A stretch of 64,000 nucleotides of DNA. Source: Polyangiaceae bacterium (GTDB taxonomy: Bacteria > Myxococcota_A > Polyangia > Polyangiales > Polyangiaceae). The DNA lies in assembly GCA_025937895.1 (NCBI GenBank), contig JAICQL010000009.1, positions 6,896 through 70,895 on the forward strand, read 5' to 3'. The number at the start of each line of letters is the position of its first letter. The first letter of the stretch is position 1. Of the stretch, positions 1-64,000 are shown in pieces. The notes beneath the pieces were generated by a model. It saw nothing but the letters and a program-made list of their open reading frames with translations. It made no database searches and had not been told where the DNA came from. Both the position numbers and the translations under genes were made by a program.

Positions 1-994
<994 letters not shown>

Positions 995-1767
995 CGAAGT
1001 CCCGTTTACCTGTGTCATCGGAGCGAGGTCGAAGGCTCGACAAAGTTGGAGGGCGGCACAGACCGCACCCAAGGATACGCCAGTCTGTAGCCAAGCTCCT
1101 TAACCCGCAAGGGCTTTCTGGCTGTGGCGCCGGGACACCGGGCGAGCTGTGTTCCGTGCTCTGATCCGTGTTTTGTACCGATAGCTGGGCGTAGATCTAG
1201 ATCTGAATCTCGGTGCGAAGATTTCGCGTGCGAGCAGCTTTTGAAGCGATATTTCGACGCATGGTTCGACGCACTGGGTAAAGCGTGGCAGGGCGCCGAG
1301 GTGTGGGGCGCCGCATGGGATGCGGATGACCCAGGTAGGGTGCATTTTGCCGCCATTGGCAGGCGTTGAGCGCGCGGGCCCTGACGCGGAACGCAATCGG
1401 ACCGCGAGGTGCCAGTGGCCCTGGATGAAGAGCGGGTGGCTGCGATCATGCTGCTCGCACTCGGTGTGTCCTGATGAGTAGCTCTGGAGAGTCGCATTTC
1501 TCGAGCGCTAACTGAGATCGACGAGCTGGGAAACGCGAGCAGCGCAGCTGCGCCGTGCCCGGATGTGCCCCAGCGAGCTCGCGCCCCGGAGGGACTGGAA
1601 CCGAAGCCCGGCTCTGGGCCTCCAGTACACCGATCTGAAACGCCGCTCTTGCCCTCTCGTCGAGACGACGTTCGCCGAGCGCCGCGGCAATGAATTCTTA
1701 ACGCGGCAGCCACCAGCACAGGCTCGCCTGCGACCGCTCGGGCGCGCTCGCCGTGCACGCCACGCGC

Positions 1768-2448
1768 TCATGGAGTTGCACGGCGATAGGCGGTGGCCAG
1801 CGCGTCTGCATACTCGTTCCAGCGATAACCGTTGTGCGACTTGATCCAGCGTAGCTCGATTTGCGGGTGTGCGCGCGCCAGGCGGTACAGCTCCTGCACC
1901 AGATCCAGGTTCTTGATCGCGCCACTCTTGCGCTTCCAGCCGTTCTTCTCCCAGGTCGCTGCCCAGGAGTTGATGGTGTCCACGCACAGCTGGCTGTCGG
2001 TCAGCACCACCGCCGCCTGCCCCGCTGGCACCAGCTGGTAGCCCGCGATCAGCGCGGTCAGCTCCATCCGGTTGTTGGTGGTCAGCGGCTCCGAGCCGTG
2101 TGCCTGGGCAATGATCTGGTTATCTACGACGTACACCGCGCCCCAGCCACCTGGCCCCGGGTTCGGGTGCGCCGCACCGTCCGTGAAGACGCCGGTGGTC
2201 GGGCCGTCGGTATAGGTGGCCAGGACCTGCTCCAGGGTCATCGACCCCTCGCTGCTCTCGGTCCGCGTTCCCGTGGCCGCCGGGCGAGCGCGAGGAGGTG
2301 TGGCACGCCGAGCGGGTTGGCCGGCCTTGTTCGCTCCCGGAGTGCGGCAGCGGATGCAAGTCTTCGGCTGCCAGGCGGGATATTTGTCCAGCGTGGTCTG
2401 CGGCACGTTGAAGCCGCGACCGCAACGCTGGCACTGGAACGTAGGCAT
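1768..2448 (-). CDS. rnhA: Ribonuclease HI with an N-terminal CxxC...CxxC zinc-ribbon-like extension
   Basis: 226-aa ORF. The C-terminal 150 aa carry RNase H catalytic motifs (FTDGA, NNRMELTA, LTDSQ, NEYADAL). The N-terminus reads MPTFQCQRCGRGF...KTCIRCRTPG, followed by a Pro/Ala/Arg linker. Confidence 0.85.
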   Translation of the reverse strand: MPTFQCQRCGRGFNVPQTTLDKYPAWQPKTCIRCRTPGANKAGQPARRATPPRARPAATGTRTESSEGSMTLEQVLATYTDGPTTGVFTDGAAHPNPGPGGWGAVYVVDNQIIAQAHGSEPLTTNNRMELTALIAGYQLVPAGQAAVVLTDSQLCVDTINSWAATWEKNGWKRKSGAIKNLDLVQELYRLARAHPQIELRWIKSHNGYRWNEYADALATAYRRATP

Positions 2449-3013
2449 GGGCGGCGGATTATTGTCCAGGCCCCGCCCGAAACGCGACCCGAGCCTGCGC
2501 TTTTGACCGCCGGGGTGATGCCGCGGGTGCGGGCGCCCGAGCGCTCGCTTTTCGCGCTCGGAGCTTGCGATAGCTGCTCCAGCCTGGCTCGTGCCCTCCG
2601 TTCACAGTCAACGGAGGACATGATGTCCTCCGCGCCTCGCTGAAGGCGTGATTCTCCAAGGAAGAGGAGGGCCGCGAGCCACGTGGACGAGCACACGCCG
2701 TCCTCGCGGTTTGCGGGAACACACCCGATTTGCACACCCGAGCAAGCTAAAGTCCCGCAGGGGGAGTGAAGGTCACTCGAACTCGGGCCAATCAGCTGAG
2801 TACAGCTGGCGTTCGGCTTTAATCGGGTAGCCGAGCGTGACCGCGGCAGGGGCGCTGGAGCGCCCCCGCCGCGGTCTTGTTTTTTTGTGGCGGTGTTCCA
2901 CCGCAGTCCAAACACAGCGCAAGATCGCGCTCGCATCAGCAGGATCGCTGGCAAAGACGGACCCTGTGCCGGGTCGCCGCCTTGTTCGCCGGGGGCCAAC
3001 CGCGCTATAGCCG

Positions 3014-4285
3014 ATGACCGCTATGCTTCGTTCGCGCGTCCTGGCTGCGAGCCTGCTCAGTCTCGCGTTTCTGGCATTCCAGCAGAGTTGCTCGGCGGGC
3101 GGAAGCTCGTCAGAGGGCGTTGCCGTGACCGGCACCGAGGCAGGGCAAGCGCCCGTGTTGCCACCGCCCACGGGTCAGGGCAGCGGCACCCCCGGCCAGA
3201 ACGGCACGTTCATGCTGGACGACGAGTCGCAGCTGATCGACGAGAACGCGCCGCCACCCAACGTCGGCAGCGAGATGGCTTGCGACGGCATCGACGAGAA
3301 CGGCAACGGGATCATCGATGACGTGGACAAGGGCAGGGACGGCCTGTGCGACTGCCTGAACATCGGCTTCTTCGGCGCGCTCGCCTCCGACAACGGCAAC
3401 TCCACCGGGGCCTTCGAGACGTGGCTGGAGGCGCGCAGTGACGTGCCCGTCACCCACATCGGCGCGCGCGACACCATCACCGCGGACGTGCTGCGGCCGC
3501 TGCAGGTGCTCGTGATCGGCAACCTGCGCGAGCGCGGCAACGCGGGCTTCAGCGCGGCGGAGCTGGAGGCCTTTCGCCAGTGGATCGAGGTCGAGGGTGG
3601 GGGCGTGATGAGCCTGGCGGGCTACACCGCCAATGCCAACGACATGGCACCGACGGTGGCGCTGCTCGCGCCGACGGGCATCAGCTACGACTACCAGGGG
3701 CGCGGCCCCGGTGTGCTGGGGGTGGTGATGAACGGGCCTCCGCCCGTCATCGTCAACGACATCACCGCGCCCGAGCATCCCAGCATGGAGGGCATCAAGG
3801 CGCTCGGTGTCTTCAACGCCTATCCGGTGGTGGGCGACGGTCAGGTAATCGTGCGCTCCGGCGAGTTCAACCTGGCCATGGCCAAGGAGCTGGGCGCGGG
3901 CCACGTGTTTGTCTTCTCCGATGAGTGGATCACGCAGGATGTGCTGTGGTCTCCGATGATGCGCCCGCTCACCCAGTGTCAGCAGAGCTGTAACCAGTGC
4001 GCCAATCAGTGCAGCAACTGCGAGACCAACTGCGCCAACTGCCAGCTGCAGCCCTGCCAGGGTGGCCAGCAGCCGCCGGACGGCGGCACGTGCGCGCGCG
4101 GCTGTGATCAGGCCTGCACGCAGTGCACGAACAATTGCCAGACGTGCGAGGCCGCGTGCGCCGCCTGCAGCGCGCTGGAGCAGGATCAGGAGCTCGACAT
4201 CCCGCGCTTCTGGCTGAACACCTTCCGCTGGCTCACCCCGGCGAACGAGTGTCAGGTGCCGGTGCCCACCACGATCGTCTACTGA
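3014..4285 (+). CDS. Putative lipoprotein with a CDGxDxxGNG metal-binding-like motif, an amidotransferase-like central region and a 16-Cys C-terminal module
   Basis: 423-aa ORF. The signal peptide ends ...AFQQSC (lipobox-like). It contains MACDGIDENGNGIIDDVDKGRDGLCDC. At 3977-4168 there are 16 Cys in 64 aa with alternating x3/x2 spacing. Confidence 0.7.
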   Translation: MTAMLRSRVLAASLLSLAFLAFQQSCSAGGSSSEGVAVTGTEAGQAPVLPPPTGQGSGTPGQNGTFMLDDESQLIDENAPPPNVGSEMACDGIDENGNGIIDDVDKGRDGLCDCLNIGFFGALASDNGNSTGAFETWLEARSDVPVTHIGARDTITADVLRPLQVLVIGNLRERGNAGFSAAELEAFRQWIEVEGGGVMSLAGYTANANDMAPTVALLAPTGISYDYQGRGPGVLGVVMNGPPPVIVNDITAPEHPSMEGIKALGVFNAYPVVGDGQVIVRSGEFNLAMAKELGAGHVFVFSDEWITQDVLWSPMMRPLTQCQQSCNQCANQCSNCETNCANCQLQPCQGGQQPPDGGTCARGCDQACTQCTNNCQTCEAACAACSALEQDQELDIPRFWLNTFRWLTPANECQVPVPTTIVY

Positions 4286-4618
4286 CGCCCTGGTAGCGGG
4301 CAGCACATACGGGGGCTCCAGGAGGGCGGCTCCAGCAGGGACACTCCGGCAGGGACGCAGGCGCACCTTGGGCTACATGCATGCCTGCAGGGCTGCTCGC
4401 CACGCGCTCGGCCTGCGCCAGGTACGTCGGTGAGAGGCGCTCTGCGCCCAGCGCTCACACGCGGGCATGATTTAGCCGCGCACGACGCTGCTTTGCTTGG
4501 CGGACCCCGGTTGCCAGCCTCATGGTTAACTCTGGCGCGCATTGAAACGCCGGGCTGCGCCGTTTGTATTCGTGGGGGACCGCTGCCGTCCGGCAGTCGG
4601 TCGCGCGAGACGAGAGCG

Positions 4619-5836
4619 ATGGCAGCTGATTCGAGCATCGACGAGACGGAAGCGGCAGGCGCTGCGGCAGAGGAGAAGCCCGCTGCCCTGCCCGACAAGC
4701 CCAATGGGCCACCGCGCCCACCGCGCCCCGCGCGGCGGGCCAGCGTGTCGCTGCGCATCCCGTTGCCGTCCGCGGTCATCCCCGGCTCCAAGCTGAGCTC
4801 TTCGCGGGCGGAGCCGCTCGCGGAGCAGCAAGAGGCACCGGCAGCCGCCGGCGCTGCCGAGCCCAGCACAGGTGCAGAGGCGGCAGCGGAGCCCGCGCGC
4901 ACCATGCCCAGCCCCGGCATGCCGCCCCGGCGAGAGCAGCCAGCGGCGCTGCGGCTGGACCCGCAGAACATGCCCACGCCGTTGCCGGAGCGGCCCTCGC
5001 CACCACCGGCTCCGCTCACGCCCCGGGTAAACGCGGGCGACGCCAGCAACATCGAGTTCAGCCTCACCCGCCGCTCGAGCGGCGCCCCGCCGCTCAGCTT
5101 CGACAGCGAAGACGTGGACCCCTCGGATCGAGCTCCCGTCGCGCCGCTCACCCCCTGGCATGACGTGCCGCCGCTGCAAGAAGCGGCCGACCAGGCCAGC
5201 CCGGCGGTGGCAGCTGCGGCCGACAACGATCACGAAGACACCATCGTGGGGCAAGTGCCGCAGGATCTGCTCGAGCTGGCCAGCGAGAACGAGGAAGAGA
5301 ACACGCGCGCTTACCAGGCTCCGCAGGAGCTGATCGACCTGGCCCGGCGCAAGCGCGAAGAGCGGCGCCAGGCGCGCGGCCTGGCAGCGCGCGGGCAAGA
5401 CGCGAAGGGCAGATTCGCCGACTCGCTGCCGCCCGCCGCGCGCGCCGTGGCGGAGCTCGACGAGGACCAGCGCGAGGTGGCCACCGCCACGGTGCCGCTC
5501 GACACTTTGCCTCCGGGCGACGCGGCGCCGCCCGTGGCTCGCTCCAGCGCAGTGCGCGGGGGTGCCCTGCGCGACGAGCAGAGCCTGGAGCGCCAGGTGA
5601 GCAACGCGCCCGCCTCGCTGGAGGAGCTGGTCGCCGCCGTGTCGAGACCTGGCGAGCGCGAGTCGATCGCGGTCACCAGCCAGGTACTGAGCGAGGATCG
5701 CACCCCGGACTCGCTGCCCGACTTTGCTCGCGGCTCCACTCGCGCGCGCGGCTGGCTGCTGCTGGTCGGGCTGGTGCTGCTGCTCGGCTTCGTGCTGGCT
5801 CGCTGGGGCGGCATGGAGCTGCCGCTCTCGCGCTGA
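4619..5836 (+). CDS. Pro/Ala-rich protein with a C-terminal transmembrane anchor (hypothetical)
   Basis: This is the internal ATG (M64) of ORF 4430..5836. GC3 is high throughout. The C-terminus GWLLLVGLVLLLGFVLARW is hydrophobic. No recognisable domain. Confidence 0.55.
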   Translation: MAADSSIDETEAAGAAAEEKPAALPDKPNGPPRPPRPARRASVSLRIPLPSAVIPGSKLSSSRAEPLAEQQEAPAAAGAAEPSTGAEAAAEPARTMPSPGMPPRREQPAALRLDPQNMPTPLPERPSPPPAPLTPRVNAGDASNIEFSLTRRSSGAPPLSFDSEDVDPSDRAPVAPLTPWHDVPPLQEAADQASPAVAAAADNDHEDTIVGQVPQDLLELASENEEENTRAYQAPQELIDLARRKREERRQARGLAARGQDAKGRFADSLPPAARAVAELDEDQREVATATVPLDTLPPGDAAPPVARSSAVRGGALRDEQSLERQVSNAPASLEELVAAVSRPGERESIAVTSQVLSEDRTPDSLPDFARGSTRARGWLLLVGLVLLLGFVLARWGGMELPLSR

Positions 5837-6037
5837 AGCTGGCGCTCGCCCGGCGCTGGCCCTGGCGCGCCGCCGGCACCACCCTGCGGTCGCAGTACGC
5901 AGACCGCGCGCCATCGCGAAAGTCAGCCGCGCGGAGTGCGGGCACACGGGTTGCACATGGCCTCCCCAACGTCAGCGCTCGTGGCCAAGCCGCGGGCCTG
6001 CCCATGCAAAGACCGCCAGGTCATCGGGGAGAAGCCA

Positions 6038-7108
<1,071 letters not shown>

Positions 7109-7271
7109 GCTCCGCCGTGCGCTGCCGGAGGTCCACTTGCCTGCTCTCGGGCAGGTGGCTCTCCGGCGGTCACCCGCCGGCCGGCAACGCGCCTGGCACG
7201 GGAAGCAGCGTTTTCAGATGGTCGAGGTGCGAGACAAGGAGCGGTGCTGCGTCTTGGGAGAAGGTGATCCG

Positions 7272-7583
7272 ATGCGCAACGAACGAGGGCAAGCGGTGGA
7301 GACAGTTGGCGGCTCGACTCGGCAGCCGCCAGTGGAGCGGCCCGGGCTCGAGCGGACCACCACCCGCCGCCATGCTCGCGTGCCCACCGAGTGTGCGCTG
7401 TGTGGTGCCGGCGACTTCGCTTCGGTGATCGAGGTGCTCTCCGGTCCCGTGTGCTTGTTGCACTGGGTGTGTCCGCCGCACGGCTGGTACCTGCTGCGCG
7501 AGGCGCGTCTGGAGCGCGGCGTGCCACTGCTGCGCGCGCGCTGCCCCGCCTGCATGGATCAGCTGTTCGCCCTGCCGCGCTGA
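7272..7583 (+). CDS. Small hypothetical protein with two CxxC pairs (zinc-ribbon-like)
   Basis: This is an internal ATG of ORF 7137..7583. GC3 is about 85% in this frame. It contains CALCG...RCPACM. It does not look like RecX. The start is uncertain. Confidence 0.4.
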   Translation: MRNERGQAVETVGGSTRQPPVERPGLERTTTRRHARVPTECALCGAGDFASVIEVLSGPVCLLHWVCPPHGWYLLREARLERGVPLLRARCPACMDQLFALPR

Positions 7584-7628
7584 GCCGCCTCAGGTCTTTG
7601 ACTCCGCTTCACGCCGCCTCACGCCGCT

Positions 7629-8876
7629 TCACGCGGCCGTGCGGCTCGTCCGCGGAGCGCTGGCGAGCCGCTCCAGCACCGTGGCCGCAGCGGCCACCGC
7701 GTCCGTCTCCCGAATCTGGCGCGACAGCTCCGCCAGGGTGCGCCGCGTCTCCAGGCTATCCAGCAAGCGCCGAGCCTGCTTGGCCAGCACATCGCCGGCC
7801 AGGCTCCGGCGCGCCACCACGGCTCCCGCCCCGAGCAGGGTGATGCGATGGCCGTTGTCGGGCTGATCAAACGCCTGCGGGCTGATGATCTGGGGGATGC
7901 CGGCCTCCAGCGCGCGCGCAGTGGTGCCGATGCCGCCGTGGTGCACGAGCAGCGCGGCGTGGGGCAAGAGCCGCTCCAACTCCAGGTATGGCTCGTGGAG
8001 CAGCGCTCCGCCAGCCGGGATGGTGCTGGGGTCAAAACACGGGCTCAGGAAGATGCCGGGCTTCTGCAGCAGCTTGCAGCAGCTGCGAGCGGCGTCGAAA
8101 AACTGCCGCACGTCTGCCACCCCGGTGCCCGGCGTGAACACCAGTGGCGCTCCGCGCTGGCGGATGAACTGCGCCACCCGCTCCGGCAGCTCTCCGCGCG
8201 GGGGCGTCAGCGGAAAGCCCACGCAGTCCAGCGACGCGGGCCAGTCCGACGCGCGCGGGCAGTACCACTCGGGAAACAGGCACAGCTGGTGAGTGACGAG
8301 GCCCTCGAGCACGCGCCAGCTGCCGTTCAGCGGCTGCAGCCCCAGCGTGCTGCGAAACTCGTTCATGCGGCGCAAAATGTACGGGTGCGTGTAGCGGCGC
8401 TCCAGCACTCCCGGCAAGACATGACGGCGGACGTATTTGCCCAGCCAGCCCTTCACCGCCTCGCTCAGCGGATAATACGGCGCCTCCAGTGAGCTGATGC
8501 GGAACGGCGCGAGGGTGAAGCGGACCAGAGGTAGGCCGTGGCGCTCCGCCATCAGGGTGGAGGCGGCGTAGCTCTCCGGGTTGACCAGCACCAGCTCCGT
8601 ACCGCGCGCGAGCTCTCGCTCGATGAAGTCGAACGTGGGCTGGTAGGAGGGGAACACGATGTTGCCGAAGTTCTCCTCCACCTCGACCAGGTTGTTGGTC
8701 TGGGCGGGCGCAATGGCGGTGAAAGGAACGCCCAGCTGCCGCGCCAGGCTCGCGGCGGGAGCGTTGCCCAGCACGTGACAGCTGTGGCCGCGCGCCTGCA
8801 GCTCGGAGGCCATGGCCAGCATCGGCAGCAGATCTCCACGAGTGCCGGTACCACTGAAGACGAACTTGGTGCCCAT
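7629..8876 (-). CDS. GT1-family (UDP-glycosyltransferase/MGT-like) glycosyltransferase
   Basis: 415 aa. The N-terminus reads FSGTGTRGDLLPMLAMASELQARGH. The C-terminal nucleotide-sugar signature is HHGGIGTTARALEAGIPQIISPQAFDQPDNG. Confidence 0.85.
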   Translation of the reverse strand: MGTKFVFSGTGTRGDLLPMLAMASELQARGHSCHVLGNAPAASLARQLGVPFTAIAPAQTNNLVEVEENFGNIVFPSYQPTFDFIERELARGTELVLVNPESYAASTLMAERHGLPLVRFTLAPFRISSLEAPYYPLSEAVKGWLGKYVRRHVLPGVLERRYTHPYILRRMNEFRSTLGLQPLNGSWRVLEGLVTHQLCLFPEWYCPRASDWPASLDCVGFPLTPPRGELPERVAQFIRQRGAPLVFTPGTGVADVRQFFDAARSCCKLLQKPGIFLSPCFDPSTIPAGGALLHEPYLELERLLPHAALLVHHGGIGTTARALEAGIPQIISPQAFDQPDNGHRITLLGAGAVVARRSLAGDVLAKQARRLLDSLETRRTLAELSRQIRETDAVAAAATVLERLASAPRTSRTAA

Positions 8877-8990
8877 GTTCGCTCATCGACGGACTGGCGC
8901 GACGGGTTTCCGGGAATCGGCGGCCCCATTGCTCTCGCTACATGGTGGGCCCGGAGCGAGCCTGCGGCGCGAGCGGCAGGGCCACGAGGG

Positions 8991-9034
8991 AACAAATAAA
9001 AAAAGGGCAGCCGCAGCATGCTGCTGCTCTGCCC
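8991..9034 (-). terminator. Rho-independent terminator or attenuator downstream of peptide A
   Basis: On the minus strand, GGGCAGAGCAGCAGCATGCTGCGGCTGCCC forms a stem (with an internal perfect palindrome GCAGCATGCTGC). It is followed directly by TTTTTTTTATTTG. An 8-nt A/T run is exceptional in this GC context. Confidence 0.65.
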
Positions 9035-9121
9035 ATCGCCCCCATCGCGGCCCGTGTAGGGCCCGGATCCGACGGGGGGTGCCGCGAGCCTGCGCGGGCC
9101 CCCGTCAGTGGTAGGGCCGCC

Positions 9122-9367
9122 TCAGTAGCCCACGCTGCGAGCGCGGCGCTTGACCTCGCCGAGAAGCATATTGGCAAAGCCATCTGCGATGGCCTTGGCG
9201 CCATCGACGAAGGCACCGCCCACGGCCTTGGCGCCATCGGCGATGGTTTCGCCCACGGCCTTGAACCCGTCGCCGATGGCGTCGACGATGCCGCCCAGAA
9301 AACCGCCCTGAACCGCGCTCAGCTCCGCATCTGAGAGCTCGCGACCGAGGTTGTCAAACTTGCTCAT
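9122..9367 (-). CDS. Double-glycine-leader bacteriocin-like peptide A (81 aa)
   Basis: MSKFDNLGRELSDAELSAVQGG | FLGGIVDAIGDGFKAVGETIADGAKAVGGAFVDGAKAIADGFANMLLGEVKRRARSVGY. The leader is a canonical LSxxELxxVxGG. AGAGGA lies upstream of the ATG. GC3 is high. The core has about 11-aa internal repeats (DGxKAxG). Confidence 0.8.
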   Translation of the reverse strand: MSKFDNLGRELSDAELSAVQGGFLGGIVDAIGDGFKAVGETIADGAKAVGGAFVDGAKAIADGFANMLLGEVKRRARSVGY

Positions 9368-9562
9368 GGTTCGTTCCTCTTTGTGTTGCTTGGTGAATCA
9401 AAAACACGCTGCCGCTGCTGGCGGCCCTGCGACGGCTCATGTCTATGCTCGTCGCCGTGTGCCGAGGTAGTCGGCCGCAGCCGCGCCGGCGTTGCGCGCT
9501 TTTGTCGTCGTTGGATGTGCGTCGCTGCCAGACGTGCGCTTCAGCAGTGCGCCGGAGCGTCT

Positions 9563-9576
9563 GCATCACGTGATGC
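9563..9576. promoter_or_regulatory. Perfect 14-bp palindrome GCATCACGTGATGC in the divergent A/B promoter region
   Basis: Read directly from the sequence. It shares the TGCATC/GATGCA half-site with repeats upstream of peptides C and D. Confidence 0.35.
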
Positions 9577-9702
9577 GACGGCGCTCCGAAATCTGCGGGA
9601 AGCACGAAACCTTTAACCAGCATCAACCGATGGGTGGCGCGTTGGCGCAGTGACGCCAAGTCGCCGGCGCAGTGCCGGCGCTCGTCAGCGAAAGAATCAG
9701 CG

Positions 9703-9867
9703 ATGAAGAACCACGATGCACAGCAGACCGAGTCCGAGCTCTCCGACGACGTGCTCGCGCACGTCACCGGCGGCGCAGCGGGCGTGGCCCAGCCCCAGGG
9801 CCCCATCTTCCCGGGTGTTGACTTCGACTACCCGAAGAAGCCGATCGACCCCCGCGACATTCGCTGA
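9703..9867 (+). CDS. Double-glycine-leader peptide B (54 aa), Pro-rich core
   Basis: This is the internal ATG (M24) of ORF 9634..9867: MKNHDAQQTESELSDDVLAHVTGG | AAGVAQPQGPIFPGVDFDYPKKPIDPRDIR. GC3 is high. Confidence 0.7.
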   Translation: MKNHDAQQTESELSDDVLAHVTGGAAGVAQPQGPIFPGVDFDYPKKPIDPRDIR

Positions 9868-10001
9868 GCTCCGCCGCGGCGCCACAGTAGCACCGTGAAA
9901 TACTGAGGCGCCGAGCTCACCAGCTGTGTCCATGAGGTGCTGATGCAGCGATGATCGTCCGAGTCACCTCCCGACGAAACGGGTTCAATGAACCTTCCAG
10001 G

Positions 10002-10047
10002 CCGGCGGCTGCTCCTCTAGCAGGGGCAGCCGCCGGCGCATTTTGTG
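10002..10047 (+). terminator. Hairpin with short T-tract between peptide B and the downstream genes (terminator or attenuator)
   Basis: An 11-bp perfect stem, CCGGCGGCTGC (10002-10012) paired with GCAGCCGCCGG (10026-10036). It is followed by CGCATTTTGTG. Confidence 0.5.
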
Positions 10048-10196
10048 CTTCTGCGCCGCCGCGGCCGTGAAAGTGCAGAGTGCGCCCGCTTTTGCGCGCG
10101 ACGTCCGGCGGCGATCGAGGCAACATCCCCGTCGAGCACGGCACGGGCAGCGCGGCGCAGGGGCGCGCTTCGATAGTCGCGCTCGAGCGGGGAGCA

Positions 10197-12104
10197 ATGA
10201 GCCACTTATCTAGACTGCGAGTCGTCTTTCATGGACGGTTCCAGGCGGACGTCTCGACCGTGAACAACGACGTTCGTCACTTCGACAATGCAGCGTTCAT
10301 CGACGCCTACCAGGAGCCGCAGGCAGGTGGCTCCCTGAACGGCTGGTGGAATCCGGACGGCACCGGCGCGTTTCGCCTCTCGGATTGCGTGGTAACCGAG
10401 CTGGGGCTGGAGGATGGCAGCGTCGTGCGGGATCCTGGCGTCATCCCGGTCGGCCTGGCCATCACCGATGCCAACGATCGGGTGAGCGGCAAGCTGGTCG
10501 ATCTCGATCCGCAGTGGCAGATGGCGTCCGCGATCTGGGGGCTCACGGTCCGGCTGGTGGCTGAAGACGGCACGGAGCTGCTGTCGGGGCGCTTCGAAGC
10601 CGCGCCATTTCGAGATCTCGCCTTCGGTCGCGCACCGGCTCCCGGCTCGGGCGGTGCGAGCGCCTGCTTCACCTCGGTGCTGAGCGAGCTCGTCTGGGCA
10701 CCGGAGCTGAGGAATCGGGCCCCGATCCTCGATCGGCTGCGGCAGAGCACGGCCGATGGCGTGCTGGCGATCCGCCTGATGACGTACGCCTATGCAGGCA
10801 GCTCGTCACGGCCCGGGTTCACCTTCGGCAGGATCAGCGGCATCATCGGACCTCAGGATCGCCTGCGCCCGCGCTCCTTCGTGCTGGGTCGTCGCCTCGT
10901 GCCGTCGCCTCAGACCATCGGCAGCGGGACCGCGAATTTCTGCGATGCCGTCATCGCCGCTGGCGGCGACGGCATCTTGTTCGATCTGGGCAACGCCGTG
11001 CCGCTCGATGCCAGCTTCGTGCCGGTCGACATGGGGCCACTGCAAGTCGTGGCGCTGGCCGATGATAGCGTGGCTCCGGGCGGGCCCGTGTCAGCGCAGC
11101 AGTACACTGCCATCGGCACCATCGAGGGCTACGCGAACGAAGGGTTCTTGACCCGCTCGGGCGGGATTGTCGACGTACGCGCAGCCATCCCCGCGATGGC
11201 CACTGTGCGCTCGCGGCCTATCGCCATCCTGATGGGAGAGGGCTCGGCCACGACGGTCGTGTGGCGCGAGACGAAGGAGGGCCGCCTGGTGCGAGCCGAG
11301 CAGTTCGTGCAGCGCCCGTACCCCGGGGACGTGGTGCGCGATCGATTGTGGGCGGCCCAGTGGGGAGAGCCGTTGCCGGGGGCGCAGCTCGCCTTGCAGC
11401 TGCTGCCGCCCGTTGCGGGCCTCGGCGGCAGTGGCCGGCCCACGCCAGACGTGCCGATTCCGCGCATCAATCAGCCGGCGAGCTCGCTCACCGTGCCGCA
11501 GACGGTGGTGACCAACGGCAATGGTTATGCGGAGCTCGCCATCCAGACCCGGGACCCGGAGTCACCCCGTGGCTACGTGGATGGCCAGATCTATCTGATC
11601 AGCTACAACTTCCCCGGCGAGCAGGCCATCGAGCAACCTTCCGTCGGGCTACCGCTCGATTGCTACGCGCTCCTGCTGTTCAGCGCGTTTCAGCCGAAGC
11701 ACGACCCGCCCAGCTGGGCTGACGATATCGCGCCCATCCTGCAGCAATATGCCAATCTCTACCCGATCATGAGCCGCTCGTTGTTCGATCTGGGCGACGA
11801 GAGTGCCGTAGCGCTGCACCAGAAGCTGCTGACGTTCGCCTTCGGGCTGCCCATGGACCACCCCAATCACATGCCCGTCACCCGCGATCTTTCACCCAGG
11901 AAGCGCGACGCCATTCTCACCTACCTCGCCAGCGTGAAGCCCCAGCCGGCGGCCATCGTCGCCGAGTTGCGCCCGGCCGCGGCGCATCGCAAGTCGGCAA
12001 GCTTGCTGAATGCCGGCGCCTCCGCGGAGACGGATGGCAAGCAGGCCTTCGCCGCATCGATCGCGGCTGCGCTCGAGGCCACTGCTCGGGAGACCACGCC
12101 ATGA
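10197..12104 (+). CDS. 635-aa protein of unknown function, no transmembrane segment or recognisable motif
   Basis: This is the internal ATG (M40) of ORF 10080..12104, preceded by GAGCGGGGAGCA. Codon 4 is TTA (10206-10208). The stop overlaps the next start (ATGA at 12101-12104). Confidence 0.8.
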   Translation: MSHLSRLRVVFHGRFQADVSTVNNDVRHFDNAAFIDAYQEPQAGGSLNGWWNPDGTGAFRLSDCVVTELGLEDGSVVRDPGVIPVGLAITDANDRVSGKLVDLDPQWQMASAIWGLTVRLVAEDGTELLSGRFEAAPFRDLAFGRAPAPGSGGASACFTSVLSELVWAPELRNRAPILDRLRQSTADGVLAIRLMTYAYAGSSSRPGFTFGRISGIIGPQDRLRPRSFVLGRRLVPSPQTIGSGTANFCDAVIAAGGDGILFDLGNAVPLDASFVPVDMGPLQVVALADDSVAPGGPVSAQQYTAIGTIEGYANEGFLTRSGGIVDVRAAIPAMATVRSRPIAILMGEGSATTVVWRETKEGRLVRAEQFVQRPYPGDVVRDRLWAAQWGEPLPGAQLALQLLPPVAGLGGSGRPTPDVPIPRINQPASSLTVPQTVVTNGNGYAELAIQTRDPESPRGYVDGQIYLISYNFPGEQAIEQPSVGLPLDCYALLLFSAFQPKHDPPSWADDIAPILQQYANLYPIMSRSLFDLGDESAVALHQKLLTFAFGLPMDHPNHMPVTRDLSPRKRDAILTYLASVKPQPAAIVAELRPAAAHRKSASLLNAGASAETDGKQAFAASIAAALEATARETTP

Positions 12105-13156
12105 ATGCGCTGCGCATGCCGGTCCGTCACGTACGAGCGGTGCGTGACGGAGACGTTGCGGAGCTGCGGGAGGCCTTGCAGAAGGCCATCGAGCTCGAGC
12201 ACGCTACCATCCCCACCTATCTCTACTCGCTGTTCAGCGTTGAGCTGGGCACGAACATCGAGGCCGCCGGCATCGTACGCTCGGTCGTCATCGAGGAGAT
12301 GTTGCACATGGCCATCGCGGCCAACGTGCTGAACGCCATCGGCGGCACGCCCATCATCGACAAGCCCGGCTTCATCCCCACCTATCCTGGGCCCGTGCCG
12401 CTCGACATCGATGGCCTGGTCGTGCACCTGCGCAAGCTGTCGCGGCAGCAGGTCGAGGACACGTTCCGCGCCATCGAGATGCCGGAGGATCCGCGCGATA
12501 TTCCCGTCGAGAGGCTGGCCGCGCCGGCAGCCGCCAAGATCGCTCAGACGTACGCGACCATCGGCCAGTTCTACCAGGCCATCATGGACAAGCTCCGAGA
12601 GCTGGGGGACGACATCTTCACCGGCGAGCCCGCGCGGCAGGTCACCAGTGAGCGATGGTTCGCCGAGGAGCTGGTCGCGGTCACGGGCCCGGAGGTCGCC
12701 TGCCAGCAGCTCCGGCTGATCGTGACCCAGGGCGAGGGCCCCATGGGCGGGCAGATCCCCGTGGAGCAGGGGCGAGCCGCACACTACTACCGGTTCGGCG
12801 AGATCGTTTACGGCGGGCGGCTCGTGGTCAAAGCCGACGGCAGCTACGTCTATGACACCAGCCAGCCCGTGACCCTCGACATGGACCACGTCTACGACTT
12901 GCTCGAAGACGCGCGGCTCTCCGACTACCCGGAGGGCACCAATGTCCGCCAGCTCGCCGAAGAGTGCAACCTCGCCTACAGCAACCTGCTGCGAGCGCTC
13001 CACCTCGCCTTCAACGGCCGTCCTGCACAGCTCGATGCCGCGATCGGCCTGATGTACGAGCTACGGCTGCTGTGCTCCCGCCTGGTTCAGATGGAGGCGC
13101 CAGGCCGCGGCGGCAAGCGCGCCGCGCCACCGTTCTCGTATATGTCTCACGACTGA
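12101..13156 (+). CDS. Ferritin-like protein with two E-x-x-H motifs
   Basis: 351 aa. The two E-x-x-H motifs are in helix-like contexts: KAIELEHATIPTYLYSLFS and VVIEEMLHMAIAANVLNAIGG. It is translationally coupled to the upstream gene. Confidence 0.85.
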   Translation: MNALRMPVRHVRAVRDGDVAELREALQKAIELEHATIPTYLYSLFSVELGTNIEAAGIVRSVVIEEMLHMAIAANVLNAIGGTPIIDKPGFIPTYPGPVPLDIDGLVVHLRKLSRQQVEDTFRAIEMPEDPRDIPVERLAAPAAAKIAQTYATIGQFYQAIMDKLRELGDDIFTGEPARQVTSERWFAEELVAVTGPEVACQQLRLIVTQGEGPMGGQIPVEQGRAAHYYRFGEIVYGGRLVVKADGSYVYDTSQPVTLDMDHVYDLLEDARLSDYPEGTNVRQLAEECNLAYSNLLRALHLAFNGRPAQLDAAIGLMYELRLLCSRLVQMEAPGRGGKRAAPPFSYMSHD

Positions 13157-13448
13157 CGCCGGGCGCACCGGCAGCTCGCCAGCGGCGTACCCGCTGGCGG
13201 CGCACCACTGGCGGCATTTCGTATCTTCAGTACGCAACCACTCGTCACGAGCGGACGACACGGGGGGAGGCGAGGGGGGCGGCTTCGTGGCGAAGGCCTC
13301 GGAGCGGTGCTGGGCATGCTCTGCGGTGCAGAAAGCTGGAGAGCGCTGGCCTCCCAGGCGAGGGCACGCCATGCCCAGGGGGGCGGCAGGCGTTGAGCTT
13401 TGGCTGGCAGCAGCGGCGGTATCGCTGAACCCTCAACGATCCCGCCAG

Positions 13449-13531
13449 TAGCCCCTGCCGGGGTCGAACCGGCACGCCTGTTAGGGCGAGGGATTTTAAA
13501 TCCCCTGCGTCTGCCATTCCGCCAAGGGGCC
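13449..13531 (-). tRNA. tRNA-Leu, anticodon UAA
   Basis: The minus strand reads GGCCCCUUGGCGGAAUGGCAGACGCAGGGGAUUUAAAAUCCCUCGCCCUAACAGGCGUGCCGGUUCGACCCCGGCAGGGGCUA. It has an anticodon loop UUUAAAA, a long variable arm, a GUUCGAC T-loop and an A73 discriminator. CCA is not encoded. It closely resembles E. coli tRNA-Leu(UAA). Confidence 0.85.
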
Positions 13532-13680
13532 AGAGCGCAGCACTATCCCAGCGTTGGCGGCGAGTCCAGCGCCTGCAGGCGGCTGCGCTGCAGCCCCGGG
13601 CCCGGGAGATTCCGCTTGCCTTTGCGCGGCAGCCCGAGCGCGTGCGGGCAGGGTGGGCGCGGCGGAAGCCGCCAGTGCGC

Positions 13681-13710
13681 CGGCGTCTCGCGGCGTCTCG
13701 CGGCGTCTCG
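13681..13710. repeat. Perfect tandem repeat, 3 x 10 bp (CGGCGTCTCG)
   Basis: Read directly. It lies in the 454-bp region between tRNA-Leu and peptide C. Confidence 0.9.
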
Positions 13711-13740
13711 GGCGTGGGCCGCACTGTGTCGCAGACGCGC

Positions 13741-13782
13741 GCGACGGGCTGCATGCTCGGCGCGACGCGCTGCATGCTCGGC
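13741..13782. repeat. Tandem repeat, 2 x 21 bp (GCGACGSGCTGCATGCTCGGC)
   Basis: Read directly. There is one mismatch between the copies. Confidence 0.9.
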
Positions 13783-13985
13783 GACAGTGAAGCGAGCGAG
13801 CGCCCTGCACCGCTGGTAGGAGTTCTGTGCAGCGCGCTGTTCGCGGCGCGCTGGACGGCGCGGCTCGCCGCCTGCCAGGGGAGCTGTTGCATCGTGTTTT
13901 TGCGCAACTCCAGCGAGCGATGGCCCGACTGGAGTCGTACATGGGCGGCAATGGAGTTCGCCCGCCAACGAGGAAGAACGATCAC

Positions 13986-14213
13986 ATGAACAACAACGAA
14001 TTTGTGGGCGTGGAGCTGTCGGATGCAGAGCTGGCGTCGGTCCAGGGTGGCGGTTTCTTCGGCGACGTGTGGGACGGCATCAAGAAGGGCGCCAACTGGG
14101 TGAAGAACGCGGCGAAGGACGCCTACGAGTGGGCCACGGGCGATGGCAAGGGCATCGTGAGCGCGGGCGTGGCCATCGGCACTGCGATCTTCGCGATCGA
14201 GCGCAAGTACTGA
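13986..14213 (+). CDS. Double-glycine-leader bacteriocin-like peptide C (75 aa)
   Basis: This is the internal ATG (M54) of ORF 13827..14213, with AGGAAG upstream: MNNNEFVGVELSDAELASVQGG | GFFGDVWDGIKKGANWVKNAAKDAYEWATGDGKGIVSAGVAIGTAIFAIERKY. It is a paralog of peptide D. Confidence 0.8.
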   Translation: MNNNEFVGVELSDAELASVQGGGFFGDVWDGIKKGANWVKNAAKDAYEWATGDGKGIVSAGVAIGTAIFAIERKY

Positions 14214-14552
14214 AGACGAACCCCGAACGAGGGACACTGCTCCAGTGCGAGCTGGAGCTCGAAAAACCCATCGCTGGTGGCGAACCATCAATGAAATACG
14301 GCACGGAACAGTCGCCCCTCTCGAGCAGGGGCGGCTGTTGCCTCGGGCCAGCAGCGTGGTGAAGCACAGGGCTCGAGCGGGTAGCTCGAGCACGTGGCCC
14401 GACCATGGTGAGCAGCAGGACGAAGCCCCCGTGATTGCCTGAATGTGGCGATCATCGTGGGGCTTTGGAGCGTTTGTCATTCCGCGGTGTCGCCGCCGTG
14501 TCTCCGGCACTCGGTGGTGGCGCGAGTGGTGATGCGCGATGCGCGGGCTCTG

Positions 14553-14605
14553 GTGTTGCATCGCCATCTGGAGCGCGGGCAATGATGCAATGCTAGATGC
14601 AACAC
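14553..14605. promoter_or_regulatory. 10-bp perfect inverted repeat GTGTTGCATC...GATGCAACAC upstream of peptide D
   Basis: The arms are at 14553-14562 and 14596-14605. An extra GATGCAAT half-site lies between them. The element ends 79 bp upstream of the peptide D ATG. Confidence 0.35.
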
Positions 14606-14683
14606 GAAACTGGATCGCTCGCTGCGCCGATAGGCCCGTACCTGGCGGCACTGGGTCGCCGGCGAACGAGGAAGAAGAGCACA

Positions 14684-14938
14684 ATGAGCAACAACAACGG
14701 CTTTGAGCAGGTGGGGATCGAGTTGTCTGAGTCCGAGCTGGCGCTGATCCATGGCGGCGGCTTCTTCGGCGATGTCTGGGATGGCATCAAGAAGGGCGCA
14801 AACTGGGTGAAGAATGCCGCGGAGGACGCCTACGATTGGGCCACGAGCGACACCGGCAAGAAGGTGCTCACCGGCGCAGCCGTGGTGATCGGTGCCATCT
14901 TCGGCGGCAGCTCGGGCAGCAAGAAGAGCAGCTACTGA
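14684..14938 (+). CDS. Double-glycine-leader bacteriocin-like peptide D (84 aa)
   Basis: This is the internal ATG (M30) of ORF 14597..14938, with AGGAAGAAG upstream: MSNNNGFEQVGIELSESELALIHGG | GFFGDVWDGIKKGANWVKNAAEDAYDWATSDTGKKVLTGAAVVIGAIFGGSSGSKKSSY. Confidence 0.8.
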   Translation: MSNNNGFEQVGIELSESELALIHGGGFFGDVWDGIKKGANWVKNAAEDAYDWATSDTGKKVLTGAAVVIGAIFGGSSGSKKSSY

Positions 14939-15090
14939 GCGCCGTCTGGCTCGGCACGAGTCGGCATACCGCTGCGCGGCACAGGCATCCATGTCGCGAC
15001 CCGGCCATTACCTTGGGGCAAGACAGTCGCCCTCCTGGTTCGCACGTTTTCGCCGGTGCGCTCTTCTCTGGAGCGCACCAGCGCTTCGCG

Positions 15091-15170
15091 CAGCGGGGCG
15101 CGGCTGTCACGCGATAGGATAAACAGCGGTGCGGCTGTCACGCGACGGGGAAACAGCGGGTGGCTGCCAC
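15091..15170. repeat. Roughly 31-bp tandem repeat, about 2.5 copies (CAGCGGnGCGGCTGTCACGCGAnnGGnAAA)
   Basis: Read directly. It lies about 130 nt beyond the 3' end of tRNA-Cys. Confidence 0.7.
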
Positions 15171-15302
15171 CGGCTCGCCCGTGAGGCCTGTCGCGTCTGA
15201 GGCCGGGTCCCCACCGGCGTCGCCTTCCAAGGCACCCTCGAGACCTGCGCGCTGCTCGCCGCTCCAGATCAGCATCAGCATCCGGGAGCGACGGGCAGAC
15301 TC

Positions 15303-15377
15303 TGGAGGCGAGGACCGGATTCGAACCGGCGTATGGCGGTTTTGCAAACCGCTGCCTAACCACTTGGCTACCTCGCC
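15303..15377 (-). tRNA. tRNA-Cys, anticodon GCA
   Basis: The minus strand reads GGCGAGGUAGCCAAGUGGUUAGGCAGCGGUUUGCAAAACCGCCAUACGCCGGUUCGAAUCCGGUCCUCGCCUCCA. It folds as a cloverleaf, has a GCA anticodon, and encodes CCA. Confidence 0.9.
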
Positions 15378-15431
15378 GAGGCCGGGCAGGTACTTACACC
15401 AAGCCTCCGGCAGAGAAAAGCCATCTCTCGC

Positions 15432-16286
15432 CTACTTGCGGCCGCGCGGATCGGGCGTGTTTTTGCCGTGGGTCACGTAGCTGAGGATCACGTCGTCCAG
15501 CGATTCCTGTGGGGCGGCGCCAAAAATGGACTCGGCACTGGGCTTTGCTTCCAGCACGGCCGAGGGCCTGCCGAGCGAGCGCCTTTGCTTGGGCGCGCCG
15601 GAGCGGCTGCGCTTCTTCCCGCCGTCTGGCGGGCGCGACGGGCGGGTGCCACGACCGGCAGGGGGGCGGCTGGGGCGCGCCTGCGCGGGCGGCGTGGAGG
15701 GCCTGCGCGCGGCTTGCCGCGATGAGGGTGGCTCCGCTGAAGACGCCGGCTGCGCAGAGGAGGGCGGCTGCGCGCGAGATAGCGGCTCAGCGTCCGGCTC
15801 GCGCCGTTCGCCGCCGGCTGCCATTGCCGTGGCCTCGGCGACGGCCGCCGATGACACGGCCGGCGACGACACGGCCGCAGACGACAGCCGCCCGGATACG
15901 CTGGAGGACTGCGCGCGCTGCACGGCGTGGGTACCCGTCTGGCGCGGCTCCGCCAGCTCTTCCGCGGCAGAGGGCACCTCGCTGCGCAGGCTGTCGATGG
16001 TCGCATCGAGACGGCCGTCACGCAGGTCGATGGCCATGGCGCGATGCTGCTCGCGCATCATGCGATGGATCATCGCCGGGCGATCGGGGTGATCCACATA
16101 CTCCGAGTAGTCCGTGCGCAGGCTCTTGATCACCCGGCCACCGTCGGCGAACAGATGAGTGATGATGTGCGGTCGGGTGACGCCCGAGTCCTCGGTCTGG
16201 ATGTGGAAGCGCATCCCGCGGTAGCGGACGTTGTTGTTGAACCCGACGAGCGGTGGCGGCGTGCTCTGCACTTTGTTCCTTGGCAC
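15432..16286 (-). CDS. Conserved-looking hypothetical protein: structured N-terminal domain of about 100 aa plus a Ser/Pro/Ala/Arg-rich tail
   Basis: 284 aa: MPRNKVQSTPPPLVGFNNNVRYRGMRFHIQTEDSGVTRPHIITHLFADGGRVIKS... It begins 5 nt after the stop of the upstream signalling gene. Confidence 0.7.
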   Translation of the reverse strand: MPRNKVQSTPPPLVGFNNNVRYRGMRFHIQTEDSGVTRPHIITHLFADGGRVIKSLRTDYSEYVDHPDRPAMIHRMMREQHRAMAIDLRDGRLDATIDSLRSEVPSAAEELAEPRQTGTHAVQRAQSSSVSGRLSSAAVSSPAVSSAAVAEATAMAAGGERREPDAEPLSRAQPPSSAQPASSAEPPSSRQAARRPSTPPAQARPSRPPAGRGTRPSRPPDGGKKRSRSGAPKQRRSLGRPSAVLEAKPSAESIFGAAPQESLDDVILSYVTHGKNTPDPRGRK

Positions 16287-16291
16287 CCGCC

Positions 16292-18223
16292 TCAGGCGGA
16301 CACCCCTTCATCCAGCCGCCGCAACCCCTCGAGCAACAGGCCCTCGGGGCTCTCCTCGATCATGCGCTGGGTGGCCACGAAACCTGGATCCACCGCGAAG
16401 TCTCCCGCCTGTAATGCCACCATCGCGTAAAATGCGTCCGCGCCGCGCTTCTTGCCAAAGAGCGCATTGTACACCTGGCCCTCGACGAAGTGGATCTCTC
16501 CGTTGCCCTCGGGCGCGTGGATCTTGAGCGAGCCGGACTTGCGCCCGTGCCACAGCACCTGCACGATATCGGGTAGCCCCATCTCCTGGAGCGAGCCGGA
16601 AACGCCGCGCGCACCCGCGCTGCGCCCGCGCCGGTCCATGATCTGCTTGAGCTTGGTCACCAGCAGGTCCCCGCTGATCGGCTTGGTCACGTAGTCGTCT
16701 GCGCCCAGCTCGAACGCGCGGTCGGCGTCCTGGCGCGCCGTACGGCGGGTGACGATGACCCACGGCAGCTGCTTGCCCCAGCTCTGGCTGCGCGCCTCCT
16801 GCAGCAGGCCGAAGCCGTCGCGAGCGCCCAGGTCGATCTCGCTCACCACCACGTCGATGCGGCCGCCGCGCAGTTGCTTGAGGGCGGCCTCCACCGAGCG
16901 CGCGACGTGCACCTCAAAGCCCTGCTCGATCATGCGCAGCTCGAGCACCGTGGTCTCCTCGGGATCCGTGTCCACGATCAGCGCCAGGTGGCGGTTGGAG
17001 AGCAGGCGCGCCTTGAGTGAGTCGCCGCTCACGGTGTGCTTGAACAGCTCCACCAGGTTGGGGTCGAAGAGCGCGGGCGCGTAGCGTGACAGCACCCCGC
17101 ACGCCTCTTCCGCGTCGAGCGTCTTGGAGAACGGATTCTTGGCGTTGCGGGTCAGATCCGCGTACGTGTCGCAGATCGCGAGCAGGCGCGCGCCGAGCGG
17201 GATGTCCTTGCCGCTGCGCTGCCCCGGCAAGCCGTCGCCGCCGAAGCGCTCATACATGGACTCCAGCGCGTCCAGTGCCTCGTGCGGCAGCTTCACCGCT
17301 TCCATCAGGCGCCCGGGCGCCGTGTACGTGTGCTGCGCGCGCGCGCGCTGCGTCTCGCTCACGCCCACGTTGAGCGCGGTCAGGTGGTGCTCGCCCATCT
17401 TGCCCAGATCGTGCAGCAAGGCCGCGATGCAGTACGCCGCGTGCTGGGAAGGAGACACGCCGATGCGCTGGGAGAGCTTGCCGACCAGTCGCGCCACGTG
17501 TGCGGAGTGCCCGCGCAGATCGCTGCGGCCGCCCTCGATCAGGCTGACCAGCACCTTCAGCGTCTCGCGATAGGCCGAGTCATCGAAGCCGCTGCTGGCG
17601 GGGCCGCCCCCAGCGATCTGCTCCGGGGTCAAGGTGCGCTCCTGCGCCGCCTCGCCCGCCAGGGCAACGGCCATGGACTCCTCGCTGACGAGGTTGCGCT
17701 CGAACACGTCCATCATGCTGCTGAACTGTTCGTGCGCGCTGCGGTCCAGCCTGGCGAAGGCGTGGATGTCGCCGCCGTAGTTCTTGGCGATGGCAGCCTT
17801 GACCGCCAGCGGGCGGCCGACGAACGCCTTCACGTGCTTCGCCCGTGCCGCCATCTGCACCTGCCGCAGCAGGTTGCTGTCGTCCGGGTCCGCCACCACC
17901 ACGCTCAACGTGGCGGAGGCCGCGTCATACATGACGGGGAACGCGGTGCACTGCTCGGCCAGCTTCTTCGGCACCTTCTCCAGGGTGGCGCGGTCGATCT
18001 GGGCCTTGGCCAGCTTCTCCGTCGAGACGAAGCGAGTGCGGTAGGTGTTGGCCAGGAACTTGAGCAGCTCGAGCTCCCCGAGCACGCCCAGATCCAGGAT
18101 GGCCTCTTCGATCCTGCCCCCGAGTAGCTGCTGCTGGCTGAGCACCTTCTCCCGCGCCTCGGCGCTCATCAATCCGCCGTTGACGAGCCATTCAGCCAAT
18201 TTGGGGTTTCCCGTGGGGTGCAT
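16292..18223 (-). CDS. Multidomain signalling protein: MshEN/T2SSE_N-like, HD-GYP-type HD domain (GYP degenerate to GLP), receiver, DUF4388
   Basis: The domains by eye are: GspE-N-like (LELLKFLANTYRTRFVSTEKL...AFPVMYDAASATLSVVVADPDD); HD (AALLHDLGKM...YERFGGDGLPGQ); REC (LALIVDTDPEE...VVVSEIDLG...YVTKP); DUF4388 (GSLQEMGLPDIVQVLWHGRKSGSLKI). The start is taken at ATG 18223. The track start at 18280 is a TTG. Confidence 0.85.
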   Translation of the reverse strand: MHPTGNPKLAEWLVNGGLMSAEAREKVLSQQQLLGGRIEEAILDLGVLGELELLKFLANTYRTRFVSTEKLAKAQIDRATLEKVPKKLAEQCTAFPVMYDAASATLSVVVADPDDSNLLRQVQMAARAKHVKAFVGRPLAVKAAIAKNYGGDIHAFARLDRSAHEQFSSMMDVFERNLVSEESMAVALAGEAAQERTLTPEQIAGGGPASSGFDDSAYRETLKVLVSLIEGGRSDLRGHSAHVARLVGKLSQRIGVSPSQHAAYCIAALLHDLGKMGEHHLTALNVGVSETQRARAQHTYTAPGRLMEAVKLPHEALDALESMYERFGGDGLPGQRSGKDIPLGARLLAICDTYADLTRNAKNPFSKTLDAEEACGVLSRYAPALFDPNLVELFKHTVSGDSLKARLLSNRHLALIVDTDPEETTVLELRMIEQGFEVHVARSVEAALKQLRGGRIDVVVSEIDLGARDGFGLLQEARSQSWGKQLPWVIVTRRTARQDADRAFELGADDYVTKPISGDLLVTKLKQIMDRRGRSAGARGVSGSLQEMGLPDIVQVLWHGRKSGSLKIHAPEGNGEIHFVEGQVYNALFGKKRGADAFYAMVALQAGDFAVDPGFVATQRMIEESPEGLLLEGLRRLDEGVSA

Positions 18224-18587
18224 CGACTTGGTAGCCGCAGGGCGCGGCGAGCGCCGGAGGGCACTGACACCCACCGGCAAGAGACGGTCACTGATCTAAA
18301 CGGCGCGGCACCGAGACACGTGCGCCGCTATCTGGAAATATGTAATGAGTCGGCGACGGTGACCGCTGAGCTGCCGATTTCGGGGAGATATCCGTGGCCA
18401 AGGTCGGCAAATGGCTGCGTGCGTGCGCCCTCCTGTCCGCGTAGCTCACGCGCGCATCACGGAGGGGGGCGAGGCGCCTAGCCCGCTGGCTGGGTCATCT
18501 GGCCGAGCCGCTTGCGCAGCCCTTGCTTGACGGAGGCGAGCGATGCCGCTAGAAGCTCCCGCTCCTCAAATCTCCGTCCAGCGAGCC

Positions 18588-19025
18588 ATGCGAACCTTTG
18601 TTGCCAAGCCCCAGGAAGCCGTCGCCCAACGTAAGTGGTGGGTGGTGGATGCACAAAACCAGCCCCTCGGCCGAGTGGCAAGCCGTGTCGCCAGCTTACT
18701 GCGCGGCAAGCACAAGGTAGTCTACACGCCGCACGTAGACACCGGCGACTTCGTCATCGTCGTCAACGCCACCAGCATCAAGGTGACCGGCAAGAAGGCG
18801 GGCGAGAAGATGTACTACCGCCACAGCGGCTACCCGGGTGGTATCCGCCAGCGCAGCTACGAGGATCTGCTGGAGCAGAAGCCCGACGCGCCGCTGACCC
18901 TGGCCATTCGCGGCATGCTGCCGAAGAACGTGCTCGGCCGGCAGATGATCAAGAAGTTGAAGGTTTACCCCAGCGCCCAGCATCCGCACGCGGCGCAGCA
19001 ACCGCAGGCTCTCAGCTGGAAGTAA
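18588..19025 (+). CDS. rplM: 50S ribosomal protein L13
   Basis: [43 protein letters not shown]... Confidence 0.95.
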
Positions 19026-19046
19026 CACTTCCGCCAGCGAACTCTC

Positions 19047-19445
19047 ATGCCCGAAACAACTGCCCGTTACGCCACTGGAAAACGCAAGACTGCCATTGCC
19101 CGTGTCTGGCTCAGCGCCGACGGCGATGGCTCGATCACCGTCAACGGCAAGCCCGTGGACGAGTACTTTGAGCGGGCGACGGCTCGCATGGTCGTGCGCC
19201 AGTCGCTGGAAGCGCTGGAGCTCAACGACAAGTTCAGCGCCGTCGCCACGGTGAGCGGCGGTGGTCACAGCGCCCAGGCCGAGGCCATGCGCCATGGCAT
19301 CGCGCGCGCTCTGATCGCTGATGACCCGGAGCGCCGTGGGGTGCTGAAGAAGGCCGGCTTTCTGACGCGCGACGATCGCCAGAAGGAGCGCAAGAAGTAC
19401 GGTCAGCCCGGCGCTCGCAAGCGCTTCCAGTACTCCAAGCGCTGA
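19047..19445 (+). CDS. rpsI: 30S ribosomal protein S9
   Basis: ...[14 protein letters not shown]...[19 protein letters not shown]...[17 protein letters not shown]. Confidence 0.95.
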
Positions 19446-19553
19446 GCCGAGTGCCGCAGCCAGGCTGCGGTGGAGCGCCGATCACTCGAGGTCGTCGGCT
19501 CGCGACAGGATCGCGAGCCTGGGCCGCGAGCGAAGCGCTCACGATACGCCGAA

Positions 19554-19593
19554 CGCCCGGGTATGCAACAGCGTGCCCGGGCGCGGCTATTTT
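19554..19593 (+). terminator. Hairpin with T-tract after rpsI
   Basis: An 8-bp stem CGCCCGGG / CCCGGGCG with a 14-nt loop, followed by CGGCTATTTTG. Confidence 0.45.
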
Positions 19594-19723
19594 GAGCTAG
19601 TGGACCCGTTGCGTCGCGCGCGAAAGCCGCCCGGCGCTTCCCGCCGGTGAACGGAGCGCGGCGCGTTTCGCCGGATCAGCTTGTGGCGCGGCGCTCGCCT
19701 GTTCGATCATGGGGGTTCGACCC

Positions 19724-21820
19724 ATGTCACGTTTTTCCTTGCGCAGCGACTTTGAGCCCCGGGGCGATCAGCCGAGGGCGATCGAAGCGCTGGTGCGCGG
19801 GCTAGAGGAGGGGAAACGCGCCCAGACGCTGCTGGGCATCACGGGCAGCGGCAAGACGTTCACCGTCGCCAACGTGATCCAGGCCTATGACCGGCCCACC
19901 TTGATCATGGCCCCGAACAAGACGCTCGCCGCCCAGCTGTACGGCGAGATGAAGGACCTGTTTCCGGACGCTGCCGTCAACTACTTCGTCAGCTACTACG
20001 ACTACTACCAGCCGGAAGCGTACATCCCGGCCAGCGACACCTTCGTGGAGAAGGACGCGATCATCAACGACCAGATCGATCGCATGCGCCACGCGGCCAC
20101 GCACTCGCTGCTGTCGCGCGATGACGTGATCATCGTCGCCAGCGTCAGCTGCATCTACGGCATCGGCTCGGCAGAGAGCTACCACGGGCTGCTGATCGAG
20201 ATCGTGCGGGGCGAGGAGCTGGGGCGAGACGTGCTGCTGCGCCGGCTGGTGGACATTCAGTACCAGCGCAACGACGTGGACTTTCATCGCGGCACCTTCC
20301 GCGTGCGCGGCGATGTGGTGGAGATCTTCCCTGCCTACGAGGAGGCGGAGGCGATCCGGGTGGAGTTCTTCGGCGACGAGGTGGACAACATCCAGCGAGT
20401 CGATCCGCTGCGCGGGCGCGTGCTCGGCTCGCTCGACCGCTACGCCGTGTACCCGGGCTCGCACTACGTGACGCCCAAGGAGCAGATGGCGCGCGCCATC
20501 CAGTCCATCCGGCTGGAGCTCAGGGATCGGCTGGCCTGGTTCGACAAGGAGGGGCGCTTTCTGGAGAAGCAGCGGCTCGAGCAGCGCACCTCATACGATC
20601 TCGAGATGCTGGAGCAGATGGGCTTCGTGCAGGGCATCGAGAACTACTCGCGCCACCTCTCCGGGCGCGCCACGGGGGAGCCGCCGCCCACCCTGATCGA
20701 CTACTTCCCGCGCGACTTCTTGCTCGTCATCGACGAGTCGCACCAGACCGTGCCGCAGATCGGCGCGATGTTCCGCGGCGATCGCTCGCGCAAGGAGACG
20801 CTGGTGGAGTACGGCTTTCGCCTGCCCAGCGCGCTCGACAACCGCCCGCTCACGTTCGAAGAGTTCGAGAAGCACATGCACCGCACGTTGTTCGTCTCGG
20901 CCACGCCGGGCGACTACGAGCTGCAGCACCAGGATGCCCCGGCGGTGGAGCAGGTGATCCGCCCCACGGGCTTGATGGATCCGGAGATCGAGCTGCGGCC
21001 GGTGAGCGGCCAGGTCGACAACCTGCTGGAAGAGATCCGGGTACGCGCCAGGCAGAACGAGCGCGTGCTGGTCACCACCTTGACCAAGCGCATGGCGGAG
21101 GATCTGACCGAATACTACGCCGAGCTGGGGGTGCGGGTGCGCTACCTGCACTCGGACGTGGACACCCTGGAGCGCATCGAGCTGCTGCGCGACCTGCGCG
21201 CGGGTGAATACGACGTGCTGGTGGGCATCAACCTGCTGCGCGAGGGCCTGGATCTGCCGGAGGTGAGCCTGGTGGCGATCCTGGACGCGGACAAGGAGGG
21301 CTTTCTGCGCAGCCCGCGCTCGCTGATCCAGACCATCGGGCGCGCGGCGCGCAACGCCAAGGGGCGGGTGCTCATGTACGCGGATCGTGTGACCGACGCC
21401 ATGCGCCACGCCATCGACGAGACGGAGCGCCGCCGCAAGGTGCAGCGCGCATACAACGAGGAGCACGGCATCACGCCGGAGACGGTGAGCCGCGCGATCC
21501 TGGACGTGGTGCACCAGAGCGGCGAGCGCGACTACTACGCCGTGCCGGCGCTGCGCTCGCGCGAGAAGGGCGAGCGCAAGGGGGCCGCGGCCGCAGCGCA
21601 GGCCTCCGAGGGCGAGTGGATGGAGCGCATCCAGGCGCTGCGGCAGGAGATGTTTCTGGCCGCCGAGAACCTGGAGTTCGAGAAGGCGGCGCGCCTGCGC
21701 GACGAGCTGCGCAAGCTGCAGGCGGAGCTGGGGCCCGCAGTGGCGGCGCAAGCCACGGAGCTGCGCGCGCCGCGCCGTGCCCCCGCGAAGAAGCGGCCGA
21801 GCAAGCGCCGGGCAAACTGA
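19724..21820 (+). CDS. uvrB: Excinuclease ABC subunit B
   Basis: [30 protein letters not shown]...GITGSGKTF...; a C-terminal UVR motif. The track ORF starts 5 codons earlier, at 19709. Confidence 0.95.
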
Positions 21821-21868
21821 CGGCCGGCGCAGCGTGATGGCTGCGCTGGCGAGCTACTCCCGCTCAGC

Positions 21869-22702
21869 TCACTGCGGCCAGGCCTTGGCCAGGGCCAGCG
21901 TGGCCAGCGCCACCGGCAGCAACCACAGCGCACAGCTGGCGACCTGCCCGTGCTGCAGCAGGCGCCGCAGCGCAAATAGCGCGAGCAAGCCGGCGCACAG
22001 CGCCGCCAGCGCGCCGCTGAGCAGCACCAGGGGGGAGCCGGTGAGGCGCTCGGCGCCGGCCAGGTCGAGCACCACCGTGGCCAGGAGCACGGGCAGGGTG
22101 GCCAGCATGCCGAGCTCGAACGCCCGCTCGGGGCGCACGCCGAGCCAGAGCGCGGTGGTGAGAGTGGCAGCGCTGCGCGACAGCCCGGGCAGCCAGGCCA
22201 GGCACAAACCCAGCGCGAGCAACAGGGCACCGCGCAGGCCCAGACTGGTGCGCCCGCTGCTGCGCGCCCACAGGGTGGAGGTGAGCCAGAGCGAGGTCAA
22301 GATCAGCCCGAAGCCGATCGCCAGGGGCTGGCTCTGCCAGCGCTCCAGCGGGGGCTGCAGCACTGCGCCCACCAGCACCGCGGGCAGGCTGGCCACGGCG
22401 AGAAAGCTGAGCTCGCCGCCGGGCGCGCTCGGCCCCGGTAGCTGCCCCGCGCGCAGGCCGCGCCACAGCGCCGCCGCGCCCTGAGCGAGCCGCTCGTGGA
22501 AGTAGATCACGCCCGCCAGCAACGTGCCGGCATGCAGGCAGGCGTGCAGGGTCAAGCGCTCGGCGCTGTCGAGATAGGACGCGCCGGCACCCACGTCGAA
22601 CAGCGTCTCCGCCAGCGCCACGTGCCCGGTGCTGGCGAGCGGCAAATACTCCGTCAGCCCCTGGATCAAGCCCAGGCACAGCACCTCTTCGATCCCAGGC
22701 AT
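21869..22702 (-). CDS. uppP: Undecaprenyl-diphosphate phosphatase
   Basis: 277 aa and polytopic. The N-terminal motif is GLTEYLPLASTGHV. Confidence 0.9.
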   Translation of the reverse strand: MPGIEEVLCLGLIQGLTEYLPLASTGHVALAETLFDVGAGASYLDSAERLTLHACLHAGTLLAGVIYFHERLAQGAAALWRGLRAGQLPGPSAPGGELSFLAVASLPAVLVGAVLQPPLERWQSQPLAIGFGLILTSLWLTSTLWARSSGRTSLGLRGALLLALGLCLAWLPGLSRSAATLTTALWLGVRPERAFELGMLATLPVLLATVVLDLAGAERLTGSPLVLLSGALAALCAGLLALFALRRLLQHGQVASCALWLLPVALATLALAKAWPQ

Positions 22703-22762
22703 CCGGCGCTGCCGGTATATCAGAAGCGCCGGTGCAGGCCAAAAGCGAGCGCCCCCGGGCGC

Positions 22763-23344
22763 TCAGCGCTGGCTCTGGGCCGAGGCGATGGCGCTCACCA
22801 GCTCGTCCGCGCCGATCACCCCCACCCCGGCTTGCGAGACACGCCCCGCCGCGTCGATCACGACCAGGGTGGGCAGGCTCTGCGCTCCGTAGGCGTTCGC
22901 CACTTCACCCGAGTCGAACACGCTGGGATACGGCAGCTGGTGTGACTGCGCGAAGGCCTCGGCCTGATCGGGGCTGTCCGCCGTATTGATGCCCACGAAC
23001 ACGACTTTGTCGTCGGCGTAGCGCGGCGCCAGCTGGCTCAGGATGCGGGCCTGCGCCACACAGGGCTTGCACCAGCTGGCCCAGAAATCCAGGATGACCA
23101 CGTTGCCCGCCAGCGCCTTCAGGCTGATGCGGCTGGGCGTGTCGGCAGCACCGGCACCGTCATGTAACACGGGCAGGCTGAAGTCCGGCGCCTGCTCGCC
23201 CTGCATGCGGCTCATCGGGGAGACGCGCCGGGCCAGGTGCGGCAGCACCGCGTAGCCAAACACGGCACTGCACAGCAGCACCACCGCAGCGGGCAGCCAG
23301 CTCGGCCCCTTGCGCTGGCGGGGACGCTCGATCTTCTCGGTCAT
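22763..23344 (-). CDS. TlpA/ResA-like membrane-anchored thiol:disulfide oxidoreductase
   Basis: Starts at MTEKIE... It has an N-terminal TM segment and the thioredoxin motif FWASWCKPC. Its ATG overlaps the stop of the upstream kinase gene (ATGA). Confidence 0.85.
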   Translation of the reverse strand: MTEKIERPRQRKGPSWLPAAVVLLCSAVFGYAVLPHLARRVSPMSRMQGEQAPDFSLPVLHDGAGAADTPSRISLKALAGNVVILDFWASWCKPCVAQARILSQLAPRYADDKVVFVGINTADSPDQAEAFAQSHQLPYPSVFDSGEVANAYGAQSLPTLVVIDAAGRVSQAGVGVIGADELVSAIASAQSQR

Positions 23345-25020
23345 TTGCTCTCCGTGGCAGCGATGGTGTGCGCCGCCGCATGGGGCTCGCCGCCCAGGCC
23401 CGGCCCACTGCTCTCCATGGTGCCGCGCCCCTTGCCGGGCACGCTGCGCTCCTCCCCCGAGTCGTCGAAGGGCAACACGATGCTGATGCGCGCGCCGCCG
23501 AGCGGGCTGTCGCCGACCTCGATGGTGCCGCCGTGCTCGACGACGATTTTCTTGACGATGGCCAGACCGAGCCCGGTGCCGCCTGCCGTATGGGTCACGT
23601 AGGGGTCGAAGATCGTGGGTCGCAGTGCCTGCGGGATGCCAGGGCCGTTGTCGTCCACGTGCAGGCGCAGCCACTTGCCGGAGGGCGGCTCCAGCACGAT
23701 CTGGATGAGTGGCTCCTGCCGCTGCCCGTCTGCTCCCTGGCGTACAAACTGCTCACTCGCGCGGCTCGAGTTGTTGATCAGGTTGATCAACACGCGGCGG
23801 AACATCTGGCGATCCAGGCGCACCGGCGTGGCGCCCTGGGGCAGCACGAACTCCAGCCGCGGCTTGCTCTGGGCACCAGAGCTCTGCGCCACATTGTTCT
23901 GCGCCACATTGCTCTCAGAGCCCAGCGCCGCACCGAGCTGCTGCTGATCGCGCTGCGCCTGCAGAAAGGCTCCGAGATCATCGGCGCCGACCTTGGCCTT
24001 GGGCAGCCGCGCAAAGTCGGAGAACTCGCTCACCAGGCGCCGCAAGGTGCCCACCTCGGCCTCGACCACCTCCAGGGTGGTGTTGACCACCTGGCGATAG
24101 GCCGGGTCGGAGCCCGTGTAGCGCTGGTGGATCTCCTGCACGGCGAGCTGGATGGGGGTCAGCGGGTTCTTGATCTCGTGCGCCAGCCGCCGCGCCATGC
24201 CCTGCCAGGTGGCGAGCTGCTGCAAGTACTCGATGCGGCTGCGGTTGGTCTCGATCTCACCCAGCATGTGGTTGAACGCCCGCGCCAGCTCGCCGATCTC
24301 GTCGTTGCCGCCCACCTGCACGCGCAGGCTGAGATCGCCCGCGCCCACGCGCTCGGTGGCGGTGACCAGGCGCGCCAGACGCGTGGAGACACCGCGGGCC
24401 AGGCTGCTGCCCACGCCCACCGCGGCCACGATGGTGATGCCGAGCAGCGCGGCAAAGGCATACACGTAGGTCTGCTCGTCCGTCTCCCGCCGCTGCTCCA
24501 CCTGAGAGTAGGCGTCGACGAAGCGGCTCACCTCCTCCAGCTCTTCGAAGCGAGCGCGATCGGTAGCAAAGACCGCCTCCAGCACCGCGTCATCCCCCAC
24601 GTCCTGGTAGACCTGCAGCTGCAGCTCGCGCTCCGGATCGACGGGGCGCCCGCGGTGGGTGCGGGCCAGCTCCACCTCGTTCGAGTCGCGCACGGAGAGC
24701 GATGCCAGCTCCGGCCTGCGCTCGAGCTCGCCGTGCAGCGCCAGGGCCAGCTGCTCGGGGCTGCGTGCCCGCGCGGCCGCGCGCAGGGCAGGGGAGGCGG
24801 CCATGGCCTCGGCCTCGGCGCGCATGCGACCCTTCACCGCCCCCGCCAGCTCCTGATACAGCTCGAGCGACTGGCTCAGGCGCTGGCCGATCTCGGGCAA
24901 GAAGAAGCGCGCCGTGCTCTGCCGCAGCATGCTGCGCGAGAGCCAGATGGCGGCGCACACCGGGATCAACGCGGTGAGCACGATGGCCAGCGCCAGGCGG
25001 CGTCGAATTCGACCGCGCAT
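23341..25020 (-). CDS. Sensor histidine kinase (2 TM, HAMP, HisKA, HATPase_c)
   Basis: 559 aa. H-box: LAHEIKNPLTPI. G-box: GTGLGLAIVKKIVVEHGG. HAMP: GNDEIGELARAFNHM. No response regulator is adjacent. Confidence 0.9.
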   Translation of the reverse strand: MRGRIRRRLALAIVLTALIPVCAAIWLSRSMLRQSTARFFLPEIGQRLSQSLELYQELAGAVKGRMRAEAEAMAASPALRAAARARSPEQLALALHGELERRPELASLSVRDSNEVELARTHRGRPVDPERELQLQVYQDVGDDAVLEAVFATDRARFEELEEVSRFVDAYSQVEQRRETDEQTYVYAFAALLGITIVAAVGVGSSLARGVSTRLARLVTATERVGAGDLSLRVQVGGNDEIGELARAFNHMLGEIETNRSRIEYLQQLATWQGMARRLAHEIKNPLTPIQLAVQEIHQRYTGSDPAYRQVVNTTLEVVEAEVGTLRRLVSEFSDFARLPKAKVGADDLGAFLQAQRDQQQLGAALGSESNVAQNNVAQSSGAQSKPRLEFVLPQGATPVRLDRQMFRRVLINLINNSSRASEQFVRQGADGQRQEPLIQIVLEPPSGKWLRLHVDDNGPGIPQALRPTIFDPYVTHTAGGTGLGLAIVKKIVVEHGGTIEVGDSPLGGARISIVLPFDDSGEERSVPGKGRGTMESSGPGLGGEPHAAAHTIAATESK

Positions 25021-25174
25021 TCAGGCTGGGACGTACAACCGAGCCGGCGGTGGCGCAACCCTGCGCGGCCTCCGCGCGGGCAGCGGAGTGGGGCGGGCTC
25101 TTCAGGGGTGAGGCGTGCCGGCGCCTCGCGAACGCCGGGCGGGGTAACCAGCGTGCGCCAGCTGCGTACAGGGC

Positions 25175-25894
25175 TCAGGCGTGGAGCGCCAGCAAGCTGC
25201 CGGCAGGTGGGGCGCTGCCTGATGCGGAGGACTGCGGCGCGGCAGCCTGCTCACCGGCGTCACCACCGTGGGCCAGCTCACGCGCCCGGCCGTAGCGCTC
25301 CGCCGCCATCTCTGCCCGCGCCTGCTGAGCCTGCTGGGCCGCGTGGGCCGCCACCTGATGGTCCGCACCGGAGGGGCTGGCCGGTGCCATTGCCGCGCGC
25401 TGCACGACCTCCATCTTGCGCAGGGTGGCCTCCGGGTCGCCGGGCACCGCTGCCACGTCGATCGGGGTGGAGCCGGCAACCGCGTAGCGCTTGCCGTCGG
25501 GCCCCACCTCGAAGTCGAGGTGAATCCCGCCCGCGTACGCCCCGCCCACGCTGCGGTGGGTCTGCTCGTGCGCGCGCACCTCGCGGTCACGCCGCTGCAG
25601 CTCCTCTACCACTTGCTGCTCGTCGCCCGAGAGCTCCTGCTCGCCGCCGGGAGCGCTCGACACCTCGCCCGCGAGGCGCTCGTCTTCCTGCTCGCGCGGT
25701 GGTGCCGCATCGAGCCCGCCGCCCCAGTGCAGGATGGCGGCCTGCTCCCCGGCGCTGCGGGTGCGCGCGCCGAGGCCCCTGCCGCTGCCCTCGACGGGGC
25801 GGGGCTCGCGCTCCTCGCGCGGGCGCAAGGCGGGTGCGCCCAACACCGGAACGGTGGCGGCCAGGCGCAGGTTGGTCTGCAGTTGAATCGCCAG
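25175..25894 (-). CDS. SprA-related (putative metalloprotease-like) family protein; start uncertain
   Basis: The conserved core is EELQRRDREVRAHEQTHRSVGGAYAGGIHLDFEVGPDGKRYAVAGSTPIDVAAVPGDPEATLRKMEVVQRAAMAPASPSGAD. The track ORF (to 26212) overlaps the upstream gene and a T6 tract. There is no ATG, GTG or TTG near the expected N-terminus except GTG 25846. CTG 25894 is used here as a placeholder. Confidence 0.6.
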   Translation of the reverse strand: MAIQLQTNLRLAATVPVLGAPALRPREEREPRPVEGSGRGLGARTRSAGEQAAILHWGGGLDAAPPREQEDERLAGEVSSAPGGEQELSGDEQQVVEELQRRDREVRAHEQTHRSVGGAYAGGIHLDFEVGPDGKRYAVAGSTPIDVAAVPGDPEATLRKMEVVQRAAMAPASPSGADHQVAAHAAQQAQQARAEMAAERYGRARELAHGGDAGEQAAAPQSSASGSAPPAGSLLALHA

Positions 25895-26060
25895 GTTGCC
25901 TCGAAGCGGAGCGTTAGCGAGCCAAAAAGGGCGGGCGAGAGGGTGCTCTCTGCCTGCAATCGGGAACGGGCCAGCGGCGGTGGACTTGAGCAAAAAAGCG
26001 CCTGCCCGCGCGGGTGAGCCGCCACGCCCTTTCGGCGCTGGCGCGAACTGAGGAGTGCGT

Positions 26061-27467
26061 TCAGCGCTGCAACAGCCCGAAGTAGGCCAGCGCTCCCATG
26101 CCGAGCAGCAGGCAGCCCAGCGCGAGCGCCAACCACCAGCGCTGCGAGCGGAGCTCGAGCTCGGCCGGAGCAGCCGCCGCACGCTGCGCGCTGCGACGAG
26201 CTTCCAGCGCAAAGAGGGCCACCATGCCTGCGCCGGTCAAGGCCAGCAGAGCCGCGGCCACTCGCCGGCGCGCGAGCCGCGCTCGCTGCTCGCGCTGCAG
26301 CACGCCAGCAGTGCCATCGAGCAGCAGCTGATCCGCCACGTCAAAGGTGTGCACCACCTCGGGCGCCGCAGGGCGCCGCAAGCGCCAGCCCACCGCGCTC
26401 GGCGAACGCTTGTCGGGCTCGCTGGAGACCACCGCGTACAGCTCGCCGTCTCGTGCCAGCAGCTCCGCCTCCAGCGCTACCTTGGCGCTGGCGCCGCCCT
26501 CGGCATCGGGCTGCAGCGGGACGATGTAGCCCGCCAGTCGGTGCTGCTCGTTGACGATGCTGACGTAGGCCAGGTCGCGCGGGATGGGCGAGCGCACCAG
26601 CAGGCGCGAGCCGTCGAGCGCCGCGTGCAACGCCCCGGGCGTCACCGGCAGCGCGCCGAACCACTCGCCGCTGTCAGGGCTACCGGGCGCGCCAGGCGGG
26701 AGCGCGAGCGGCTCCGGCCCTTCGCTGGCCAGCACGTCGCGCGAGCCTGCCGTCCAGCGGGCGTGCAGCTGGAGCAGGATGGCGTGCTCCTGCGGGCGCA
26801 GCTCGAGCCGTAGCCAGCCTCGTTCGTCGCTGTGCAGCGCGGTGGCGGGAGTGACGAGCTCCCCGCCGCTGAGCTCCACCTGTAGCGCGGCACCCGCCAC
26901 CCGGCGATCGCCCAGCCGCGTGCCGCGCGGGCCATCGCTGACGGGGCCACGCGTGACCTCGACCCACAGCTCGCTGCTGAAGGGCACTGCCAGGGTGCCC
27001 TCCCCGGGCCACACGCCCAGCCACAGCGCTCCTTGCTGGCGCCCCGGCAACCAGCCGCCCTGGCGCCGCGCCTCACTGCGCCAGGTCTCCGTGTCGAGCG
27101 CGACGCTGCCCTCTGCCAGCAGCTCACCCGCGCTGGTCTCGACCCGCACCTGTGCTGGGCCGTGCAGCGGGGTTGCCAGCCGCACCCGCGCTTCGACCCG
27201 CCCTGCAAGGTCGGTGCTGCCCGTCCACTCTGCCTGCTCGGTGCCCGTGTCGACGAGCAGCCGCACGGCGAGCTCGGGGCTGGGCTCGCGCCGCTCGCCG
27301 GCGAGGCGCTGCACCGAGAGCTGCCACGCCAGCACCCTGGTGCCCAGAGTCGGACCTCCGACCACCCGCGCGATGCGCACCGGTGCAGGCCAGCCCGTGC
27401 TCAGCACGGCCCAGAGCACGATGCCGGCCGCCACCGCCGGCATCGCGAGCAAGAGCCGGCGCAGCAT
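26061..27467 (-). CDS. Hypothetical membrane protein (N- and C-terminal TM segments)
   Basis: This is internal ATG M37 (MLRRLLLAMPAVAAGIVLWAV...). GC3 is high. The C-terminus WWLALALGCLLLGMGALAYF is hydrophobic. Confidence 0.6.
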   Translation of the reverse strand: MLRRLLLAMPAVAAGIVLWAVLSTGWPAPVRIARVVGGPTLGTRVLAWQLSVQRLAGERREPSPELAVRLLVDTGTEQAEWTGSTDLAGRVEARVRLATPLHGPAQVRVETSAGELLAEGSVALDTETWRSEARRQGGWLPGRQQGALWLGVWPGEGTLAVPFSSELWVEVTRGPVSDGPRGTRLGDRRVAGAALQVELSGGELVTPATALHSDERGWLRLELRPQEHAILLQLHARWTAGSRDVLASEGPEPLALPPGAPGSPDSGEWFGALPVTPGALHAALDGSRLLVRSPIPRDLAYVSIVNEQHRLAGYIVPLQPDAEGGASAKVALEAELLARDGELYAVVSSEPDKRSPSAVGWRLRRPAAPEVVHTFDVADQLLLDGTAGVLQREQRARLARRRVAAALLALTGAGMVALFALEARRSAQRAAAAPAELELRSQRWWLALALGCLLLGMGALAYFGLLQR

Positions 27468-27546
27468 CGGGCTCCAGTCTATCACCGATGTGCCGTCGCC
27501 AAAGTTCCCTTTGGCCTGGAGCAGCGGAGCGGGATAAGCTCGCGCC

Positions 27547-28233
27547 GTGCCGCATGTGATCGAGCCCAATGCCAATGCCGGCGTCGAACGGCGCTTCGTC
27601 GCTCAACAGAGCTCGCGCCTGGGCCTGGGCCTGAGCGCGCTGGGCTGCGCGTCGCTCGGTGCGGGCGTGTTCGGCACGTGGCTCGCGAGCGAGCCGGTGT
27701 CGGGCGCGGGCTGGCTGCTCGGCGCGGGCGTGCTCGTGGCGGGTGCTGGTGCAGCGCTGCTGCTGAAGGAGCCGCCCAGCGTGCGCGTCGGGGCGCTCGG
27801 GGTCACACTCGGTGATCCGCGCGAGGCGCAGCACGTGCCCTGGTGTGAGCTCCAGCGCATCCACCTCGCCGGGGAAGAGCTGGTCCTGGAGACCGCGAAA
27901 GGTCCGCTGCGCCTCTCGCTGGCCAGCCAGGGGCGCGCGGCGGCGCGCATCGTGGCCGAAGCAGCGCAGCGCATCGGCTCCCGGCTGGAGCTGTCGCCCA
28001 AGGCGCACGAGCGCTTGCCGCCGTTGAGCGAGGCCGATGGCCAGATCGTGCCCGCCGCGCGGGTGCAGATCGCCGGCCGCAAGTGCCTGGCCAGCGGCGT
28101 TGCAATCACCTTCGAGAGCGACGCGCGCCTGTGTGAGCAGTGTGCGGCGCTCTATCACCGCCAGCACGTGCCGGCGGAGTGCAAGAGCTGCGGTTGCCAG
28201 CTGGTGGAAGCGCGCAGCGCCGCTGCGGTTTGA
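27547..28233 (+). CDS. Hypothetical membrane protein with a C-terminal Cys cluster
   Basis: 228 aa. It has two predicted TM segments and ends ...CEQCAALYHRQHVPAECKSCGC. Confidence 0.55.
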   Translation: MPHVIEPNANAGVERRFVAQQSSRLGLGLSALGCASLGAGVFGTWLASEPVSGAGWLLGAGVLVAGAGAALLLKEPPSVRVGALGVTLGDPREAQHVPWCELQRIHLAGEELVLETAKGPLRLSLASQGRAAARIVAEAAQRIGSRLELSPKAHERLPPLSEADGQIVPAARVQIAGRKCLASGVAITFESDARLCEQCAALYHRQHVPAECKSCGCQLVEARSAAAV

Positions 28234-28244
28234 GGGCGGGCCGG

Positions 28245-29255
28245 GTGCGAAGGGCGGCCTGCCTGCTGGCGCGTCGCTTCGTCTGGCTGCTGGCGCTCAC
28301 CCTGGCCACGGCTCCAGCCATCGCCGCGGAGCCCGGCCTCGGTACGCCCTCCGGGGTCGCACCCGACGCCAGCGAGATCGAGCTCTGGCCCGGTGTTGCA
28401 CCCGGCTCGGGCCAGCTCGCGTCGCTGCGCGAGAGCGTGACGGAGCGCAGCAAAGATCCCGAGCTGCGCGATCGCTACGTGGCCGGCGTGCTACGTCCCC
28501 GCCTGCTGGTGTTCCGGGCGCCCAGGCCGAACGGCACCGGGGTCATCATCGCGCCGGGCGGTGCGTACGTGCGCACGGTGCTGGACAAGGAGGGCTTCGA
28601 GACCGCGCGCTGGCTCGCTGCACGTGGGGTCAGCGCGTTCGTGCTGCTGTACCGCCTGCCGGGCGAGGGTCACGCGCAACGCGCCGACGTGCCCCTGCAG
28701 GACGCGCAGCGCGCCGTGCGGCTGGTGCGCGGGCGCGCTCGCGACTTTCAGCTCGATGCCCGGCGCATCGGAGTGCTGGGCTTCTCGGCGGGGGGGCACG
28801 TGGCTGCCAGCGTGGCCACGCGCTTCGACGCCAGGGTGTACCCTGCGCTGGACGCGCTCGACCGGAACAGCGCACGGCCCGATTTTTCCATCCTGCTTTA
28901 CCCCGTGCTCAGCATGGAGGAGAGCATCGGTCATGGCGGCTCGCGCCGGGCGCTCCTGGGCGAGGCACCGGGCGCCGCCGACATCGCCCGCTACTCGCTG
29001 CAGAACGCCGTGACGGCCGCGACCCCGCCCACGTTGCTGATCCTGACCGGAGACGACAGGGCGGTCTTGCCCGAAAACAGCCTGCGCTATCACGCCGCCC
29101 TGCAGCGCCATCACGTGCCCGCGGAGCTGCACATCTTCGCGCGCGGCGGGCACGGCTTCGGCATCCGTGGTGCGCAGGGCCTACCAGTCGGCAACTGGCC
29201 GGAGCTCGCGCGGGGCTGGCTCGCCGCGAGCGGGTTCTGGCCCGCCTCGCCCTGA
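28245..29255 (+). CDS. Secreted alpha/beta-hydrolase (esterase/lipase-like)
   Basis: An in-frame GTG start gives the signal peptide VRRAACLLARRFVWLLALTLATAPAIAA. The nucleophile elbow is GFSAGGH. Confidence 0.8.
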   Translation: MRRAACLLARRFVWLLALTLATAPAIAAEPGLGTPSGVAPDASEIELWPGVAPGSGQLASLRESVTERSKDPELRDRYVAGVLRPRLLVFRAPRPNGTGVIIAPGGAYVRTVLDKEGFETARWLAARGVSAFVLLYRLPGEGHAQRADVPLQDAQRAVRLVRGRARDFQLDARRIGVLGFSAGGHVAASVATRFDARVYPALDALDRNSARPDFSILLYPVLSMEESIGHGGSRRALLGEAPGAADIARYSLQNAVTAATPPTLLILTGDDRAVLPENSLRYHAALQRHHVPAELHIFARGGHGFGIRGAQGLPVGNWPELARGWLAASGFWPASP

Positions 29256-29261
29256 ATCGGC

Positions 29262-30185
29262 TCAGCGAGAGCCGGGGGGCGCTGCCTTCGAGCGCTGGCG
29301 CCGCCGCTGCGCGCCTGCGGGCTTGGTGGCGCGCGAGCGCTGCTCCAGCTCCGCGAAGGCGGCGGCGTAGCGCTTGCCAAATTCACGCAGGGCAGAGGCG
29401 TCGAAGTGCAGGTTGTCGGGCTTGCTGGTGAGCCCCTCCGCCGAGACGAAGGTGGTGAATGGCACCCGCGCTGCGACGTTGCGCTGAGCCTGATCCACGC
29501 GCCGCCCAGCGTCGTCCCAGGGAGCGCCTGCGAATTGCCCCAGCTGCCCCAGCACGAAGGGCACGCCGGGCGCCGCCAGATCGCGGCGGAAGCGGGCGAT
29601 CAGCTCGGTCAGCGCCGCCTCGTAGCGCTCGGCGAGCTCGGGGCTGCGGTCGCTCTCGCCCTGGTGCCAGAGGATGCCGCGCAAGGTGCCGCGCTTCAGC
29701 GCCCGGCGCGAGCGCGCCAGCGCGTCATCGTAGGGATGACTCTGGGTTTGATCGAAGTATTGCCCGGGCTGCCAGGACGCGATCGGTGAGCCGCCACACG
29801 CCGCCGGGATGAAGCCCACGGTCACCCCCGGGTGAGCGCGCAGATACTCCACCGCAAAGGAGCGAGCCAGCCCGGTGCCGGCGCCGGGCTTGTCCCAGTG
29901 CAGAGGATCGCTGGCGGGCACCCAGCGGCCCTCGCGATCGAGCGCGACCACCCCGGCGATCGGGGCTCGATCTTGCGGCTCGACGTCACCGCGCCCCGCC
30001 ATGTTCGACTGCCCCGCGAGCAGGAACAGGTGAAAGCGCTCGCGCGGTGGCAGCGGCACCTGCGCGCCATCGCTTGCGAGTGCGCGGCGCACGCCGGGCA
30101 CTGCGCCGAGCAGCGCCGCGAGCAAGGCTCCGAATGCTCCCGCGCGCCCGCGCTTGCTCCAGGTCGCTCTCCAGCTGCTCGGCAT
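29262..30185 (-). CDS. SASA/DUF303-family carbohydrate (sialate-type) O-acetylesterase
   Basis: LLAGQSNMAGRG ... ILWHQGESD; signal peptide present. Confidence 0.8.
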   Translation of the reverse strand: MPSSWRATWSKRGRAGAFGALLAALLGAVPGVRRALASDGAQVPLPPRERFHLFLLAGQSNMAGRGDVEPQDRAPIAGVVALDREGRWVPASDPLHWDKPGAGTGLARSFAVEYLRAHPGVTVGFIPAACGGSPIASWQPGQYFDQTQSHPYDDALARSRRALKRGTLRGILWHQGESDRSPELAERYEAALTELIARFRRDLAAPGVPFVLGQLGQFAGAPWDDAGRRVDQAQRNVAARVPFTTFVSAEGLTSKPDNLHFDASALREFGKRYAAAFAELEQRSRATKPAGAQRRRQRSKAAPPGSR

Positions 30186-30193
30186 GGCTCTGC

Positions 30194-31843
30194 TCAGACG
30201 CGACTGATGCGCACGGAAATGTGAGGCCTGCGCCCGATCAGGCGCTCGAATCTCCAGCCCAGGAACTTCTCCAGCTCGTCGGCCATGTCGCGGCCGCGGC
30301 GCAGCCAGATCTTTGACTGGCTCTGCAGCAGCTTCTCCGTCTCGCGGGTGAGCTCGAGCTTGGCGCCGTCTTCGTCCAGGGTGGCGACGCCCCAGGTGGA
30401 GAGCAGCGGGGAGGTGCGCAGGCGGCCATCATTGTCGAGCACGACGTGCAGCTCGGCGATGCCGCGCTGGCCGAGCACGGCGCGCTGGCGCAGCACCTCG
30501 CCGCTCAGCGGCTCGCTGCCCAGATCGATGAAGATGCGCCCGCTGTGCACGCGGCCCTGGCGCTCCAGACTGCCCTCGCGCAGGCCCGCGACCTGGCCAT
30601 TCTCGATCACCAGCACCTGCGGCACGCCACACTCCTGCGCCAGGCGCGCGTGATTGTGCAGGTGGTGGCGCGCGCCGTGCACGGGGATGAAACAGCGCGG
30701 CCGCACCAGCTCGATCATGTGGCGCAGCTCCAGCCAGTTGGCGTGACCGCTGGTGTGCACGTCGCGATCGGTGAGGTGGCTGTGCAGGTCGACGTTCAGG
30801 CGTAATAGATCGCTGAGCATGCGCGAGACGCGCCGATCATTGCCCGGGATGACCCGGCTGGAGAGGATGACGCGATCCCCCGGGTCGAGCTGCAGCACCG
30901 GGTGCGCGGCCTCGGCCAGGCGTGACAGCGCGGAGCCCGCCTCCGCCTGAGTGCCGCCAGCGAGCACCAGGGTGTTGTTGCGCGGGCAGGTCGCCAGCTC
31001 TTCACTGCTGAGCCGGTGCTCGAGGTTCCAGGCGAGGTGACCCAGATCATGCGCGGTGTCCACGTGGGTGCGCAGGCTGCGACCGAGCAAGGCGATACGG
31101 CGCCCCGCCTTCTTGGCGATCTGCCCCAGGCTGATCAGGCGCTGCACGTTGCTGGAGAACAAACCCACGACCACGCGCTCGCGCGCGCCGCAGATCAGCT
31201 CCTCCAGGGTGTCGGCCACCCCGCTCTCGGAGCCCGCGGGGCTGCGGTTGTCGACGTTCGTGCTGTCACTCAGCAACAGATCCACGCCCGCCGCACCCAG
31301 CTCCAGCAGCCGCTCCTCATCCGTCGGCTCACCGTCGGGCGGGCAGGGGTCGAACTTGAAGTCGCCGCTGTGCAGCACGCTGCCCGCCGGGGTCTGCACG
31401 AACAGCGCCGTCGCCTCGATGATGGAGTGCGAAACCCGCACCGGCTCCACCTGGAACGAGCCGATCGAATAGCGCTGGCGCGGCAGCACGGGGCGAAAGT
31501 CCACCTTCAGCGCCCGCTCGTCCCCCACGCGGTCACGCACGCGGCGCAGCGCCAGCTTCAGCGCGTGTGCCGGCCCCCACACGGGCACGTTCAAGCGCGA
31601 GAGCAGGAAGGGCAGCGCGCCGATGTGATCTTCATGTCCGTGGGTCAGGAAGACGCCGCGCACCTTCTCGGCCCGCTCCAGCAGATAGCTGAAGTCGGGG
31701 TGCAGCAGGTCGACCCCGTAGTTGTCTTCCGGAAAGGTGATCCCGCAGTCGATGACGAGCAGGTCCTCGTCCGTCTCCAGCGCGAGGCAGTTCATGCCCA
31801 CCTCGCCCAGACCGCCGAGCGGCACGACGCGCAGCGTTTTCAC
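30194..31843 (-). CDS. rnj: Ribonuclease J
   Basis: MKTLRVVPLGGLGEVGMNCLALE...FLTHGHEDHIGALP (metallo-beta-lactamase/beta-CASP). Confidence 0.9.
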   Translation of the reverse strand: MKTLRVVPLGGLGEVGMNCLALETDEDLLVIDCGITFPEDNYGVDLLHPDFSYLLERAEKVRGVFLTHGHEDHIGALPFLLSRLNVPVWGPAHALKLALRRVRDRVGDERALKVDFRPVLPRQRYSIGSFQVEPVRVSHSIIEATALFVQTPAGSVLHSGDFKFDPCPPDGEPTDEERLLELGAAGVDLLLSDSTNVDNRSPAGSESGVADTLEELICGARERVVVGLFSSNVQRLISLGQIAKKAGRRIALLGRSLRTHVDTAHDLGHLAWNLEHRLSSEELATCPRNNTLVLAGGTQAEAGSALSRLAEAAHPVLQLDPGDRVILSSRVIPGNDRRVSRMLSDLLRLNVDLHSHLTDRDVHTSGHANWLELRHMIELVRPRCFIPVHGARHHLHNHARLAQECGVPQVLVIENGQVAGLREGSLERQGRVHSGRIFIDLGSEPLSGEVLRQRAVLGQRGIAELHVVLDNDGRLRTSPLLSTWGVATLDEDGAKLELTRETEKLLQSQSKIWLRRGRDMADELEKFLGWRFERLIGRRPHISVRISRV

Positions 31844-31892
31844 CGCCGAACCGCCTCGACAATGGTATGGACGCGATCGGGAAAATTGGAAC

Positions 31893-32411
31893 GTGGCTGT
31901 GTCTGAGGCGGTTTCAAACGTGCTGCTCGTCTCGCCGAACGAAGCTCGGGAACTGCTGTCGAGAGGGTATACCTACCTGGACGTGCGGAGCGAACCCGAA
32001 TTTGTGCTCGGCCGGCCCGCGCTGATCGAGGCCGGGGTGCTCCGCAATGTAGCCTGGAATGTGCCGTGGCAACGCGTGGAAGGCGACCGGCTGGTAAGCA
32101 ATCCGGACTTCCTGCGCGTGATCTCGGCCTGCTTTGGCGAGGACCAGCCACTGATTGTTGGCTGTCGTTCGGGGAGCCGTTCGCGAGCTGCCATTGCAGC
32201 TCTGCAAGGAATGGGGTTCCGGCAGCTGGCGCAACTGCGCCACGGTTTCGAGGGTGCGCGGGACGCTTTCGGTAGAGTGTTGCCGGGTTGGCGGCAGAGC
32301 GGCCTGGAGATCGAGACGGGTGAGCCAGCGCCGGAGCGCAGCTACGCCGCGCTGTATGCTCGTTTGCCTGCGGGCGCGAATGCAGGCACGCAGCAAGGGC
32401 CGCGCGGCTAG
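31893..32411 (+). CDS. Rhodanese-domain sulfurtransferase
   Basis: GTG start, in frame with ORF 31722..32411 and beyond the rnj start. The active-site loop is VGCRSGSRS. Confidence 0.75.
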   Translation: MAVSEAVSNVLLVSPNEARELLSRGYTYLDVRSEPEFVLGRPALIEAGVLRNVAWNVPWQRVEGDRLVSNPDFLRVISACFGEDQPLIVGCRSGSRSRAAIAALQGMGFRQLAQLRHGFEGARDAFGRVLPGWRQSGLEIETGEPAPERSYAALYARLPAGANAGTQQGPRG

Positions 32412-32448
32412 TCCGGGCGCGTAGGCAAAGCGAGGAGTAGCTGCGTCG

Positions 32449-33210
32449 ATGTGGGACGGTGCGCGCGTGGCGGTGATTGTGCCCGCTTATCAGGAGGAGC
32501 GCATCATCGGGCGCATGCTGCGCAAATTGCCGCCATACCTGGATCACATCTACGTGGTGGATGACGCGAGTCGGGACGCCACAGCTGCGCGCGCAGCCGC
32601 CGTCAGTGATGACCGCGTGCAAGTGCTGCGGCACGCCGAGAACCGCGGGGTGGGCGCCGCCATCGCCACCGGCTATCTGCAAGCGCTCGCCGACGGGGCC
32701 GAGCTGCTGGTGGTGATGGCCGCCGATGATCAGATGGATCCAGTGGATCTGCCCGCGCTGCTCGCGCGCGTCTGGCATGGCGGTGCCGACTACGCCAAGG
32801 GCAATCGCTTCTTGCACCCTCGAGCCCATCACATGCCCGTGCTCAGGCGTCTGGGCAGCCGCGTGCTGTCACAGCTGACACGCTGGGCCACCTCGCTGCC
32901 GGTCGACGACTGTCAGTGCGGTTACACGGTGCTCTCGGCGCGCGCGGCACGGCGCTTGCCGCTCGCCGAGCTCTGGCCGCGTTATGGCTATCCCAATGAT
33001 CTGCTCGGCATGCTGGCAGAGGCCGGCTGCCGGGTGGTGGAGGAGCCAGTGCGGCCTGTGTATGCAGATGAGCAGAGCGGCCTGCGTGCTCGTCACATGC
33101 TGGTGGTGAGCGCCGTCATCGCCCGCCGCTGGTGGCGTACGCGGCGCTCGGAGCTCGGGCGCAGGCGCGGGCTTGGCTCGCGTTCGCTGGTGGGGCGTGA
33201 GCGGGGCTGA
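32449..33210 (+). CDS. GT2-family glycosyltransferase
   Basis: VAVIVPAYQEERIIGRML...VVDDASRDAT...NRGVGAAIATG. Confidence 0.85.
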   Translation: MWDGARVAVIVPAYQEERIIGRMLRKLPPYLDHIYVVDDASRDATAARAAAVSDDRVQVLRHAENRGVGAAIATGYLQALADGAELLVVMAADDQMDPVDLPALLARVWHGGADYAKGNRFLHPRAHHMPVLRRLGSRVLSQLTRWATSLPVDDCQCGYTVLSARAARRLPLAELWPRYGYPNDLLGMLAEAGCRVVEEPVRPVYADEQSGLRARHMLVVSAVIARRWWRTRRSELGRRRGLGSRSLVGRERG

Positions 33211-33237
33211 GCTAGAGCGGGCGCAGGGCTCGAGCTA

Positions 33238-34188
33238 ATGCACGCGGACATGTCGCTGGCCGAGGTCTCTGTCGGGCGCCTGGCTCCCAGCCCTAGCGGT
33301 CGCTTGCACCTGGGGCACGCTCGCACGTTTGCGCTGGCCTGGGCTCACGCGCGCAGCCGTTCGGGGCAGCTGCGCTTGCGTCTGGAGGATCTCGATCGCG
33401 AGCGCTCTCGTCCCGAGCACGTGCAGCGCATCTTCCGGGATCTGGAGTGGCTCGGCCTGGACTGGGATGGAGAGCCGCTCTATCAATCGCAGCGCCTCGA
33501 TGTGCTGCGTGAGGCGGCCGCCCGTTTGGAGCGCGATGGTGTGGCATACCGCTGCATCTGCAGCAGGGCCGAGCTGGAGCGAGCGGCGCAGGCTCCGCAG
33601 CGCGGTGTGAGTGAATGGCGTTACCCAGGCACGTGTCGCGAGCGCGGGGTGCAGCACCAGGGAGCGTTGCGCTTTCGTGTCCCTGAAGGGCCCATTGCGT
33701 TCGTGGATGGCCTGGCGGGGCCACAGCAGGTGGACGTGAGCGCCGAGGTGGGAGACTTCGTGATCCTGAGCCGAAACGGCGTGCCGGCGTATCAGCTGGC
33801 GGTCGTGGTGGACGACGCCGAGCAAGGTGTGACCGAAGTATTTCGAGGTGACGACCTGCTCACCAGCACGGCGCGCCAGCTGCTGCTACAGCGTGCGCTG
33901 GGGCTGTCGGCGCCGCGCTGGTTTCATGCGCCGCTGGTGCTCGATGCGAGCGGGCGCAGGCTGGCCAAGCGCGCCGATGACTTGAGCCTGGAAGCGCTGC
34001 GCGAGGCCGGCGTCGACGCGCGCGCCATCCTGGGCTGGGTGGGCAGGAGCGCGGGCCTGAGCGCGCTAGCGCAGCTCACCACCCCTGCCGAGCTGGTGAG
34101 TGCGTACGATCCGACGCACCTAGGTCGCGAGCCGACCGTGCTCTCTGCAGCGGACATCGCTGCCATGCTCGCGCTGCGCGTGCGCTGA
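33238..34188 (+). CDS. gluQ: Glutamyl-Q tRNA(Asp) synthetase-like (truncated GluRS paralog)
   Basis: GRLAPSPSGRLHLGHARTF...; 316 aa with no anticodon-binding domain. Confidence 0.8.
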   Translation: MHADMSLAEVSVGRLAPSPSGRLHLGHARTFALAWAHARSRSGQLRLRLEDLDRERSRPEHVQRIFRDLEWLGLDWDGEPLYQSQRLDVLREAAARLERDGVAYRCICSRAELERAAQAPQRGVSEWRYPGTCRERGVQHQGALRFRVPEGPIAFVDGLAGPQQVDVSAEVGDFVILSRNGVPAYQLAVVVDDAEQGVTEVFRGDDLLTSTARQLLLQRALGLSAPRWFHAPLVLDASGRRLAKRADDLSLEALREAGVDARAILGWVGRSAGLSALAQLTTPAELVSAYDPTHLGREPTVLSAADIAAMLALRVR

Positions 34189-34427
34189 TGTGAGCGCAGC
34201 GATCTGTGCGCTGGTGCTTGACGGAATGCGCGCGATGAATATCTTTGCGCGCTCTGGATGATGTGATCGAATCGCGTGCGGCGTTGATTCGATCTTCGTT
34301 GGCGTTATCTTTCAATGGCTCTATCTAAAAGGCGTTGGAAGAGCGCGCTGGTACCCGCGCTGCGCTCCGCAGCAAGCGGCAGGAGACTCGAGGGCGAGTG
34401 ACTCAGAAATTCGAATGGCGTAGCTCG

Positions 34428-34856
34428 ATGAGCTTGCGCACGACGCCGGCCGGAAAAGGCCTCTTTGCGCGGAAAACGTTTCGCAAGCGTCAGGCCATCG
34501 GCCACATGAGGGGCCGGCTCATCACGAGCGATGACTACGATCCCGACTATGTCGTGGATATGGGGGAGCTGGGGGTGCTCGATCCCCAGGCGCCGTTCCG
34601 CTACTTGAACCATAGCTGCGAGCCGAACTGTGAGCTGCTGGAGTGGCAAACGCCGGACATGAGCACGCCTCAGATCTGGGTGCATGCCATCCGCACGGTG
34701 CGGCCGAGCGAACAGCTGACGATCGACTATGGCTGGCCCGCGGAGTCCGCCATCCCCTGCCTGTGTGGGAGCCCGACCTGCCGCGGCTGGGTCGTCGATC
34801 AATCGGAGCTCGCGCGCGTGCGGCGGCGCAAGGCGCGAGCGCCTCGTCGCAGCTGA
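34428..34856 (+). CDS. SET-domain protein (putative protein lysine methyltransferase)
   Basis: GKGLFARKTFRKRQAI...RYLNHSCEPNCEL...LTIDYG...CLCGSPTCRG (post-SET Cys motif). Confidence 0.8.
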   Translation: MSLRTTPAGKGLFARKTFRKRQAIGHMRGRLITSDDYDPDYVVDMGELGVLDPQAPFRYLNHSCEPNCELLEWQTPDMSTPQIWVHAIRTVRPSEQLTIDYGWPAESAIPCLCGSPTCRGWVVDQSELARVRRRKARAPRRS

Positions 34857-35975
34857 CGGTCAGCGGGCACACTCCTCACAGCGCGCGAATGTGCCGAGTT
34901 GGTGATGACCCGGTGTCTCCAATCGAGCCGTACACAACTGGTACGGTGTCTTTATAGAGCTGATCGGTAAGCCTCGGGTCGGTTGCCGCGCTGCGTGCAC
35001 CCGAGCGTGAGCGCCCTCTGTCGTGAGCGCGTACGGCACGTGCGCGCAGAGTCGTTTCGCTTCGGGAGTGTTTCGAAAGCGGCCTTCACCCGGCGCTGCG
35101 CGCAAAGCTGCGTGGCGCGCCGGGATGCGGGTCATGGTGCATGCGCGCCGAACGGCGGCGCGTGAACGGCGACTGACGGGTGGCCGAGTGGTGGCCGGGT
35201 GGTGACGGAGCGGTAACTCAGCGCCGGGCGCCTGCCAGTGCACGACGGCCTGCGCCGACTCGACGAACGCGAGAGCGTGTCTGCCCCCGCCAGGGCTGCG
35301 CCGTACATGCTTCGCGCGGAGCTGCTCGTGCCACGGCGCGCGCGGCTTCACCACGTTTGCACGGCGTTTTCTGGAGCCGCGCGGGCGCGGGTCGTGGCCG
35401 TTGCCCGAGGTGTGACGTGTGCAGCACCCTGCGCGCGAGCGGCGACGGAGGGTGCCCGGCGGTTACCGGCGCGCGCACACGCGCGTGGCGAAGCGCAGCA
35501 CTGCCGAGCAGGTGGCAGCCGAGCGCGGGCGAAGTGAGCGGGCAGGCCTGTTTAGACCACTCGGGCACGCCGTAAGTGACAACGGCGCCATGGATCAGCG
35601 TTCGCAATCTGAGTTGCGAAGATCAAAGACGCCCGTACTATTGAGTAGAGGGGCACGGGATCGGATGGGAGCATTCGTGCTGGGGCTGCCTGCTGGGGCT
35701 GCCTTCAGTGCGGGCATGGGCCCACTGCGAGCCAGGTGTCAAACGGGGGTAATCATTCGTCTATCTATGCGACACAGCCTGACCTTGCGGGTGGGAGCGG
35801 CGCGCCGGAGCAGCGCCTGTGCCGGGCCACTGGGAAACGAGCACGGCTGTTTCCAGTATTGGGGAATTTGTGTAAGCGAGCCGGGGGCTGGTCAGCGAAG
35901 CGCCGGGATTTCGCATGAGCCAAGGGGACGCGGCGCCGCTCAGTTGGGGCAGGGCATCGCTCGAGGGATGAGCAT

Positions 35976-36686
35976 ATGTTAAGTTACGCACAGATGGGCG
36001 AGCAGAGGTCGGCTCCGCCAGCGGCCGCCCAGGTCGTCGTGGCGAGCCAGCACGCCGAGTGGGCCTCCACGGTCTGCAAGGTGTTCGAGGAGCTGAAGCT
36101 CGACGTCGCCGCCTGCAACGAGGAAGAGATCGGCGAGGTCGTGGGCTTCGGCTTCCAGGGCCTGCTGGTGCTCGTTCAGGGCCCCAAGCGCGAGTCTGCT
36201 GCCGAGCGGGTGAAGGTGCTGCGCCAGAGCGGCAAGCGCTGCCCCGTGCTGATCCTGTGTGCGGACAATGGCCCCGAGGCAGCCGCGGAGCTGCTGGAGG
36301 CAGGCGCGGACGACTACGTGTGTCTGCCCTTCAATGGTCGTGAGCTCGCGGCGCGCGCGCGCGCGTTGATCCGTCGCAGCTCGGATCAGTGGCTCATCCC
36401 GGGCTCGCGCACCGAGGTGCGCATCGACCCGGACAAGCGCATGGTGCAGGTAGGCCCCAAGTCGGTGAAGCTCACGCCGACGGAGTTCGCCATCTTCCAG
36501 TACCTGGCAGAGCGCCCGGGCATCTGGATCTCGAGCGATCGCATCATCAGCGAGGTCATCGGCACGCATCACGCACCCCGCACGGCGCTCGTCCGAGTGC
36601 ACGTGCACCACATCCGGCGCAAGCTGGGCGATTGTGGCTGGTGCGTGCGGGCCGAGCACGGGCGCGGCTACATGCTCAGCGTCTGA
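35976..36686 (+). CDS. OmpR-family winged-helix regulator with a degenerate (pseudo-)receiver domain
   Basis: The C-terminus (LTPTEFAIFQYLAERPG...VHVHHIRRKL...GRGYML) is OmpR/PhoB-like. The receiver-like N-terminus lacks the acidic pocket, the phospho-Asp and the conserved Lys. An alternative ATG is at 35994. Confidence 0.8.
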   Translation: MLSYAQMGEQRSAPPAAAQVVVASQHAEWASTVCKVFEELKLDVAACNEEEIGEVVGFGFQGLLVLVQGPKRESAAERVKVLRQSGKRCPVLILCADNGPEAAAELLEAGADDYVCLPFNGRELAARARALIRRSSDQWLIPGSRTEVRIDPDKRMVQVGPKSVKLTPTEFAIFQYLAERPGIWISSDRIISEVIGTHHAPRTALVRVHVHHIRRKLGDCGWCVRAEHGRGYMLSV

Positions 36687-36887
36687 CGATCTCGCTGCCG
36701 TCCGGCGCTGCGGAGCGCCGGGCGTGACTTCAACCAGCGCCCAGCCCCGTGCTGGGCGCTGCTCATTTTGTGGGCGAACAGCGGGCACATTCTGGTGCTG
36801 GCGAGCGCCCGCTGCGCGCCGAGCCCAATCCCACACGCTCTCCGCCCTCTCCAGCTGACCTCGTGCCAGCCGCTGCGCACGCGGAGC

Positions 36888-38444
36888 TCAGCGGCAGCTG
36901 AGGGTCGTCGCCCACAGCTCGTAGCCGCTCGCGCGCTGCACCAGGAACAGTGACAGCACGCCTTCGTCGACGGTGAGCGCGCTGCCGCCGCCCGCGCTGG
37001 CGCCGGCGGGAGAGAGCGTGCTGGGCTCACCGAGCGCGGCAAAGCCGGCGTCCAGGGTCACCCCGCGCACTTGCCGCAGACCCTGCTCGCCCTCCGTCCA
37101 CTGCAAGAACCAGCGCGCGCCGGGCAGCGCGGTGAGGCTGGGCGCAAAGCTCTCGTGACCGGGAGCCGCCACGACCGGCAGCTCCAGCCGCCGGCTGCGC
37201 CCCTGCCGCGTGCTGCTGGCGAGCTCGATGTGCCAGGGCTGGTGCGAGCTCTCGCGCACGGCTGCTGCCACGAGCGCCACGTCGCCTCGCGTGGCCAGGC
37301 TTGGCAAGCCGAGCTCGCCGCCGCTGAAAGGCAGCTCGCGCAGTGCCGAGCGCTCGCCGCGTTCGGGCTGCAGCCAGCCCAGCACCAGCTTGCCCTGGCG
37401 CCCGCCTCGCCGCACCACCAGCGCCAGCTGTCCGGCGTCTTGCCACTCCAGGCGCGCGCGGCTGAGCTCTTCATCGGCGGCGAGCGGCCAGAGCGCGTGC
37501 TCGCGCTGGCTGCCGCGCTCGATCAGGTGCAGCGCGCGATTGGTGCGCGCCAGCGCCAGCTCCGGGCGATCCGGCAAGGTGCGCCATTCGCGGAAGCCGC
37601 CGACCGTGGCGCGATCGACGACGAAGCTGGAGCTCGTGCTGGGCTGTGGCACCACGCCGAGCAGTTCGCGAGCGCCGCTGTCTCGCAGCAGCTCGGTGCT
37701 GGCCAGGGTGGTGGCGTTGAGGCGGACGCCGAGCGCGGTGCCGTTGCTGGTGGCAAGCCCGACCAGCACTTCCACCCCACCCGGCAGCGGGCGCGCCTCG
37801 AGCCCGAACGTGGAGGAGACACCGCGCAGCAACTGGACGGGCTCGCGCTGGCGCGCACAGGGCTCGCGCAGGGCAACGGGCGCCGCCGGTGCTGCCACGG
37901 GCGCAGCGACAGGCGCGCGCCGGCGAGCGGGCGGCGGCTCGGCGCGCTCTGCACCGCGCACCAGCAGCGCGACCAGCACCGCGGCACCAAAGCCCAGCAG
38001 TGCGGAGCTCAGCGCGAGCAATCCCCAGCGCTGGCGCAGCAGCTCACCCGCGCCGCTCAGCTCGCGCAGCCAGTCGGACAGCGCCGGCTCGGCGCGCGGA
38101 GCCCCGGCCTTGCGCTGTGCTCGAGCGGGATCAGCCTTGCTGCCAGGGGGCGCCGCGACGTCGCTCGCCGCAGCCAGTGCGGGCGCAGGGTCGGGGGGGA
38201 CGGCGGGCTCCAGCGGAGGCAGGGGCACGGTTGCGCGAGCAGCCGCGGGGGGCGGAGCGGGTCGGGGCGGTGGCGGCTCCAGGCCCTCGATGCGCGTGGC
38301 CTGGAACTGGCGCCCTTGCTCGGCGGGCGGCTGTCGGGGCTTGGTCGGTGGCGCGAGCGGCGACACCTCCGGAGGCATGGACGTGCCGTCTGGATCGACT
38401 CGCACCTGGTCGAGGGGAAACCCCAGCAACTTCTGCAGATCCAT
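36888..38444 (-). CDS. Hypothetical single-pass membrane protein (Pro-rich cytoplasmic N-terminus, large extracytoplasmic domain)
   Basis: 518 aa. TM segment: WGLLALSSALLGFGAAVLVALLV. GC3 is high. Confidence 0.6.
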   Translation of the reverse strand: MDLQKLLGFPLDQVRVDPDGTSMPPEVSPLAPPTKPRQPPAEQGRQFQATRIEGLEPPPPRPAPPPAAARATVPLPPLEPAVPPDPAPALAAASDVAAPPGSKADPARAQRKAGAPRAEPALSDWLRELSGAGELLRQRWGLLALSSALLGFGAAVLVALLVRGAERAEPPPARRRAPVAAPVAAPAAPVALREPCARQREPVQLLRGVSSTFGLEARPLPGGVEVLVGLATSNGTALGVRLNATTLASTELLRDSGARELLGVVPQPSTSSSFVVDRATVGGFREWRTLPDRPELALARTNRALHLIERGSQREHALWPLAADEELSRARLEWQDAGQLALVVRRGGRQGKLVLGWLQPERGERSALRELPFSGGELGLPSLATRGDVALVAAAVRESSHQPWHIELASSTRQGRSRRLELPVVAAPGHESFAPSLTALPGARWFLQWTEGEQGLRQVRGVTLDAGFAALGEPSTLSPAGASAGGGSALTVDEGVLSLFLVQRASGYELWATTLSCR

Positions 38445-38611
38445 CCCTGTCCCCGAGCCCCAGAACGGCTGCTGGAGGCCGACACAAAGTCGACACGACC
38501 CGATCCGGAACGCTGCCTGACGAGGAGCCGTGCAACAGCCGTTGCTCTGGCCGGAAGCGCTGTCTTTTTACCGTGCTGACCCGCGCTGTTGGAGCCGTTC
38601 AGAAGGTCGAC

Positions 38612-40018
38612 ATGTCGAGTGCTCCGCGCTGGCACATCCACGGTCTGCTCTGCGCTCTCGCGCTGCTGGTGAGCACCGCGCTGGTGCAGGCGGCGCCGGC
38701 CGCAACGGGGGCAACGCCGCCGGGCGCCAAGGTCAGCGAGGGCCAGCTGCTGGCAGAGGACAAGGCGTTCGTGGCAGGGCCCGAGGGCGCCACGTTGCTG
38801 CTCGTGGAGGGCGCGCGCCTACAGCTCGAGCCGGGCACGAGGCTGCGCTTCGGGCGCACCTTCAAGCTGCCCATGGGGCCCGGCGCAGACTCTGCCATCC
38901 CCACGCGGGTGCTGATGCTGGAGGCGGGCTGGATGGGGGCGACGTTGACCGCCGAGAAGTTCGCGCTGTTCGTGGAGACGCCGCGCAAGCTGCGCTCTCT
39001 GCTGCTGGGCGGTGAGATGACGGCCATCGCGCGCGAGGTGCGCTCGACGGTGGCGGCCGCCACCGGCAAGGTGCTGGTCGCGCTGGACGACGGCTGGAAG
39101 TGGAAGCGCCTGGGCGAGGGCTCGATGCAGATCGTGAGCGACGTGCGCCCGGACGGCTACCGGCGCTCGGTCTTGCCGGCGAGCGCGCCGCCCGTGCTGT
39201 CGAGGAGCTTGATGCTGTCGGGTGCGGGCGCGGACTCCTCCACGATCCTGGCCTGGCCGGCGCTGCCGGGCGCCGTGGGCTACGAGGTGCAGCTGCGTTC
39301 GGGAGACAGCCTGGTGCGCAGCGAGCGCACGAAGGAGCCGCGCTCGACGGTGGCGGAGCTGGCGCCGGGCCAATATCAGGTGCTGGTGCGAGGCGTGGAT
39401 GACTCCGGCATTTTTGGCTCGCTCTCGGCGCCTGCGGCACTGAACGTGGTCGGGCTGGAGGTGCCGAAGACCGCGAGCCGCAGCTCGACGGGTGCCGTTC
39501 GCCTGCAGGCGAACCAGCGGGTCACGCTGATCGGCGCGGAGGGCCTGGAGGTGGCGTACCTCGGCCTGGATGAGTTCTTGCCCGCGCCGAAGAGCGTGGG
39601 GCTGGTGGCGCGACGACCCATCTCGCTCGTGCTGCGGCACCCGGAGAGCGGCGAGACGGTGCGGCTCGATCTGGAGCCGCTGACCGTGCGCGCGCAGGTG
39701 CAGTTTGCGCGGCATCCGCACAGCTGGCCGCAGGACGGCCTGGAGATCGCCGTGAAGCTCAGCGACGAGCAGGGCGATCGGGTGCCCGAGAACTTCGCGG
39801 TGACGTGCAAGGTGACCGTCAACATCCAGCCGGTGGAGCCCAGCTGGGAGCGCAGCGGCTCCGTGCTGCGCACTCGTCTGGCGCGCCCGCCGGGAGCGGG
39901 GCCCTGGATGGTCCGGGTGGACGTGCTGGACGAGAACGGCGCCTCGCTGGGCATGGACTTCTCCGAGGTCGGCTACGAGGCGGCCAGCGCGCGCGCGCAC
40001 ATGCCCGCGCGGCGCTGA
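38612..40018 (+). CDS. Secreted hypothetical protein
   Basis: This is an internal ATG of ORF 37889..40018. The signal peptide is MSSAPRWHIHGLLCALALLVSTALVQA. It has an Ig/FN3-like stretch (ILAWPALPGAVGYEVQLRSGD...). Confidence 0.6.
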   Translation: MSSAPRWHIHGLLCALALLVSTALVQAAPAATGATPPGAKVSEGQLLAEDKAFVAGPEGATLLLVEGARLQLEPGTRLRFGRTFKLPMGPGADSAIPTRVLMLEAGWMGATLTAEKFALFVETPRKLRSLLLGGEMTAIAREVRSTVAAATGKVLVALDDGWKWKRLGEGSMQIVSDVRPDGYRRSVLPASAPPVLSRSLMLSGAGADSSTILAWPALPGAVGYEVQLRSGDSLVRSERTKEPRSTVAELAPGQYQVLVRGVDDSGIFGSLSAPAALNVVGLEVPKTASRSSTGAVRLQANQRVTLIGAEGLEVAYLGLDEFLPAPKSVGLVARRPISLVLRHPESGETVRLDLEPLTVRAQVQFARHPHSWPQDGLEIAVKLSDEQGDRVPENFAVTCKVTVNIQPVEPSWERSGSVLRTRLARPPGAGPWMVRVDVLDENGASLGMDFSEVGYEAASARAHMPARR

Positions 40019-40116
40019 CTCGCGGCGCGCCCGTGAGCGAACGCGCCACGAAGGCGCGGCGCTACGGGTCGGGCGACCCTTGCGTTTGAGCAGCAGGCGC
40101 GCCATGCCTGGCGGGC

Positions 40117-40812
40117 ATGTCGGCGAAGGGTCGGATTCTGAGGCTGCTGAGCAAGCTGGTGCTCGCCGAGGCGGAGCTGGTGTCGGTGCGCGTGCTGGCC
40201 AGCAACCTGTGGCTGCTCGAGCTCCAGGCGGCGAGTGGCTCGGGCGGTAGCTGGCAGCCCGGAGACAAGCTGCAGGTGCTGCTGCCGGACGATGAGGTGC
40301 GCACCTTCACTCCGCTCAGCTGGGGCCCGGACGGGGCCAGCGCCTTGCTCGTGTACGGACATGGGGACGGCCCGGTGTCGCGCTGGGCGCCGCTGCTCGA
40401 GGCAGGGCAGCGGCTGCGCTTCGTCGGCCCGCAGCGCTCGCTGGTGATGCCCGATGGCGCGCTCACCTTGTTCGGCGACGAGACGTCGCTGGCCGTTGCC
40501 GCGAGCTACGCGCGGGCGCGGCCCGGCGCCGTGCGCGCCGTGTTCGAGGTTGCAGCGGGGCTCTCGCTCGAGGGAGCGCTCGCCGCCATCGGCCTTGCTC
40601 GAGCTCAGGTGGTGTATCGCGAGCCCGGAGCGCCGCGCGGCCTCGCTCTGGAGAGGGCGCTGGAAACAGCCCTGGGCGAGGTGCGTGGCGCCGTGGGCAT
40701 CACCGGCGGCTCCGAGCTGATCCAGCGCGTGCGGGCCCGGCTACGTGAGCGCGGGCCGCTCGACATCAAGACGAAGACATACTGGGTGCCGGGGCGAGCC
40801 GGCCTCGATTGA
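40117..40812 (+). CDS. Siderophore-interacting/ferredoxin-reductase-type FAD-binding protein-like
   Basis: 231 aa: ...GDKLQVLLPDDEVRTFTP...RLRFVGPQRS...LFGDETSLAV... The assignment is by pattern only. Confidence 0.55.
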   Translation: MSAKGRILRLLSKLVLAEAELVSVRVLASNLWLLELQAASGSGGSWQPGDKLQVLLPDDEVRTFTPLSWGPDGASALLVYGHGDGPVSRWAPLLEAGQRLRFVGPQRSLVMPDGALTLFGDETSLAVAASYARARPGAVRAVFEVAAGLSLEGALAAIGLARAQVVYREPGAPRGLALERALETALGEVRGAVGITGGSELIQRVRARLRERGPLDIKTKTYWVPGRAGLD

Positions 40813-41003
40813 GGGCGCCTCGGCGAGCTGGAAGAATACGCTTGCTGGCCGTCCCAGATGGGACGACCGGCAAGCGGGGCTCTGAAGCAAGCTCACTCTG
40901 GCGCGTGGCCCACCGCTGGTCGAATAGATAAAGCGGCGCAAACCATAGACCAGACCTATAGGTCTGAGAGCTCGTTCACTCTTTCGTGCGGGCCGCGCTC
41001 TGC

Positions 41004-41903
41004 TCAGCGGTCGAGCAGGTCGTGCGCCGCCTCGGCGATGGCCTGCACTCCCGCATGGCGGATGCGGCGCTCGCTCGTGATGGCGTAGAAGCGCTCGCGC
41101 AGCCCGTCAGGCTCGCCAATGCTGACGACGCCGTATTGTGCGCGGAGCTGAGCGGCCACCACCGTGGGAGCGGCGAAAACGCCCAGGCCGACCTGGCCAA
41201 AGGTCTTGAGCAGCGCGCTGTCGTCGAACTCACCGAGCATGCGCGGGCGAATGCCACGACTCGAGAACCAGTGATCGAGCGCCCGGCGCAGCGCGGTGTG
41301 CTCCGCTGGGAAGAGGAAGGGATGGCGGTCGAGAGACGCCGGAAAGTTCCGCCGCGCGCGCGCGGCCTGGGCTTCAGTCACGAAGAAGGACACGCGGCTC
41401 TCGCCGAGCAGGTGGTTGAAGGCCTTGATGTTGTGCGAGGGGCCGATCGGCGAGTCTGCCAGCACCAGATCGAGCCGCTGCGCTGCCAGCTCATCGAGCA
41501 GCCGCTGGTAGCGGTCTTGCCGGCAGATCAGGCGTACGGGGTCGCTTTGCCGCAGCGCGGGCTCGAGGAAGCGATGGACGAGCAGCTTGGGCAAGGCATC
41601 GGCCACGCCCACCACCAGGCGCTGGCCGCGCGCAGAGGGCTGCTCGCGAACGAGATCGAGCAACTCGTCACCCAGGCTGAAGATCTCGCTGGCATAACGC
41701 TGCACCATGGCGCCCAGCTCGGTCAGCTCCAGCCGGCGCCCCTCGCGCCGGAACAGCGGGGCGCCGAAGCTCTCCTCCAGCTGCCGGAGCTGCGCGCTCA
41801 CTGTGGGCTGCGCCAGGCGTAGCCGGCGCGCCGCCGCAGCGACGCCGCCCTCCCGCACGACGTGGTGGAAGTAAAACAGGTGGTGATAGTTCAGCCACTC
41901 CAC
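41004..41903 (-). CDS. LysR-family transcriptional regulator (NhaR-like)
   Basis: A GTG start gives VEWLNYHHLFYFHHVVREGGVAAAARRLRLAQPTVSAQLRQLE... The 547-aa track ORF is a 5' over-extension. Confidence 0.85.
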   Translation of the reverse strand: MEWLNYHHLFYFHHVVREGGVAAAARRLRLAQPTVSAQLRQLEESFGAPLFRREGRRLELTELGAMVQRYASEIFSLGDELLDLVREQPSARGQRLVVGVADALPKLLVHRFLEPALRQSDPVRLICRQDRYQRLLDELAAQRLDLVLADSPIGPSHNIKAFNHLLGESRVSFFVTEAQAARARRNFPASLDRHPFLFPAEHTALRRALDHWFSSRGIRPRMLGEFDDSALLKTFGQVGLGVFAAPTVVAAQLRAQYGVVSIGEPDGLRERFYAITSERRIRHAGVQAIAEAAHDLLDR

Positions 41904-42026
41904 TCGGTTTGCTCGGCTCGGTTGCTCGGCTCGCTTCAGCTCGGTTGCTCGGCTCGCTCGCTCGCTCGCGGGTGCCGGAAAGTAGCATGAGGCCCGGCAG
42001 GGCAGTAGCAGCGCCGCCGGCGGTAC

Positions 42027-42041
42027 ATAGAAATAATCTAT
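42027..42041. promoter_or_regulatory. Candidate LTTR box ATAGA-N5-TCTAT (T-N11-A)
   Basis: An AT-rich dyad in the LysR/carbonic anhydrase divergent intergenic region, read directly. Confidence 0.4.
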
Positions 42042-42146
42042 GCAGGTCATGATACTTCCTTGCTTTGCCTTCCTGCGCCAGCGCCTAGAGTAACGGGCCA
42101 GCGGCGCGCGAGGCGCTGCCGGCCCTCGTTTCACCGGAGACCGCCC

Positions 42147-42830
42147 ATGCGTACCCAGACCAGAGACATCCAGGCGCGGCTCAGCCCTCGCAAGGCCTTC
42201 GACATCCTGGCCGACGGCAACCGGAGGTTCGTGAGCAATCTGCGCTTCAACCGCAACCTCTTGCAGCAGGTCAACGAGACCTCGGCAGCGCAGTACCCGT
42301 TCGCCATCGTGCTGAGCTGCATCGACTCGCGCACCTCGGCCGAGCTGATCTTCGATCAGGGGCTGGGCGATATCTTCAGCGTGCGGATCGCCGGCAACGT
42401 GCTCAACGAGGACGTGCTGGGCAGCATGGAGTTCGCCTGCCAGGTGGCGGGCTCGAAGCTGATCGTGGTGCTCGGCCACACGCGCTGCGGCGCCGTGAAG
42501 GGCGCCTGCACCGATGTGAAGCTGGGGCACCTCACCGGGCTGCTCGGCAAGATAGCGCCCGCTCGGCGCGAGGTGGAGCAAGCAGGCGGGCGAAAGCTCG
42601 CGCCGGAGCAGTTCGTGGAGCAGGTGGCAGTGGAGAACACCCGCCATCAGCTGCGCGCCATCCTGGAGCGCAGCCCGTGCCTGGCGGCGCTGTTTCAGGA
42701 GGGGCGCATCGGTCTGGTGGGCGGAATCTACTCCGTCGAGTCAGGCGAGGTGAGCTTCTTCGAGCAGCGCTTCAACGAGGCGCACGAGCAGGCAAGGTCG
42801 CGAGACGCAGTATCGCCAGCCGCCCTCTAG
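42147..42830 (+). CDS. Beta-class carbonic anhydrase
   Basis: LSCIDSRTSAELIFDQGLGDIFSVRIAGN...VLGHTRCGAVKGAC; GGAGA lies upstream of ATG 42147. Confidence 0.9.
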   Translation: MRTQTRDIQARLSPRKAFDILADGNRRFVSNLRFNRNLLQQVNETSAAQYPFAIVLSCIDSRTSAELIFDQGLGDIFSVRIAGNVLNEDVLGSMEFACQVAGSKLIVVLGHTRCGAVKGACTDVKLGHLTGLLGKIAPARREVEQAGGRKLAPEQFVEQVAVENTRHQLRAILERSPCLAALFQEGRIGLVGGIYSVESGEVSFFEQRFNEAHEQARSRDAVSPAAL

Positions 42831-42832
42831 CT

Positions 42833-42874
42833 GCGGCAGTGTCACAGCGGCAGTGTCACAGCGGCAGTGTCACA
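42833..42874. repeat. Perfect tandem repeat, 3 x 14 bp (GCGGCAGTGTCACA)
   Basis: Read directly. It starts 3 nt after the carbonic anhydrase stop, between convergent genes. Confidence 0.9.
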
Positions 42875-42911
42875 GGTGGCAGCCGGCGCCTGAAGCTGCT
42901 GGCGCAGCGGC

Positions 42912-43877
42912 TCACCAGATGACGCTGACCGTGGGCGGCTGGATCTCCAGCTCGACCCGCGCCAGATCGACGTGTACCGGCAGCACGGCGGAGCCGTGGC
43001 GCTGCTCGCGCAGCTCCTCCGGAGCCGCAGCGATGTCGACTCGAGGCACCACCATCTCGTCGCGCAGGCCGTTGATCACCTCGGGCGGGCCCGTCACCGT
43101 GACGTCCACGGCGTCCGGCTCCGTCTTGAAACGCCCGGGCCCGATCACGACCACGTCTCGCTTGGCAAACTTGCGCTGTACCAGCTGCCGCGCGATCGTC
43201 ACCTCCACGATGGCGCTGTCCGGGCCCAGGTACGAGAGCAGCTGCCCCGGGGGATCGAGCTTGAGGCGGTGCCGATACACGCCATCCGTCTTGCCGGAGA
43301 CGTCGAAGGCGGCGACGCGCACGAACTGCATGACCTCGACCTGGCTGGCGGGGCCAGAGACGAGGATGCTGGTGGGATCCACCCGCACGTTCTGTACGGT
43401 GTAGCCGCTCGCCACGGGCCCGGTGACGGAGGCCTGGATGGGCACGCTGCGCTCCACCACGTCCTGCCACTCCAGCGGAATGCTGGCCGGATCGATGATG
43501 TTGACCTTGACCCCGGGCGGCATCGCAAACATCTCTGCCTCGAAGCGGATGGCGGGCGCGTCCCCGCGCCGCAGGTCCACCTCGATGGGCGGCACGCCGG
43601 ACTGGATCAGCTGATCGAGCGCGCGCGCGCTGCCGCGCACGGTGACGTGGATGTAGGGGGGCACCTGCGTCATCAGCTCACGGTGCGCCTCGCTCGCCGG
43701 CAGCCGCACGATCAGGTCCACCGGCAACGTGCGCTGCTGCTCGTTCTCCGAGCCGCGCTGGTAGGCGGTGAGCACCAGCGCCAGCACCAGGCTCAGCGCC
43801 TTGAGCCCCAGGTTCTCGCTCATGGCAGCGCGCACCCAGCGAAGCATGCGATTCATCAGGCTGCTGCGGCCTCTCAT
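42912..43877 (-). CDS. cdaR: YbbR-domain protein (CdaR-like regulator of CdaA)
   Basis: N-terminal TM segment plus repeated YbbR-like modules. Its start overlaps the cdaA stop. Confidence 0.8.
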   Translation of the reverse strand: MRGRSSLMNRMLRWVRAAMSENLGLKALSLVLALVLTAYQRGSENEQQRTLPVDLIVRLPASEAHRELMTQVPPYIHVTVRGSARALDQLIQSGVPPIEVDLRRGDAPAIRFEAEMFAMPPGVKVNIIDPASIPLEWQDVVERSVPIQASVTGPVASGYTVQNVRVDPTSILVSGPASQVEVMQFVRVAAFDVSGKTDGVYRHRLKLDPPGQLLSYLGPDSAIVEVTIARQLVQRKFAKRDVVVIGPGRFKTEPDAVDVTVTGPPEVINGLRDEMVVPRVDIAAAPEELREQRHGSAVLPVHVDLARVELEIQPPTVSVIW

Positions 43878-45007
43878 GTCGACTCATCCGGGGCACGGGG
43901 CGGGAGCGAGGAGACCTGGATGTTGGGGTTGCTCTTGCTGCCGTCGCCCGTCTTGACGGCAGCCTTGCGCAGCGGCTTGGTGGGAGCAGGGGCCGGCGCG
44001 CCGTCAGGCCCCACTGCGGGTGGAATGCCAGAGGGCATGGCCGCCGGCATGCCGGAGGGGATGCCCGAGGGGATCGTGGCGCGAATCCGCACCGAGCCTG
44101 GCGCCTCGCTGGGTGTGGGCTCTTTCGCCGCGGCGCGCTCCAGCCCGGCGCGCCGCCGCAGCAACTGGGAGGGCAACATCGACCACAGGCGCTCCCCTGC
44201 GCCGGGCCGCTTGGTGGCCTTCTTCGGCGAGAAGATGCCCTCCAGCGCGGCGCGCAGGCGCGGGCCGTCCAGGTCCGAGACGATGTTGCCGTTGAAGCAG
44301 AAGCTGACCGAGCCGCGCTCCTCGCTGACCACGACCAGCACCGCGTCCGTCTCCTCGGTGATGCCGAGCGCGGCGCGGTGGCGCGAGCCGAAGCTCTCGT
44401 CGATCACCCGGCCCTGTGTGAAGGGGAAGAACACGCCGGCCTTGGCGATGCGCAGGTCGCGGATGATCACCGCGCCGTCGTGCAGCTTGTTCATGGCCTC
44501 GGGGACGAACAGCGAGACCAGGAGCTGGCTGGAGACGGCGCCGTCGATCTCCGTGCCCTTGTGGGAGCCCACGAACTCATCCAGGTTGGCGTCCTGCTCG
44601 AAGGCGATGATCGCGCCGATGCGGTGGCGCGCCAGCTCCGTCGCGGCGGCGATCACCTCGTCGATGACCCGCTGCTCCTGGTAGCGGCCGGTGCCGATCA
44701 GCGCGCCGCTGCCCATGCGCATCAGACCGCGGCGAATGTCTTCCTGGAAGACGACCACGATGATCAAGATCGCGCTCGGCAGCACCGTGCCCAGGATCGT
44801 GAACAGCGTGCCCAGCTCGAAGTACTTGGACACGCCGTACAGCACGAGCAAAAATGCCAGGCCCAGCCCGATCTGCACGGCGCGCGTGCCGCGCAGCACC
44901 AGCGAGACGCGGTAGATGAGGTAGTAGGTGATGAGCAGATCGGCGGCGTCGCGCAGCAGCTCGGTCAAGGCGCGCTGCAGGACGTGGCTGAAGAGCTCCT
45001 CCATCAT
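43874..45007 (-). CDS. cdaA: Diadenylate cyclase CdaA (DisA_N domain) with a long Pro/Gly/Met-rich C-terminal tail
   Basis: 3 TM segments, then ...HRIGAIIAFEQD...DGAVII...GSRHRAALGITEETDAVLVVVSEERGSVS. The tail reads ...IPSGIPSGMPAAMPSGIPPAVGPDGAPAPAP... Confidence 0.9.
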   Translation of the reverse strand: MMEELFSHVLQRALTELLRDAADLLITYYLIYRVSLVLRGTRAVQIGLGLAFLLVLYGVSKYFELGTLFTILGTVLPSAILIIVVVFQEDIRRGLMRMGSGALIGTGRYQEQRVIDEVIAAATELARHRIGAIIAFEQDANLDEFVGSHKGTEIDGAVSSQLLVSLFVPEAMNKLHDGAVIIRDLRIAKAGVFFPFTQGRVIDESFGSRHRAALGITEETDAVLVVVSEERGSVSFCFNGNIVSDLDGPRLRAALEGIFSPKKATKRPGAGERLWSMLPSQLLRRRAGLERAAAKEPTPSEAPGSVRIRATIPSGIPSGMPAAMPSGIPPAVGPDGAPAPAPTKPLRKAAVKTGDGSKSNPNIQVSSLPPRAPDEST

Positions 45008-45927
45008 GTGGCGCGGGCCTCGGGCGCAGAGGGACCCAGGAGCGTGCTCACCGGCGCCGTGCCGTGCTGCTGCGCGCGCGGCAACTGGCTGGCCAGCGCC
45101 GCCTCGACCAGCAGCGCCTGGCGTACGGCGGCCACGTCATGGACGCGCAGCACGTGCGCGCCGCGGCGCGACGCCCAGACCGAGGCAGCGATGGTGCCGC
45201 CCAGGCGATCGGCGGCGGCGCTGCCATCGAGCGCGCGGATGAAGGACTTGCGGCCTGCGCCCACTACCAGCGGCGTGCCTCCGGCACCCAGCTCTGCCAC
45301 CCGCGCCAGCAGCTCGATCGAGTGCCGCGCGTTCTTGGAGAAGCCGATGCCCGGATCGAACCAGACCTGGGCGTGAGCCACGCCGCGCGACACCGCCAGC
45401 GCGCGCGCCGCCCCCAGCTCCCTCCGCACGTCGCCCACCACATCCGCGTAGGCGTCGTCTGGCCACTCCGAGAAGCCCGTCATCTCACTCTGATGCGCCC
45501 GGGCGTGCGAAACGATCAACGTCGCGCCGTATCGGGCCACCACCGTGGCCAGCTCCGGATCCGAGAGGCAGGTGACGTCATTGATGATGCTTGCGCCATG
45601 CTGCAGCGCAAAATCCGCCACCGCCGGGCTCGCGGTGTCGACCGAGATCAGCGCCCCGCGCTCCACCGCGCAGGCCAGCGCCGTACGGATGCGCTCGATC
45701 TGAGTCGGCGCGTCCACGCGAGGCGCGCCGGGCTTGGACGACTCACCGCCGATATCGAGGATATCAGCGCCTTCTGCCAGCAGTCGGCCGACATGCTCCC
45801 GCGCCGCGTCCGTGGACTCGTAGCGCCCGCCGTCGTAAAACGAGTCGGGCGTCACGTTGACGATGCCCATGAGCGCAGCGGTTCGCTGTCGTGCCACCTG
45901 CTCGATGAGGTCGTGCACGCGAGCCAC
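45004..45927 (-). CDS. folP: Dihydropteroate synthase
   Basis: GIVNVTPDSFYDGG...DIGGESSKPGA... Its stop overlaps the cdaA start. Confidence 0.9.
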   Translation of the reverse strand: MARVHDLIEQVARQRTAALMGIVNVTPDSFYDGGRYESTDAAREHVGRLLAEGADILDIGGESSKPGAPRVDAPTQIERIRTALACAVERGALISVDTASPAVADFALQHGASIINDVTCLSDPELATVVARYGATLIVSHARAHQSEMTGFSEWPDDAYADVVGDVRRELGAARALAVSRGVAHAQVWFDPGIGFSKNARHSIELLARVAELGAGGTPLVVGAGRKSFIRALDGSAAADRLGGTIAASVWASRRGAHVLRVHDVAAVRQALLVEAALASQLPRAQQHGTAPVSTLLGPSAPEARAT

Positions 45928-46070
45928 TTCAAAATTTCCCTAGCAAGAGTTCGGCCCACGGGCAAGGCACGCGGGCGTGAAGTGCGGGCTGGCCGCGCAG
46001 GCTGGCGCGAGGAATTCTCGCCAGGCCACCCTCCATCAGCGCCGGGCGGGACGAGCCCCGACGGCCGTGC

Positions 46071-46940
46071 TCAGGCGCCGGACGCCAGCCCCGGCTCCGT
46101 CCCCGGCACGACATCCACGATCCAACCATTCTTGGCCCACGCCTGGAACCAGCTCGCGACATTCTGCTGCAATCGTTCGGCGTGTTCGGGGTGGAGCTGA
46201 AGCGCATGTTCACACGCGCTCACCAGAGAAGTACGGCGCGAGAGCGCAGAAAGTAGCGCGAAGGCCTCGGGGCTCACCGGTCGGTGGTAGAGCCTGCGAT
46301 CCGCTGCGCGATACAGCACGAGCTGCTGCGCCTGGGGCGCAGGCAGCTCAACACCCGGACCGGCGCCGCCATTCCTGCGCGACTCGAGCAGCTGCCGCCG
46401 CAGATCGGCGACGGGATAGCTGACCTCCAGCAGGCGCAGCGCGGGATTGAGGAGGATTTGCCCCGATTCGAGCAGCTCGGGCCGCTGTGCGGCGAGCTTG
46501 GCGAGATCCAGGGGCGGGCAGTCGGCCGCGTCAAAGAGCTCGATGAACGCCCACTCCAGTCGGGCCATGTCGCTGCACAGGCGCTGGTGGGGGAGGTCGG
46601 TACAGCCCGCGATGTATTCGGGGAAGCTGCGGCCCAGCTCGCGCAGGGTCCAGCTCGTGGGCGTGTGCGCCTGCAGGTAGCCCTCCATCAGGCGTTCCCA
46701 GTCGCTCTGGCCCAGGATGCCGCCGACCCCCGGAAAATCCTCCACCAGCGACGCGGTGTGGCGCAGCCAGAATTGCTCGCGATAGATCTCCAGCTGCTCC
46801 ACGGGCAGCAGGCGATCATTGCCCGTGAGTCGGTCGGCTGCCTCTGCGCTGAGGGTGGGATCGCGCGGCAGCGCACGCAGCGCCTGCAGGTTACGAGCCA
46901 CCCAGTGTTGCAGTGTGCTCAGCTCGCTCTGGTACGTCAC
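46071..46940 (-). CDS. DUF2063-family protein (HvfC/BufC-like RiPP maturation partner)
   Basis: 289 aa: ...LPVEQLEIYREQFWLRHTASLVEDFPGVGGILGQSDWERLMEGYLQAHTP... Its ATG overlaps the stop of the upstream DUF692 gene. Confidence 0.8.
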   Translation of the reverse strand: MTYQSELSTLQHWVARNLQALRALPRDPTLSAEAADRLTGNDRLLPVEQLEIYREQFWLRHTASLVEDFPGVGGILGQSDWERLMEGYLQAHTPTSWTLRELGRSFPEYIAGCTDLPHQRLCSDMARLEWAFIELFDAADCPPLDLAKLAAQRPELLESGQILLNPALRLLEVSYPVADLRRQLLESRRNGGAGPGVELPAPQAQQLVLYRAADRRLYHRPVSPEAFALLSALSRRTSLVSACEHALQLHPEHAERLQQNVASWFQAWAKNGWIVDVVPGTEPGLASGA

Positions 46941-47905
46941 TCTGCTACCGCCGCTCCCAGGCTGCTGCTCTCCCGTGCCGCCAGCTCGCGCGGGCCGCCA
47001 TGGCTGGCAGAATGTGCCGCCTGGCGCTCGCCCGCCGCCGCGGAGCGCGCCGGCAATGGCGCGGGCACGCGGCCGAGCGCCACGTCGCGCGCGTGACGGG
47101 CTTTTTCAGCCTCGGCGGCCAGCACGGGCCACTCGGGGATCTCGTCGTCCCACTCGATCAAGGTGGAGACGGAGCCCGTGTAGCGGATGGTCTCTGCGTA
47201 CAGCGCCCACACCGCGTCCACCACATGGCCGCGGTGCGTGTCGATGATGTACTTGCCGACGTTGGTGTGCCCGGCGAGATGGATCTGCACGATGCGCTCG
47301 TGCGGTATGGAGCGGATGAACTCGTGCGGATCGAAGCCGTGGTTGTAGGCGGACACGTACACGTTGTTCACGTCGAACATCAGCCCGATGTTCGCACGCT
47401 CCGCCACCTCGGAGATGAACTGCCACTCGCTCATCTGGCTGCAGCTGTAGGTCATGTAGCTGGAGGTATTTTCCAGCGCGAACGGGACCTCCAGGTAGTC
47501 CTGCACGCGGCGCGCCCGCTCCGCCACGCGCTCCACCGCCTCCCACGTATAGGGCAGTGGCAGCAGATCGTGCAGGTGTGCGCCCGGCACCCCGCACCAG
47601 CAGAAGTGATCGCTGAGCCAGGCCGGCTGGACCCGCCGCACCAGTTGCTTGAGCCGCGCCAGGTAAGCCGGGTCCGGCTCTTCCGGGCCGCCGATGCTGA
47701 GCGAGACGCCGTGCTGGATGAGCGGATAGTGCTGCTGCACCTGCTCCAGGTGGTGCACTGGCTTGCCCCCATCGACCATGAAGTTTTCGCTGATGATCTC
47801 GAAGAAATCCATGGCGGGGCGCTGGCTGAGGATGTGCCGGTAGTGCGGCACGCGCAGGCCCACGCCGATCCCGAGATCCGGGACACCGAGCCGGGGTTGG
47901 GTCAC
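46937..47905 (-). CDS. DUF692 / MNIO-family (MbnB/BufB-like multinuclear non-heme iron oxidase)
   Basis: GTG 47905 is preceded by AGTGAGG: VTQPRLGVPDLGIGVGLRVPHYRHIL...FFEIISENFM...HGVSLSIG...LSDHFCW...ALENTSSYM...QIHLAGH... The longer track ORF (to 48289) is antisense to pepP. Confidence 0.85.
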   Translation of the reverse strand: MTQPRLGVPDLGIGVGLRVPHYRHILSQRPAMDFFEIISENFMVDGGKPVHHLEQVQQHYPLIQHGVSLSIGGPEEPDPAYLARLKQLVRRVQPAWLSDHFCWCGVPGAHLHDLLPLPYTWEAVERVAERARRVQDYLEVPFALENTSSYMTYSCSQMSEWQFISEVAERANIGLMFDVNNVYVSAYNHGFDPHEFIRSIPHERIVQIHLAGHTNVGKYIIDTHRGHVVDAVWALYAETIRYTGSVSTLIEWDDEIPEWPVLAAEAEKARHARDVALGRVPAPLPARSAAAGERQAAHSASHGGPRELAARESSSLGAAVAE

Positions 47906-47960
47906 AGCCTCACTATCCCAGATTGTGTGGCAAATTGTGGTCGTGAATTCACCGGAGCCC

Positions 47961-49340
47961 ATGCCTGGCCGCTGGCCCACGAGCACCCCTGGCCCCGCGC
48001 TGGCGGCGCGGCGGCGGCGCTTGCGCGAGCAACTGCAAGGCCCCGCGCTGCTCGCCGCGGGCTGGCCGCGGCCGCGGAATTTCCCCCACAATTGCCACCC
48101 GTTTCGCGCGGAGAGCCACTTTCTGTACCTGGTGGGCAGGCAGCTGCCGGGCGCGGCGCTGTGGCTCGAGCCCGGCGCCGAGCGGCTGTATGCACCGCCG
48201 CCCGAGCCCGAGGCGCGCCTGTGGCACGGACCCGAGCCGAGCCTGGCGGAGCTGGAGGCCGAGCTGGGCCTGGAGGTGAGGCCGATCACGGAGCTGCCCC
48301 GCGCCGAGACGGCGGCGACGTTGCCGCCTCAGGACCCGACCGCTGCCGAGTGGCTGTCAGGGCAGCTCGGGCGCGTGGTGAAGGCGTCAGCGCTGCCCAG
48401 CGAGAGCGCTGACGTGGCGCTGGCCGAAGCGCTCATCGCGCTGCGCCTCATTCATGATGACGCGGCGCTCGCGCAGCTTCGACAGGCCGCGCTGGTGACC
48501 TGTGACGCTCACCGGGCGGGGTTGCGCGCCACTCGACCCGGGCTGCGCGAGGCACAGGTGCGAGCCCAGATGGAGGCCACCATCGTGGGAGCGGGCATGA
48601 CGCTCGCGTATTGGCCGATCGTGACCGCCGACGGCCACATCCTGCACGCGCAGCGGCACGACGGTGTGCTCGCGCCCGGTGACCTGTTGCTGGCAGACGT
48701 GGGCGCGGAGACGCCCGAGGGCTGGGCCGCCGACGTGACCCGCACCTGGCCCGTGTCGGGGCGCTTCAGCCCGACGCAGCGCGCTGCGTACCAGGCTGTG
48801 CACACGGCGCAGGCGGCGGCGCTCGCGGCAGTGCGCCCAGGTGCTCGCTACACGGACGTGCACCGCGCCTCACAGCGCGCGCTGCTCCAGTGCCTGCTCG
48901 ATCTGAAGCTGCTGCGCGGCTCGCTGGAGGAGCTGCTCGTCTGTCACGCGGTGGCGCTCTTCTATCCGCACGGGGTCGGCCACCTCCTGGGGCTCGACGT
49001 GCACGACATGGAGGATCTCGGCGACCGCGCCGGCTACGCCCCGGGCCGTGCCCGGCAGCAGAACCCGAGCGCCCGCTATCTGCGGCTCGATCGCGAGCTG
49101 CAACCCGGCATGGTCGTGACCATCGAGCCCGGCTTCTACCAGCTGCCCGAGCTGCTCGCGGCGATCGAGCCCGGCAGCGCGCTCGATCGCGCTCTCGATC
49201 GCGAGCAGCTCGCGCGCTTCGCCGACGTGAAGGGCATCCGCATCGAGGATGACGTGCTGGTCACCGATGCCGGCCACGAGATCCTGACCGCCGCGCTCCC
49301 GAGCGAGGTGGATGCGGTGGAGAGCGCGATGAGGGGCTGA
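47961..49340 (+). CDS. pepP: Xaa-Pro aminopeptidase (M24B)
   Basis: GGAG lies upstream of ATG 47961. N-domain: NCHPFRAESHFLYLVG. Catalytic residues: ...LLADVGAE...HGVGHLLGLDVHD...TIEPG...IRIEDDV. Confidence 0.85.
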   Translation: MPGRWPTSTPGPALAARRRRLREQLQGPALLAAGWPRPRNFPHNCHPFRAESHFLYLVGRQLPGAALWLEPGAERLYAPPPEPEARLWHGPEPSLAELEAELGLEVRPITELPRAETAATLPPQDPTAAEWLSGQLGRVVKASALPSESADVALAEALIALRLIHDDAALAQLRQAALVTCDAHRAGLRATRPGLREAQVRAQMEATIVGAGMTLAYWPIVTADGHILHAQRHDGVLAPGDLLLADVGAETPEGWAADVTRTWPVSGRFSPTQRAAYQAVHTAQAAALAAVRPGARYTDVHRASQRALLQCLLDLKLLRGSLEELLVCHAVALFYPHGVGHLLGLDVHDMEDLGDRAGYAPGRARQQNPSARYLRLDRELQPGMVVTIEPGFYQLPELLAAIEPGSALDRALDREQLARFADVKGIRIEDDVLVTDAGHEILTAALPSEVDAVESAMRG

Positions 49341-49363
49341 CGGGCGAGCGGCTGCTCGCTGGC

Positions 49364-50341
49364 TCAGCTCTTGACTGCCGAGGGGCGGGCGAAGGGCACG
49401 CCCCGCCTCGACAGGTACTGCTCGACGGCGAGCGCAACGAGCCCCGCGCCGAGCAACATGAGCACGGTGCCCAGCGTGCCCAGCAGGTAGCCGAGCGCGC
49501 CACCGAAGGTGGTGGCTAGCGCGTAGCCTCCGCTGATGCGCCCGTGCGACAACCCGGCGCGCAAGAGCCGCTGGTAAAGGTGGCTATGGTGCGCCAGGAG
49601 CACGTTTTCTCCTCGCAGCAGCCGGCGCGAGATCGTGTACGCGGAGTCCCCGAGCAGGGGCACGAGCGGCGCGAGATCACCGAGGTGCAGCCGCTCGCGG
49701 CCGGACCAGAGCGCGATGGCGACCCAGGCGCCGAGGGTGGTGCTGCCGGCGTCTCCCATGAAGACCCGCGCCGGCGGCAAGTTGAAGACGAGGAAGCCCG
49801 CGTAGGCGGCGGCCAGAAGCAGCCAGAGCGCATCGCCCGTGCGCAGGCCGAGGAACGCCAGGATCAGGCAGCCGCACGAGCCCACCAGCGCGTCGATGCC
49901 GTCCATGAAGTTGAAGCTGTTGATCGAGCCCGTGATCAGTACAACCAGCAGCAAACCGAGCGCGAGCCGCCAGGCCTCGCTCGTCCAGGGCTGCCAAAGC
50001 CAGAGGCAGGCCAACGCTGCCACGAACAGGTGCGCCCCGTAGCGCAGCCCTCGCGGCAGGTTGAGCCGATCATCGAGCAAGCCGAGAGGCGCCAGCACCC
50101 CACCGGCCAGCAGCACGCTCCACCAGCGGGGGCCGCCGGGCAGCGCGCCGAGCTGTACGGCGAGCGCGGCGCTCGCCAGCCCGCAAGCGACGGCGGGAAA
50201 GCCGCCTCCGGTGGGGGTGGGGCGAGCGTGCGAGCTGCGCCCGCCCGGGATATCCACGAACCAGCGCTGCGCGAGGGCGATGAAGACGCGCACCATCATC
50301 AGACTGGCGAGAAAGGTTCCGCCCAACGCGAATATGCTCAC
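49364..50341 (-). CDS. GT4-family polyprenyl-phosphate sugar-1-phosphate transferase (WecA/WbpL-like)
   Basis: Polytopic. Motifs: LLDDRLNLP, NSFNFMDGIDAL, VFMGDAGSTTLG. GTG 50341 overlaps the stop of the upstream gene (GTGA). Confidence 0.85.
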   Translation of the reverse strand: MSIFALGGTFLASLMMVRVFIALAQRWFVDIPGGRSSHARPTPTGGGFPAVACGLASAALAVQLGALPGGPRWWSVLLAGGVLAPLGLLDDRLNLPRGLRYGAHLFVAALACLWLWQPWTSEAWRLALGLLLVVLITGSINSFNFMDGIDALVGSCGCLILAFLGLRTGDALWLLLAAAYAGFLVFNLPPARVFMGDAGSTTLGAWVAIALWSGRERLHLGDLAPLVPLLGDSAYTISRRLLRGENVLLAHHSHLYQRLLRAGLSHGRISGGYALATTFGGALGYLLGTLGTVLMLLGAGLVALAVEQYLSRRGVPFARPSAVKS

Positions 50342-51282
50342 CGCTGCTCCCGGAGCCACTCCACCGTCCTGGCCAGACCTTGCTGCAGCGAGAATGGCGG
50401 TGTCCAGCCCAGCTCGCGCCGCAGGCGCCTGGAGTCCACGCAGAGCGAGCCCAGCAAGCGCGGCACGCCGTCGCGCTTGCGCAGGGCAACCAGCCCCAGC
50501 CGGAGCAACTCGGGTGGCACGGGGACCAGCCGCGGCCGCACACCGAGAGCGGTCGCGAGCCGGCGGATCAACTCCGGGGTGGACACATCTTCACCGTCCG
50601 AGATCAGGTAAGTGCGGGCGGGGCTCGCATCACCCTGCAGCGCGAGCTGGACCAGCGCGTCCGCCAGGTTCTCCACGTACACCAGGCTGCGCTGGTTCCG
50701 GATGGCGCCGAGCGGCAGCGGCAACCCGCGCGCCACGGCGCGCAGCAAGCGCTCGAAGTTCGCGCGCACTCCGGGGCCGTAGACGAGCGGCGACCGCACG
50801 ATCATCACCGACAGCGGTCCGCCGAGAGCCTCCAGCCCCTGCTCCGCTTGCCACTTGCTCTGGGCGTATGCTCCGTGTGGTGCGGCCGGCGACTCCTCGC
50901 TGAAGGGCGCCCCCGGAGCGCTGAACTCTCCGTTGACCTTGATGCTGCTGAGGAACACGAAGCGCTTCACGCCAGCCGCGGCGGCAGCGCGCGCCAGGCG
51001 CAGGGTGTAGTCGCGGTTGACGGCGTCGTACTCTGCAGCGCTCGTCAGCCCGCGCACGTCGTGTACGAGCGCGGCAAGATGGATCACGGCGGTCGCGCCG
51101 CCGAGCAGGCTCTTCAGGCGCTCTTCGCTGTCGAGATGGCCGGCACAGGCCACGCTATCGCTGCTGCTCGCGGCCGCGGCAGCTTGCCGGGTCAAGGCGA
51201 GTACGGGCACACCTCTCGCTCGTAGAGCTGCGAGCACGAAGCGGCCGACGAAGCCGCCGGCTCCAGTGACCACCACGCTCAT
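50338..51282 (-). CDS. NAD-dependent sugar epimerase/dehydratase
   Basis: MSVVVTGAGGFVGRFV...YAQSK... Its ATG overlaps the upstream stop (ATGA). Confidence 0.85.
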   Translation of the reverse strand: MSVVVTGAGGFVGRFVLAALRARGVPVLALTRQAAAAASSSDSVACAGHLDSEERLKSLLGGATAVIHLAALVHDVRGLTSAAEYDAVNRDYTLRLARAAAAAGVKRFVFLSSIKVNGEFSAPGAPFSEESPAAPHGAYAQSKWQAEQGLEALGGPLSVMIVRSPLVYGPGVRANFERLLRAVARGLPLPLGAIRNQRSLVYVENLADALVQLALQGDASPARTYLISDGEDVSTPELIRRLATALGVRPRLVPVPPELLRLGLVALRKRDGVPRLLGSLCVDSRRLRRELGWTPPFSLQQGLARTVEWLREQR

Positions 51283-52472
51283 CGAGCGCTCCGGTGCTCC
51301 TGCAACATGGCGCCGTAGGTCTCGATGATGCGCTGGTTGACTACAGTGGCAGCGAACTCCTGCTCCGCGCGCGCTCGCCCGCGCTCGCCCATACGCCGGC
51401 GCTCGGCAGCATCTCCGAGCAACCGCGCCAGCGCCGCTGCCAGGCCCTGTGGATCGCGCGCCGCGACGAGCAGCCCGTTGTCCTCGTGGCGCACCACCTC
51501 CCGACAGCCGGGGACGTCCGTGGTCACGATGGGTCTGCCAGCGGCAGCCGCCTCCAGCAGAGAGAGCGGAGCGCCCTCGCGGTACGAGGGCAGACAGGCG
51601 ATGTGCGCGCGCTCCAGCTGCTGCGGGATGTCCGTGCGCCGGCCCAGCCACTCCGCTTGCCCGTTGCGTGCCCAGTGCTCCAGGGTCGCGCGGGGGATGG
51701 CAGCCGGATTCTTGGGATCGGGATCACCCACCAACCGCAGGGTGAAGCCTTCGACGCCGCCCGCCCGGAGCAAGCGGCAAGCCTCGAGCAGCTCAGCGAG
51801 GCCTTTGTCCCAGAGCATGCGCGTGTGACACAAGATGACCAGCGGGCCCTGCTCGGGCTCTGGCTGGAAGGCAAAGCGTTCCACGTCCACCCCCGAGCCC
51901 ACGATGGTGAGCAGCTGATCGGCCCGCGCCATGCCGCGCTGGAGCAGCAGCGCGGCGTCATCGGCGTTCTGTACGAGCACGCGCGCCGAGCGCCGGGGCC
52001 GCACCAGCGAGCGGAAGGTGTGCTCGTACGCGGCGCGGAGCAGGTCTCGGCCAAGACCGCCGCCCAGGTACATGTAGCCCAGGCCAGCGACCGCGCTCAG
52101 CACTGGCGGCCGCCCCGTGAGGGCGGCCGCGATGTTGCCGTAGGTGATCGGCTTGGCCGCGACCAGATGCACGATGTCGGGACGCACGCTGCGCATCAGA
52201 CACCCGAGCTCGAAGATGGCCGTGAGCTCGCGCCCTGGCGCGATGCCGCCGCGCTCGAGGGCGAACACACGATGCTCGAGGCCGGCGGCAGTGATCTCGG
52301 AGCCTCGCTCACCGGCTCCGGTGGCGACCACCACGCGCATCCCTGCCGCTCGCGCGGCCCGCGCGAGCGCCAGGCGATGGGAAAGGAAATACCAGTCCTC
52401 CGTCACCACGAGCAGCAGGCAGGGGGCAGGGGGGCCGCCGGGATGGAGATTGGATCGCAATATCTGAAGCAT
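51279..52472 (-). CDS. GT1-fold (CAZy GT4-type) glycosyltransferase
   Basis: This is internal ATG M35. The C-terminus reads ...PSYREGAPLSLLEAAAAGRPIVTTDVPGCREVV. Confidence 0.85.
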   Translation of the reverse strand: MLQILRSNLHPGGPPAPCLLLVVTEDWYFLSHRLALARAARAAGMRVVVATGAGERGSEITAAGLEHRVFALERGGIAPGRELTAIFELGCLMRSVRPDIVHLVAAKPITYGNIAAALTGRPPVLSAVAGLGYMYLGGGLGRDLLRAAYEHTFRSLVRPRRSARVLVQNADDAALLLQRGMARADQLLTIVGSGVDVERFAFQPEPEQGPLVILCHTRMLWDKGLAELLEACRLLRAGGVEGFTLRLVGDPDPKNPAAIPRATLEHWARNGQAEWLGRRTDIPQQLERAHIACLPSYREGAPLSLLEAAAAGRPIVTTDVPGCREVVRHEDNGLLVAARDPQGLAAALARLLGDAAERRRMGERGRARAEQEFAATVVNQRIIETYGAMLQEHRSAR

Positions 52473-52586
52473 GTGAGGATCCCCGGCGATCCGGCCAGGG
52501 CTGGGGATCCGATAAGGGAACGCCACTGCCCGGGGCCCACACGCAGCTTCGCCGGCGCGGCGAACGGCGAGCAAGTCTGCGGCAGT

Positions 52587-53231
52587 TCAGTGTGCGGTGC
52601 TGCGCCGCCCTGTCAGCGCCTGGCGGAGCGCGCGCGGCAGGGAGCGCCTGGCGTTCTTCGCGGACTTTTTCTGCTTTGCTGGGGCCGCGGAGGGGACGGC
52701 CGGGGTGGCGCGAGGCTCGACGGGCGAGGTCGCGGGAGCCTGCGCGCTCGGCCGGAGTGCAGCCAGCTTGGTGGTGAGGACGCTACCGGCGATGGGCGGC
52801 ACCTGCACTCTGGTAGCGAGCCGCTCTGGGGATTCGGCGATCAGCGCCCGGGCCGAGGCCGGCGCGGGCTGCGTCGTGGCGGCTGTGGCGTGCTGCCAGG
52901 TGGCTGCCGGTGTCGTGCTGGAGAGCAGCGCGGAGCCGGCGCTCAGCGAGAGCCGGGAGGAGCTGGCCGCGCCTGTCACCGCGAGCCCCAGCAACAGCCC
53001 GGCCGCGATCCACGGTGCGCGGCGCGGGCGGAGCCCGGGGATCTCGCTGGCGTCCAGCACGCGATGCGGCGCCAGTCGCTCGAACGGTCGGCGTAGCGCT
53101 GCCCAGAGCGGGTGCTGGCGCGACGGGCGCAGGGAAGCGACGAGCGCGGTGTTCGGATCATTGACCAGCAACATGGAGAACCAGGTCTGGTCAGCGGCGT
53201 GCGTGCTGAGCGGAGCTTCATCTCGGGACAT
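52587..53231 (-). CDS. Hypothetical membrane-anchored protein
   Basis: 214 aa with high GC3. One TM segment (WIAAGLLLGLAVTGAA) and a basic C-terminus. No recognisable domain. Confidence 0.45.
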   Translation of the reverse strand: MSRDEAPLSTHAADQTWFSMLLVNDPNTALVASLRPSRQHPLWAALRRPFERLAPHRVLDASEIPGLRPRRAPWIAAGLLLGLAVTGAASSSRLSLSAGSALLSSTTPAATWQHATAATTQPAPASARALIAESPERLATRVQVPPIAGSVLTTKLAALRPSAQAPATSPVEPRATPAVPSAAPAKQKKSAKNARRSLPRALRQALTGRRSTAH

Positions 53232-53847
53232 GCTTCGACCCCTTCGTGCCGGAGTGCAGCAGCGCCTCCGTAGCGCGCGCCTCCTGAGTGCATAGGGACG
53301 GAGCAGGCGAAGAAGTCGTCAAATATCTCACGGCGGCGCCCGCGCCGGAGCTGGCGGCCTTTGCCGCTGCGACGGTCGGGCTGCGGCTGGTGTCGGGCTG
53401 GGCCGGCCGTCGTGTTGCGGCCGTGTCAGTGGGCTCATCCTGGCGGATGCAGGGGCGTCCAGCACCGAGCCCCCACTTCGATCGTCTGCGGCACACGCGC
53501 GGCAGAGCGGCTTGCCGCGCGTGCGGGGCTCAGCTCGGGGCAGACAAAAAAGGAGCAGCGGCAGGCTCCCGGGGGGGAAGGAGCCATGCCGCCGCTCGAC
53601 GAAGTGCACGGGTCAGCCCCCCGGGGGGGAACAGGGGTACATGACCCGTGCGAAACAGGGCGAGGTGCGTGCTCGAAACTGCGTCGCAACCTCTGCCCGC
53701 ATATACTGCACGGCTCGTGCCATTGATCGAGCCATGTAGATCTCGCGAGCTAGCGCGATGATCCGAGGAGGCATCTTTCAAATGTGGTTTTCATCGTTCA
53801 ACAGTGAGGCCCCTGAGTGACACGTCTGTTCCGCTCTCAGCCGGCGG

Positions 53848-53955
53848 CACGGCGCAGCTACACGGCGCAGCTGCACCGCGCAGGTGCACGGCGCAGCCAC
53901 TCAGCGGAGCGAATCAGCGCAGCCACTCAGCGGAGCGAATCAGCGCAGCAATCAG
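53848..53955. repeat. Compound tandem repeat: 4 x 13 bp (CACGGCGCAGCnn), then 2 x 26 bp perfect (GCGCAGCCACTCAGCGGAGCGAATCA) plus a partial copy
   Basis: Read directly. It lies just downstream of the DUF1343 gene stop, inside a 740-bp region with no supported gene. Confidence 0.85.
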
Positions 53956-53971
53956 TGCGCCGCTGCAGCGC

Positions 53972-55330
53972 TCAGGCGTGTGCCTTCGCGATCAGGCCCT
54001 CGATGTTCCGGAGCTGTTCGTACCAATCTTCTCCAACCGGCGTGACGAGGCCCACGACTTCATCCACGGATGCGCCAGCTAGGATCGCGTTGCGCGCAGC
54101 ATCCGAGCCGGTCAGCAAATCGAACGCGGGGATCTGCGTCTCGAACTCGTACGCGCGGCTCAGGAACTCGAACGCCTCCGGCGCCTGACGGCGTGCCAGC
54201 ACCAGCAAGGTCAGATACGTCGCCACGGGGCGGAACAGCTGCGGATCGGTCACGTGGAGCACCACGCCGTGGCAGAGCTTGCCGGAGTGCTTCTCGAACG
54301 TGGGGCGGAAGGACTGCGGGCGGATCATGACGCCGGGCAAGCGGGCCTCCACCAGCGAGCGCGCCAGCGCCGCGCCGTCCAGGAACGGCGCGCCGACCGT
54401 TTGAAAGGGCAGAGTGGTGCCGCGCCCCTCCGACAGGTTGGTGCCCTCGATCAGACAGCCACCGGGATACACCAGTGCCGTTTCGACCGTGGGCATGTTG
54501 GGCGAGGGAGCCACGAAGGGGCGGGGCCAGGCGCGTGCCGTGCGCAGGCGCTCCCAGCCGCGCGGCGAGATCACGGAGATGGCGCCGTCCGGGCCGAGCG
54601 CATGGCCGTCGCGCGCGAGGAAGTGCACCAGCAGCTCGCCCACGGTCATGGCATGCCGGATCGGCACCGACTCCAGCCCGACGAACGAGGTGAAGCCGGG
54701 GGCCTGCGGCGCGCCCTCCACGCTGGCGGGGTCGCCCGAGATCGGATTGGGCCGATCGAGCACCAGGGTGTGCACCCCGGCCTTGGCCGCGGCGCGCGCG
54801 GCGAGCAGCGCCGTCCAGACAAAGGTGTAGTAGCGGCTGCCCACGTCCATCAGGTCGATGAGCAGCACGTCCAGGCCCGCGAGGTGCTCGGGGCGCGGCG
54901 AGAGCGACTCCCGCTCTGTGCCGTACAGGCTGATGATCGGCGGGGGCAGCGAGGGCGCGCGCGGTGCTTCGAGCGGAGCCGCCTCCGCCGCCTCGGTGAC
55001 GGCTGCCGGGTCGAGCTGGCTCGAGCCGTTCAGCGTGCCCTCCGGCCCTGGCTCCGCGGGCAGCGCGACGGGAGCGACCGGCGCCACGGGAGGCGGCTCG
55101 GCCTGGGCGAGGGTGGGCACTGCCTCTTCTGCCTGCGCGACGCCGTCATAGCCGTGCTCGCCGGCGAAGATGCGCACGGGGCGTACGCCCAGCTCCTCCA
55201 GCACATCGAGCACGGGCCTGCCGTGGCGATCGACGGCGGAGGCTTGCGAGAGCAGGGCCACCCGGGAGTTGCGCAAGCGGCGCCGCGTATTGCCCAGCTC
55301 ACCTGCGGATAGACGGTCGATACCCCACAT
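53972..55330 (-). CDS. DUF1343-family protein (NamZ-like exo-beta-N-acetylmuramidase) with a low-complexity insertion
   Basis: ATG 55330 is preceded by AGGAAAGAGG. Motifs: ...FAGEHGYDG...SLYGTERESLSP...DLMDVGSRYYTF...PIRHAMTVGEL...NLSEGRGTTLPF... Confidence 0.8.
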   Translation of the reverse strand: MWGIDRLSAGELGNTRRRLRNSRVALLSQASAVDRHGRPVLDVLEELGVRPVRIFAGEHGYDGVAQAEEAVPTLAQAEPPPVAPVAPVALPAEPGPEGTLNGSSQLDPAAVTEAAEAAPLEAPRAPSLPPPIISLYGTERESLSPRPEHLAGLDVLLIDLMDVGSRYYTFVWTALLAARAAAKAGVHTLVLDRPNPISGDPASVEGAPQAPGFTSFVGLESVPIRHAMTVGELLVHFLARDGHALGPDGAISVISPRGWERLRTARAWPRPFVAPSPNMPTVETALVYPGGCLIEGTNLSEGRGTTLPFQTVGAPFLDGAALARSLVEARLPGVMIRPQSFRPTFEKHSGKLCHGVVLHVTDPQLFRPVATYLTLLVLARRQAPEAFEFLSRAYEFETQIPAFDLLTGSDAARNAILAGASVDEVVGLVTPVGEDWYEQLRNIEGLIAKAHA

Positions 55331-55508
55331 GCTGGCCACCTCTTTCCTTGTATGCATCGCCACAGGGCGAGCGGATGTGGAGATAGCGGACCGGTCGCAG
55401 GGACTCAAGCGGCTCGGCTGGGCGGGCAGGCTCGGCGAGCAGGTGGCGGACGATGAGCGTCGCAAGCGGCGGTCGAGGGCCGTCGGAGTGGGCAGCCTGG
55501 CCTCGGGC

Positions 55509-57962
55509 GTGATAGCGTGCGGCGTGTCCAGGGATTCGGTTGGGTCCCCGACGATCGGCGCGAGGCACTCGAGACACGGACGTTCCAGCGCGCTCGTGGC
55601 CGCAGTGCTCTCTGCGGCTGTTGGCAGCGCCTGCAGCTCGGCCGCCCCTCCGCCATCGTCTGCACCCGCCAGCTCTGCGGCGCCCGCCTCAGCCAGCGTG
55701 GCCGAAGTCGAGGAGCGCGAGCGCCTGGCCCGGCTCGCAGGTGCCGTGCTCGGGCGCGAAGACCTGCAGGCGTATCATGGCTGGATCAAGTATCTGGCCT
55801 TCCGGGCAGAGCAGGTGCCCCCTCGTCCGGAAGCCGCTGCGCGCCTGACCGAGTGGGTAGACCGCATCCTGCAGAATCCGCGGGCGCTGTCCGAGCTGCG
55901 GGGCGTGCACGAGTGGGCCTATGAGTCGCGAGCGGACGGCTCGGGTCAGCCTTTCAGGATCAGTATCCCGGAGGGCTACGATCCGGCTCACCCGCTACCT
56001 CTGTCGATCTATCTGCACGGGATGGGGGGCAACCACCTGGAGTTTTCCCAGGTGCCGCAGCAACTCACGGCCTGGACGCCGAGCTCGGACTTCATCGAGC
56101 TGGCCGTTCTGGGGCGGGGCCGCGGTGTTGGCTACGTCGGCCTGGGTGAGGCTGACGTGCTGGACGCGCTCGCCTACGTCGACGAGCACTTCCGCATCCA
56201 GCCGCAGCGTGTCCATCTCGTCGGGGTCAGCATGGGCGGGACGGGGGTGATGTTGCTGGCTGCGAGGCATCCCGATCGCTTTGCTTCCGCATGGGTGCTG
56301 TGCGGTAGCGCGCTCGACATTCCGATCCGCAACCTGTTGCGGTTGCCCGTGTACGCCATGCACGGCGACGAAGATCGCGCCGCCCCGGAGTTGATGGTGC
56401 GGGGAGGGCTCGCGCGGCTGCTCCAGCTGGGGGGAGCAGCGGTCTGGGACCTGGCAAGCGGGTACGGGCACACCATCTGGAAGAATCAATCCGGCGCCGA
56501 GCGTGCCCGCAAATGGACCTTCGCTCAAAGAAGCCAGCCGTCGCGGCAGGTGAGGGAGATCGACTTCACGGCACTGGATGGCAACTCCGCCCGGGCCTAC
56601 TGGGTCGAGGTCGCGGAGTGGGGGCCGAGGCCCAGACCCGCACGGTTCAAGGCGAGAGTGGTGGACAACGGGGTGGAGCTCGAGCTGCAAAACGTTCAGC
56701 GCCTGCGTCTGGACCTGGCACAATCCCCCGTGGACATCAGCCGCCCCGTCTCGCTGGTGGTGGGCGCCAGCGCCAAGCGATCGAAGCTCCGCCTCACCCC
56801 AGCACAGGCGAAGGGCCCGGTGCTGATTGCCATGGATTCGGATAGCGGTGCCGCGCACGTGGAGGGAGCAGAGCCACGGGCTCCCTTCCGCTTGCACACG
56901 CCCGGCGGTCCGAATCAGCTCTATGCCGGTGAGCCCTTGCTCATCGTCCACGGCACCCAGGGGGATGCGGACAGCGCCCGCGTGCTGAAGGCGGCTGCGG
57001 AGCAGGCGGCGCGCAGCGCGAACGCGGGCTGGGACACGGCGAGCCCCTCGCGCACCCCGGATGGGGTACCGCTGCGCCAGAACCTGTACGGGGCGCTGCG
57101 GATCAAGCCGGACAGCGAGGTGACGGCACAGGATGTGGCGCGCCATCACCTGGTGCTGATCGGCACCGCCGAGCAGAACGCCGTCGTGCAGCGCATCGCG
57201 AGCCGCCTGCCGGTGAAGCTCTCTCGCGAGCACATCACCCTCAGCGATGGCTCGAGCACCCTCGCCGCGGGCCGCGCCGTGCGACTGGTTCATTACAACC
57301 CAGAGGCGCCGGAGCGGTTGATTTACTGGGTGGCAGCGCAGGAGCTGAGCGCCTACGGCGAGAGCTCTCCCGCGCTGGACGAGCTGACCTCGGGCCCCGG
57401 CGCCGCAGACCTGCTCGTGACCGGCGGCACCGAGGCCAGCCTCGTGCTCACCCGCAGCTTCGACAGCCGCTGGCGCTGGCTGCCGTCCGACCGCTCCCCA
57501 CTGCTGGCACTCGCCGAGAACACCTGGGCCGCTGCCGCCGAGCACCGAGCTGGCTTGCTCCGCGCCGCCACGCGCGCGGAGCTGGCCCTCATCTCGGCCG
57601 CACCCACCGCGCCCGGCACGCGCGCATTCAGTCCGGGGGTGACCCGGCTTGCGGATGTGACCCCGTATTTTGATTCGCTCAGCATCGCCCAGCTCAGTGG
57701 TCGCCAGTTGCAGCAGGCGCACGAGCGCCTGTCGAAGCTGGCAGTACCGGGGCAGCGCCAGGTCGTGTATTTCTGGCCGCCTTCCGTGCTCCAGCAGCTC
57801 GAGCCGGAGCGCGAATATCGGGTAGTGCTCAGCGCCGAGGGGGTCTATCAGCTGCCAGCGCTGACCCAGCTCGCGGTGCCGAAGATCGAGCTCACCGAGC
57901 TCACTGTCGCCGAGGTGCTGGACCTGGCGGCGGCTGCCAAACAGCACCCGCCCGCACGGTGA
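55509..57962 (+). CDS. Large putative lipoprotein with an alpha/beta-hydrolase (esterase/peptidase S9-like) domain; start uncertain
   Basis: The signal peptide ends ...LSAAVGSAC. Motifs: LSIYLHGMGGNH...LVGVSMGGTG...YAMHGDEDRAAP. The C-terminal 500 aa or so are unassigned. Candidate GTG starts are at 55482-55524. Confidence 0.7.
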   Translation: MIACGVSRDSVGSPTIGARHSRHGRSSALVAAVLSAAVGSACSSAAPPPSSAPASSAAPASASVAEVEERERLARLAGAVLGREDLQAYHGWIKYLAFRAEQVPPRPEAAARLTEWVDRILQNPRALSELRGVHEWAYESRADGSGQPFRISIPEGYDPAHPLPLSIYLHGMGGNHLEFSQVPQQLTAWTPSSDFIELAVLGRGRGVGYVGLGEADVLDALAYVDEHFRIQPQRVHLVGVSMGGTGVMLLAARHPDRFASAWVLCGSALDIPIRNLLRLPVYAMHGDEDRAAPELMVRGGLARLLQLGGAAVWDLASGYGHTIWKNQSGAERARKWTFAQRSQPSRQVREIDFTALDGNSARAYWVEVAEWGPRPRPARFKARVVDNGVELELQNVQRLRLDLAQSPVDISRPVSLVVGASAKRSKLRLTPAQAKGPVLIAMDSDSGAAHVEGAEPRAPFRLHTPGGPNQLYAGEPLLIVHGTQGDADSARVLKAAAEQAARSANAGWDTASPSRTPDGVPLRQNLYGALRIKPDSEVTAQDVARHHLVLIGTAEQNAVVQRIASRLPVKLSREHITLSDGSSTLAAGRAVRLVHYNPEAPERLIYWVAAQELSAYGESSPALDELTSGPGAADLLVTGGTEASLVLTRSFDSRWRWLPSDRSPLLALAENTWAAAAEHRAGLLRAATRAELALISAAPTAPGTRAFSPGVTRLADVTPYFDSLSIAQLSGRQLQQAHERLSKLAVPGQRQVVYFWPPSVLQQLEPEREYRVVLSAEGVYQLPALTQLAVPKIELTELTVAEVLDLAAAAKQHPPAR

Positions 57963-57984
57963 GCACGGCTCCGGCGCCGCGCCG

Positions 57985-59484
57985 TCAGACGGCTCCGCGG
58001 CGCGCCTCGAGCTCGCCCCGGATGGCTCGCATACGCTCCAGCGAGAGCGGATACAGGCGCAGCAAGCCGAGCGCGACCAGGCAAGCGACGATCGGGATGC
58101 CAGCGAACAGCGCGCGGATGGCGAAGAAGGTGTCCGGCGCTTGCTGGCCGCCCAGCTCTGCGCGAAAGCCCGTGAGCTGGTCGAGCGCCTGCCCCGCGAG
58201 GATGCTGGCGATGCCCATGCCGGCCTTGGTGGCCCAGAAGAACGAGGAGCTGAAGGCGCCTTCCCGGCGGGCGCCGGAGCGCTGCTCTTCATAGTCGAGG
58301 CTGTCGGCAGTCATCGAGGGCAGGACCACCCAGAGACCGGTGGCGCAGAAGCCGCAGAGACCGGTGTGCACCACCACGAGCCACGGCGCGGCCGGGGTAT
58401 ACAGCCACCAGCTGGAGGCGAACGCGCCGATGCCCAGCGCCAGGATCAGGCTCAGCGCCGCCCGCTTGCCGTGTTGCTTCACCAGGCGCTGCGCCGGGTA
58501 GACGGCGGCGACCCCGCATAGCGTGTACAGGATGCCGCCCCACAGCTTGAGCACGCCCCACATGCCGTACGCGCTCTGCGACGAGTGTAGATCCTGCAGC
58601 ACGTAGTAGTAGCCGGCGTAGTAGCCGAGTGGATCGACGGCGAAGGTGGGGATGGCGTACGAGAAGCCGACCCCCAGCAGCACCAGGAATGGCTTGCAGC
58701 TGACGGTGCTGCGCAGCGTCTCCAGCAGGCCGGTGGCGCGCTGGCGCGTGGCCGTCTGGTAGTAGCGCTCGGGTACGTAGCGCACGTTGATCACGCCGGA
58801 CAGGATCATCAGGCAGCCCGCCACGGCGCACGCGGCCATGGCGCCCTTGCCGCTGTCGATCTCGCCGGTGGCGGGATCACGGAACAGCGGCAAGCCCGAC
58901 AGCCAGACCGCCGCGCCGATCAGGATTCCGACCGTCTTCTGGACGATGGCCTTGTAGCCCATCACGTTGGCGCGCTCGTGATAGTCCGGGGTCAGCTCGG
59001 CGCCGAGCGCCTGGTACGCGCTGTTGTAGGCGGCGATCAGCGGTGAGTACAGCACCGCCGAGAGCAACATGTAGGCATAGATTTGCTCCGCGCCCCAGCT
59101 GCGCGAGGGCAGAAAGAGCAGGGGCAAGGCCAGCCCCGACAGCAGCGAGCCCACGAGGATGTACGGCCGCCGACGCCCCCAGCGGCTGCGCGTGTTGTCC
59201 GAGAGCCAGCCAAAGAGCACGCCGGCGAAGGCGTCCGCGAGCAGGGTGGCGGCTTTCACGTTGCCGATCTGGGTCGGGCTCAGGTGGAAGTAGCTGCTGT
59301 ACACCGGGTCGGCGAGGTTGAAGTACAGCCAGTGCCCGAGGATGTCGGCGGCGCCGCCGGTGGCGAACGCCAGCTTGACCCGGGTGGAGAGGCGCTCGCC
59401 GGCAGCGACGGCGGCGTCGCCCGCGAGCGCCGGGGTGGCACCGCTCAGCGGCACGGAGAGAGGCAGGGGAGCACGCTGGACCAT
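57985..59484 (-). CDS. MFS transporter, glycoside-pentoside-hexuronide:cation symporter-like
   Basis: 499 aa with about 12 TM segments. Motif: GWLSDNTRSRWGRRRPYIL. Confidence 0.85.
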   Translation of the reverse strand: MVQRAPLPLSVPLSGATPALAGDAAVAAGERLSTRVKLAFATGGAADILGHWLYFNLADPVYSSYFHLSPTQIGNVKAATLLADAFAGVLFGWLSDNTRSRWGRRRPYILVGSLLSGLALPLLFLPSRSWGAEQIYAYMLLSAVLYSPLIAAYNSAYQALGAELTPDYHERANVMGYKAIVQKTVGILIGAAVWLSGLPLFRDPATGEIDSGKGAMAACAVAGCLMILSGVINVRYVPERYYQTATRQRATGLLETLRSTVSCKPFLVLLGVGFSYAIPTFAVDPLGYYAGYYYVLQDLHSSQSAYGMWGVLKLWGGILYTLCGVAAVYPAQRLVKQHGKRAALSLILALGIGAFASSWWLYTPAAPWLVVVHTGLCGFCATGLWVVLPSMTADSLDYEEQRSGARREGAFSSSFFWATKAGMGIASILAGQALDQLTGFRAELGGQQAPDTFFAIRALFAGIPIVACLVALGLLRLYPLSLERMRAIRGELEARRGAV

Positions 59485-59517
59485 GTCGGGCTGTGTCCTC
59501 GAGGAGAGCGGCCGAGC

Positions 59518-59928
59518 TCAAAACCAGACGTCGGCGACGTGGCGCCCGTCCGGCGGCAGATCGTCATGATTGCCGAGACCATCGTGACGGACCAGCGGCA
59601 GCGCCGCGACCGCTTCCGGCTCTGCCAGGCGCACGTTGACGGCGATGCGCCGGCGGCCGTCTTTACCGGGCTCGCGCTGGCGCCAGTAGGTAACGCAGCC
59701 GCAGCGCGGGCAGAAGTGAAAGCCCAGCCACTGATCCTGCCAGGCATACACCGAGGTGGTGCCGGAGACCTCGATGCGCCCGTGCTCGTAGTCGTATGCC
59801 CAGAGCACGCCGTAGCGCCTGCAGACCGTGCAGTTGCAGGCGGTGGCGGACTCCGGCGTGCCGGCGAAGCTCCAGCGCACCTCGCCGCAGTGACAGACCC
59901 CTTCGATCCGCGCTTCTCCTTGCACCAT
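59518..59928 (-). CDS. GFA/CENP-V-family Cys-rich zinc protein
   Basis: GVCHCGEVRWSF...CNCTVCRRYG...FCPRCG; internal ATG M17. Confidence 0.8.
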   Translation of the reverse strand: MVQGEARIEGVCHCGEVRWSFAGTPESATACNCTVCRRYGVLWAYDYEHGRIEVSGTTSVYAWQDQWLGFHFCPRCGCVTYWRQREPGKDGRRRIAVNVRLAEPEAVAALPLVRHDGLGNHDDLPPDGRHVADVWF

Positions 59929-59972
59929 GCTCTTCTCCTCGTCTACACGCCCCCCGCTCGTAGCACCCGCGC

Positions 59973-61442
59973 TCACTCGATGTCGATCTCGTGCGGCAAG
60001 CTCACGCGCGGCGCGCGCAGATATGCGAAGGGCGTGTAGGCCAGCAGGTTGCTGACCCTCGACATGTAGAGATCCGCGTAGCGCTCGATCTGGCGCGCGA
60101 GGTGGCTCTTGTCGCTGCCGCAGCGCATGATGGGCCCCCAGCGCACGTTGAGCAGCTCGCTCGACTGCCGCGCCAGCGGCGCGATGCGCTGATCGAGCTC
60201 CACGAGGCGGCCGCGCAGCGCGCGGATCTCGGCGTTCGACCGCTCTGGGTCGAAGCCGGGCGGCGGCTGGCGCGTGTTGCGCAGGTGGGTCAGGCGCAGG
60301 CCAGAGAGCTGGTGCTCGAGCAGCACCTTCTCGGTCATGGCCACATCCAGCTGCGCCTGCGCCGGGCGGAACGCGACCAGTGCCTCCAGCTCGCGCTCCA
60401 GCTCGCGCACGATCAGCGCGGTGCGCCAGCGCAACAGATCCTTGCTGACGTGGACGTCGGCGAAGATGTGATCGCCGATGTACAGGATGTGATCGGGCTC
60501 GACCCGCAGGCTCGCCTCGACCAGGCGCGCGTCGCCGCCCAGATACACCTCGCCCTCCACGAGCGGGCCGATGTGCGGCGTGTAGCGGCTGGGCTCGTCC
60601 ACCAGCCGGAACACCGGCGCACGGCGCGAGAAGAACTCGGGCTTGCGCGCCTGCACGATCACGAAGCTGAACAGCTCGCGCCAGTTGCCGCTGGGCAGAA
60701 AGCGGTCAAAGGCGTAGCTCATCATGCTCTGCGTGTACGACCACTCGGAGTTGGTGATCAGCAGCAGCTTCTTGCCGGCGGCCTTCAGCTCCCACAAGGT
60801 GCGGGGTAGCTCTTCATCCAGGATGACGTAGTGGCTGGGGTCGCTCAGGATCTCGCTCTTGAGCGCGCCCTCCAGGTGCGTGGCGTCGAGCACGCGCCGC
60901 ACCTCTTGATAGAGCGCGCGGTAGCTGAGGCCGGGCTCCAGCTTGCCCAGATCCAGCAGATCTACCAGCTGCATGTACAGGCATGCCTCCGACAGGGAGA
61001 ACAGCGTGTTCATGAACTGCCAGCGGCTCTCCGCCAGATCCACCGGCGCCGTGCCATACACGGACAGCCAGGTGTCAAAGTCCAGGACCATGGTGCCGTG
61101 GCTGGCGTTGCGCACGTGGCCGAAGCGGTTGGCCTTGACCAGGTTGCCGCGCTCGATGTCGATCACCAGCCCCAGGGAGGCCAGCTCGGGATCGAAGCGC
61201 AGCTCGTTCACGGGCCACCCGCGCGCCTGGAAGGCGCGCTTCATGTGCTCGTAAGCGCTCCGCTCCCAGCGCTCGCTGTCGTAGTGCACGAGCGTGTAGT
61301 CCATGTCGCAGCCGATCACCTGGACCGAGCGCAAATTGAGCGTACGGTTGCAAAACACGCGGCGCGGCAGGGGTGGCAAGCGAATGGCGTCTGCGCTGAG
61401 CGCGGCGGGTGGCGGGGCAACGGGCGGGGAAAAGGCATCCAT
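59973..61442 (-). CDS. HAD-superfamily cytosolic 5'-nucleotidase (cN-II-like)
   Basis: Internal ATG M63. Motifs: VFCNRTLNLRSVQVIGCDMDYTLVHY...YIGDHIFADV. Confidence 0.85.
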   Translation of the reverse strand: MDAFSPPVAPPPAALSADAIRLPPLPRRVFCNRTLNLRSVQVIGCDMDYTLVHYDSERWERSAYEHMKRAFQARGWPVNELRFDPELASLGLVIDIERGNLVKANRFGHVRNASHGTMVLDFDTWLSVYGTAPVDLAESRWQFMNTLFSLSEACLYMQLVDLLDLGKLEPGLSYRALYQEVRRVLDATHLEGALKSEILSDPSHYVILDEELPRTLWELKAAGKKLLLITNSEWSYTQSMMSYAFDRFLPSGNWRELFSFVIVQARKPEFFSRRAPVFRLVDEPSRYTPHIGPLVEGEVYLGGDARLVEASLRVEPDHILYIGDHIFADVHVSKDLLRWRTALIVRELERELEALVAFRPAQAQLDVAMTEKVLLEHQLSGLRLTHLRNTRQPPPGFDPERSNAEIRALRGRLVELDQRIAPLARQSSELLNVRWGPIMRCGSDKSHLARQIERYADLYMSRVSNLLAYTPFAYLRAPRVSLPHEIDIE

Positions 61443-61543
61443 GCGGCGCGCATGCTGCCACAGCGACGTCCGCTGGCGATATCCACGAGCAGCGCCGGTT
61501 CCAGAATGGGCCGCCAGTATGCCGACACCGGAACTGCGGGCGA

Positions 61544-61618
61544 GAGCTCCGGAAGAGAGGGCTCCGGAAGGGAGAGCTCCGGACGGGAGAGCTCCGGAAG
61601 AAAACGCGCCGGAGGAAG
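61544..61618. repeat. Purine-rich 15-bp tandem repeat, 4 good copies plus 1 degenerate (GAGCTCCGGAAGRGA)
   Basis: Read directly. It lies in the divergent intergenic region between the nucleotidase and the fibro-slime gene. Confidence 0.85.
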
Positions 61619-61863
61619 GGAAAATCAACGAAGGGAAGTCAGCTCAGCGCAGGGAAAAGTACAGAGCAGCGAGGGCGCTGCCCGCTGGCCGCCCCCGCTA
61701 GCCCCTCGGGGGGGTTCCGTGTATTGTTGCACGGTCCGGTTTCTTTCCGTTGAGACCGTGTGCGGTGGGCCAATGGCATGGGTCGCCACTGCACTTCGCT
61801 CGGCTGAGCCGGTTATTGCCCTTTTATCTCGCTCGTCTGGCAGCGACCACTTTGCAGAAGATC

Positions 61864-64000
61864 ATGCAACAACCTGCTTCTTCCCTTTCGCTCTTGCTGC
61901 TCTCCTGTGCCGGCCTGTATGCCGCGTTCGCGTGCTCACCAGGCTCCGAGGCCGAGCCAAGTGTGGTGGTGCGCGAAAGCCAGGGCGAGCCCTCCGGCTC
62001 GGGCGGTGAAACGAACGACCCGCCCACCGCGGGCCCTTCCGGGGAAGAAGAGCTGTACACGGCTCCGCCGCCGCCCGACTGCGCAGATTTCGAGCTGAAC
62101 AACGACGAGCAGTGCGATGACGGTAATCGCGTCGACGGCGACGGCTGCTCCGCCAACTGCCTGGTGGTCGAGGTGGGTTGGCAGTGTGAAACACCGGGGG
62201 CGCCCTGCACCCAGGTGGAGGTATGCGGCTCGGGCAAGCTGGAGCTGGGCGAGACGTGTGACGACGGCAACGCCACCGGCAATGACGGTTGCTCCGCCAC
62301 TTGCCGGGTAGAGACGGGCTTCGTCTGTCCAACCCTGGGCCAGCTGTGCGTGTCCTCGGCGGTGTGCGGGGACTCCTTCGTGGCGTTTGGCGAGCAGTGT
62401 GATGACGGCAACGCGACGGCGGCCGACGGCTGCTCCGATGCCTGCCAGCTGGAGGTCGGCTGGAGCTGTCCGATCCCCGGCGCCAAGTGCCAGCCGGTCT
62501 GCGGCGATGGCAACGTGGTCGGCGCCGAGACCTGCGACGACGGCAATCTGGCGCAGGGCGACGGCTGCGCGCCCACCTGCCGCCTCGAGGCAGGGTTTGC
62601 CTGTGACGCAGCGGGCGTGGCGTGTCGCGAGACGGAGTGCCGCGACGGCAACCAGGAGGGCAGCGAGCAGTGCGACGACGGCAACGATGTGCCGTACGAC
62701 GGCTGCGCGGCGAACTGCACGAACGAGCCGCGCTGTGGCCTGGTGGGGGGCGTATACACGTGCGGCGCCGTGTGCGGCGACGGCATGAAATTTCAGGAAG
62801 AGGAGTGCGACGACGGCAACACCCTGGCGGATGACGGCTGCAGCCCGACGTGCACGCTGGAGCCCGGCTACGAGTGCACCAATGACGTGGCCGATCAGGG
62901 CGTGGTGCTGGATCTGCCGATCATCTATCGCGACTTCAACAACGACCACCCGCAGTTCGAGGTGAGCCCGGATCCGAATGGGGTGCGCGCGCCGGGCCTC
63001 GTCGCCTCGCAGCTGAATGCCCTGGGCCGCCCCGTGTACAACACCGAGTTCAGCTTCGATCCCGACGGCGCGGGGCCCGTGACGGCTCGGGCCTGGACCA
63101 TGGACGGGCGCGAGCCGGCGGACGGCAACGGCGCGGCGCCGCTGGCCACGCCGGCGGCGATCGCGGAGGCATTCAATCAGTGGTATTCGGACTCGCCGGT
63201 GAGCGAGCGAGTGGTGGACACCTTGCCGCTGGTGCTGCAGGCGGACGGCTCGTTCCAGTTTGCCGCCAGCTTGACGGAGGATCCACCCGATCAGTTCTTC
63301 CCGCTCGATGGCCGCGGCCTGGATCAGAGCACGGACATCGGCGGCGGCGTCACGCACAATTTCCACTTCACGAGTGAGGTGCGGCAGTGGTTCGAGTCCG
63401 TCGGCGGCGAGTTCCTGGAGTTCACGGGGGACGACGACGTGTGGGTGTTCGTCAACGGTCAGCTCACGGTGGATCTGGGCGGCATCCACAGCGAGATCAG
63501 CGGCAGCATCCTGCTCAGCGAGACGGGTGAGGACTCCACCCTGGTGATCAACGGCGGAGCCCCCACGTTGATCGACGTGCCGATCAGCCAGACCGGCGTG
63601 AACGAGATCGTGGTCTTTCAGGCCGAGCGCCACGTGACCCAGAGCAACTACACGCTCACCTTGCGCGGCTTCAACGCGCCGGTCACCAGCTGCGCGCCCC
63701 GCTGCGGCAACGGCATCGTCACTCCGGACGAGACCTGCGACGACGGGCCGCAGAACGGCAGCGGCTACGGCTTCTGCGCGGCGGATTGCACGCCGGGCCC
63801 GCGCTGCGGCGACGGGGTAGTCACGCCCGGTGAAGAGCAGTGCGACAACGGCATCAACCAGGATCCGTACGAGACGGAGTCGACCTCCTGCGCGCCCGGC
63901 TGCGTGCGCGCGCCGTATTGTGGCGACGGCCAGGTGGACGCCAACTTCCGAGAGCAGTGTGACGACGGCGTCAACGACGGCTCTTACGGTGGCTGCTCGC
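61864..64000 (+). CDS. Fibro-slime/PA14-like domain lipoprotein with myxobacterial Cys-rich (CGDG...CDDGN...DGC) repeats; 3' end runs off the right edge
   Basis: Absent from the ORF track because it has no in-window stop. Manual translation gives MQQPASSLSLLLLSCAGLYAAFAC (lipobox), then at least 8 repeats of C..G....E.CDDGN...DGCS..C before and after a central domain (...FHFTSEVRQWFES..GEFLEFTGDDDVWVFVNGQLTVDLGGIH...). Confidence 0.85.
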   Translation, partial: MQQPASSLSLLLLSCAGLYAAFACSPGSEAEPSVVVRESQGEPSGSGGETNDPPTAGPSGEEELYTAPPPPDCADFELNNDEQCDDGNRVDGDGCSANCLVVEVGWQCETPGAPCTQVEVCGSGKLELGETCDDGNATGNDGCSATCRVETGFVCPTLGQLCVSSAVCGDSFVAFGEQCDDGNATAADGCSDACQLEVGWSCPIPGAKCQPVCGDGNVVGAETCDDGNLAQGDGCAPTCRLEAGFACDAAGVACRETECRDGNQEGSEQCDDGNDVPYDGCAANCTNEPRCGLVGGVYTCGAVCGDGMKFQEEECDDGNTLADDGCSPTCTLEPGYECTNDVADQGVVLDLPIIYRDFNNDHPQFEVSPDPNGVRAPGLVASQLNALGRPVYNTEFSFDPDGAGPVTARAWTMDGREPADGNGAAPLATPAAIAEAFNQWYSDSPVSERVVDTLPLVLQADGSFQFAASLTEDPPDQFFPLDGRGLDQSTDIGGGVTHNFHFTSEVRQWFESVGGEFLEFTGDDDVWVFVNGQLTVDLGGIHSEISGSILLSETGEDSTLVINGGAPTLIDVPISQTGVNEIVVFQAERHVTQSNYTLTLRGFNAPVTSCAPRCGNGIVTPDETCDDGPQNGSGYGFCAADCTPGPRCGDGVVTPGEEQCDNGINQDPYETESTSCAPGCVRAPYCGDGQVDANFREQCDDGVNDGSYGGCS

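Follow-up and report, generated by a model that had tools for sequence, protein, structure and literature searches.

In the genome of a Polyangiaceae bacterium we identified a small gene coding for a peptide with a double-glycine (GG) leader, named here peptide A, which is followed on the same strand by a hairpin with a T run and by a gene coding for a GT1-type glycosyltransferase (GT). Comparative genomics gives good support to a functional link between the clade of this GT and GG-leader peptides, and the link of peptide A itself to the GT is supported by the conservation of the module and by the tyrosine at the end of the peptide. From these sequence comparisons we favour, with little more than even confidence, the reading that the GT glycosylates peptide A before export, possibly on its C-terminal tyrosine, and that the two genes form a two-gene modification module. 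The initial annotation of this DNA had placed peptide A, the hairpin with its T run and the GT in this order on the minus strand, and all three elements were found there; its interpretation, that the GT1 is functionally coupled to a GG-leader peptide, is partly supported by the comparisons described below. Coordinates are those of the window, i.e., the whole 64-kb stretch of DNA that was analysed.

The peptide A gene and its surroundings

The host is a soil myxobacterium, represented by a Polyangiaceae MAG. The neighbourhood of the two genes in the window comprises recA (5936-7108, plus strand), three further GG-leader peptide genes, a gene for a 674-aa protein, a ferritin-like gene and two tRNAs, and no exporter, immunity gene or sugar-nucleotide gene is present within the 64-kb window.

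The peptide A precursor gene (9122..9367, minus strand) codes for 81 aa and is preceded, 6 nt before its ATG, by the Shine-Dalgarno sequence AAAGAGGAA (9374..9382, minus strand), whose GAGGAA is kept in the alignment with the related loci L153 and L152. The 22-aa double-glycine leader (9367-9302) ends in ELSDAELSAVQGG and follows the class II leader type L-S-x-x-E-L-x-x-[IV]-x-G-G, which is conserved in the homologues; it also shows a weak NCBIfam match, below cut-off, to the lactococcin G-beta/enterocin 1071B family (E = 0.0036). The 59-aa core (9301-9125) is Cys-free and consists of three 11-residue amphipathic repeats, with the pattern G-[FA]-K-A-[VI]-..., and of a basic tail, KRRARSVGY. 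Serine, threonine and tyrosine residues had been named as possible acceptors in the core, and they are present as Thr41, Ser78 and Tyr81. An exhaustive HMMER search retrieved four small homologues, none of them above about 60% identity (P0125, P0126 and P0122 at 60%). We consider the gene to be real, since homologues of ~60% identity exist in other metagenomes and the differences in the leader region are mostly synonymous (alignments A2/A3).

The leader of peptide A is a short, ordinary class II leader, and most peptides of the multi-GT clusters described below have longer leaders, with Ser/Thr right after the GG. The cluster peptides may carry an additional N-terminal leader box, I/L-N-D-I/L; peptide A itself is not clearly distinct from the ordinary class II leader pattern.

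Hairpins and spacer between the two genes

Two stem-loops follow the peptide gene. A first GC-rich stem-loop, predicted by folding directly 3' of the stop codon (9069..9108, minus strand), has equivalents in L153 and L152 and is probably an mRNA-stabilising structure. The second is an intrinsic terminator (8994..9034, minus strand), formed by an interrupted 12-bp GC-rich stem (9034-9005), a T7 run (9004-8998) and ATTT, so that the hairpin and T run claimed beforehand are real, the run being T7. The terminator stem-loop has a free energy of -21.5 kcal/mol (z = -2.66), the folding z of the entire 146-nt region 3' of peptide A is -4.96, and the 64-kb window contains only two T7 runs, where 0.11 would be expected. 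In L153 and L152 the peptide gene is likewise followed by both hairpins, the terminator stems being conserved and the loop variable, and a strong hairpin lies straight after the precursor gene also in L062, L017, L047, L019 and L027. This recurrence in other loci of the family agrees with the layout proposed initially, a precursor followed by an attenuator and an enzyme, and fits the usual arrangement. In L152, whose contig ends 288 nt downstream, the terminator is conserved together with the peptide gene although the downstream DNA is unrelated, and peptide A may for this reason be a self-contained transcription unit.

The spacer from the terminator tail to the GT start codon (8877..8993, minus strand, 117 nt; alignment A3) is partly conserved with L153, notably in a GTCGATG just ahead of the GT ATG, and is where any GT-specific promoter would be located. 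A sigma-70 promoter scan gave no site near the peptide A or GT gene, reading of the spacer and of the region upstream of peptide A by eye revealed no sigma-54 boxes, and an Rfam scan of 7000-15500 returned two tRNAs and chance-level matches only, with no known riboswitch or attenuator. Two metatranscriptome runs, labelled 'RNA?', yielded only four exact 151-nt unitigs, a coverage far too thin to decide on transcription and open to DNA carry-over: two on the peptide A gene in run X19 (9094-9244 and 9266-9416) and another two, from run X20, within the GT (8051-8335). None of the four crosses the terminator region between 8976 and 9079, and with such minimal coverage this count cannot decide read-through.

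The glycosyltransferase

The GT gene (7629..8876, minus strand) codes for a predicted cytoplasmic GT1/GT-B glycosyltransferase of 415 aa, as indicated by Pfam, predicted fold, motifs and tree. The GT1 assignment made in the initial annotation thus holds for a full-length enzyme, with Pfam matches above cut-off to EryCIII-like_C (PF06722; 2e-16, 60.6 bits, cut-off 31.7) and, in the N-terminal domain, to Glyco_transf_28 (PF03033; 3e-07, 31.0 bits, cut-off 26.2). Its AF2 model (pLDDT 93.5, pTM 0.91) has two Rossmann-like domains in a GT-B fold, and Foldseek relates it to GtfD/GtfB/GtfA/OleD/CalG with TM 0.7-0.8 and E about 1e-22. The closest solved full-length relatives are GtfA/GtfD/GtfB, which are at the top of the Foldseek matches and have profile E values of about 1e-25. 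The GTRGD, HHGGIGTT and DQPDN motifs are intact, and thirteen positions, from the N-terminal catalytic-region motif and the conserved nucleotide-sugar binding motifs, are invariant across 29 family members including the window GT (G11, T12, G14, D15, H312, G314, G315, G317, T318, D337, Q338, D340 and N341).

The GT clade is nearly restricted to one Polyangiaceae genus and soil metagenomes, with 8–16 copies per genome. The window GT has eight matches within its own genome; outside it, strong homologues were confined to three further species of the genus, with 0 in ~290 other sampled genomes of the family. Soil and rhizosphere metagenomes contain the GT family in abundance, and at least 558 metagenomic homologues were counted. 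The maximum-likelihood tree groups the window GT in a clade of 6 (98% support). A scan of genome contigs with the single GT protein gave 8 loci, 7 of which hold ~30%-identity homologues from other phyla, without peptides.

GG-leader peptides beside the GT clade

We selected loci solely by GT similarity (28 ingroup loci, 317 kb) and searched them with a strict double-glycine-leader pattern, which detected 20 peptides in 17 of the 28 loci. With the exception of the window's peptides C and D, none is farther than 1.6 kb from a GT; several are at 100-350 nt, and in five cases (the window, L058, L060, L062 and L066) peptide and GT share the strand and are separated by 100-250 nt. L153 adds one more peptide, missed by the strict pattern. 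Of the 11 loci lacking a strict match, six consist of contigs of less than 2.6 kb and one, L028, is cut off by a contig edge. L157, L024 and L065 have no detectable peptide. In the whole genome (8.57 Mb) the same pattern has 15 matches, four of which are in GT loci, leaving ~11 in 8.5 Mb, or about 1.3 per Mb, outside them. GG-leader peptides are thus enriched about 50-fold beside the GT clade, where they belong to at least eight unrelated core families. The pattern gave no match in the reversed-sequence control and none in about 60 loci of ~30%-identity GT homologues from other phyla.

The GG-leader peptide and the GT are the common denominator of the loci and the sole content of the minimal ones, and in these minimal modules there is no other candidate for glycosylation. 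Larger clusters also carry C39-peptidase ABC exporters, HlyD, CPBP/Rce1-like proteins, several GT paralogues, an M16 peptidase, DUF6492, an N-terminal-twitch radical SAM protein (NF033640) and a recurrent unknown helical protein of ~117 aa. The multi-GT clusters contain 3-4 GTs of different subclades together with this nucleotide/sugar-type radical SAM enzyme and DUF6492. C39 exporters are encoded in cis in related GT clusters; in the genome studied here four full-length ones are found elsewhere and none on the contig of the window, and a search of this genome for the radical SAM protein of related clusters gave no homologue. A mycofactocin/PQQ-like pathway was considered on account of the Tyr tail and of two proteins of related clusters, the M16 peptidase and the radical SAM protein; we rejected it, as this radical SAM protein is of the NF033640 twitch type, not MftC, and has no counterpart here. 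Membership in a mycofactocin-like system (MftA/B/C/F) was likewise discarded, the peptide ending in Gly-Tyr and not Val-Tyr and the GT being of family GT1, not a GT2 MftF.

The module formed by peptide A, the terminator and the GT recurs in at least one other lineage. In L153 the peptide A homologue P0125 (60% identity) is followed by both hairpins and, 263 nt downstream, by a GT that is 79% identical to the window GT. The module is probably also present on the P0002 contig, where a GT 83% identical to the window GT adjoins recA and is preceded, at a distance of 246 nt, by a gene of 89 aa in the same orientation; judging from the matching size and sample, this gene is probably a peptide A homologue and the counterpart of P0126, an 89-aa homologue on a separate contig of the same sample. 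The GT of the module is thus kept at 79-83% identity, with the peptide down to 60%. The pairing is not strict: no GT lies close to the distant peptide A homologues of L031, L156 and L154 (41-44% identity), and a GT paralogue on contig C335 has no peptide nearby and adjoins a PCMT-erythromycin-esterase fusion. Co-occurrence of GT1 genes and such peptides, which the proposed coupling called for, is accordingly present in the L153 module and in the clusters where the GT clade accompanies GG-leader peptides and C39 exporters, but an obligate pairing does not hold, given the GT-less homologues and C335. Three features weaken the case for coupling: the strong terminator, the ordinary short leader of peptide A and its GT-less homologues.

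The C-terminal tyrosine as candidate acceptor

In the subclade of the window GT, 6 of 6 readable neighbouring peptides end in [GS]Y, their cores being mutually unalignable: VGY in the window, YGY in L153, GSY/DSY in L046/L047, AGY in L017, TGY in L018 and GGY in L158, the last of which was looked up after the pattern had been noticed. P0126, which may correspond to the 89-aa gene adjacent to the P0002 GT, ends in GAY. In the peptide A family the last residue is Tyr in members linked to a GT and Phe or Trp in those without one, a correlation that may reflect a single evolutionary event; no hydroxyl residue other than Tyr81 is conserved across the GT-linked homologues.

The vancomycin enzymes GtfA, GtfD and GtfB have a peptide aglycone as acceptor and add sugars to its phenolic or benzylic hydroxyls or to sugars that it already bears. 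Since they are the nearest solved relatives of the window GT, O-glycosylation of peptide A on tyrosine is, by analogy, a reasonable hypothesis.

Proposed mechanism and alternative explanations

In the mechanism that we infer, for glycosylation and its site, the sugar, read-through and the activity of the product alike, peptide A would be made as an 81-aa prepeptide with a double-glycine leader of the class-II-bacteriocin type. Most of the mRNA would end at the conserved hairpin and U-tract, and the mRNA for the GT would depend on read-through or on a weak spacer promoter; with termination mostly after peptide A, we propose that more precursor than enzyme would be made. The GT, a cytoplasmic GT-B enzyme and putative user of NDP-sugars, would then O-glycosylate the prepeptide, with the Tyr81 phenol as the best candidate site. 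The glycopeptide, an amphipathic and probably membrane-active peptide, would be cut after Gly-Gly and secreted by one of the genome's four C39-peptidase ABC exporters, whose genes lie elsewhere.

A broader proposal, which we hold more tentatively and with somewhat less than even confidence, is that the module represents, in its smallest form, a class of Polyangiaceae ribosomal glycopeptides not yet described, in which a Gtf-like GT1 (GT-B) would glycosylate GG-leader peptides before C39 export, the target being, in the subclade of the window GT, the phenol of a C-terminal Gly/Ser-Tyr. Such a class would represent a second, independent 'glycocin-like' solution and the first from myxobacteria, and its larger clusters (3-4 GTs, twitch-type radical SAM, DUF6492) may build oligosaccharides on Ser/Thr/Pro-rich cores.

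Other explanations of the gene order have to be weighed against glycosylation of peptide A. The GT could be unrelated to the peptide and act on a lipid, sterol, surfactant precursor or xenobiotic, adjoining a self-contained, unmodified gene of the class II bacteriocin type within a shared accessory island beside recA. The strong conserved terminator between both genes, the GT-less homologues of peptide A and the peptide-less C335 paralogue would be expected in this case, and similarity searches add to the case for it: a sterol glucosyltransferase is among the best structural matches of the window GT, its best partial matches in NCBIfam are macrolide/MGT-type GTs, and the automatic JGI names of its homologues are rhamnosyltransferase subunit B (RhlB KO) or YjiC-type. 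Evidence against an unrelated GT comes from the ~50-fold enrichment of GG-leader peptides, from at least eight core families and often at 100-350 nt on the same strand, and from the C39 exporters and CPBP proteins within the same clusters; the module has moreover been conserved at 79-83% GT identity while the peptide diverged to 60%, the Tyr tail correlates with the GT throughout the subclade, and it is the ~30%-identity homologues of other phyla, perhaps small-molecule GTs, that are found without peptides. We regard independence of the two genes as unlikely, while giving it real weight.

An enzyme for self-protection is less probable still, and we give it only a small chance. The GT would then inactivate the intracellular peptide, as OleI/OleD do with macrolides, or modify a target in the envelope of the producer. 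It occupies the usual position of the immunity gene in class II operons, no conventional immunity gene follows peptide A, and its partial NCBIfam similarities include the self-immunity macrolide GTs OleI, Mgt and Rgt; yet the multi-GT clusters already hold putative immunity proteins of the CPBP/Abi type, and their combination of 3-4 GTs from different subclades with a radical SAM protein and DUF6492 resembles a stepwise biosynthesis. Some GG-leader peptides are pheromones, as in ComC/BlpC-type systems, and peptide A might be a secreted signal that regulates its neighbours, including the GT, instead of being a substrate. Sigma-54 activators or response regulators are indeed found in two related clusters (L027 and L062), but no histidine kinase/response regulator pair adjoins peptide A, its 59-aa core of amphipathic repeats is bacteriocin-like and not pheromone-like, and the core families beside the GTs are very diverse, all of which makes a pheromone highly improbable.

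Glycosylation of ribosomal peptides is rare and, for linear peptides that bear a leader, has been described almost exclusively for the GT2 glycocin enzymes of Bacillota (PMC11912497). If glycosylation of peptide A before export is correct, a GT-B family that has diversified with dozens of different GG-leader peptides in soil myxobacteria would constitute a new enzyme family for peptide glyco-engineering, possibly with a new chemistry on ribosomal peptides, GT1-type O-glycosylation of tyrosine. The combination of GT clade, GG leader and [GS]Y tail would also offer a handle for genome mining in an uncultured group rich in natural products. The two-gene module of the window is the simplest system for testing the glycosylation idea.

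Comparison with known systems

A GT1 acting on a GG-leader peptide had been put forward as new. Our full-text literature search found no published description of GT1 enzymes coupled to GG-leader peptides, or of DUF6492, which agrees with that claim; GT1 enzymes acting on RiPPs as such do have a precedent in the thiopeptide rhamnosyltransferases (PMC10832541). The thiopeptide enzymes SrGT822, Af-GT3 and PerS4 are GT1/GT-B glycosyltransferases that modify an aromatic hydroxyl of a RiPP (PMC10832541; PMC11406533). They differ from the system proposed here in being actinobacterial, in lacking a C39 exporter context and in having as target the hydroxypyridine of a mature macrocycle, not a linear GG-leader peptide. 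Cacaoidin is a RiPP with sugars on a Tyr phenol, for which GT2 and GT4 glycosyltransferases were proposed (PMC8068269), in contrast with the GT1 described here; as a lanthidin, it also differs in leader and maturation.

RhlB (rhamnolipid rhamnosyltransferase 1, chain B), the automatic KO name of the homologues, is a GT1 enzyme as well. The window GT has no match to the RhlB equivalog model, its genomic partners are peptides and exporters, and neither an RhlA-type/HAA or lipid-synthesis partner in the window module nor an RhlA/HAA gene in the related loci mapped was found. With the class II (IIb/IId) bacteriocins lactococcin G and enterocin 1071, peptide A shares the GG leader and a small, Gly/Ala-rich amphipathic core; unlike in those systems, it is followed by a conserved GT, with no adjacent immunity gene and no gene for a small membrane protein or ABC/HlyD nearby.

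The glycocins (sublancin/SunS, glycocin F/GccA, thurandacin/ThuS and pallidocin) resemble the module in their GG-type leader and in the GT beside the precursor, and are exported by C39 ABC transporters. In glycocins, GT2/GT-A enzymes attach the sugar through S or O to Cys/Ser/Thr of a Cys-rich helix-loop-helix stapled by disulfides (PMC11912497), in agreement with the earlier assignment of glycocin GTs to GT2. The window enzyme is instead a GT1/GT-B without a Glycos_transf_2 match, the Cys-free peptide A cannot form a Cys core with nested disulfides, there is no thiol-disulfide oxidoreductase, and the host is a myxobacterium, whereas glycocins belong to Bacillota.

The vancomycin glycosyltransferases GtfB, GtfD and GtfA (PDB 1iir, 1rrv and 1pn3/3h4i) are the best full-length profile and fold matches, with no more than about 22% identity. 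They are encoded in actinomycete NRPS clusters and act on a heptapeptide that is cross-linked and of non-ribosomal origin, in contrast to the ribosomal peptide A with its leader. They have in common with the window GT the N-terminal G-[ST]-R-G-D and the C-terminal HHGG.GT motifs, and they act on a peptide scaffold with Tyr-like phenolic or benzylic hydroxyls.

Peptides and a small open reading frame of the window

The core of peptide A, the 81-residue precursor with a double-glycine (GG) leader, is encoded on the minus strand at window positions 9125-9301 and is built of 11-residue repeats with the pattern G-[FA]-K-A-[VI]-[GA]-x-x-[IF]-[AV]-D. In a search of representative proteins, this repeat gave matches in multiple stretches to proteins of very large size, the longest having 2,569 amino acids.

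Peptides C and D, encoded on the plus strand (13983-14213 and 14684-14938), lie 5-6 kb from the glycosyltransferase (GT) gene and also carry a C-terminal Tyr (..ERKY and ..KSSY, respectively). They could be additional substrates of the GT; alternatively, ending in Tyr may be common to these peptides in general.

Between recA and the stop codon of the GT gene, we identified a small plus-strand open reading frame (7137-7583) with two Cys-x-x-Cys pairs. The contig carrying the GT orthologue of 83% identity has a 98-residue gene at the equivalent position. Judged by eye, the window frame does not resemble RecX.

Surroundings of related peptides and glycosyltransferases

Around P0122, the peptide A homologue of locus L152 (regions 3100-3350 and 476-1054), a sequence resembling the tRNA-Leu gene of the window is found a few hundred bases from the peptide gene, and a resolvase gene is also nearby, which together suggest that the unit of peptide gene and terminator is mobile among accessory sites linked to tRNA genes.

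The genome to which the window belongs also harbours paralogues of the GT. One of them, in the region 4598-8137 of contig C335, is adjoined by an M20 peptidase and preceded by a 714-residue fusion of a protein-L-isoaspartate O-methyltransferase (PCMT) with an erythromycin-esterase-like domain; no GG peptide was found at this locus. Since peptides are substrates of PCMT-type enzymes, these genes may form another peptide-tailoring set. A large paralogous cluster (contig C107:36000-51178) contains four GT1 paralogues and a GG-leader peptide with a core rich in Ser, Thr and Pro (9011-9460 of the locus), together with a CPBP/Rce1-like protein, a protein of the unknown family 'c2', an AraC regulator and an FHA-sigma54 activator. 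The contig ends there at an HlyD gene, and in two sister species the orthologous clusters continue into a C39-ABC exporter.

At least ten more GG-leader peptides encoded in the genome of the window are remote from every GT (contigs C20, C187, C251, C75, C77 and C163); they include Gly/Asn-rich WGGG.. peptides, adjoining a C39 exporter on C20, and a Cys/His/Arg-rich YCHRRR.. type.

The nearest relatives of the window GT (L017, L018, L058 and the metagenome contigs L046 and L047) are located in one conserved cluster, which encodes a GG-leader peptide with a C-terminal Ser/Gly-Tyr, an M16 peptidase of about 940 residues, a 126-residue membrane protein, the GT, a 117-residue unknown helical protein, a DUF6492 protein, a radical SAM enzyme of the N-terminal-twitch type (NF033640) and a second GT. 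In kind, this radical SAM enzyme resembles nucleotide- or sugar-acting enzymes more closely than RiPP maturases.

Follow-up and report, generated by a model that had tools for sequence, protein, structure and literature searches.

Four independently transcribed genes for double-glycine-leader peptides, two of them with a putative membrane-active module, in a myxobacteria-like chromosome

The four small genes A, B, C, and D of the window (the whole 64-kb stretch of DNA that was analyzed) are rather likely to encode independently transcribed precursors with double-glycine (GG) leaders, which would be exported via a distant PCAT (C39-peptidase ABC exporter) and act as unmodified, membrane-active peptides. 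We infer their cleavage, export, membrane activity, and target from the features described below. In the proposed mechanism, each leader helix would be recognized via Leu-12, Leu-7, and Val/Ile-4, and the C39 domain of a PCAT-type ABC exporter, encoded outside the window, would cut after GG. The products, with 59 residues for A and D, 53 for C, and 30 for B, would be unmodified and leave the cell through an ABC/HlyD/outer-membrane channel. In C and D, cleavage would expose the GFFGDVWDGIKKGANWVK amphipathic helix, which a short hinge connects to a small-xxx-small hydrophobic helix. The predicted cores of A-D are candidates that, at 30-59 aa, could be synthesized and tested, and the A, B, and C/D peptides add to the secreted peptides of predatory myxobacteria-like bacteria, which have been little studied.

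The first-pass annotation had described four small open reading frames (ORFs) with purine-rich ribosome-binding sites and high GC3, and all were recovered with the same positions, lengths, and leader sequences. The ORFs encode precursors of 81 aa (A, 9122..9367, minus strand, GC3 of 0.78), 54 aa (B, 9703..9867, plus strand), 75 aa (C, 13986..14213, plus strand), and 84 aa (D, 14684..14938, plus strand), with GC3 values of 0.78-0.87 across the set. The four genes are separate transcription units, one each, and every gene has a ribosome-binding site of its own (AAAGAGGAA for A, GAGGAAGAA for C, GAGGAAGAAGAG for D, and GAAAGAA, a weaker one, for B) and is followed by a strong terminator hairpin. 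The intrinsic terminator of gene A (8998..9034, minus strand), a hairpin with a U7 run (-21.5 kcal/mol, z -3.15), is located between A and a downstream glycosyltransferase gene. The terminator hairpin of gene B (10001..10048, plus strand; -39.9 kcal/mol, z -6.45) has a 16-bp stem followed by GCAUUUUGUGCUU and precedes a gene for a 635-aa protein. Terminator-like hairpins also follow C (14300..14342, plus strand; -27.9 kcal/mol, z -4.52) and D (15051..15083, plus strand; -26.7 kcal/mol, z -3.32); the stem of the C hairpin is kept in the diverged relative L005, where its loop differs. The motif (C/G)TGTTGCATCG is a candidate promoter or operator element common to C and D. It was found at 13884..13894 (plus strand), approximately 100 nt 5' of C, and twice 5' of D, at 14553-14563 (plus strand) and 14595-14605 (minus strand). 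With up to one mismatch allowed, the motif matches nowhere else in the 64 kb, and it is kept in L005.

Precursor A consists of a 22-aa GG leader (MSKFDNLGRELSDAELSAVQGG) and a 59-aa Gly/Ala/Asp-rich amphipathic repeat core with a maximum hydrophobic moment of 0.55, and precursor B consists of a 24-aa GG leader (MKNHDAQQTESELSDDVLAHVTGG) and a 30-aa Pro-rich core with PQGPIFPGVDFDY. The 53-aa core of C follows a 22-aa GG leader; its Trp-rich amphipathic N-terminal segment (GFFGDVWDGIKKGANWVKNAAKDAYEW) is joined through a GDGKG hinge to a hydrophobic segment of the small-xxx-small type. C has a hydrophobic moment of 0.63 and a Kyte-Doolittle mean of 1.78 across its C-terminal 17 residues. Precursor D (25-aa GG leader, 59-aa core) is a paralog of C with 65% identity in the alignment, and its low-confidence AlphaFold2 model (pLDDT 56) has helices at residues 17-22, 27-54, and 56-77, the first of them in the leader. 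The earlier division of the cores into three unrelated types holds for B, a separate Pro-rich GG peptide, but not for A, which aligned to the C/D family profile with an hhalign probability of 96.4% (E 1e-9) over 60 columns covering the leader and the start of the core. A is thus a distant relative of C/D rather than an unrelated type.

Leaders of PCAT substrates are about 15-30 aa long and end in GG, GA, or GS before the core. All four leaders here end in GG, and those of A, C, and D have Leu at -12, Glu at -8, Leu at -7, and Val or Ile at -4, whereas the B leader has L-12, V-8, L-7, and V-4, with no Glu at -8. Recognition by C39 domains is described in PMC6363468, from the Ishii 2010 consensus and the LahT150 co-crystal, as depending on Leu-12, Glu-8, Leu-7, a hydrophobic residue at -4, and a short leader helix. 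All four leaders thus present hydrophobic residues at the recognized positions -4, -7, and -12, which supports the reading as GG-leader precursors. The GG-leader model TIGR01847 (bacteriocin_sig), a 15-position model with a curated NCBIfam cutoff of 15.7 bits, was narrowly missed by A (13.2 bits) and C (13.8 bits), and the search gave no match for B or D. The leader regions also had sub-threshold matches to several GG-leader families and weakly matched the PCAT1 substrate CtA. The class IIb bacteriocin models, which had likewise been suggested for comparison, stayed below their cutoffs (NF038034/NF038035, 15.9-18.2 bits vs 37; TIGR03949, 13.8 vs 21.5). Their matches start in the leader and reach at most ~15 residues into the core. 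Given these missed cutoffs and essentially leader-only matches, membership in the class IIb two-peptide bacteriocins is not supported. A complementary class IIb operon pair was rejected, as C and D are 65%-identical paralogs separated by 470 nt of DNA that contains a hairpin terminator and, in L005, is non-coding and divergent, and no small TM ORF for a downstream immunity protein was found in 6.5-19 kb. None of the three GG-leader families (A, B, and C/D) is covered by a Pfam or NCBIfam model, and billions of predicted proteins include only a handful of their relatives.

The 22- to 25-aa leaders with Leu-12/Glu-8/Leu-7/Val-Ile-4/GG and the Gly/Ala-rich unmodified cores (30-59 aa, as predicted here) make A-D similar to GG-leader bacteriocins and class II microcins exported via PCAT/HlyD, e.g., lactococcin G, and in C/D the order of helices, first amphipathic and then small-xxx-small hydrophobic, is shared as well. 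Colicin V, exported by CvaAB-TolC, is an example of the class II microcins. In contrast to these systems, A-D reach no curated family (16-18 bits vs 37 for NF038034/NF038035, leader only), have no immunity or exporter gene in the 64 kb, and belong to a high-GC Myxococcota-like Gram-negative host, and C and D are separate transcripts rather than an alpha/beta operon pair. The net charge of the mature peptides is near zero, unlike that of many pore-forming bacteriocins, with C and D weakly cationic (+0.8) and A and B neutral (-0.2).

Pfam scans of ~50 ORFs and an LSGGQ/Walker-A scan of the 64 kb turned up neither an ABC transporter nor a C39 peptidase or HlyD protein, bearing out for the window the first-pass claim that PCAT and HlyD genes are absent. 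In 6.5-19 kb, hydropathy likewise revealed no small multi-TM ORF of coding-like composition that could encode an immunity protein. A toxic peptide without an adjoining immunity gene is unusual. The exporter expected for such peptides, a C39-ABC transporter that in Gram-negatives is joined by a HlyD adaptor and is usually encoded close by, was found at a homologous locus in Martelella mediterranea (L007), where the gene order is an A-like GG peptide, a C/D-like GG peptide, HlyD_3, a PCAT, and a second ABC transporter. The 741-aa Martelella transporter contains Peptidase_C39, ABC_membrane, and ABC_tran domains (E 2e-34, 1e-30, and 7e-29), and the catalytic Cys and His of its C39 domain are intact (Q..C..H). 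The C39 recognition residues, this PCAT linkage, and the conservation of the ORFs corroborate the original reading of the genes as double-glycine-leader, bacteriocin-type precursors. C/D-type peptides accompany A in a second organism and an A-like peptide in a third; because of this co-occurrence, A probably acts in the same secreted set as C/D.

Prochlorosin precursor genes are scattered around the genome, and they offer a precedent for many GG-leader precursors sharing one processing and export system. Up to 30 prochlorosins of Prochlorococcus MIT9313 and a promiscuous C39 domain are described in the account of PMC6363468. Prochlorosins differ from A-D in that ProcM modifies them into lanthipeptides; for A-D, no such enzyme is implicated. 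On the present reading, the genes for GG-leader precursors may lie entirely apart from that for their exporter, and genome mining based on co-localization would miss them.

The mature N-terminus of C/D, GFFGDVWDGIKKGANWVK, is a Trp-containing, strongly amphipathic segment (hydrophobic moment of 0.59-0.63 for C/D) that is joined to a hydrophobic C-terminal segment, and it appears from profile comparisons to be a mobile module, described here for the first time. The GFFGD[VL]W[DN]GIK motif occurs inside three tape-measure proteins (L011, L015, and L033, identified by PHROGs), and the module is also present after the cleavage sites of virophage capsid proteins and of adenovirus protein VI-like small proteins from virophages and polinton-like viruses. 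In a virophage, the motif begins at the end of the mature Sputnik-type capsid protein. In an Rhs toxin of the actinobacterium Streptacidiphilus sp. N1-1 (L008), it comes directly after the Rhs cleavage motif DPSGH as GFFGDVWNGIKKGASWV...AVEAYDWTSSKV and precedes PT-HINT. The profile of the bacterial GG peptides matched that of the viral class with a probability of 98.7% (E 2.5e-16) in an alignment that spans the cleavage site. The best Protein Data Bank match of the viral-class profile was adenovirus pre-protein VI (E 0.0023; also 0.074 and 0.087), in register with MSGG/AFSWGSLWSGIKNF, the slash marking the cut. Compared directly with protein VI, the bacterial family gave a non-significant E of 1.7, and the link between C/D and protein VI is transitive, through a module of ~25 residues. 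C/D most likely bind and permeabilize target-cell membranes, because their N-terminal module is homologous to protein VI-like, Rhs, and tape-measure proteins.

In adenovirus protein VI and the C-terminal fragment of virophage major capsid proteins (MCPC1 in mavirus), as predicted for C/D, a cysteine protease cuts at hydrophobic-x-G-G/x and so places an amphipathic helix rich in Trp/Phe at the new N-terminus, and the corresponding motif reads GFFGDVWDGIKKG in C/D, SFFGDLWNGIKSG in the virophage capsid protein, and AFSWGSLWSGIKNF in protein VI. A membrane-rupturing role for this helix is presented as proposed or established in PMC6048507 (with Wiethoff 2005 as cited there), where a prediction by Born et al. 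of an amphipathic helix for endosome rupture in the mavirus fragment is also given. Unlike these proteins, which are virion parts cut by a clan CE (adenain-type) protease, C and D are chromosomal bacterial genes with PCAT-type leaders. An identity of C/D as virion components was rejected, as the window is bacterial chromosome (recA, rplM, rpsI, uvrB), Pfam scans of the 64 kb found no capsid, packaging, or protease genes, and the leaders belong to the PCAT type. The amphipathic repeats with Trp/Phe periodicity in phage tape-measure proteins and the TMP repeat (PF05017) resemble the A and C/D cores, but tape-measure proteins are 500-1100-aa structural proteins, unlike C/D, and membership in PF05017 was rejected at 10.5 bits for C vs a gathering threshold of 15, with WDGIKKGA alone matched. 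The Rhs toxin segment shares 37% identity with residues 4-75 of C, the query, and Gly-rich hydrophobic stretches come after it; it is not a free peptide but a linker or pre-toxin before PT-HINT and the toxin tip, in a protein of >3000 aa. The A2 profile, which combines the bacterial and viral-class sequences, matched nicomicin-1, a polychaete antimicrobial peptide (PDB 6hn9; E 0.0057), whose N-terminal GFWSSVWDGAKNVGTAIIKNAK aligns with GFFGDVWDGIKKGANWVKNAAK (E 0.0057, 0.053). Nicomicin-1 is reported in PMC6265681 to form an amphipathic helix in micelles and to kill via membrane damage. In contrast to C/D, it comes from an animal, is released from a BRICHOS precursor, and has a C-terminal disulfide loop; the similarity may be convergent.

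The C/D core thereby connects bacteriocin-like peptides with a short membrane-active module of phage tails, Rhs toxins, and virophage/adenovirus-like entry machinery. A bolder and somewhat doubtful reading is that hydrophobic-x-G-G/GFFGDxWxGIK forms one mobile membrane-breaching cassette that was exchanged among bacterial GG peptides, tape-measure proteins, Rhs toxins, and the protein VI-like entry proteins of virophages and polinton-like viruses. If so, C and D would be related to the lytic peptide of adenovirus protein VI but stand alone as bacterial peptides, and unrelated cysteine proteases (the C39 domain of PCAT and the viral adenain-type enzyme) would free the same weapon at the same position. 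Common descent, if true, would also provide a simple bacterial system for the protein VI-type lytic helix and a hint on its origin.

Export by the GG route is also compatible with non-toxic signaling, developmental, or matrix peptides, such as EbfG or the ComC/BlpC pheromones, an alternative that we regard as unlikely. Harmless products would explain more easily why no immunity gene lies nearby, and the near-neutral net charge fits them as well. The GG-motif EbfG proteins of cyanobacteria enable biofilm formation, and a non-antibiotic role of small GG-motif proteins is documented for a Gram-negative phototroph (PMC4997328). A 7TMR-DISM histidine kinase is encoded just 5' of the Martelella peptide genes, and a response regulator (HD-GYP, DUF4388) lies ~1.3 kb 3' of the peptide genes in the window. 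However, no dedicated sensor kinase paired with the peptide genes was found in the window, each peptide gene is a separate transcription unit, and C/D share their module with membrane-breaching proteins (tape-measure, protein VI-like, Rhs toxin, nicomicin), all of which favors membrane-active peptides over signals.

The neighboring genes bear on a different and quite improbable alternative, namely that A-D are RiPP precursors modified by the enzymes encoded after A or B. A GT1/EryCIII-like glycosyltransferase gene lies 245 nt 3' of A on the same strand, in an order also found in a close relative, and B precedes the 635-aa and Ferritin-like gene pair on the same strand; a further pair, MbnB/DUF692 and DUF2063, is present at 46-48 kb of the window. 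The glycosyltransferase adjacency is not independent evidence because it was seen only at strain-level divergence. Strong terminators end A and B before the enzyme genes. The 635-aa/Ferritin-like pair is conserved without an upstream GG peptide in cyanobacteria (Nostoc), myxobacteria (Myxococcaceae), and others, as well as in an 80%-identical relative, and the genes between the peptides are an unrelated conserved pair. The cores contain no Cys, A has just two Ser/Thr and no recognizable modification motif, and the Martelella peptides adjoin export genes only. These observations argue for the unmodified peptides proposed above.

A, B, C, and D are real, conserved genes under purifying selection. 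The pattern LS[DE]..L..[IV].GG matched four times in the six-frame translation of the window, always within A, B, C, or D, vs a mean of 0.0 per window in 100 simulated first-order Markov 64-kb windows, and a relaxed scan of the window gave no further GG-leader ORFs. C and D have orthologs in L005, with dN/dS values of 0.35 and 0.29, respectively, at a dS of ~0.5. Their reading frames are intact in the two lineages, the surrounding intergenic DNA has diverged with indels, and a 1-nt indel just 5' of the L005 ortholog fixes the position of the C start codon. Identical copies of D were found in two Logan assemblies, and near-identical copies of A in ENA and Logan metagenomes, together with an A homolog of 59% identity (P0154). 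An exhaustive phmmer search for B identified three small homologs, all with the PQGP[IVL]F core behind an MKN.DAQQ leader; PG..F.Y is kept in two of them. A strain-level copy of B differs by two synonymous and no non-synonymous changes. That the genes are decaying remnants of a bacteriocin island minus its exporter, or chance ORFs in high-GC DNA, is very improbable. The lack of exporter and immunity genes in the window, the position of C and D between two tRNA genes, and the A homolog of a relative, located near a resolvase and a tRNA-like fragment, together suggest island dynamics, but the dN/dS of ~0.3 for C/D with intact frames and the conserved ribosome-binding sites, upstream motif, and terminator stems speak against decay, and chance is excluded by the pattern statistics. 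The two tRNA genes, tRNA-Leu(TAA) on the left (13448..13531, minus strand) and tRNA-Cys(GCA) on the right (15303-15377, minus strand), were identified by ARAGORN and Rfam and may mark an island insertion site.

Four small ORFs encoding peptide precursors with double-glycine (GG) leaders were confirmed where the first-pass annotation had placed them and with the lengths it reported: A at 9122-9367 on the minus strand (81 aa) and, on the plus strand, B at 9703-9867 (54 aa), C at 13986-14213 (75 aa), and D at 14684-14938 (84 aa). The respective leaders are LSDAELSAVQGG, LSDDVLAHVTGG, LSDAELASVQGG, and LSESELALIHGG. In the six-frame translation of the window, the pattern LS[DE]..L..[IV].GG had four matches, confined to A-D, compared with zero in 100 Markov-simulated windows, and a relaxed search of the window yielded no further GG-leader candidates. 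The high GC3 reported earlier was reproduced (0.78-0.87 across the four ORFs), as were the Shine-Dalgarno-like tracts, with purine-rich ribosome-binding sites before every ATG, that of B being weaker. Each ORF is followed by a strong 3' hairpin (z -3.2 to -6.5), which in A carries a U7 tail and in C has a stem conserved in a more distant relative (locus L005, Logan SRR18593715), indicating that A-D are four separate transcription units outside the operons of their neighbors.

C39 peptidase domains recognize a two-turn leader helix in which residues -4, -7, and -12 face a hydrophobic groove (PMC6363468), and the ComA consensus is Leu-12-X3-Glu-8-Leu-7 plus a GG, GA, or GS site (PMC6363468). The leaders of A, C, and D fit all C39 recognition positions, and the leader of B fits all the hydrophobic ones, with Val at -8. 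A family profile weakly matched the leader of CtA, the substrate of PCAT1 (E 0.29). The HMM search that had been proposed for GG-leader signal and class IIb models missed every curated cutoff: scores of 13.2 and 13.8 bits were obtained for TIGR01847 (cutoff 15.7), and the lactococcin G-type, cerein, lichenicidin, and mersacidin models gave leader-only matches far under their cutoffs. Pfam, NCBIfam, and PHROGs contained no above-threshold family for A-D.

The strongest support for the proposed GG-leader export comes from gene context in Martelella mediterranea IOP_24, where a single scan of GTDB representative genomes found a homolog of C and D with the leader end EELQVVAGG followed by GVFGDVWDGIKTG. 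The surrounding candidate bacteriocin-type locus (L007, contig52, 5993-16920) appears complete, comprising a 7TMR-DISM histidine kinase, genes for two GG-leader peptides (8546-8866 and about 9771-10151), an HlyD adaptor, a C39-peptidase ABC exporter (PCAT), and a 946-aa second ABC transporter. Ahead of the C/D homolog lies a GG peptide whose Asp/Gly/Ala repeat core is A-like, and directly after the homolog come the HlyD-family gene, the 741-aa PCAT, and the second ABC transporter. The PCAT combines Peptidase_C39, ABC_membrane, and ABC_tran domains and has the catalytic Q..C and H. This gene order indicates that the C/D family is PCAT-linked where the locus is complete and, together with the agreement of the leader residues with the C39 rules, bears out the bacteriocin-type assignment of the leaders; L007 could stand in experimentally for the orphan peptides of the window. 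Neither a motif scan nor Pfam searches covering nearly every sizeable ORF detected an ABC transporter, a C39 domain, or an HlyD protein within the 64-kb window, as noted at first pass, and this absence applies to the 64-kb window only. Prochlorosins, in which many precursors share one export and processing system, provide a precedent for such detachment from the exporter.

C and D are paralogs with 65% identity. Directly after GG they carry GFFGDVWDGIKKGANWVKNAA(K/E)DAY(E/D)W with a hydrophobic moment of ~0.6, then a GD(G/T)GK hinge and a hydrophobic small-xxx-small stretch (Kyte-Doolittle mean ~1.75), in accord with the Trp-containing amphipathic segment and hydrophobic stretch described previously. 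The low-confidence AlphaFold2 model of D (pLDDT 56) contains helices at 27-54 and 56-77. The core of A is a 59-aa amphipathic repeat of DG.KA.G, and B is a Pro-rich peptide. Of the three unrelated core types originally distinguished, C/D stand as one type and B as another, but A aligns with the C/D profile at 96.4% probability. Both the window and SRR18593715 contain A-type together with C/D-type peptides, and in Martelella the C/D homolog accompanies an A-like peptide.

We favor, with moderate confidence, a single mechanism in which the precursors would be cut after GG, leave the cell through a PCAT/HlyD/outer-membrane system whose genes lie elsewhere, and yield unmodified peptides, with predicted core masses of about 5872 Da (A), 3266 Da (B), 5621 Da (C), and 6088 Da (D); in C and D, the freshly exposed Trp-rich amphipathic N-terminus and the glycine-zipper-like helix would enter target membranes. 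Peptide A is probably secreted as part of this set too. By analogy, the way of working of A-D would resemble that of GG-leader class II bacteriocins and microcins. The earlier statement that a small multi-TM immunity ORF is lacking held in a hydropathy scan, which detected none near the peptides. The products could instead be non-toxic signaling or matrix peptides, a reading that we regard as unlikely; in the profile comparisons, the top match of a mixed profile was nicomicin-1 (E 0.0057), which acts by membrane damage (PMC6265681).

It is quite improbable that the ORFs encode RiPP precursors. An operon of B with the adjacent 635-aa and Ferritin-like (PF12902) genes as a RiPP system was rejected, since the pair is conserved without a GG peptide upstream and B has its own terminator. 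The two genes (10197-13156, plus strand; the second 351 aa) are translationally coupled through an ATGA overlap, and the 635-aa protein is without a Pfam domain. The pair occurs in Nostoc, Microcoleus, Myxococcaceae, Kofleriaceae, Azospirillum, Photobacterium, Geodermatophilus, and others (370 matches over threshold; of the 120 listed, the best reach an E of about 1e-113) and is, judging from these matches, a widespread two-gene module. Three inspected loci, including that of an 80%-identical relative, had no GG peptide upstream of it, so the pair is unrelated to the peptides. For a glycocin-like modification of A by the neighboring GT1 enzyme, there was no independent support: a terminator lies between them and synteny holds at strain level only, the contig of the A homolog stopping too early to show a neighboring glycosyltransferase. 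Least credible of all is that A-D are remnants or chance ORFs; A, B, and D exist in public collections as called proteins, and several metagenome assemblies carry near-identical copies of them.

Conservation in relatives, which the first-pass annotation had set as a check, was found for all four ORFs. The C-D tandem recurs in L005 with dS ~0.5 for both genes and dN/dS of 0.35 for C and 0.29 for D; the coding differences are mostly synonymous, and the C-D intergenic DNA contains many indels. One-base indels just upstream of the ATGs between the window and L005 fix the short starts MNNNEF... and MSNNNGF.... A homolog of A with 59% identity is present in the same sample (SRR18593715), and an exhaustive phmmer search recovered three small homologs of B with the leader MKN.DAQQ and the core PQGP[IVL]F, two of which keep PG..F.Y.

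The C/D family is rare, with 12 matches in 5.8 billion sequences, among which P0021-P0025 and P0027 are GG-leader forms beyond those of the window. The first 18-25 residues of the C/D core, a GFFGD[VL]W-type module, recur in very different proteins. Small basic proteins of about 70-110 aa on AT-rich virus-like contigs (P0026, P0028, P0029, P0030; L001 1262-1543; L009; L022-L027; L037) carry it as MQGE followed by GFFGDVWNGIKKGANWIK, IYGG by GFFGDVWDGIKSG, or LSGG by SFFGDLWNGVKS. Their layout is MPKKKK..., then (M/I/L)xG(G/E) immediately before a GFFGDVW helix, a stretch of moderate hydrophobicity, VGLGK(R/K), and a G-G site at the C-terminus; one of them adjoins a Pox_A32-type packaging ATPase and a collagen/beta-helix fiber gene. 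No above-threshold family was found for these proteins in Pfam, NCBIfam, or PHROGs. The bacterial GG class and this viral class align with a probability of 98.7% (E 2.5e-16), and the 25 aligned columns take in the cleavage site. The top Protein Data Bank match of the viral-class profile is adenovirus pre-protein VI, the precursor of a membrane-lytic protein (E 0.0023), in register with MSGG before AFSWGSLWSGIKNFGSTVKN, and three more protein VI chains are among the five matches listed. The bacterial family alone did not attain a match to protein VI (E 1.7), so its link to protein VI is transitive. A limited literature search turned up no paper that reports a counterpart of protein VI from polinton-like viruses or virophages.

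The module also lies in the C-terminal extension of Sputnik V20-like virophage major capsid proteins (L012 1679-3502; L028; L029 4576-6396), beginning about 13 residues beyond the point where alignment with the mature V20 chain stops. There, ...AMYGS is followed by SFFGDLWNGIKSGV..., then by the basic tail GLGRKKKR and additional G-G sites. By its sequence, the extension resembles a lytic peptide of the protein VI kind joined to the capsid protein. In mavirus, the capsid C-terminal domain is cut at GG-X sites, and an amphipathic helix for endosome rupture was predicted in its first fragment (Born et al., PMC6048507). The site consensus and that study (Born et al. 2018, PMC6048507) suggest adenain-type processing on the virophage-like contigs, whose candidate maturation protease ORFs had no match in Pfam or in a Protein Data Bank sequence search. 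In a giant Rhs toxin of Streptacidiphilus sp. N1-1 (L008, NZ_JBHEZX010000007.1, about 10001-10240), the module GFFGDVWNGIKKGASWV directly follows ...DPSGH, the C-terminal motif of the Rhs part, and lies ahead of hydrophobic segments rich in Gly, then a PT-HINT domain and the C-terminal tip. Phage tape-measure proteins contain the module as well. An odd fusion with a C39-like protease was seen in an uncultured bacterium of 34% GC (L010, 7920-10064), whose 714-aa protein has a Peptidase_C39_2/C70-like papain-fold domain downstream of GFFGDVWDGIK. A full-text literature search returned no publication for the motif strings, and a search on GG peptides in myxobacteria gave nothing specific.

In sequence and in their placement behind a GG site, the window peptides resemble the protein VI lytic helix and virophage capsid fragments, but none of them is a virion protein; unlike class IIb bacteriocins, they fail the HMM cutoffs and lack the operon and immunity architecture. 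They are new families of the already known GG-leader peptides, a finding ordinary in kind, and the unexpected part is the putative lytic module shared across kingdoms.

The window has a GC content of ~69%. Its gene order runs from recA and a GT1/EryCIII-like glycosyltransferase to A and B, then the 635-aa and Ferritin-like genes and tRNA-Leu(TAA) (13448-13531, minus strand), and, beyond C and D, tRNA-Cys(GCA) (15303-15377, minus strand), a response regulator (HD-GYP + DUF4388), rplM, rpsI, and uvrB; a Ser/Thr kinase is also present. A gene for MbnB/TglH/ChrH (DUF692, E 2e-107) followed by a DUF2063/NGO1945-like partner (46071-48289, minus strand) forms the gene pair characteristic of a multinuclear non-heme iron RiPP-modifying system; the 600 nt upstream show no obvious precursor ORF. 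At least six DUF4215 Cys-rich repeats occur in a large protein that runs past the window end (61750-63999, plus strand); this protein and a bacterial SET-domain protein (34335-34856, plus strand) have no relation to the peptides. The DUF4215 and DUF4388 domains, the Ser/Thr kinase, and the GC content are compatible with a Myxococcota-like origin.

The two tRNA genes flank C and D, and in the relative (locus L040) the homolog of A lies near a serine recombinase (resolvase; 476-1054) and a tRNA-like fragment (about 3130-3200), where ARAGORN called no tRNA. These associations hint at movement of the peptide genes on small islands that insert at tRNA genes. Upstream of C and D, the GG-to-GC spacing ruled out a sigma-54 promoter, and a sigma-70 promoter scan gave nothing relevant. 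The non-coding DNA around C and D contains tandem repeats (13681-13783 and 15100-15170), namely a 10-mer x3.6 (CGGCGTCTCG), a 21-mer x2.1, and a 31-mer x2.4, and the motif GTGTTGCATCG has three copies at no more than one mismatch, all upstream of C and D only; these repeats and GTGTTGCATCG may be candidate regulatory sites.

Follow-up and report, generated by a model that had tools for sequence, protein, structure and literature searches.

The closest described counterparts of the locus reported here are the class IIb bacteriocins of Gram-positive bacteria, such as lactococcin G, and the class II microcins of Gram-negative bacteria. A class IIb system consists of two different unmodified peptides, and both of their genes lie with an immunity gene in one operon (PMC2850506). 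The precursors have double-glycine leaders of 15-30 residues, which a dedicated C39 ABC transporter cleaves off. Class II microcins are likewise unmodified peptides with a double-glycine signal, less than 10 kDa in size (PMC9746304; PMC12219008), and in verified cases the gene right next to them encodes a small membrane immunity protein (PMC12219008). Their exporter is made up of a PCAT, a membrane fusion protein and TolC.

Here we describe two neighbouring peptide genes, C and D, in a window of 64,000 nucleotides (the whole stretch of DNA analysed; 69% G+C) from an 8.57-Mb MAG of 425 contigs that represents an uncultured Polyangiaceae lineage of soil. They are the sole genes between tRNA-Leu(UAA) and tRNA-Cys(GCA) (Table 1). 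As in class IIb systems, adjacent genes encode two different unmodified peptides, the leaders end in a double glycine (22 and 25 residues), and the cores are amphipathic and hydrophobic with GxxxG motifs, their helices being low-confidence predictions here. However, the producer of C and D is a Gram-negative myxobacterium, a hairpin lies in the 470 nt that separate the genes, each gene has an RBS to itself, and the two come without an immunity gene or a linked exporter. Their cores are also longer (53 and 59 aa), the peptides are paralogs with a common head, and they fall below the cut-off of every curated model. With class II microcins, C and D share a Gram-negative host, the double-glycine signal, an unmodified peptide below 10 kDa and an expected type I export of the PCAT kind, but they have no adjacent immunity protein, their candidate exporters lie on other contigs, and family scans returned no sequence similarity to known microcins. 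Our preferred reading, to which we assign a probability of roughly 0.55, is that C and D are a PCAT-exported, unmodified, membrane-active pair resembling class II bacteriocins or microcins, possibly acting as a two-peptide unit.

Table 1. Positions in the window of the two peptide genes, their parts and the elements around them
Feature	Position	Strand	Remarks
tRNA-Leu(UAA)	13448-13531	-	ARAGORN; left cassette border
Conserved 5' leader region of C	13936-13985	+	Kept in orthologous loci; 76% identical to the stretch before D
RBS AACGAGGAAGAA before C	13967-13978	+	Family D8
Peptide C gene	13986-14213	+	ORF, 75 aa
Peptide C double-glycine leader	13986-14051	+	Residues 1-22, ends ...ELSDAELASVQGG
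Peptide C head	14052-14138	+	Residues 23-51, amphipathic Trp-rich helix holding GIKKG
Peptide C turn (GDGKG), C-type hydrophobic tail (GVAIG) and stop codon	14139-14213	+	
Conserved element after peptide gene	14262-14345	+	Ends in GC-rich hairpin
GC-rich hairpin	14309-14337	+	Within the 14262-14345 element
Conserved 5' leader region of D	14634-14683	+	Similar to the region before C; orthologous loci
RBS AACGAGGAAGAA before D	14665-14676	+	Family D8
Peptide D gene	14684-14938	+	ORF, 84 aa
Peptide D double-glycine leader	14684-14758	+	Residues 1-25, ends ...ELSESELALIHGG
Peptide D head	14759-14845	+	Residues 26-54, long form as in P0071
Peptide D turn (SDTGKK), D-type hydrophobic tail (GAIFG), Gly/Ser-rich end and stop codon	14846-14938	+	
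tRNA-Cys(GCA)	15303-15377	-	ARAGORN; right cassette border

We show that C and D are genuine genes that form a conserved pair, evolve under purifying selection and are represented in RNA libraries. A preliminary description of this DNA had counted eight synonymous and three non-synonymous differences (K/E, E/D, G/S) over 32 aligned codons starting at the second leader glycine, and our recount reproduced these figures exactly. By the Nei-Gojobori method, they correspond to 8/19 synonymous (Sd/S) and 3/77 non-synonymous (Nd/N) sites, with a dS of 0.62, a dN of 0.04 and an omega of 0.065, and the two classes of sites differ significantly (Fisher p = 6.6e-5). Third codon positions hold 9/11 of the differences (binomial p 0.0014), and the heads alone are 93% identical in amino acids with an omega of 0.05. 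The purifying selection that had been proposed for the shared head is therefore borne out. In-frame GC3, 0.88 for C and 0.87 for D, is at the level of genuine genes elsewhere in the window. The two copies resemble each other only over the head (90%), the leader (73%) and some 50 nt before the gene, RBS included (76%). Identity is 76% at -50 to -1, 54-59% upstream of that (54% at -100 to -51) and 49% over the 100 nt downstream, against a baseline of 52 +/- 4% for random 50-mers of the window. Since the similarity stops at the flanks, which stand at random identity and are not conserved equally with the genes, C and D are not a recent neutral duplication. The conserved RBS context (the same AACGAGGAAGAA precedes both genes) and the divergence of the C-termini after the shared block were also found as described.

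The C/D pair is not a one-off duplication, and the cassette recurs in other lineages. Orthologs came from a profile search of 1.84 billion representatives and from a word-index alignment search of a 5.8-billion collection; pattern scans of metagenome contigs found none, nor did a scan of genome contigs with the peptide alignment. In the labels used here, G000 is this genome, L numbers are soil metagenome contigs and P numbers are peptides. Three short soil contigs encode both a C-type and a D-type peptide (P0005 and P0067 on L058, P0068 and P0006 on L059, P0070 and P0071 on L146), a fourth (L147) encodes D-type P0072, and a JGI contig encodes C-type P0003 and, 424 nt further downstream, a second gene that is cut off. 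The C-type gene precedes the D-type gene in four loci (G000, L058, L059, L146). The same tRNA-Leu as in this genome stands upstream of the C-type gene in L059, and L146 and L147 end in matching tRNA-Cys sequence downstream of the D-type gene. These same flanking tRNAs make the unit tRNA-Leu / C / D / tRNA-Cys orthologous across lineages, which lie at a dS of ~0.45-0.6 from one another. All orthologous ORFs are intact (9/9), free of the frameshifts or stops that would have spoken against selection. The comparison of dN/dS among orthologs as well as paralogs, suggested earlier, gave a whole-gene omega of 0.29-0.53 between orthologs beside the 0.065 of the C/D block, and with intact orthologs in four other loci the case for selection extends to the whole genes. 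Spacers between the two genes vary from 295 to 470 nt across loci, with 470 nt here. That both types always turn up together, and always in one order, speaks for a functional link.

Leader and tail sort by type. Leaders are 82-91% identical among C-type orthologs, 65-87% among D-type orthologs and ~64-73% between C and D within a locus, and the signature EQVG.EL..SELALI.GG is common to the leaders of D, P0071, P0006, P0067 and P0072. In the tail, amino-acid identity is 50-75% among C types, 64-70% among D types and 12-29% between them. The C-type tail is kept in P0070, P0068, P0005 and P0003 (ortholog tail omega 0.24-0.62) and the D-type tail in four orthologs (0.31-0.52), and a tree of leader plus tail splits the types at 100% bootstrap. 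The tails are thus two old types, each conserved among orthologs, and the earlier suggestion of diversifying toxin alleles is unsupported.

The heads behave differently, with C and D 93% identical within G000 but 72% in L146, 50% in L059 and 45% in L058, and with the G000 heads 59-76% identical to their own-type orthologs. It is possible, at somewhat less than even odds, that the near-identical heads of this genome go back to gene conversion (concerted evolution of C and D) and not only to continuous constraint since the duplication. A head tree with monophyletic types is 9.7 lnL worse (AU p 0.041), whereas leader plus tail split cleanly by type; however, the KH and SH tests on the head are not significant (0.069). 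Head dS between C and D (0.60-0.66) is on par with that of the leader (0.8) and equal to or above that of orthologs (0.3-0.5). As this dS is not lowered, any conversion would have to be old, with later changes almost only synonymous. The outgroup peptides P0004, P0007, P0010 and P0012 carry the long head, which is therefore ancestral, so that copying of D from C is not required; L058, L059 and L147 owe their short D head to a 7-codon deletion. A Sawyer-type run test was set aside as proof of conversion specific to G000, since it is significant for every C-D pair, cross-genome pairs included, and cannot single out this genome. Overall, head topology suggests that some exchange may have taken place between C and D copies. 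This question concerns history only and leaves the selection result unchanged.

Near-identical sequence of the locus occurs in at least 15 DNA runs from soil, rhizosphere and compost, belonging to several studies, and also in four RNA-type runs. In a soil metatranscriptome (X16), two contigs at 13956-14167 and 14678-15003, both 100% identical, are all that covers a 1761-nt stretch. They lie on C and D and leave the spacer and the upstream region bare. A rhizosphere RNA-Seq run (X18) adds a contig at 14026-14318, from inside C. This RNA evidence takes the form of contigs assembled from metatranscriptome libraries, in which DNA carry-over is possible; such carry-over would not favour genes over spacer. 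The two X16 contigs are similar in depth, which is a poor measure of expression. A DNA contig from a soil metagenome of another study (X2) spans both genes (13833-15092), differing from the window at 13 positions in 13837-13921, at one in the spacer and at none in the coding regions. Being independent and identical in coding sequence, it shows that the arrangement of C and D is not an assembly artefact.

C and D are probably separate transcription units. Both come with a conserved RBS and 5' region of their own, a hairpin follows C, the X16 contigs skip the spacer, and a 470-nt spacer holding an RBS and a hairpin argues against a single operon. The conserved element with the hairpin is present after C or D in five loci. 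Its stem is retained across them with one-sided changes only and no compensatory pairs, and the hairpin after C is probably a terminator without a U tract. Scans for promoters and terminators were uninformative in DNA of such high G+C content, inspection by eye for a sigma-54 promoter before C or D showed a spacing that does not fit, and att-like tRNA fragments in the spacers were matched at chance level only. The class IIb likeness put forward in the preliminary description is still a reasonable analogy, since C-type and D-type always co-occur in the same order, but the immunity gene is absent and a single operon doubtful.

The cores that follow the double glycine weigh ~5.6 kDa (C) and 6.1 kDa (D), with a pI of ~8.3, a net charge of ~+1 and no cysteine. 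For the head, the hydrophobic moment is 0.5-0.6, and for the tail, mean hydrophobicity is 0.5-0.6; GxxxG motifs occur in both heads (GIKKG) and in each tail (GVAIG in C, GAIFG in D). The leader is of the PCAT type. In a search of the PDB with the family profile, it matches CtA, the substrate bound to PCAT1 (E 0.012), and the genome encodes four full-length C39-ABC exporters (PCATs) with the catalytic Cys and His motifs kept, all on other contigs. About ten double-glycine-leader peptide genes are scattered over the contigs of the genome, and only one pair, encoding glycine-rich peptides, is close to a PCAT. No linked exporter and no immunity gene was found in the cassette or any orthologous contig, and across five loci no ORF in spacers or flanks is conserved except frame shadows of the peptide genes. 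The cassette also holds no sensor kinase or regulator and no modification enzyme gene. Leader-guided modification, as in lanthipeptides and other double-glycine-leader RiPPs, was rejected, as the cassette encodes no such enzyme and the cores are free of cysteine; matches to lantibiotic models cover the leader only and fall below cut-offs. An AF2 model of C from a 37-sequence alignment (pLDDT 56.7, low confidence) places helices, with the same low confidence, in the leader (13-19), the head (25-51) and the tail (57-74), with a break at GDGKG.

Comparison with curated families places the peptides near known bacteriocins and outside all of them. All Pfam and NCBIfam matches, those to double-glycine-leader families included, lie below cut-off; the best scores are 18.2 bits for NF038034 (cut-off 37), 16.9 for NF038035 (37), 13.8 for TIGR03949 (21.5) and 14.2 for PF10439 (27.1). 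The similarity to the lactococcin G alpha and beta models is weak but recurrent, and lies in the leader and first core residues. Among 37 superfamily members, sub-threshold matches go to lactococcin G beta in 19/37, to alpha in 11/37 and to Bacteriocin_IIc in 11/37. The nearest ESM Atlas clusters are named bacteriocin with scores of 0.83-0.86, which serve as a lead only. The family profile meets the 2jpj chain at E 0.76, and a PDB search with the C core alone gave chance hits only. Nicomicin-1 is an animal antimicrobial peptide whose N-terminal helix, rich in Trp and Gly, is amphipathic and membrane-active. Core positions 26-53 of the family profile align to its residues 1-28 (PDB 6hn9) at a non-significant E of 0.15, and a likeness to a peptide of so unrelated an organism, if real, would be convergent. 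Class IIa (pediocin-like) bacteriocins join a conserved N-terminal module to a variable C-terminal helical module that sets target specificity. The analogy with C and D, where a conserved front module bears differing tails, is one of architecture only; C and D lack a YGNGV box and a disulfide, are unrelated to this class in sequence, and have a long amphipathic helix as their head. A siderophore-microcin (class IIb microcin) assignment, suggested by the Gly/Ser-rich end of D and a GT1 gene 5 kb away, was dropped because a tRNA and unrelated genes separate D from GT1. C and D are a new, uncurated peptide family, and the kind of system is already known.

For the preferred membrane-active pair, we infer cleavage, export, fold, membrane activity, antimicrobial function and cooperation of C and D along the following lines. 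Each gene would be translated as a precursor with a double-glycine leader, and one of the four unlinked PCATs would cut the leader after the double glycine and export the unmodified core. On a membrane, the core may fold as a helix-turn-helix. Its first helix, the Trp/Phe-rich amphipathic head, would be placed in the membrane interface and joined by a Gly/Asp turn to the second, the Gly/Ala-rich hydrophobic tail, which would enter the membrane and pair with another helix through its GxxxG motif. The two tail types would then be two different inserting helices on a common head, and the GxxxG motifs of the shared head and both tails could permit helix-helix pairing of the sort proposed for class IIb peptides (PMC2850506). 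The pair would most likely make the membranes of competing or prey organisms permeable, much as class II bacteriocins and microcins do. If C and D are active, the missing immunity gene needs explaining, and an intrinsically insensitive producer, for example one whose targets lie outside its own group, would provide that explanation.

A less probable reading is that C and D are independent single-peptide toxins, each working without the other, and sub-functionalised duplicates whose tails are aimed at different membranes or receptors. The conserved RBS and 5' region that each gene has to itself, the hairpin element after C, spacers of 295-470 nt, RNA contigs that are separate for each gene and the solitary state of the related P0007 and P0012 genes all fit this. 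However, C-type and D-type genes always co-occur in the same order across lineages at a dS of ~0.5, and the RNA contigs of C and D are similar in depth, poor as depth is as a measure of expression. It is improbable that C and D serve signalling or social ends, as secreted pheromones, kin-recognition cues or surfactant-like molecules, and are not toxins. Such a role would account for the missing immunity gene and would suit a genome in which some ten double-glycine-leader genes are spread away from exporters. Pheromones are also among the PCAT substrates (PMC7018657). Yet the cores, at 53-59 residues and with one long amphipathic and one hydrophobic GxxxG helix, fit membrane-active peptides, and the cassette has no linked sensor kinase or regulator. 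Known double-glycine pheromones fall well short of these cores in length. That the ORFs are non-functional, through recent neutral duplication or as chance open frames in GC-rich DNA, is scarcely credible: many spurious ORFs in other frames do overlap the C/D region, but the selection, ortholog, flank and RNA tests already contradict this account (a synonymous excess with in-frame GC3 of 0.87-0.88, nine intact orthologous ORFs with flanks at random identity, and RNA-library presence limited to the C and D genes).

Beyond the orthologs, the profile search returned a wider set of double-glycine-leader peptides with a common core start, G-[FWIL]-[FL]-G-D-[AV]-W-..-[VI]-K, and different tails, which are hydrophobic, proline-rich, made of amphipathic repeats with a basic aromatic end, or short and polar. 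Peptide A of the window has the amphipathic-repeat tail with a basic aromatic end. By eye, the short polar tails stand behind leaders of a Bacteroidota-like look. The distant hydrophobic-tail relatives P0007 and P0012 are solitary and lie beside unrelated genes; pairing is therefore special to the C/D clade and no rule of the whole family. A more general proposal, which we consider doubtful, is that the head (GG / G-F-F-G-D-x-W-x-x-[VI]-K) is a portable module with interchangeable tails (hydrophobic GxxxG, proline-rich, amphipathic Ala/Gly/His repeats with a basic aromatic end, or short polar) in a large unnamed superfamily ranging from Polyangiaceae to peptides with Bacteroidota-style leaders. 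If true, this would be a peptide-scale version of polymorphic toxins in which the head serves delivery or membrane docking and the tail killing or targeting, and C and D would be two tail variants retained side by side.

Myxobacteria are a main source of natural antibiotics, and our literature searches found no study of ribosomal unmodified double-glycine-leader peptides from them. The products of C and D are short enough for synthesis or for secretion from a laboratory strain. Should they prove active, they would extend class II bacteriocin and microcin biology to Myxococcota and would offer a natural head/tail swap, with one head on two tails. Inactivity, in turn, would suggest that social bacteria put PCAT export to a further use.

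The genomic site of the cassette is variable. RecA places this genome closest to MAGs labelled Polyangiaceae or Deltaproteobacteria. Among 401 genomes of the order, C and D occur in this genome alone, and more distant relatives of them in one genome of the same genus (G006); at the tRNA-Cys/tRNA-Leu site, C and D are absent from eight same-genus genomes. The gap between tRNA-Leu and tRNA-Cys measures 92 bp in G009, ~530 bp in G005, ~880 bp in G006 and 9.1 kb in G013. These variable sizes, together with the absence of C and D there, mark the tRNA site as a variable hotspot and the cassette as lineage-specific. A weak match in the 9-kb insert of G013 was rejected as a peptide gene, as it lies inside a 447-aa ORF on the opposite strand, which is HNH-like by eye. 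In the G006 gap, tRNA-Cys is duplicated, with a 186-aa ORF between the copies that has, by eye only, the look of a Uma2-type endonuclease, and a fragment beside tRNA-Leu resembles, again by eye only, a tyrosine recombinase.

The gap between tRNA-Cys and tRNA-Leu, which in the window holds the paralogous GG-leader peptide genes C and D, is a hotspot for insertions within the genus, with its content in three genomes of the same genus that carry neither peptide gene at this site (G006, G009 and G013) listed in the table. Read by eye rather than by family scan, the 186-aa ORF of G006 looks like a Uma2-type endonuclease and a fragment beside tRNA-Leu in the same genome like a tyrosine recombinase, while the 447-aa ORF of G013 looks HNH-like.

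Variation also exists among strains in soils. The stretch at window 13837-13921, 65-150 nt 5' of C, is hypervariable: in two independent DNA runs from soil its 85 nt carry 13 substitutions and one insertion, and in one of these runs the coding regions of C and D are both unchanged. One soil run, X4, contains a divergent D allele with 19 differences in 210 nt (window 14684-14893); its leader reads M-V-Q before the GG as opposed to L-I-H in D, which brings it nearer to the Q seen in the remaining D-type orthologs. Soils thus harbour coexisting strain-level variants of the cassette.

A conserved element of the pattern CCATCGCTGG..GGCGA ... CGGCACGGAAC is shared by the window and four soil metagenome contigs with orthologous genes (L058, L059, L146 and L147), but lies behind C in the former and behind D in the latter. 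Its 3' end forms a GC-rich hairpin of 12-14 bp, the stem of which is preserved across the five loci with one-sided changes only, and no U tract accompanies it at any of them. The hairpin element is probably a terminator, although it could instead be a different RNA or a site bound by a protein. Short direct repeats also occur in the non-coding flanks, namely three copies of GCGGCGTCTC, two of a 21-nt unit and two of GGCGCGGCTGTCACGCGA at 31-nt spacing. The last of these, GGCGCGGCTGTCACGCGA, is similar to the 3' arm of the hairpin element and may represent a decayed copy of that element lying behind D.

Coordinates of gap contents, non-coding elements and further GG-leader peptide genes (G000, the genome of the window; PCAT, C39-peptidase ABC exporter)
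Feature	Position	Strand	Remark
G006 gap	L050:1571-3157		tRNA-Cys duplicated around 186-aa ORF
G013 gap	L053:172-9297		9.1-kb insert including 447-aa ORF
G009 gap	L051:14760-15010		92 bp only
Conserved element	window 14262-14345		~80 nt, after C
Conserved element, other loci	L059:880-985, L058:1187-1280, L146:1036-1140, L147:590-690		after D
Short direct repeats	window 13680-13710, 13739-13780, 15097-15145		non-coding flanks
Second paralogous GG-leader peptide pair	G000:C20:3065 and 3671	minus	~5 kb from PCAT at C20:8413-10611
GG-leader peptide gene, wider family	G000:C163:11899-12126 (L003:1486-1716)		
GG-leader peptide gene, wider family	G000:C77:12502-12663		
GG-leader peptide gene, wider family	window 9122-9367	-	
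GG-leader peptide gene, wider family	window 9703-9867	+	

Genes of the wider family are dispersed across G000 (C163, C77 and the window), with no exporter or immunity genes adjoining them, and one of their peptides joins the head GLLGDAWNWVK to a His/Pro-rich end. The C20 pair, with cores rich in glycine, arginine and tryptophan and Asn/Thr-rich ends, comprises the only GG peptides detected close to an exporter in this assembly. Elsewhere in the superfamily, six peptides (P0016, P0021, P0026, P0031, P0034 and P0052) combine the GFFGDxW head with strongly proline-rich tails made of PxP repeats, a make-up reminiscent of proline-rich antimicrobial peptides. This combination suggests that tails have been swapped on a common head.

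Follow-up and report, generated by a model that had tools for sequence, protein, structure and literature searches.

A bufferin-type enzyme pair maintained without an adjacent precursor gene in a clade of soil Polyangiaceae

The stretch of DNA analysed here (64 kb, hereafter the window) derives from a soil myxobacterium of the family Polyangiaceae and carries two coupled maturase-like genes on its reverse strand. The first, a bufB-like multinuclear iron oxidase (MNIO, DUF692) gene (46937–47905, minus strand; 322 amino acids, GTG start), is followed directly by a bufC-like partner gene (46071–46940, minus strand; 289 amino acids, GTG start) for a protein with a DUF2063 N-terminal domain and a predicted NGO1945_C/RRE-type C-terminal domain. 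The MNIO stop and the partner start share four nucleotides; an initial annotation of this DNA had given this overlap its correct length but read it as ATGA, where the letters are GTGA. Upstream and divergent lies pepP (47961–49340, plus strand; PF05195 and PF00557), encoding an M24 Xaa-Pro aminopeptidase, a neighbour that is kept across Polyangiaceae loci with or without a precursor gene. Because pepP starts at the ATG at 47961 (homologs align from residues 1–5), the divergent spacer between the MNIO gene and pepP spans 47906–47960, agreeing with the roughly 55 bp first estimated, and these 55 bp occupy the site of the precursor gene in relatives. On the other side, a 143-bp spacer (45928–46070, minus strand) separates the partner gene from folP (dihydropteroate synthase; 45004–45927, minus strand; TIGR01496 DHPS, 260.9 bits), the first gene of a folP-cdaA-ybbR operon in which cdaA and ybbR have Pfam matches and genes overlap by 4 nt. 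Rfam and tRNA scans gave no match near the locus, DoxX (bufD) is absent among the genes annotated between 37.9 and 61.6 kb of the window, and no DoxX or copper-related genes lie near the pair.

Profile matches (PF05114, MNIO_BufB and PF09836) bore out the initial identification of a DUF692 and DUF2063 enzyme pair. The MNIO matched Pfam PF05114 (MbnB_TglH_ChrH, formerly DUF692) with 360.2 bits (E = 7.7 × 10−108, cut-off 25) over profile positions 1–261 of 263, and scored above the cut-off of the NCBIfam equivalog NF050167 (MNIO_BufB; 352.4 bits, cut-off 310), with the next best family, HvfB, below its cut-off (257.7 versus 360 bits). Its relatives in the PDB include 3BWW, TglH and MbnB, and its motifs align with those of 3BWW and TglH. 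All 55 near-invariant family columns are kept, and residues H65, H100, E145, D178, N180, H209, D222, H224 and E251, which we take, from MbnB, to coordinate iron in the TIM barrel, are likewise all present, each being at least 96% invariant across 49 homologs. The N-terminus (MTxPRLGVPDLGIGVGLRVPHYR) is kept in relatives, which backs the chosen start and argues against a 450-amino-acid in-frame upstream extension of the open reading frame (ORF); this extension lies opposite the conserved pepP N-terminus, in antisense, and is missing from the N-termini of homologs, and the initial judgement that it is not a fused precursor stands. The partner matched PF09836 (DUF2063) in its N-terminal part (55.2 bits, cut-off 27.2), and its residues 165–269 matched PF22106 (NGO1945_C) weakly (24.8 bits, cut-off 27), suggesting an RRE-type C-terminal domain. 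The length of 289 amino acids fits the range of PME-type 1 partners (~250–290 amino acids); a score of 63 bits against NCBIfam NF050145 (HvfC; cut-off 142) indicates that the partner is not an HvfC equivalog, and a PDB sequence search with it returned no match.

Neither at the locus nor in the whole 64-kb window was a precursor-like ORF found, upholding the first observation that no precursor gene adjoins the pair. The window was searched by tblastn with the precursors of relatives, by a Cys-core profile hidden Markov model in six frames and by motif regular expressions, and was additionally screened for ORFs combining a signal peptide, at least four Cys and high GC3; all of these searches gave noise only, and the ORF screens of the window, general rather than EGKCG-specific, brought no EGKCG-type ORF to light. 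Six-frame profile searches of ±6 kb around the clade loci found no precursor, and among 25 precursor-less loci the best match to a precursor remnant ahead of the MNIO had an E value of ~1. In the DNA read (the 64-kb window and ±6 kb per relative), neither the window genome nor any window-clade genome yielded a precursor encoded in trans, and no alternative substrate candidate conserved near the locus was found. The 143-bp spacer holds small ORFs (for example, a GTG ORF at 45940–46029 of 29 amino acids with 3 Cys), which we rejected as precursors: in an alignment of seven window-clade loci with six-frame translations, they lacked conservation even in L050, whose enzymes are 89% identical, in keeping with the earlier view that this interval, with folP beyond it, has no plausible small ORF. 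Just ~40 nt of this spacer next to folP (45928–45967) are conserved, with a promoter-like arrangement (TTGCCC-N17-TAGGGA-N8-GTG), and in one locus (L004) the spacer between the partner gene and folP is 54 bp.

Related loci indicate what is missing. A small gene lies directly upstream of the MNIO gene in approximately 20 of the 49 related loci, most of them from Polyangiaceae with the same pepP neighbour. In these pepP-syntenic loci, it encodes 80–100 amino acids with a lipobox signal peptide and a core of the form CCKGxNxCKGxGxC...CAGxNxCKGxGGCNxHCPK (8 Cys, with CC at the start and HC at the end), matching NCBIfam BufA2 weakly (E = 6 × 10−10; 39 bits versus a cut-off of 60); DoxX is absent from these precursor-bearing Polyangiaceae loci. 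Since syntenic homologs carry a BufA2-like lipoprotein precursor upstream, the window locus is best described as an ordinary bufABC-type cluster minus bufA, and not as a new kind of system. The initial annotation had named the loss here of a precursor still adjacent in close homologs as a case that would speak against its reading; this describes the syntenic homologs (~60–75% identity) but not the nearest relatives (75–91% identity), all of which are without a precursor. A search with the precursor profile gave 4,558 matches (thousands of homologs); of eight precursor contexts examined, all were at the syntenic pepP site and seven were beside their own enzymes. In one locus (L052), the precursor is kept and the enzyme pair is gone, and one metagenome-assembled genome (MAG) combines L006, where the pair has no precursor, with L043, a second MNIO locus that does have a precursor of its own, placed downstream and convergent.

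The window locus belongs to a clade of 16 loci that are precursor-less throughout, with no detectable remnant. This clade was monophyletic in 159 of 200 bootstraps with the MNIO alone and in 199 of 200 with the MNIO and partner together. A nested position among precursor-bearing loci, as sister to L008/L011, was recovered in 35 of 200 bootstraps (MNIO alone) and was rejected; concatenation of MNIO and partner placed a different precursor-less clade as sister in 100 of 200 replicates. Because the sister placement is not robust, we claim neither a date nor a number of bufA losses. Both enzyme genes are under purifying selection: none of the 16 clade members has a disrupted reading frame in either gene, and within-clade dN/dS was 0.09–0.30 for the MNIO (median 0.15) and 0.15–0.33 for the partner (median 0.21; 0.155 for its RRE-like C-terminal domain), values that are probably overestimates because the method used (NG86) tends to underestimate dS at a GC3 of ~0.9. 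With dS within the clade of about 1 (~0.4–1.4), dN/dS of 0.09–0.33 implies long constraint after precursor loss. Among columns conserved in precursor-bearing orthologs, 127 of 132 are unchanged across the clade in the MNIO, the sole fixed differences being L151M and R268K, and 45 of 54 are unchanged in the partner, its putative peptide-recognition domain included; the partner has four fixed clade-specific substitutions (L106F, Y132F, W157L and A160G). Fragmented genes in L104 were considered as enzyme decay and rejected; because pepP is also split there, we attribute them to a long-read frameshift or sequencing error. L049 was considered as a decay example alongside L104, and the split-pepP argument concerns L104.

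The 55-bp divergent spacer contains an element of its own, consisting of a palindrome, GTGAATTCAC (47943–47952), then CCACAATTTGCCA (47928–47940, minus strand) and TAGTGA 4 nt before the GTG start. The window-clade loci examined keep the element, in L001, L003, L007, L050 and L066 partially or with one or two substitutions; L050 and L066, where the upstream gene is not pepP, are among them. The strings searched for were absent from the equivalent site of all other loci. It stands in place of the precursor gene and its Shine-Dalgarno-bearing leader, and may act as a promoter or operator, although a sigma-70 consensus scan of the spacers gave no promoter match. A metagenome scan with GAATTCMCNNNCACMWTTTGCC gave 46 matches, of which eight were further window-clade loci, every one precursor-less. 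In the matches examined, no precursor gene followed the motif, and we rejected the element as a regulon tag of a relocated precursor; apart from the window-clade loci, those examined, on seven higher-GC contigs, looked like chance.

Comparison with characterized systems places the pair closest to the bufferins, in which the partner and the oxidase act together on a small, Cys-rich protein exported via Sec, turning its Cys residues into copper-binding 5-thiooxazoles, as for Buf1 of Caulobacter, where DoxX is dispensable (PMC11626156). Bufferin 2 (BUF_6/12Cys) clusters, found in Caulobacter vibrioides and many other bacteria, have the order bufA2-bufB2-bufC2(-doxX); the bufABC order has been described as strictly conserved, and lipoproteins reportedly make up ~16% of Buf2 precursors (PMC11626156, PMC12452194). 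The window locus resembles Bufferin 2 in its MNIO above the BufB cut-off, its full-length partner of putative DUF2063-RRE (PME-type 1) type, its translationally coupled B-then-C arrangement and the upstream Sec/lipoprotein-signal, Cys-rich precursor with repeated CxGxNxCKGxGxC motifs in orthologous Polyangiaceae loci. It differs in having no adjacent bufA, as do 15 close relatives, and in lacking DoxX, as do the precursor-bearing Polyangiaceae loci, and the 8-Cys precursors of relatives fall below the BufA2 cut-off. Many stand-alone bufferin precursor genes are known, and modification by MNIOs from other loci has been proposed for them (PMC12452194). Those of Legionella pneumophila subsp. fraseri share with the window locus the uncoupling of precursor and maturase genes; however, in the published cases it is the precursor that stands apart from the enzymes, whereas the window has enzymes without an adjacent precursor, L052 representing the reciprocal state. 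HvfABC (oxazolin, Buf_EGKCG) of Haemophilus influenzae likewise combines an MNIO and a DUF2063 partner acting on an exported Cys-containing protein (PMC11252979), but the window pair, below the HvfB and HvfC cut-offs, is not a member. Methanobactin biosynthesis (MbnA/MbnB/MbnC) shares the MNIO fold family and a conserved metal-ligand pattern through MbnB, but the window MNIO scores only 49 bits against MbnB (cut-off 325), the DUF2063 partner is not MbnC and the precursor is of another type. In prochlorosin biosynthesis, the RiPP maturase ProcM serves unlinked precursors elsewhere in the genome. This is the model we propose for the window pair, one maturase with precursors encoded elsewhere, although the enzyme families are unrelated and the dispersed precursors of the window pair are hypothetical.

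Judged from these sequence comparisons, the locus is a canonical bufABC-type cluster from which bufA disappeared long ago, and not a decaying remnant. We lean towards the reading that the pair is a functional bufferin-type maturase whose own bufA was deleted and which would modify a bufferin-like precursor encoded elsewhere; a substrate encoded elsewhere, one of the options in the initial annotation, remains the best account of the locus. Specifically, an ancestral arrangement of bufA-bufB-bufC divergent from pepP would have lost bufA, leaving a BufB-like multinuclear iron oxidase and a BufC-like DUF2063/RRE partner that probably continue to convert Cys to 5-thiooxazole, a chemistry that, together with its link to copper, we extrapolate from Caulobacter. 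A short upstream element specific to the clade may drive transcription of the pair, whose substrate would be a bufferin-like precursor at a locus outside the 64-kb window. Action in trans is supported by the locus that has a precursor without enzymes (L052), by the co-occurrence of L006 and L043 in one MAG and by the reported stand-alone precursors. Against the trans model, the 64 kb of the window genome and the ±6 kb per relative gave no precursor encoded in trans, dispersed copies of this precursor type are not demonstrated in Polyangiaceae, because seven of the eight examined adjoin their own enzymes, and the four fixed substitutions of the partner could reflect a changed substrate.

The pair might instead have been kept after bufA loss via a different substrate (a larger protein or an unrelated peptide without the bufferin signature) or via a role tied to pepP or to folP-cdaA-ybbR, which we consider possible but rather unlikely. 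Purifying selection on a pair with no adjacent precursor would fit such a change, as would the new clade-specific element in place of the precursor gene and its leader and the four fixed substitutions (including W157L and Y132F) in the substrate-recognition partner, and, according to the literature, proteins may also be MNIO substrates and certain MNIO clusters lack a recognisable precursor (PMC12452194). However, the catalytic subunit is nearly unchanged (127 of 132 conserved columns, with two conservative changes), no conserved candidate for another substrate lies near the locus, and the synteny with pepP and folP is the same in precursor-bearing loci, so these neighbours do not set the orphan pair apart.

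It is highly improbable that the pair no longer functions and is left over from a bufferin cluster in the course of being lost, as might be expected once the precursor is gone. Erosion does occur in other lineages (L052 lost its enzymes, and many Polyangiaceae loci are without a precursor), and neither DoxX nor copper-related genes are nearby; however, the selection data already disfavour this explanation (intact frames in the 16 clade members and dN/dS of 0.09–0.33 at dS of ~1), all invariant catalytic residues and a conserved upstream element are present, and the fragmentation in L104, which struck pepP as well, is a sequencing error. Least credible of all is a cryptic precursor still in or next to the locus, as a very short ORF, or one that overlaps another, in either spacer (55 or 143 bp) or antisense to pepP: precursor position can vary, as in L043, and the 143-bp spacer does hold small ORFs such as that at 45940–46029, but these are not conserved even in L050 and the L004 spacer measures 54 bp, 55 bp is too short for a signal-peptide precursor, six-frame profile searches were empty in the window and ±6 kb of the clade loci, and the in-frame MNIO extension is antisense to the pepP N-terminus and absent from homologs.

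MNIO/DUF2063 systems are currently mined via a precursor gene directly upstream of the enzyme, and here a whole clade of soil Polyangiaceae has kept the enzyme pair long under selection without a linked precursor. If the pair acts in trans, it would offer a natural test case for substrate recognition by bufferin maturases, and precursor–enzyme linkage would not be obligatory in the family; if these genomes hold no bufferin-like precursor, the pair would point to a new class of MNIO substrate. Either way, the enzymes, the likely chemistry and the ancestral precursor are of a known kind, and the gene organisation is a variant. More speculatively, an old and large Polyangiaceae lineage, comprising the 16-locus window clade at a minimum and perhaps the majority of the 29 precursor-less species representatives, may keep BufB/BufC as a dedicated trans-acting maturase with a new regulatory element, maybe re-targeted to a non-bufferin protein; were this so, cluster-based genome mining would miss the substrates of a sizeable share of MNIOs.

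The MNIO (DUF692-family) gene (47905->46937, minus strand; 322 aa; PF05114, E = 7.7e-108) and its DUF2063 partner (46940->46071, minus strand; 289 aa; PF09836, 55.2 bits) lie in a window of 69% G+C and overlap by four bases, as the initial annotation had it, although the overlap reads GTGA and not ATGA. The MNIO scored above the curated cut-off of the NCBIfam MNIO_BufB model (352.4 versus 310 bits) and far under the respective cut-offs of the HvfB, ApyH, ChrH and MbnB models; the partner fell below the cut-off for HvfC (63 versus 142 bits) and, at its C terminus, slightly below that for NGO1945_C (24.8 versus 27 bits). Judged by profile membership, the predicted enzyme pair is BufB/PME-type 1 (partner of DUF2063 plus a putative RRE-type domain), not HvfBC and not MbnBC. 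A 55-bp spacer separates MNIO from the oppositely oriented pepP (M24 Xaa-Pro aminopeptidase; start at 47961), and a 143-bp gap separates the partner gene from the downstream folP-cdaA-ybbR. No precursor-like open reading frame (ORF) was found in either spacer or in the rest of the 64-kb window, bearing out the earlier claim that the pair lacks a precursor where one is expected. The same annotation had held that a longer in-frame MNIO ORF, running antisense into pepP, is not a fused precursor, and this candidate was ruled out because the MNIO start is fixed by an N terminus conserved in relatives (MTxPRLGVPDLGIGVGLRVPHYR). Elsewhere in the window, Rfam and ARAGORN gave no hits beyond tRNA-Leu(TAA) (13448-13531) and tRNA-Cys(GCA) (15303-15377), both on the minus strand, and two plus-strand ORFs with high GC3 (37889-40018, 709 aa; 40117-40812, 231 aa) had no Pfam match.

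MNIO homologs number in the thousands, the nearest (at most 91% identity) coming from metagenomes and Polyangiaceae metagenome-assembled genomes (MAGs). Among the homologous loci compared (49 from a scan of species-representative genomes, with further loci added by look-ups; numbered L001-L104, each with its own coordinates), the divergent pepP<>MNIO-DUF2063 order was conserved across Polyangiaceae, often with folP-cdaA-ybbR after the pair, either directly or past ~4 kb encoding an acyl-CoA dehydrogenase and a 7TM-HD protein. About 20 of the 49 loci have a small gene immediately upstream of MNIO; in pepP-syntenic Polyangiaceae loci it encodes 80-100 aa, lies between pepP and MNIO, and specifies a signal peptide of lipoprotein type (for example, LLLGTIVAC|GG) together with a Cys-rich core (AKACCKGMNECKGKGSCKTDANECAGKNECKGQGGCNAHCPK) with mostly invariant or almost invariant Cys positions. 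The sole profile matched by this product was NCBIfam BufA2, with a weak score (E = 6e-10; 39 bits versus a cut-off of 60); the precursor profile search matched 4,558 proteins. Farther afield, loci of Planctomycetota and other Myxococcota have precursor versions of repeated or DUF2282 type. From the upstream precursor genes of these relatives, the ancestral locus is reconstructed as a bufferin-type cluster with the canonical bufA-bufB-bufC order and no DoxX. Among individual loci, Planctomycetota L039 (2689-3261) and the upstream ORFs of L040/L041 encode longer precursors, with two to four CAGxNxCKGLGGC repeats and helical-looking linkers between them; tandem lipoproteins of 191 and 128 aa in L045 (7624-8589, minus strand), ending HSHCGGxNxCxGMSYD...TEHTCKGLNTCAGYSC, are neighbours of a distant MNIO (45% identity) and could represent a further precursor type; and L013 has ~4.3 kb inserted between pepP and MNIO (~600-4920), with no precursor match within it, and, past its partner gene, an ORF for a Cys-rich lipoprotein of 149 aa (6730-7179).

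The window's pair groups with the precursor-less loci L050/L051, L001-L004 and L007 (bootstrap 159/200 for MNIO alone, 191/200 when L007 is omitted, and 199/200 for MNIO and partner combined), and metagenomes added eight further members (L059, L060, L066, L073, L074, L084, L091 and L096). Where pepP is upstream, it lies 44-79 bp from MNIO. The precursor profile had no match in any of the 16 loci of this clade, nor was a remnant detectable. Across the scan, 29 of the 49 loci lacked a profile match, other Polyangiaceae clades included; one of these, L038, has a divergent three-Cys lipoprotein ORF upstream. Because outgroups and many syntenic loci carry the precursor, and bufABC is the general gene order (PMC12452194), we infer that the precursor gene was lost from the window clade's locus. 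In the concatenated analysis the clade's sister was another precursor-less clade in 100 of 200 replicates; we claim neither a date nor a number of losses, since the tree does not settle relationships among precursor-less clades.

Both reading frames are intact in all clade members, and within-clade pairwise dN/dS was 0.09-0.30 (median 0.15) for MNIO and 0.15-0.33 (median 0.21) for the partner, with dS of 0.4-1.4; the partner's C-terminal RRE-like domain, expected to recognize a peptide, had a median of 0.155. At columns with 90% or higher conservation among 16 orthologs that have the precursor, the precursor-less clade is unchanged in 127 of 132 for MNIO (only fixed differences, L151M and R268K) and in 45 of 54 for the partner (fixed L106F, Y132F, W157L and A160G). 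MNIO also retains each of the 55 residues that are near-invariant across the family, the presumed iron-binding His/Asp/Glu/Asn set among them, and its motifs align with 3BWW, TglH and MbnB. By every test available from sequence, the orphan pair is alive. Separately, pepP, MNIO and DUF2063 are all fragmented in L104 (2447-6112), which we considered as pseudogenization and rejected, the splits looking rather like long-read frameshift error; L049 (5989-7821) has similar splits in MNIO and partner.

The 55-bp spacer contains a perfect 10-bp palindrome, GTGAATTCAC (47943-47952), then CCACAATTTGCCA (47928-47940), followed by TAGTGA at a distance of four bases from the GTG start. This element (47928-47952) occurs once in the window, is conserved, with small substitutions in some, in the clade loci examined, and did not turn up at the equivalent site in loci outside the clade; in L050/L051 and L066 the upstream gene is no longer pepP, yet the same element stands before MNIO. 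Its possible roles are those of an operator or a leaderless-type promoter. In other clades without the precursor, TAGTAT or TATATT occurs 6-8 nt ahead of the MNIO start. A clear GGAG Shine-Dalgarno sequence precedes several of the precursor genes inspected. These features suggest that MNIO came to head its transcript, which may be leaderless. No sigma-70 promoter emerged from a consensus scan. Downstream, only the ~40 nt next to the folP GTG (45928-45967; TTGCCC-N17-TAGGGA-N8-GTG) are conserved across the clade within the 143-bp spacer, suggesting a separate, possibly leaderless, promoter for folP-cdaA-ybbR instead of readthrough from the MNIO pair.

Precursor and enzymes are also uncoupled elsewhere. 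In L052 (5001-5261; ERZ25039500 contig_6700), an intact BufA2-like lipoprotein precursor adjoins pepP and is followed directly by the acyl-CoA dehydrogenase gene, with no MNIO or DUF2063 within 5 kb; L103 is its intact A-B-C counterpart. One MAG holds both a precursor-less orthologous pair (L006) and a paralogous MNIO and partner with a precursor (L043, 5953-8008), the latter in non-canonical order: MNIO (5953-6861), a 277-aa downstream ORF and a convergent minus-strand DUF2282/BufA-type precursor (7709-8008). Stand-alone bufferin precursor genes form a sizeable share, with MNIOs at other loci proposed as their modifiers, and MNIO clusters without a recognizable precursor are also known (PMC12452194); BufB and BufC are necessary and sufficient for thiooxazole formation, DoxX being dispensable (PMC11626156).

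We therefore lean, with modest confidence, towards a functioning bufferin-type maturase that acts on a bufferin-like precursor from another locus in the genome, although no such precursor was found in the 64-kb stretch of the window genome or ±6-10 kb around the relatives' loci, nor reached by profile search, cluster look-up or motif-guided metagenome scan. That the pair is kept for a different substrate or role seems unlikely: the four fixed partner changes and the new upstream element would fit it, but the catalytic subunit is nearly identical to that of precursor-bearing orthologs. Decay of a remnant is very improbable, being contradicted by the selection data, and a cryptic precursor at the locus itself is scarcely credible given the lack of conservation and the negative profile searches.

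An adjacent precursor is a defining feature of bufferin biosynthetic gene clusters and is absent here. The locus is best described as a known system in variant organization: in a clade of soil Polyangiaceae, selection has maintained an orphan bufBC. It does not constitute a new kind of system, nor is it very surprising. For the MNIO field, it is useful both as a test case for action in trans and as a caveat on neighbourhood-based mining.
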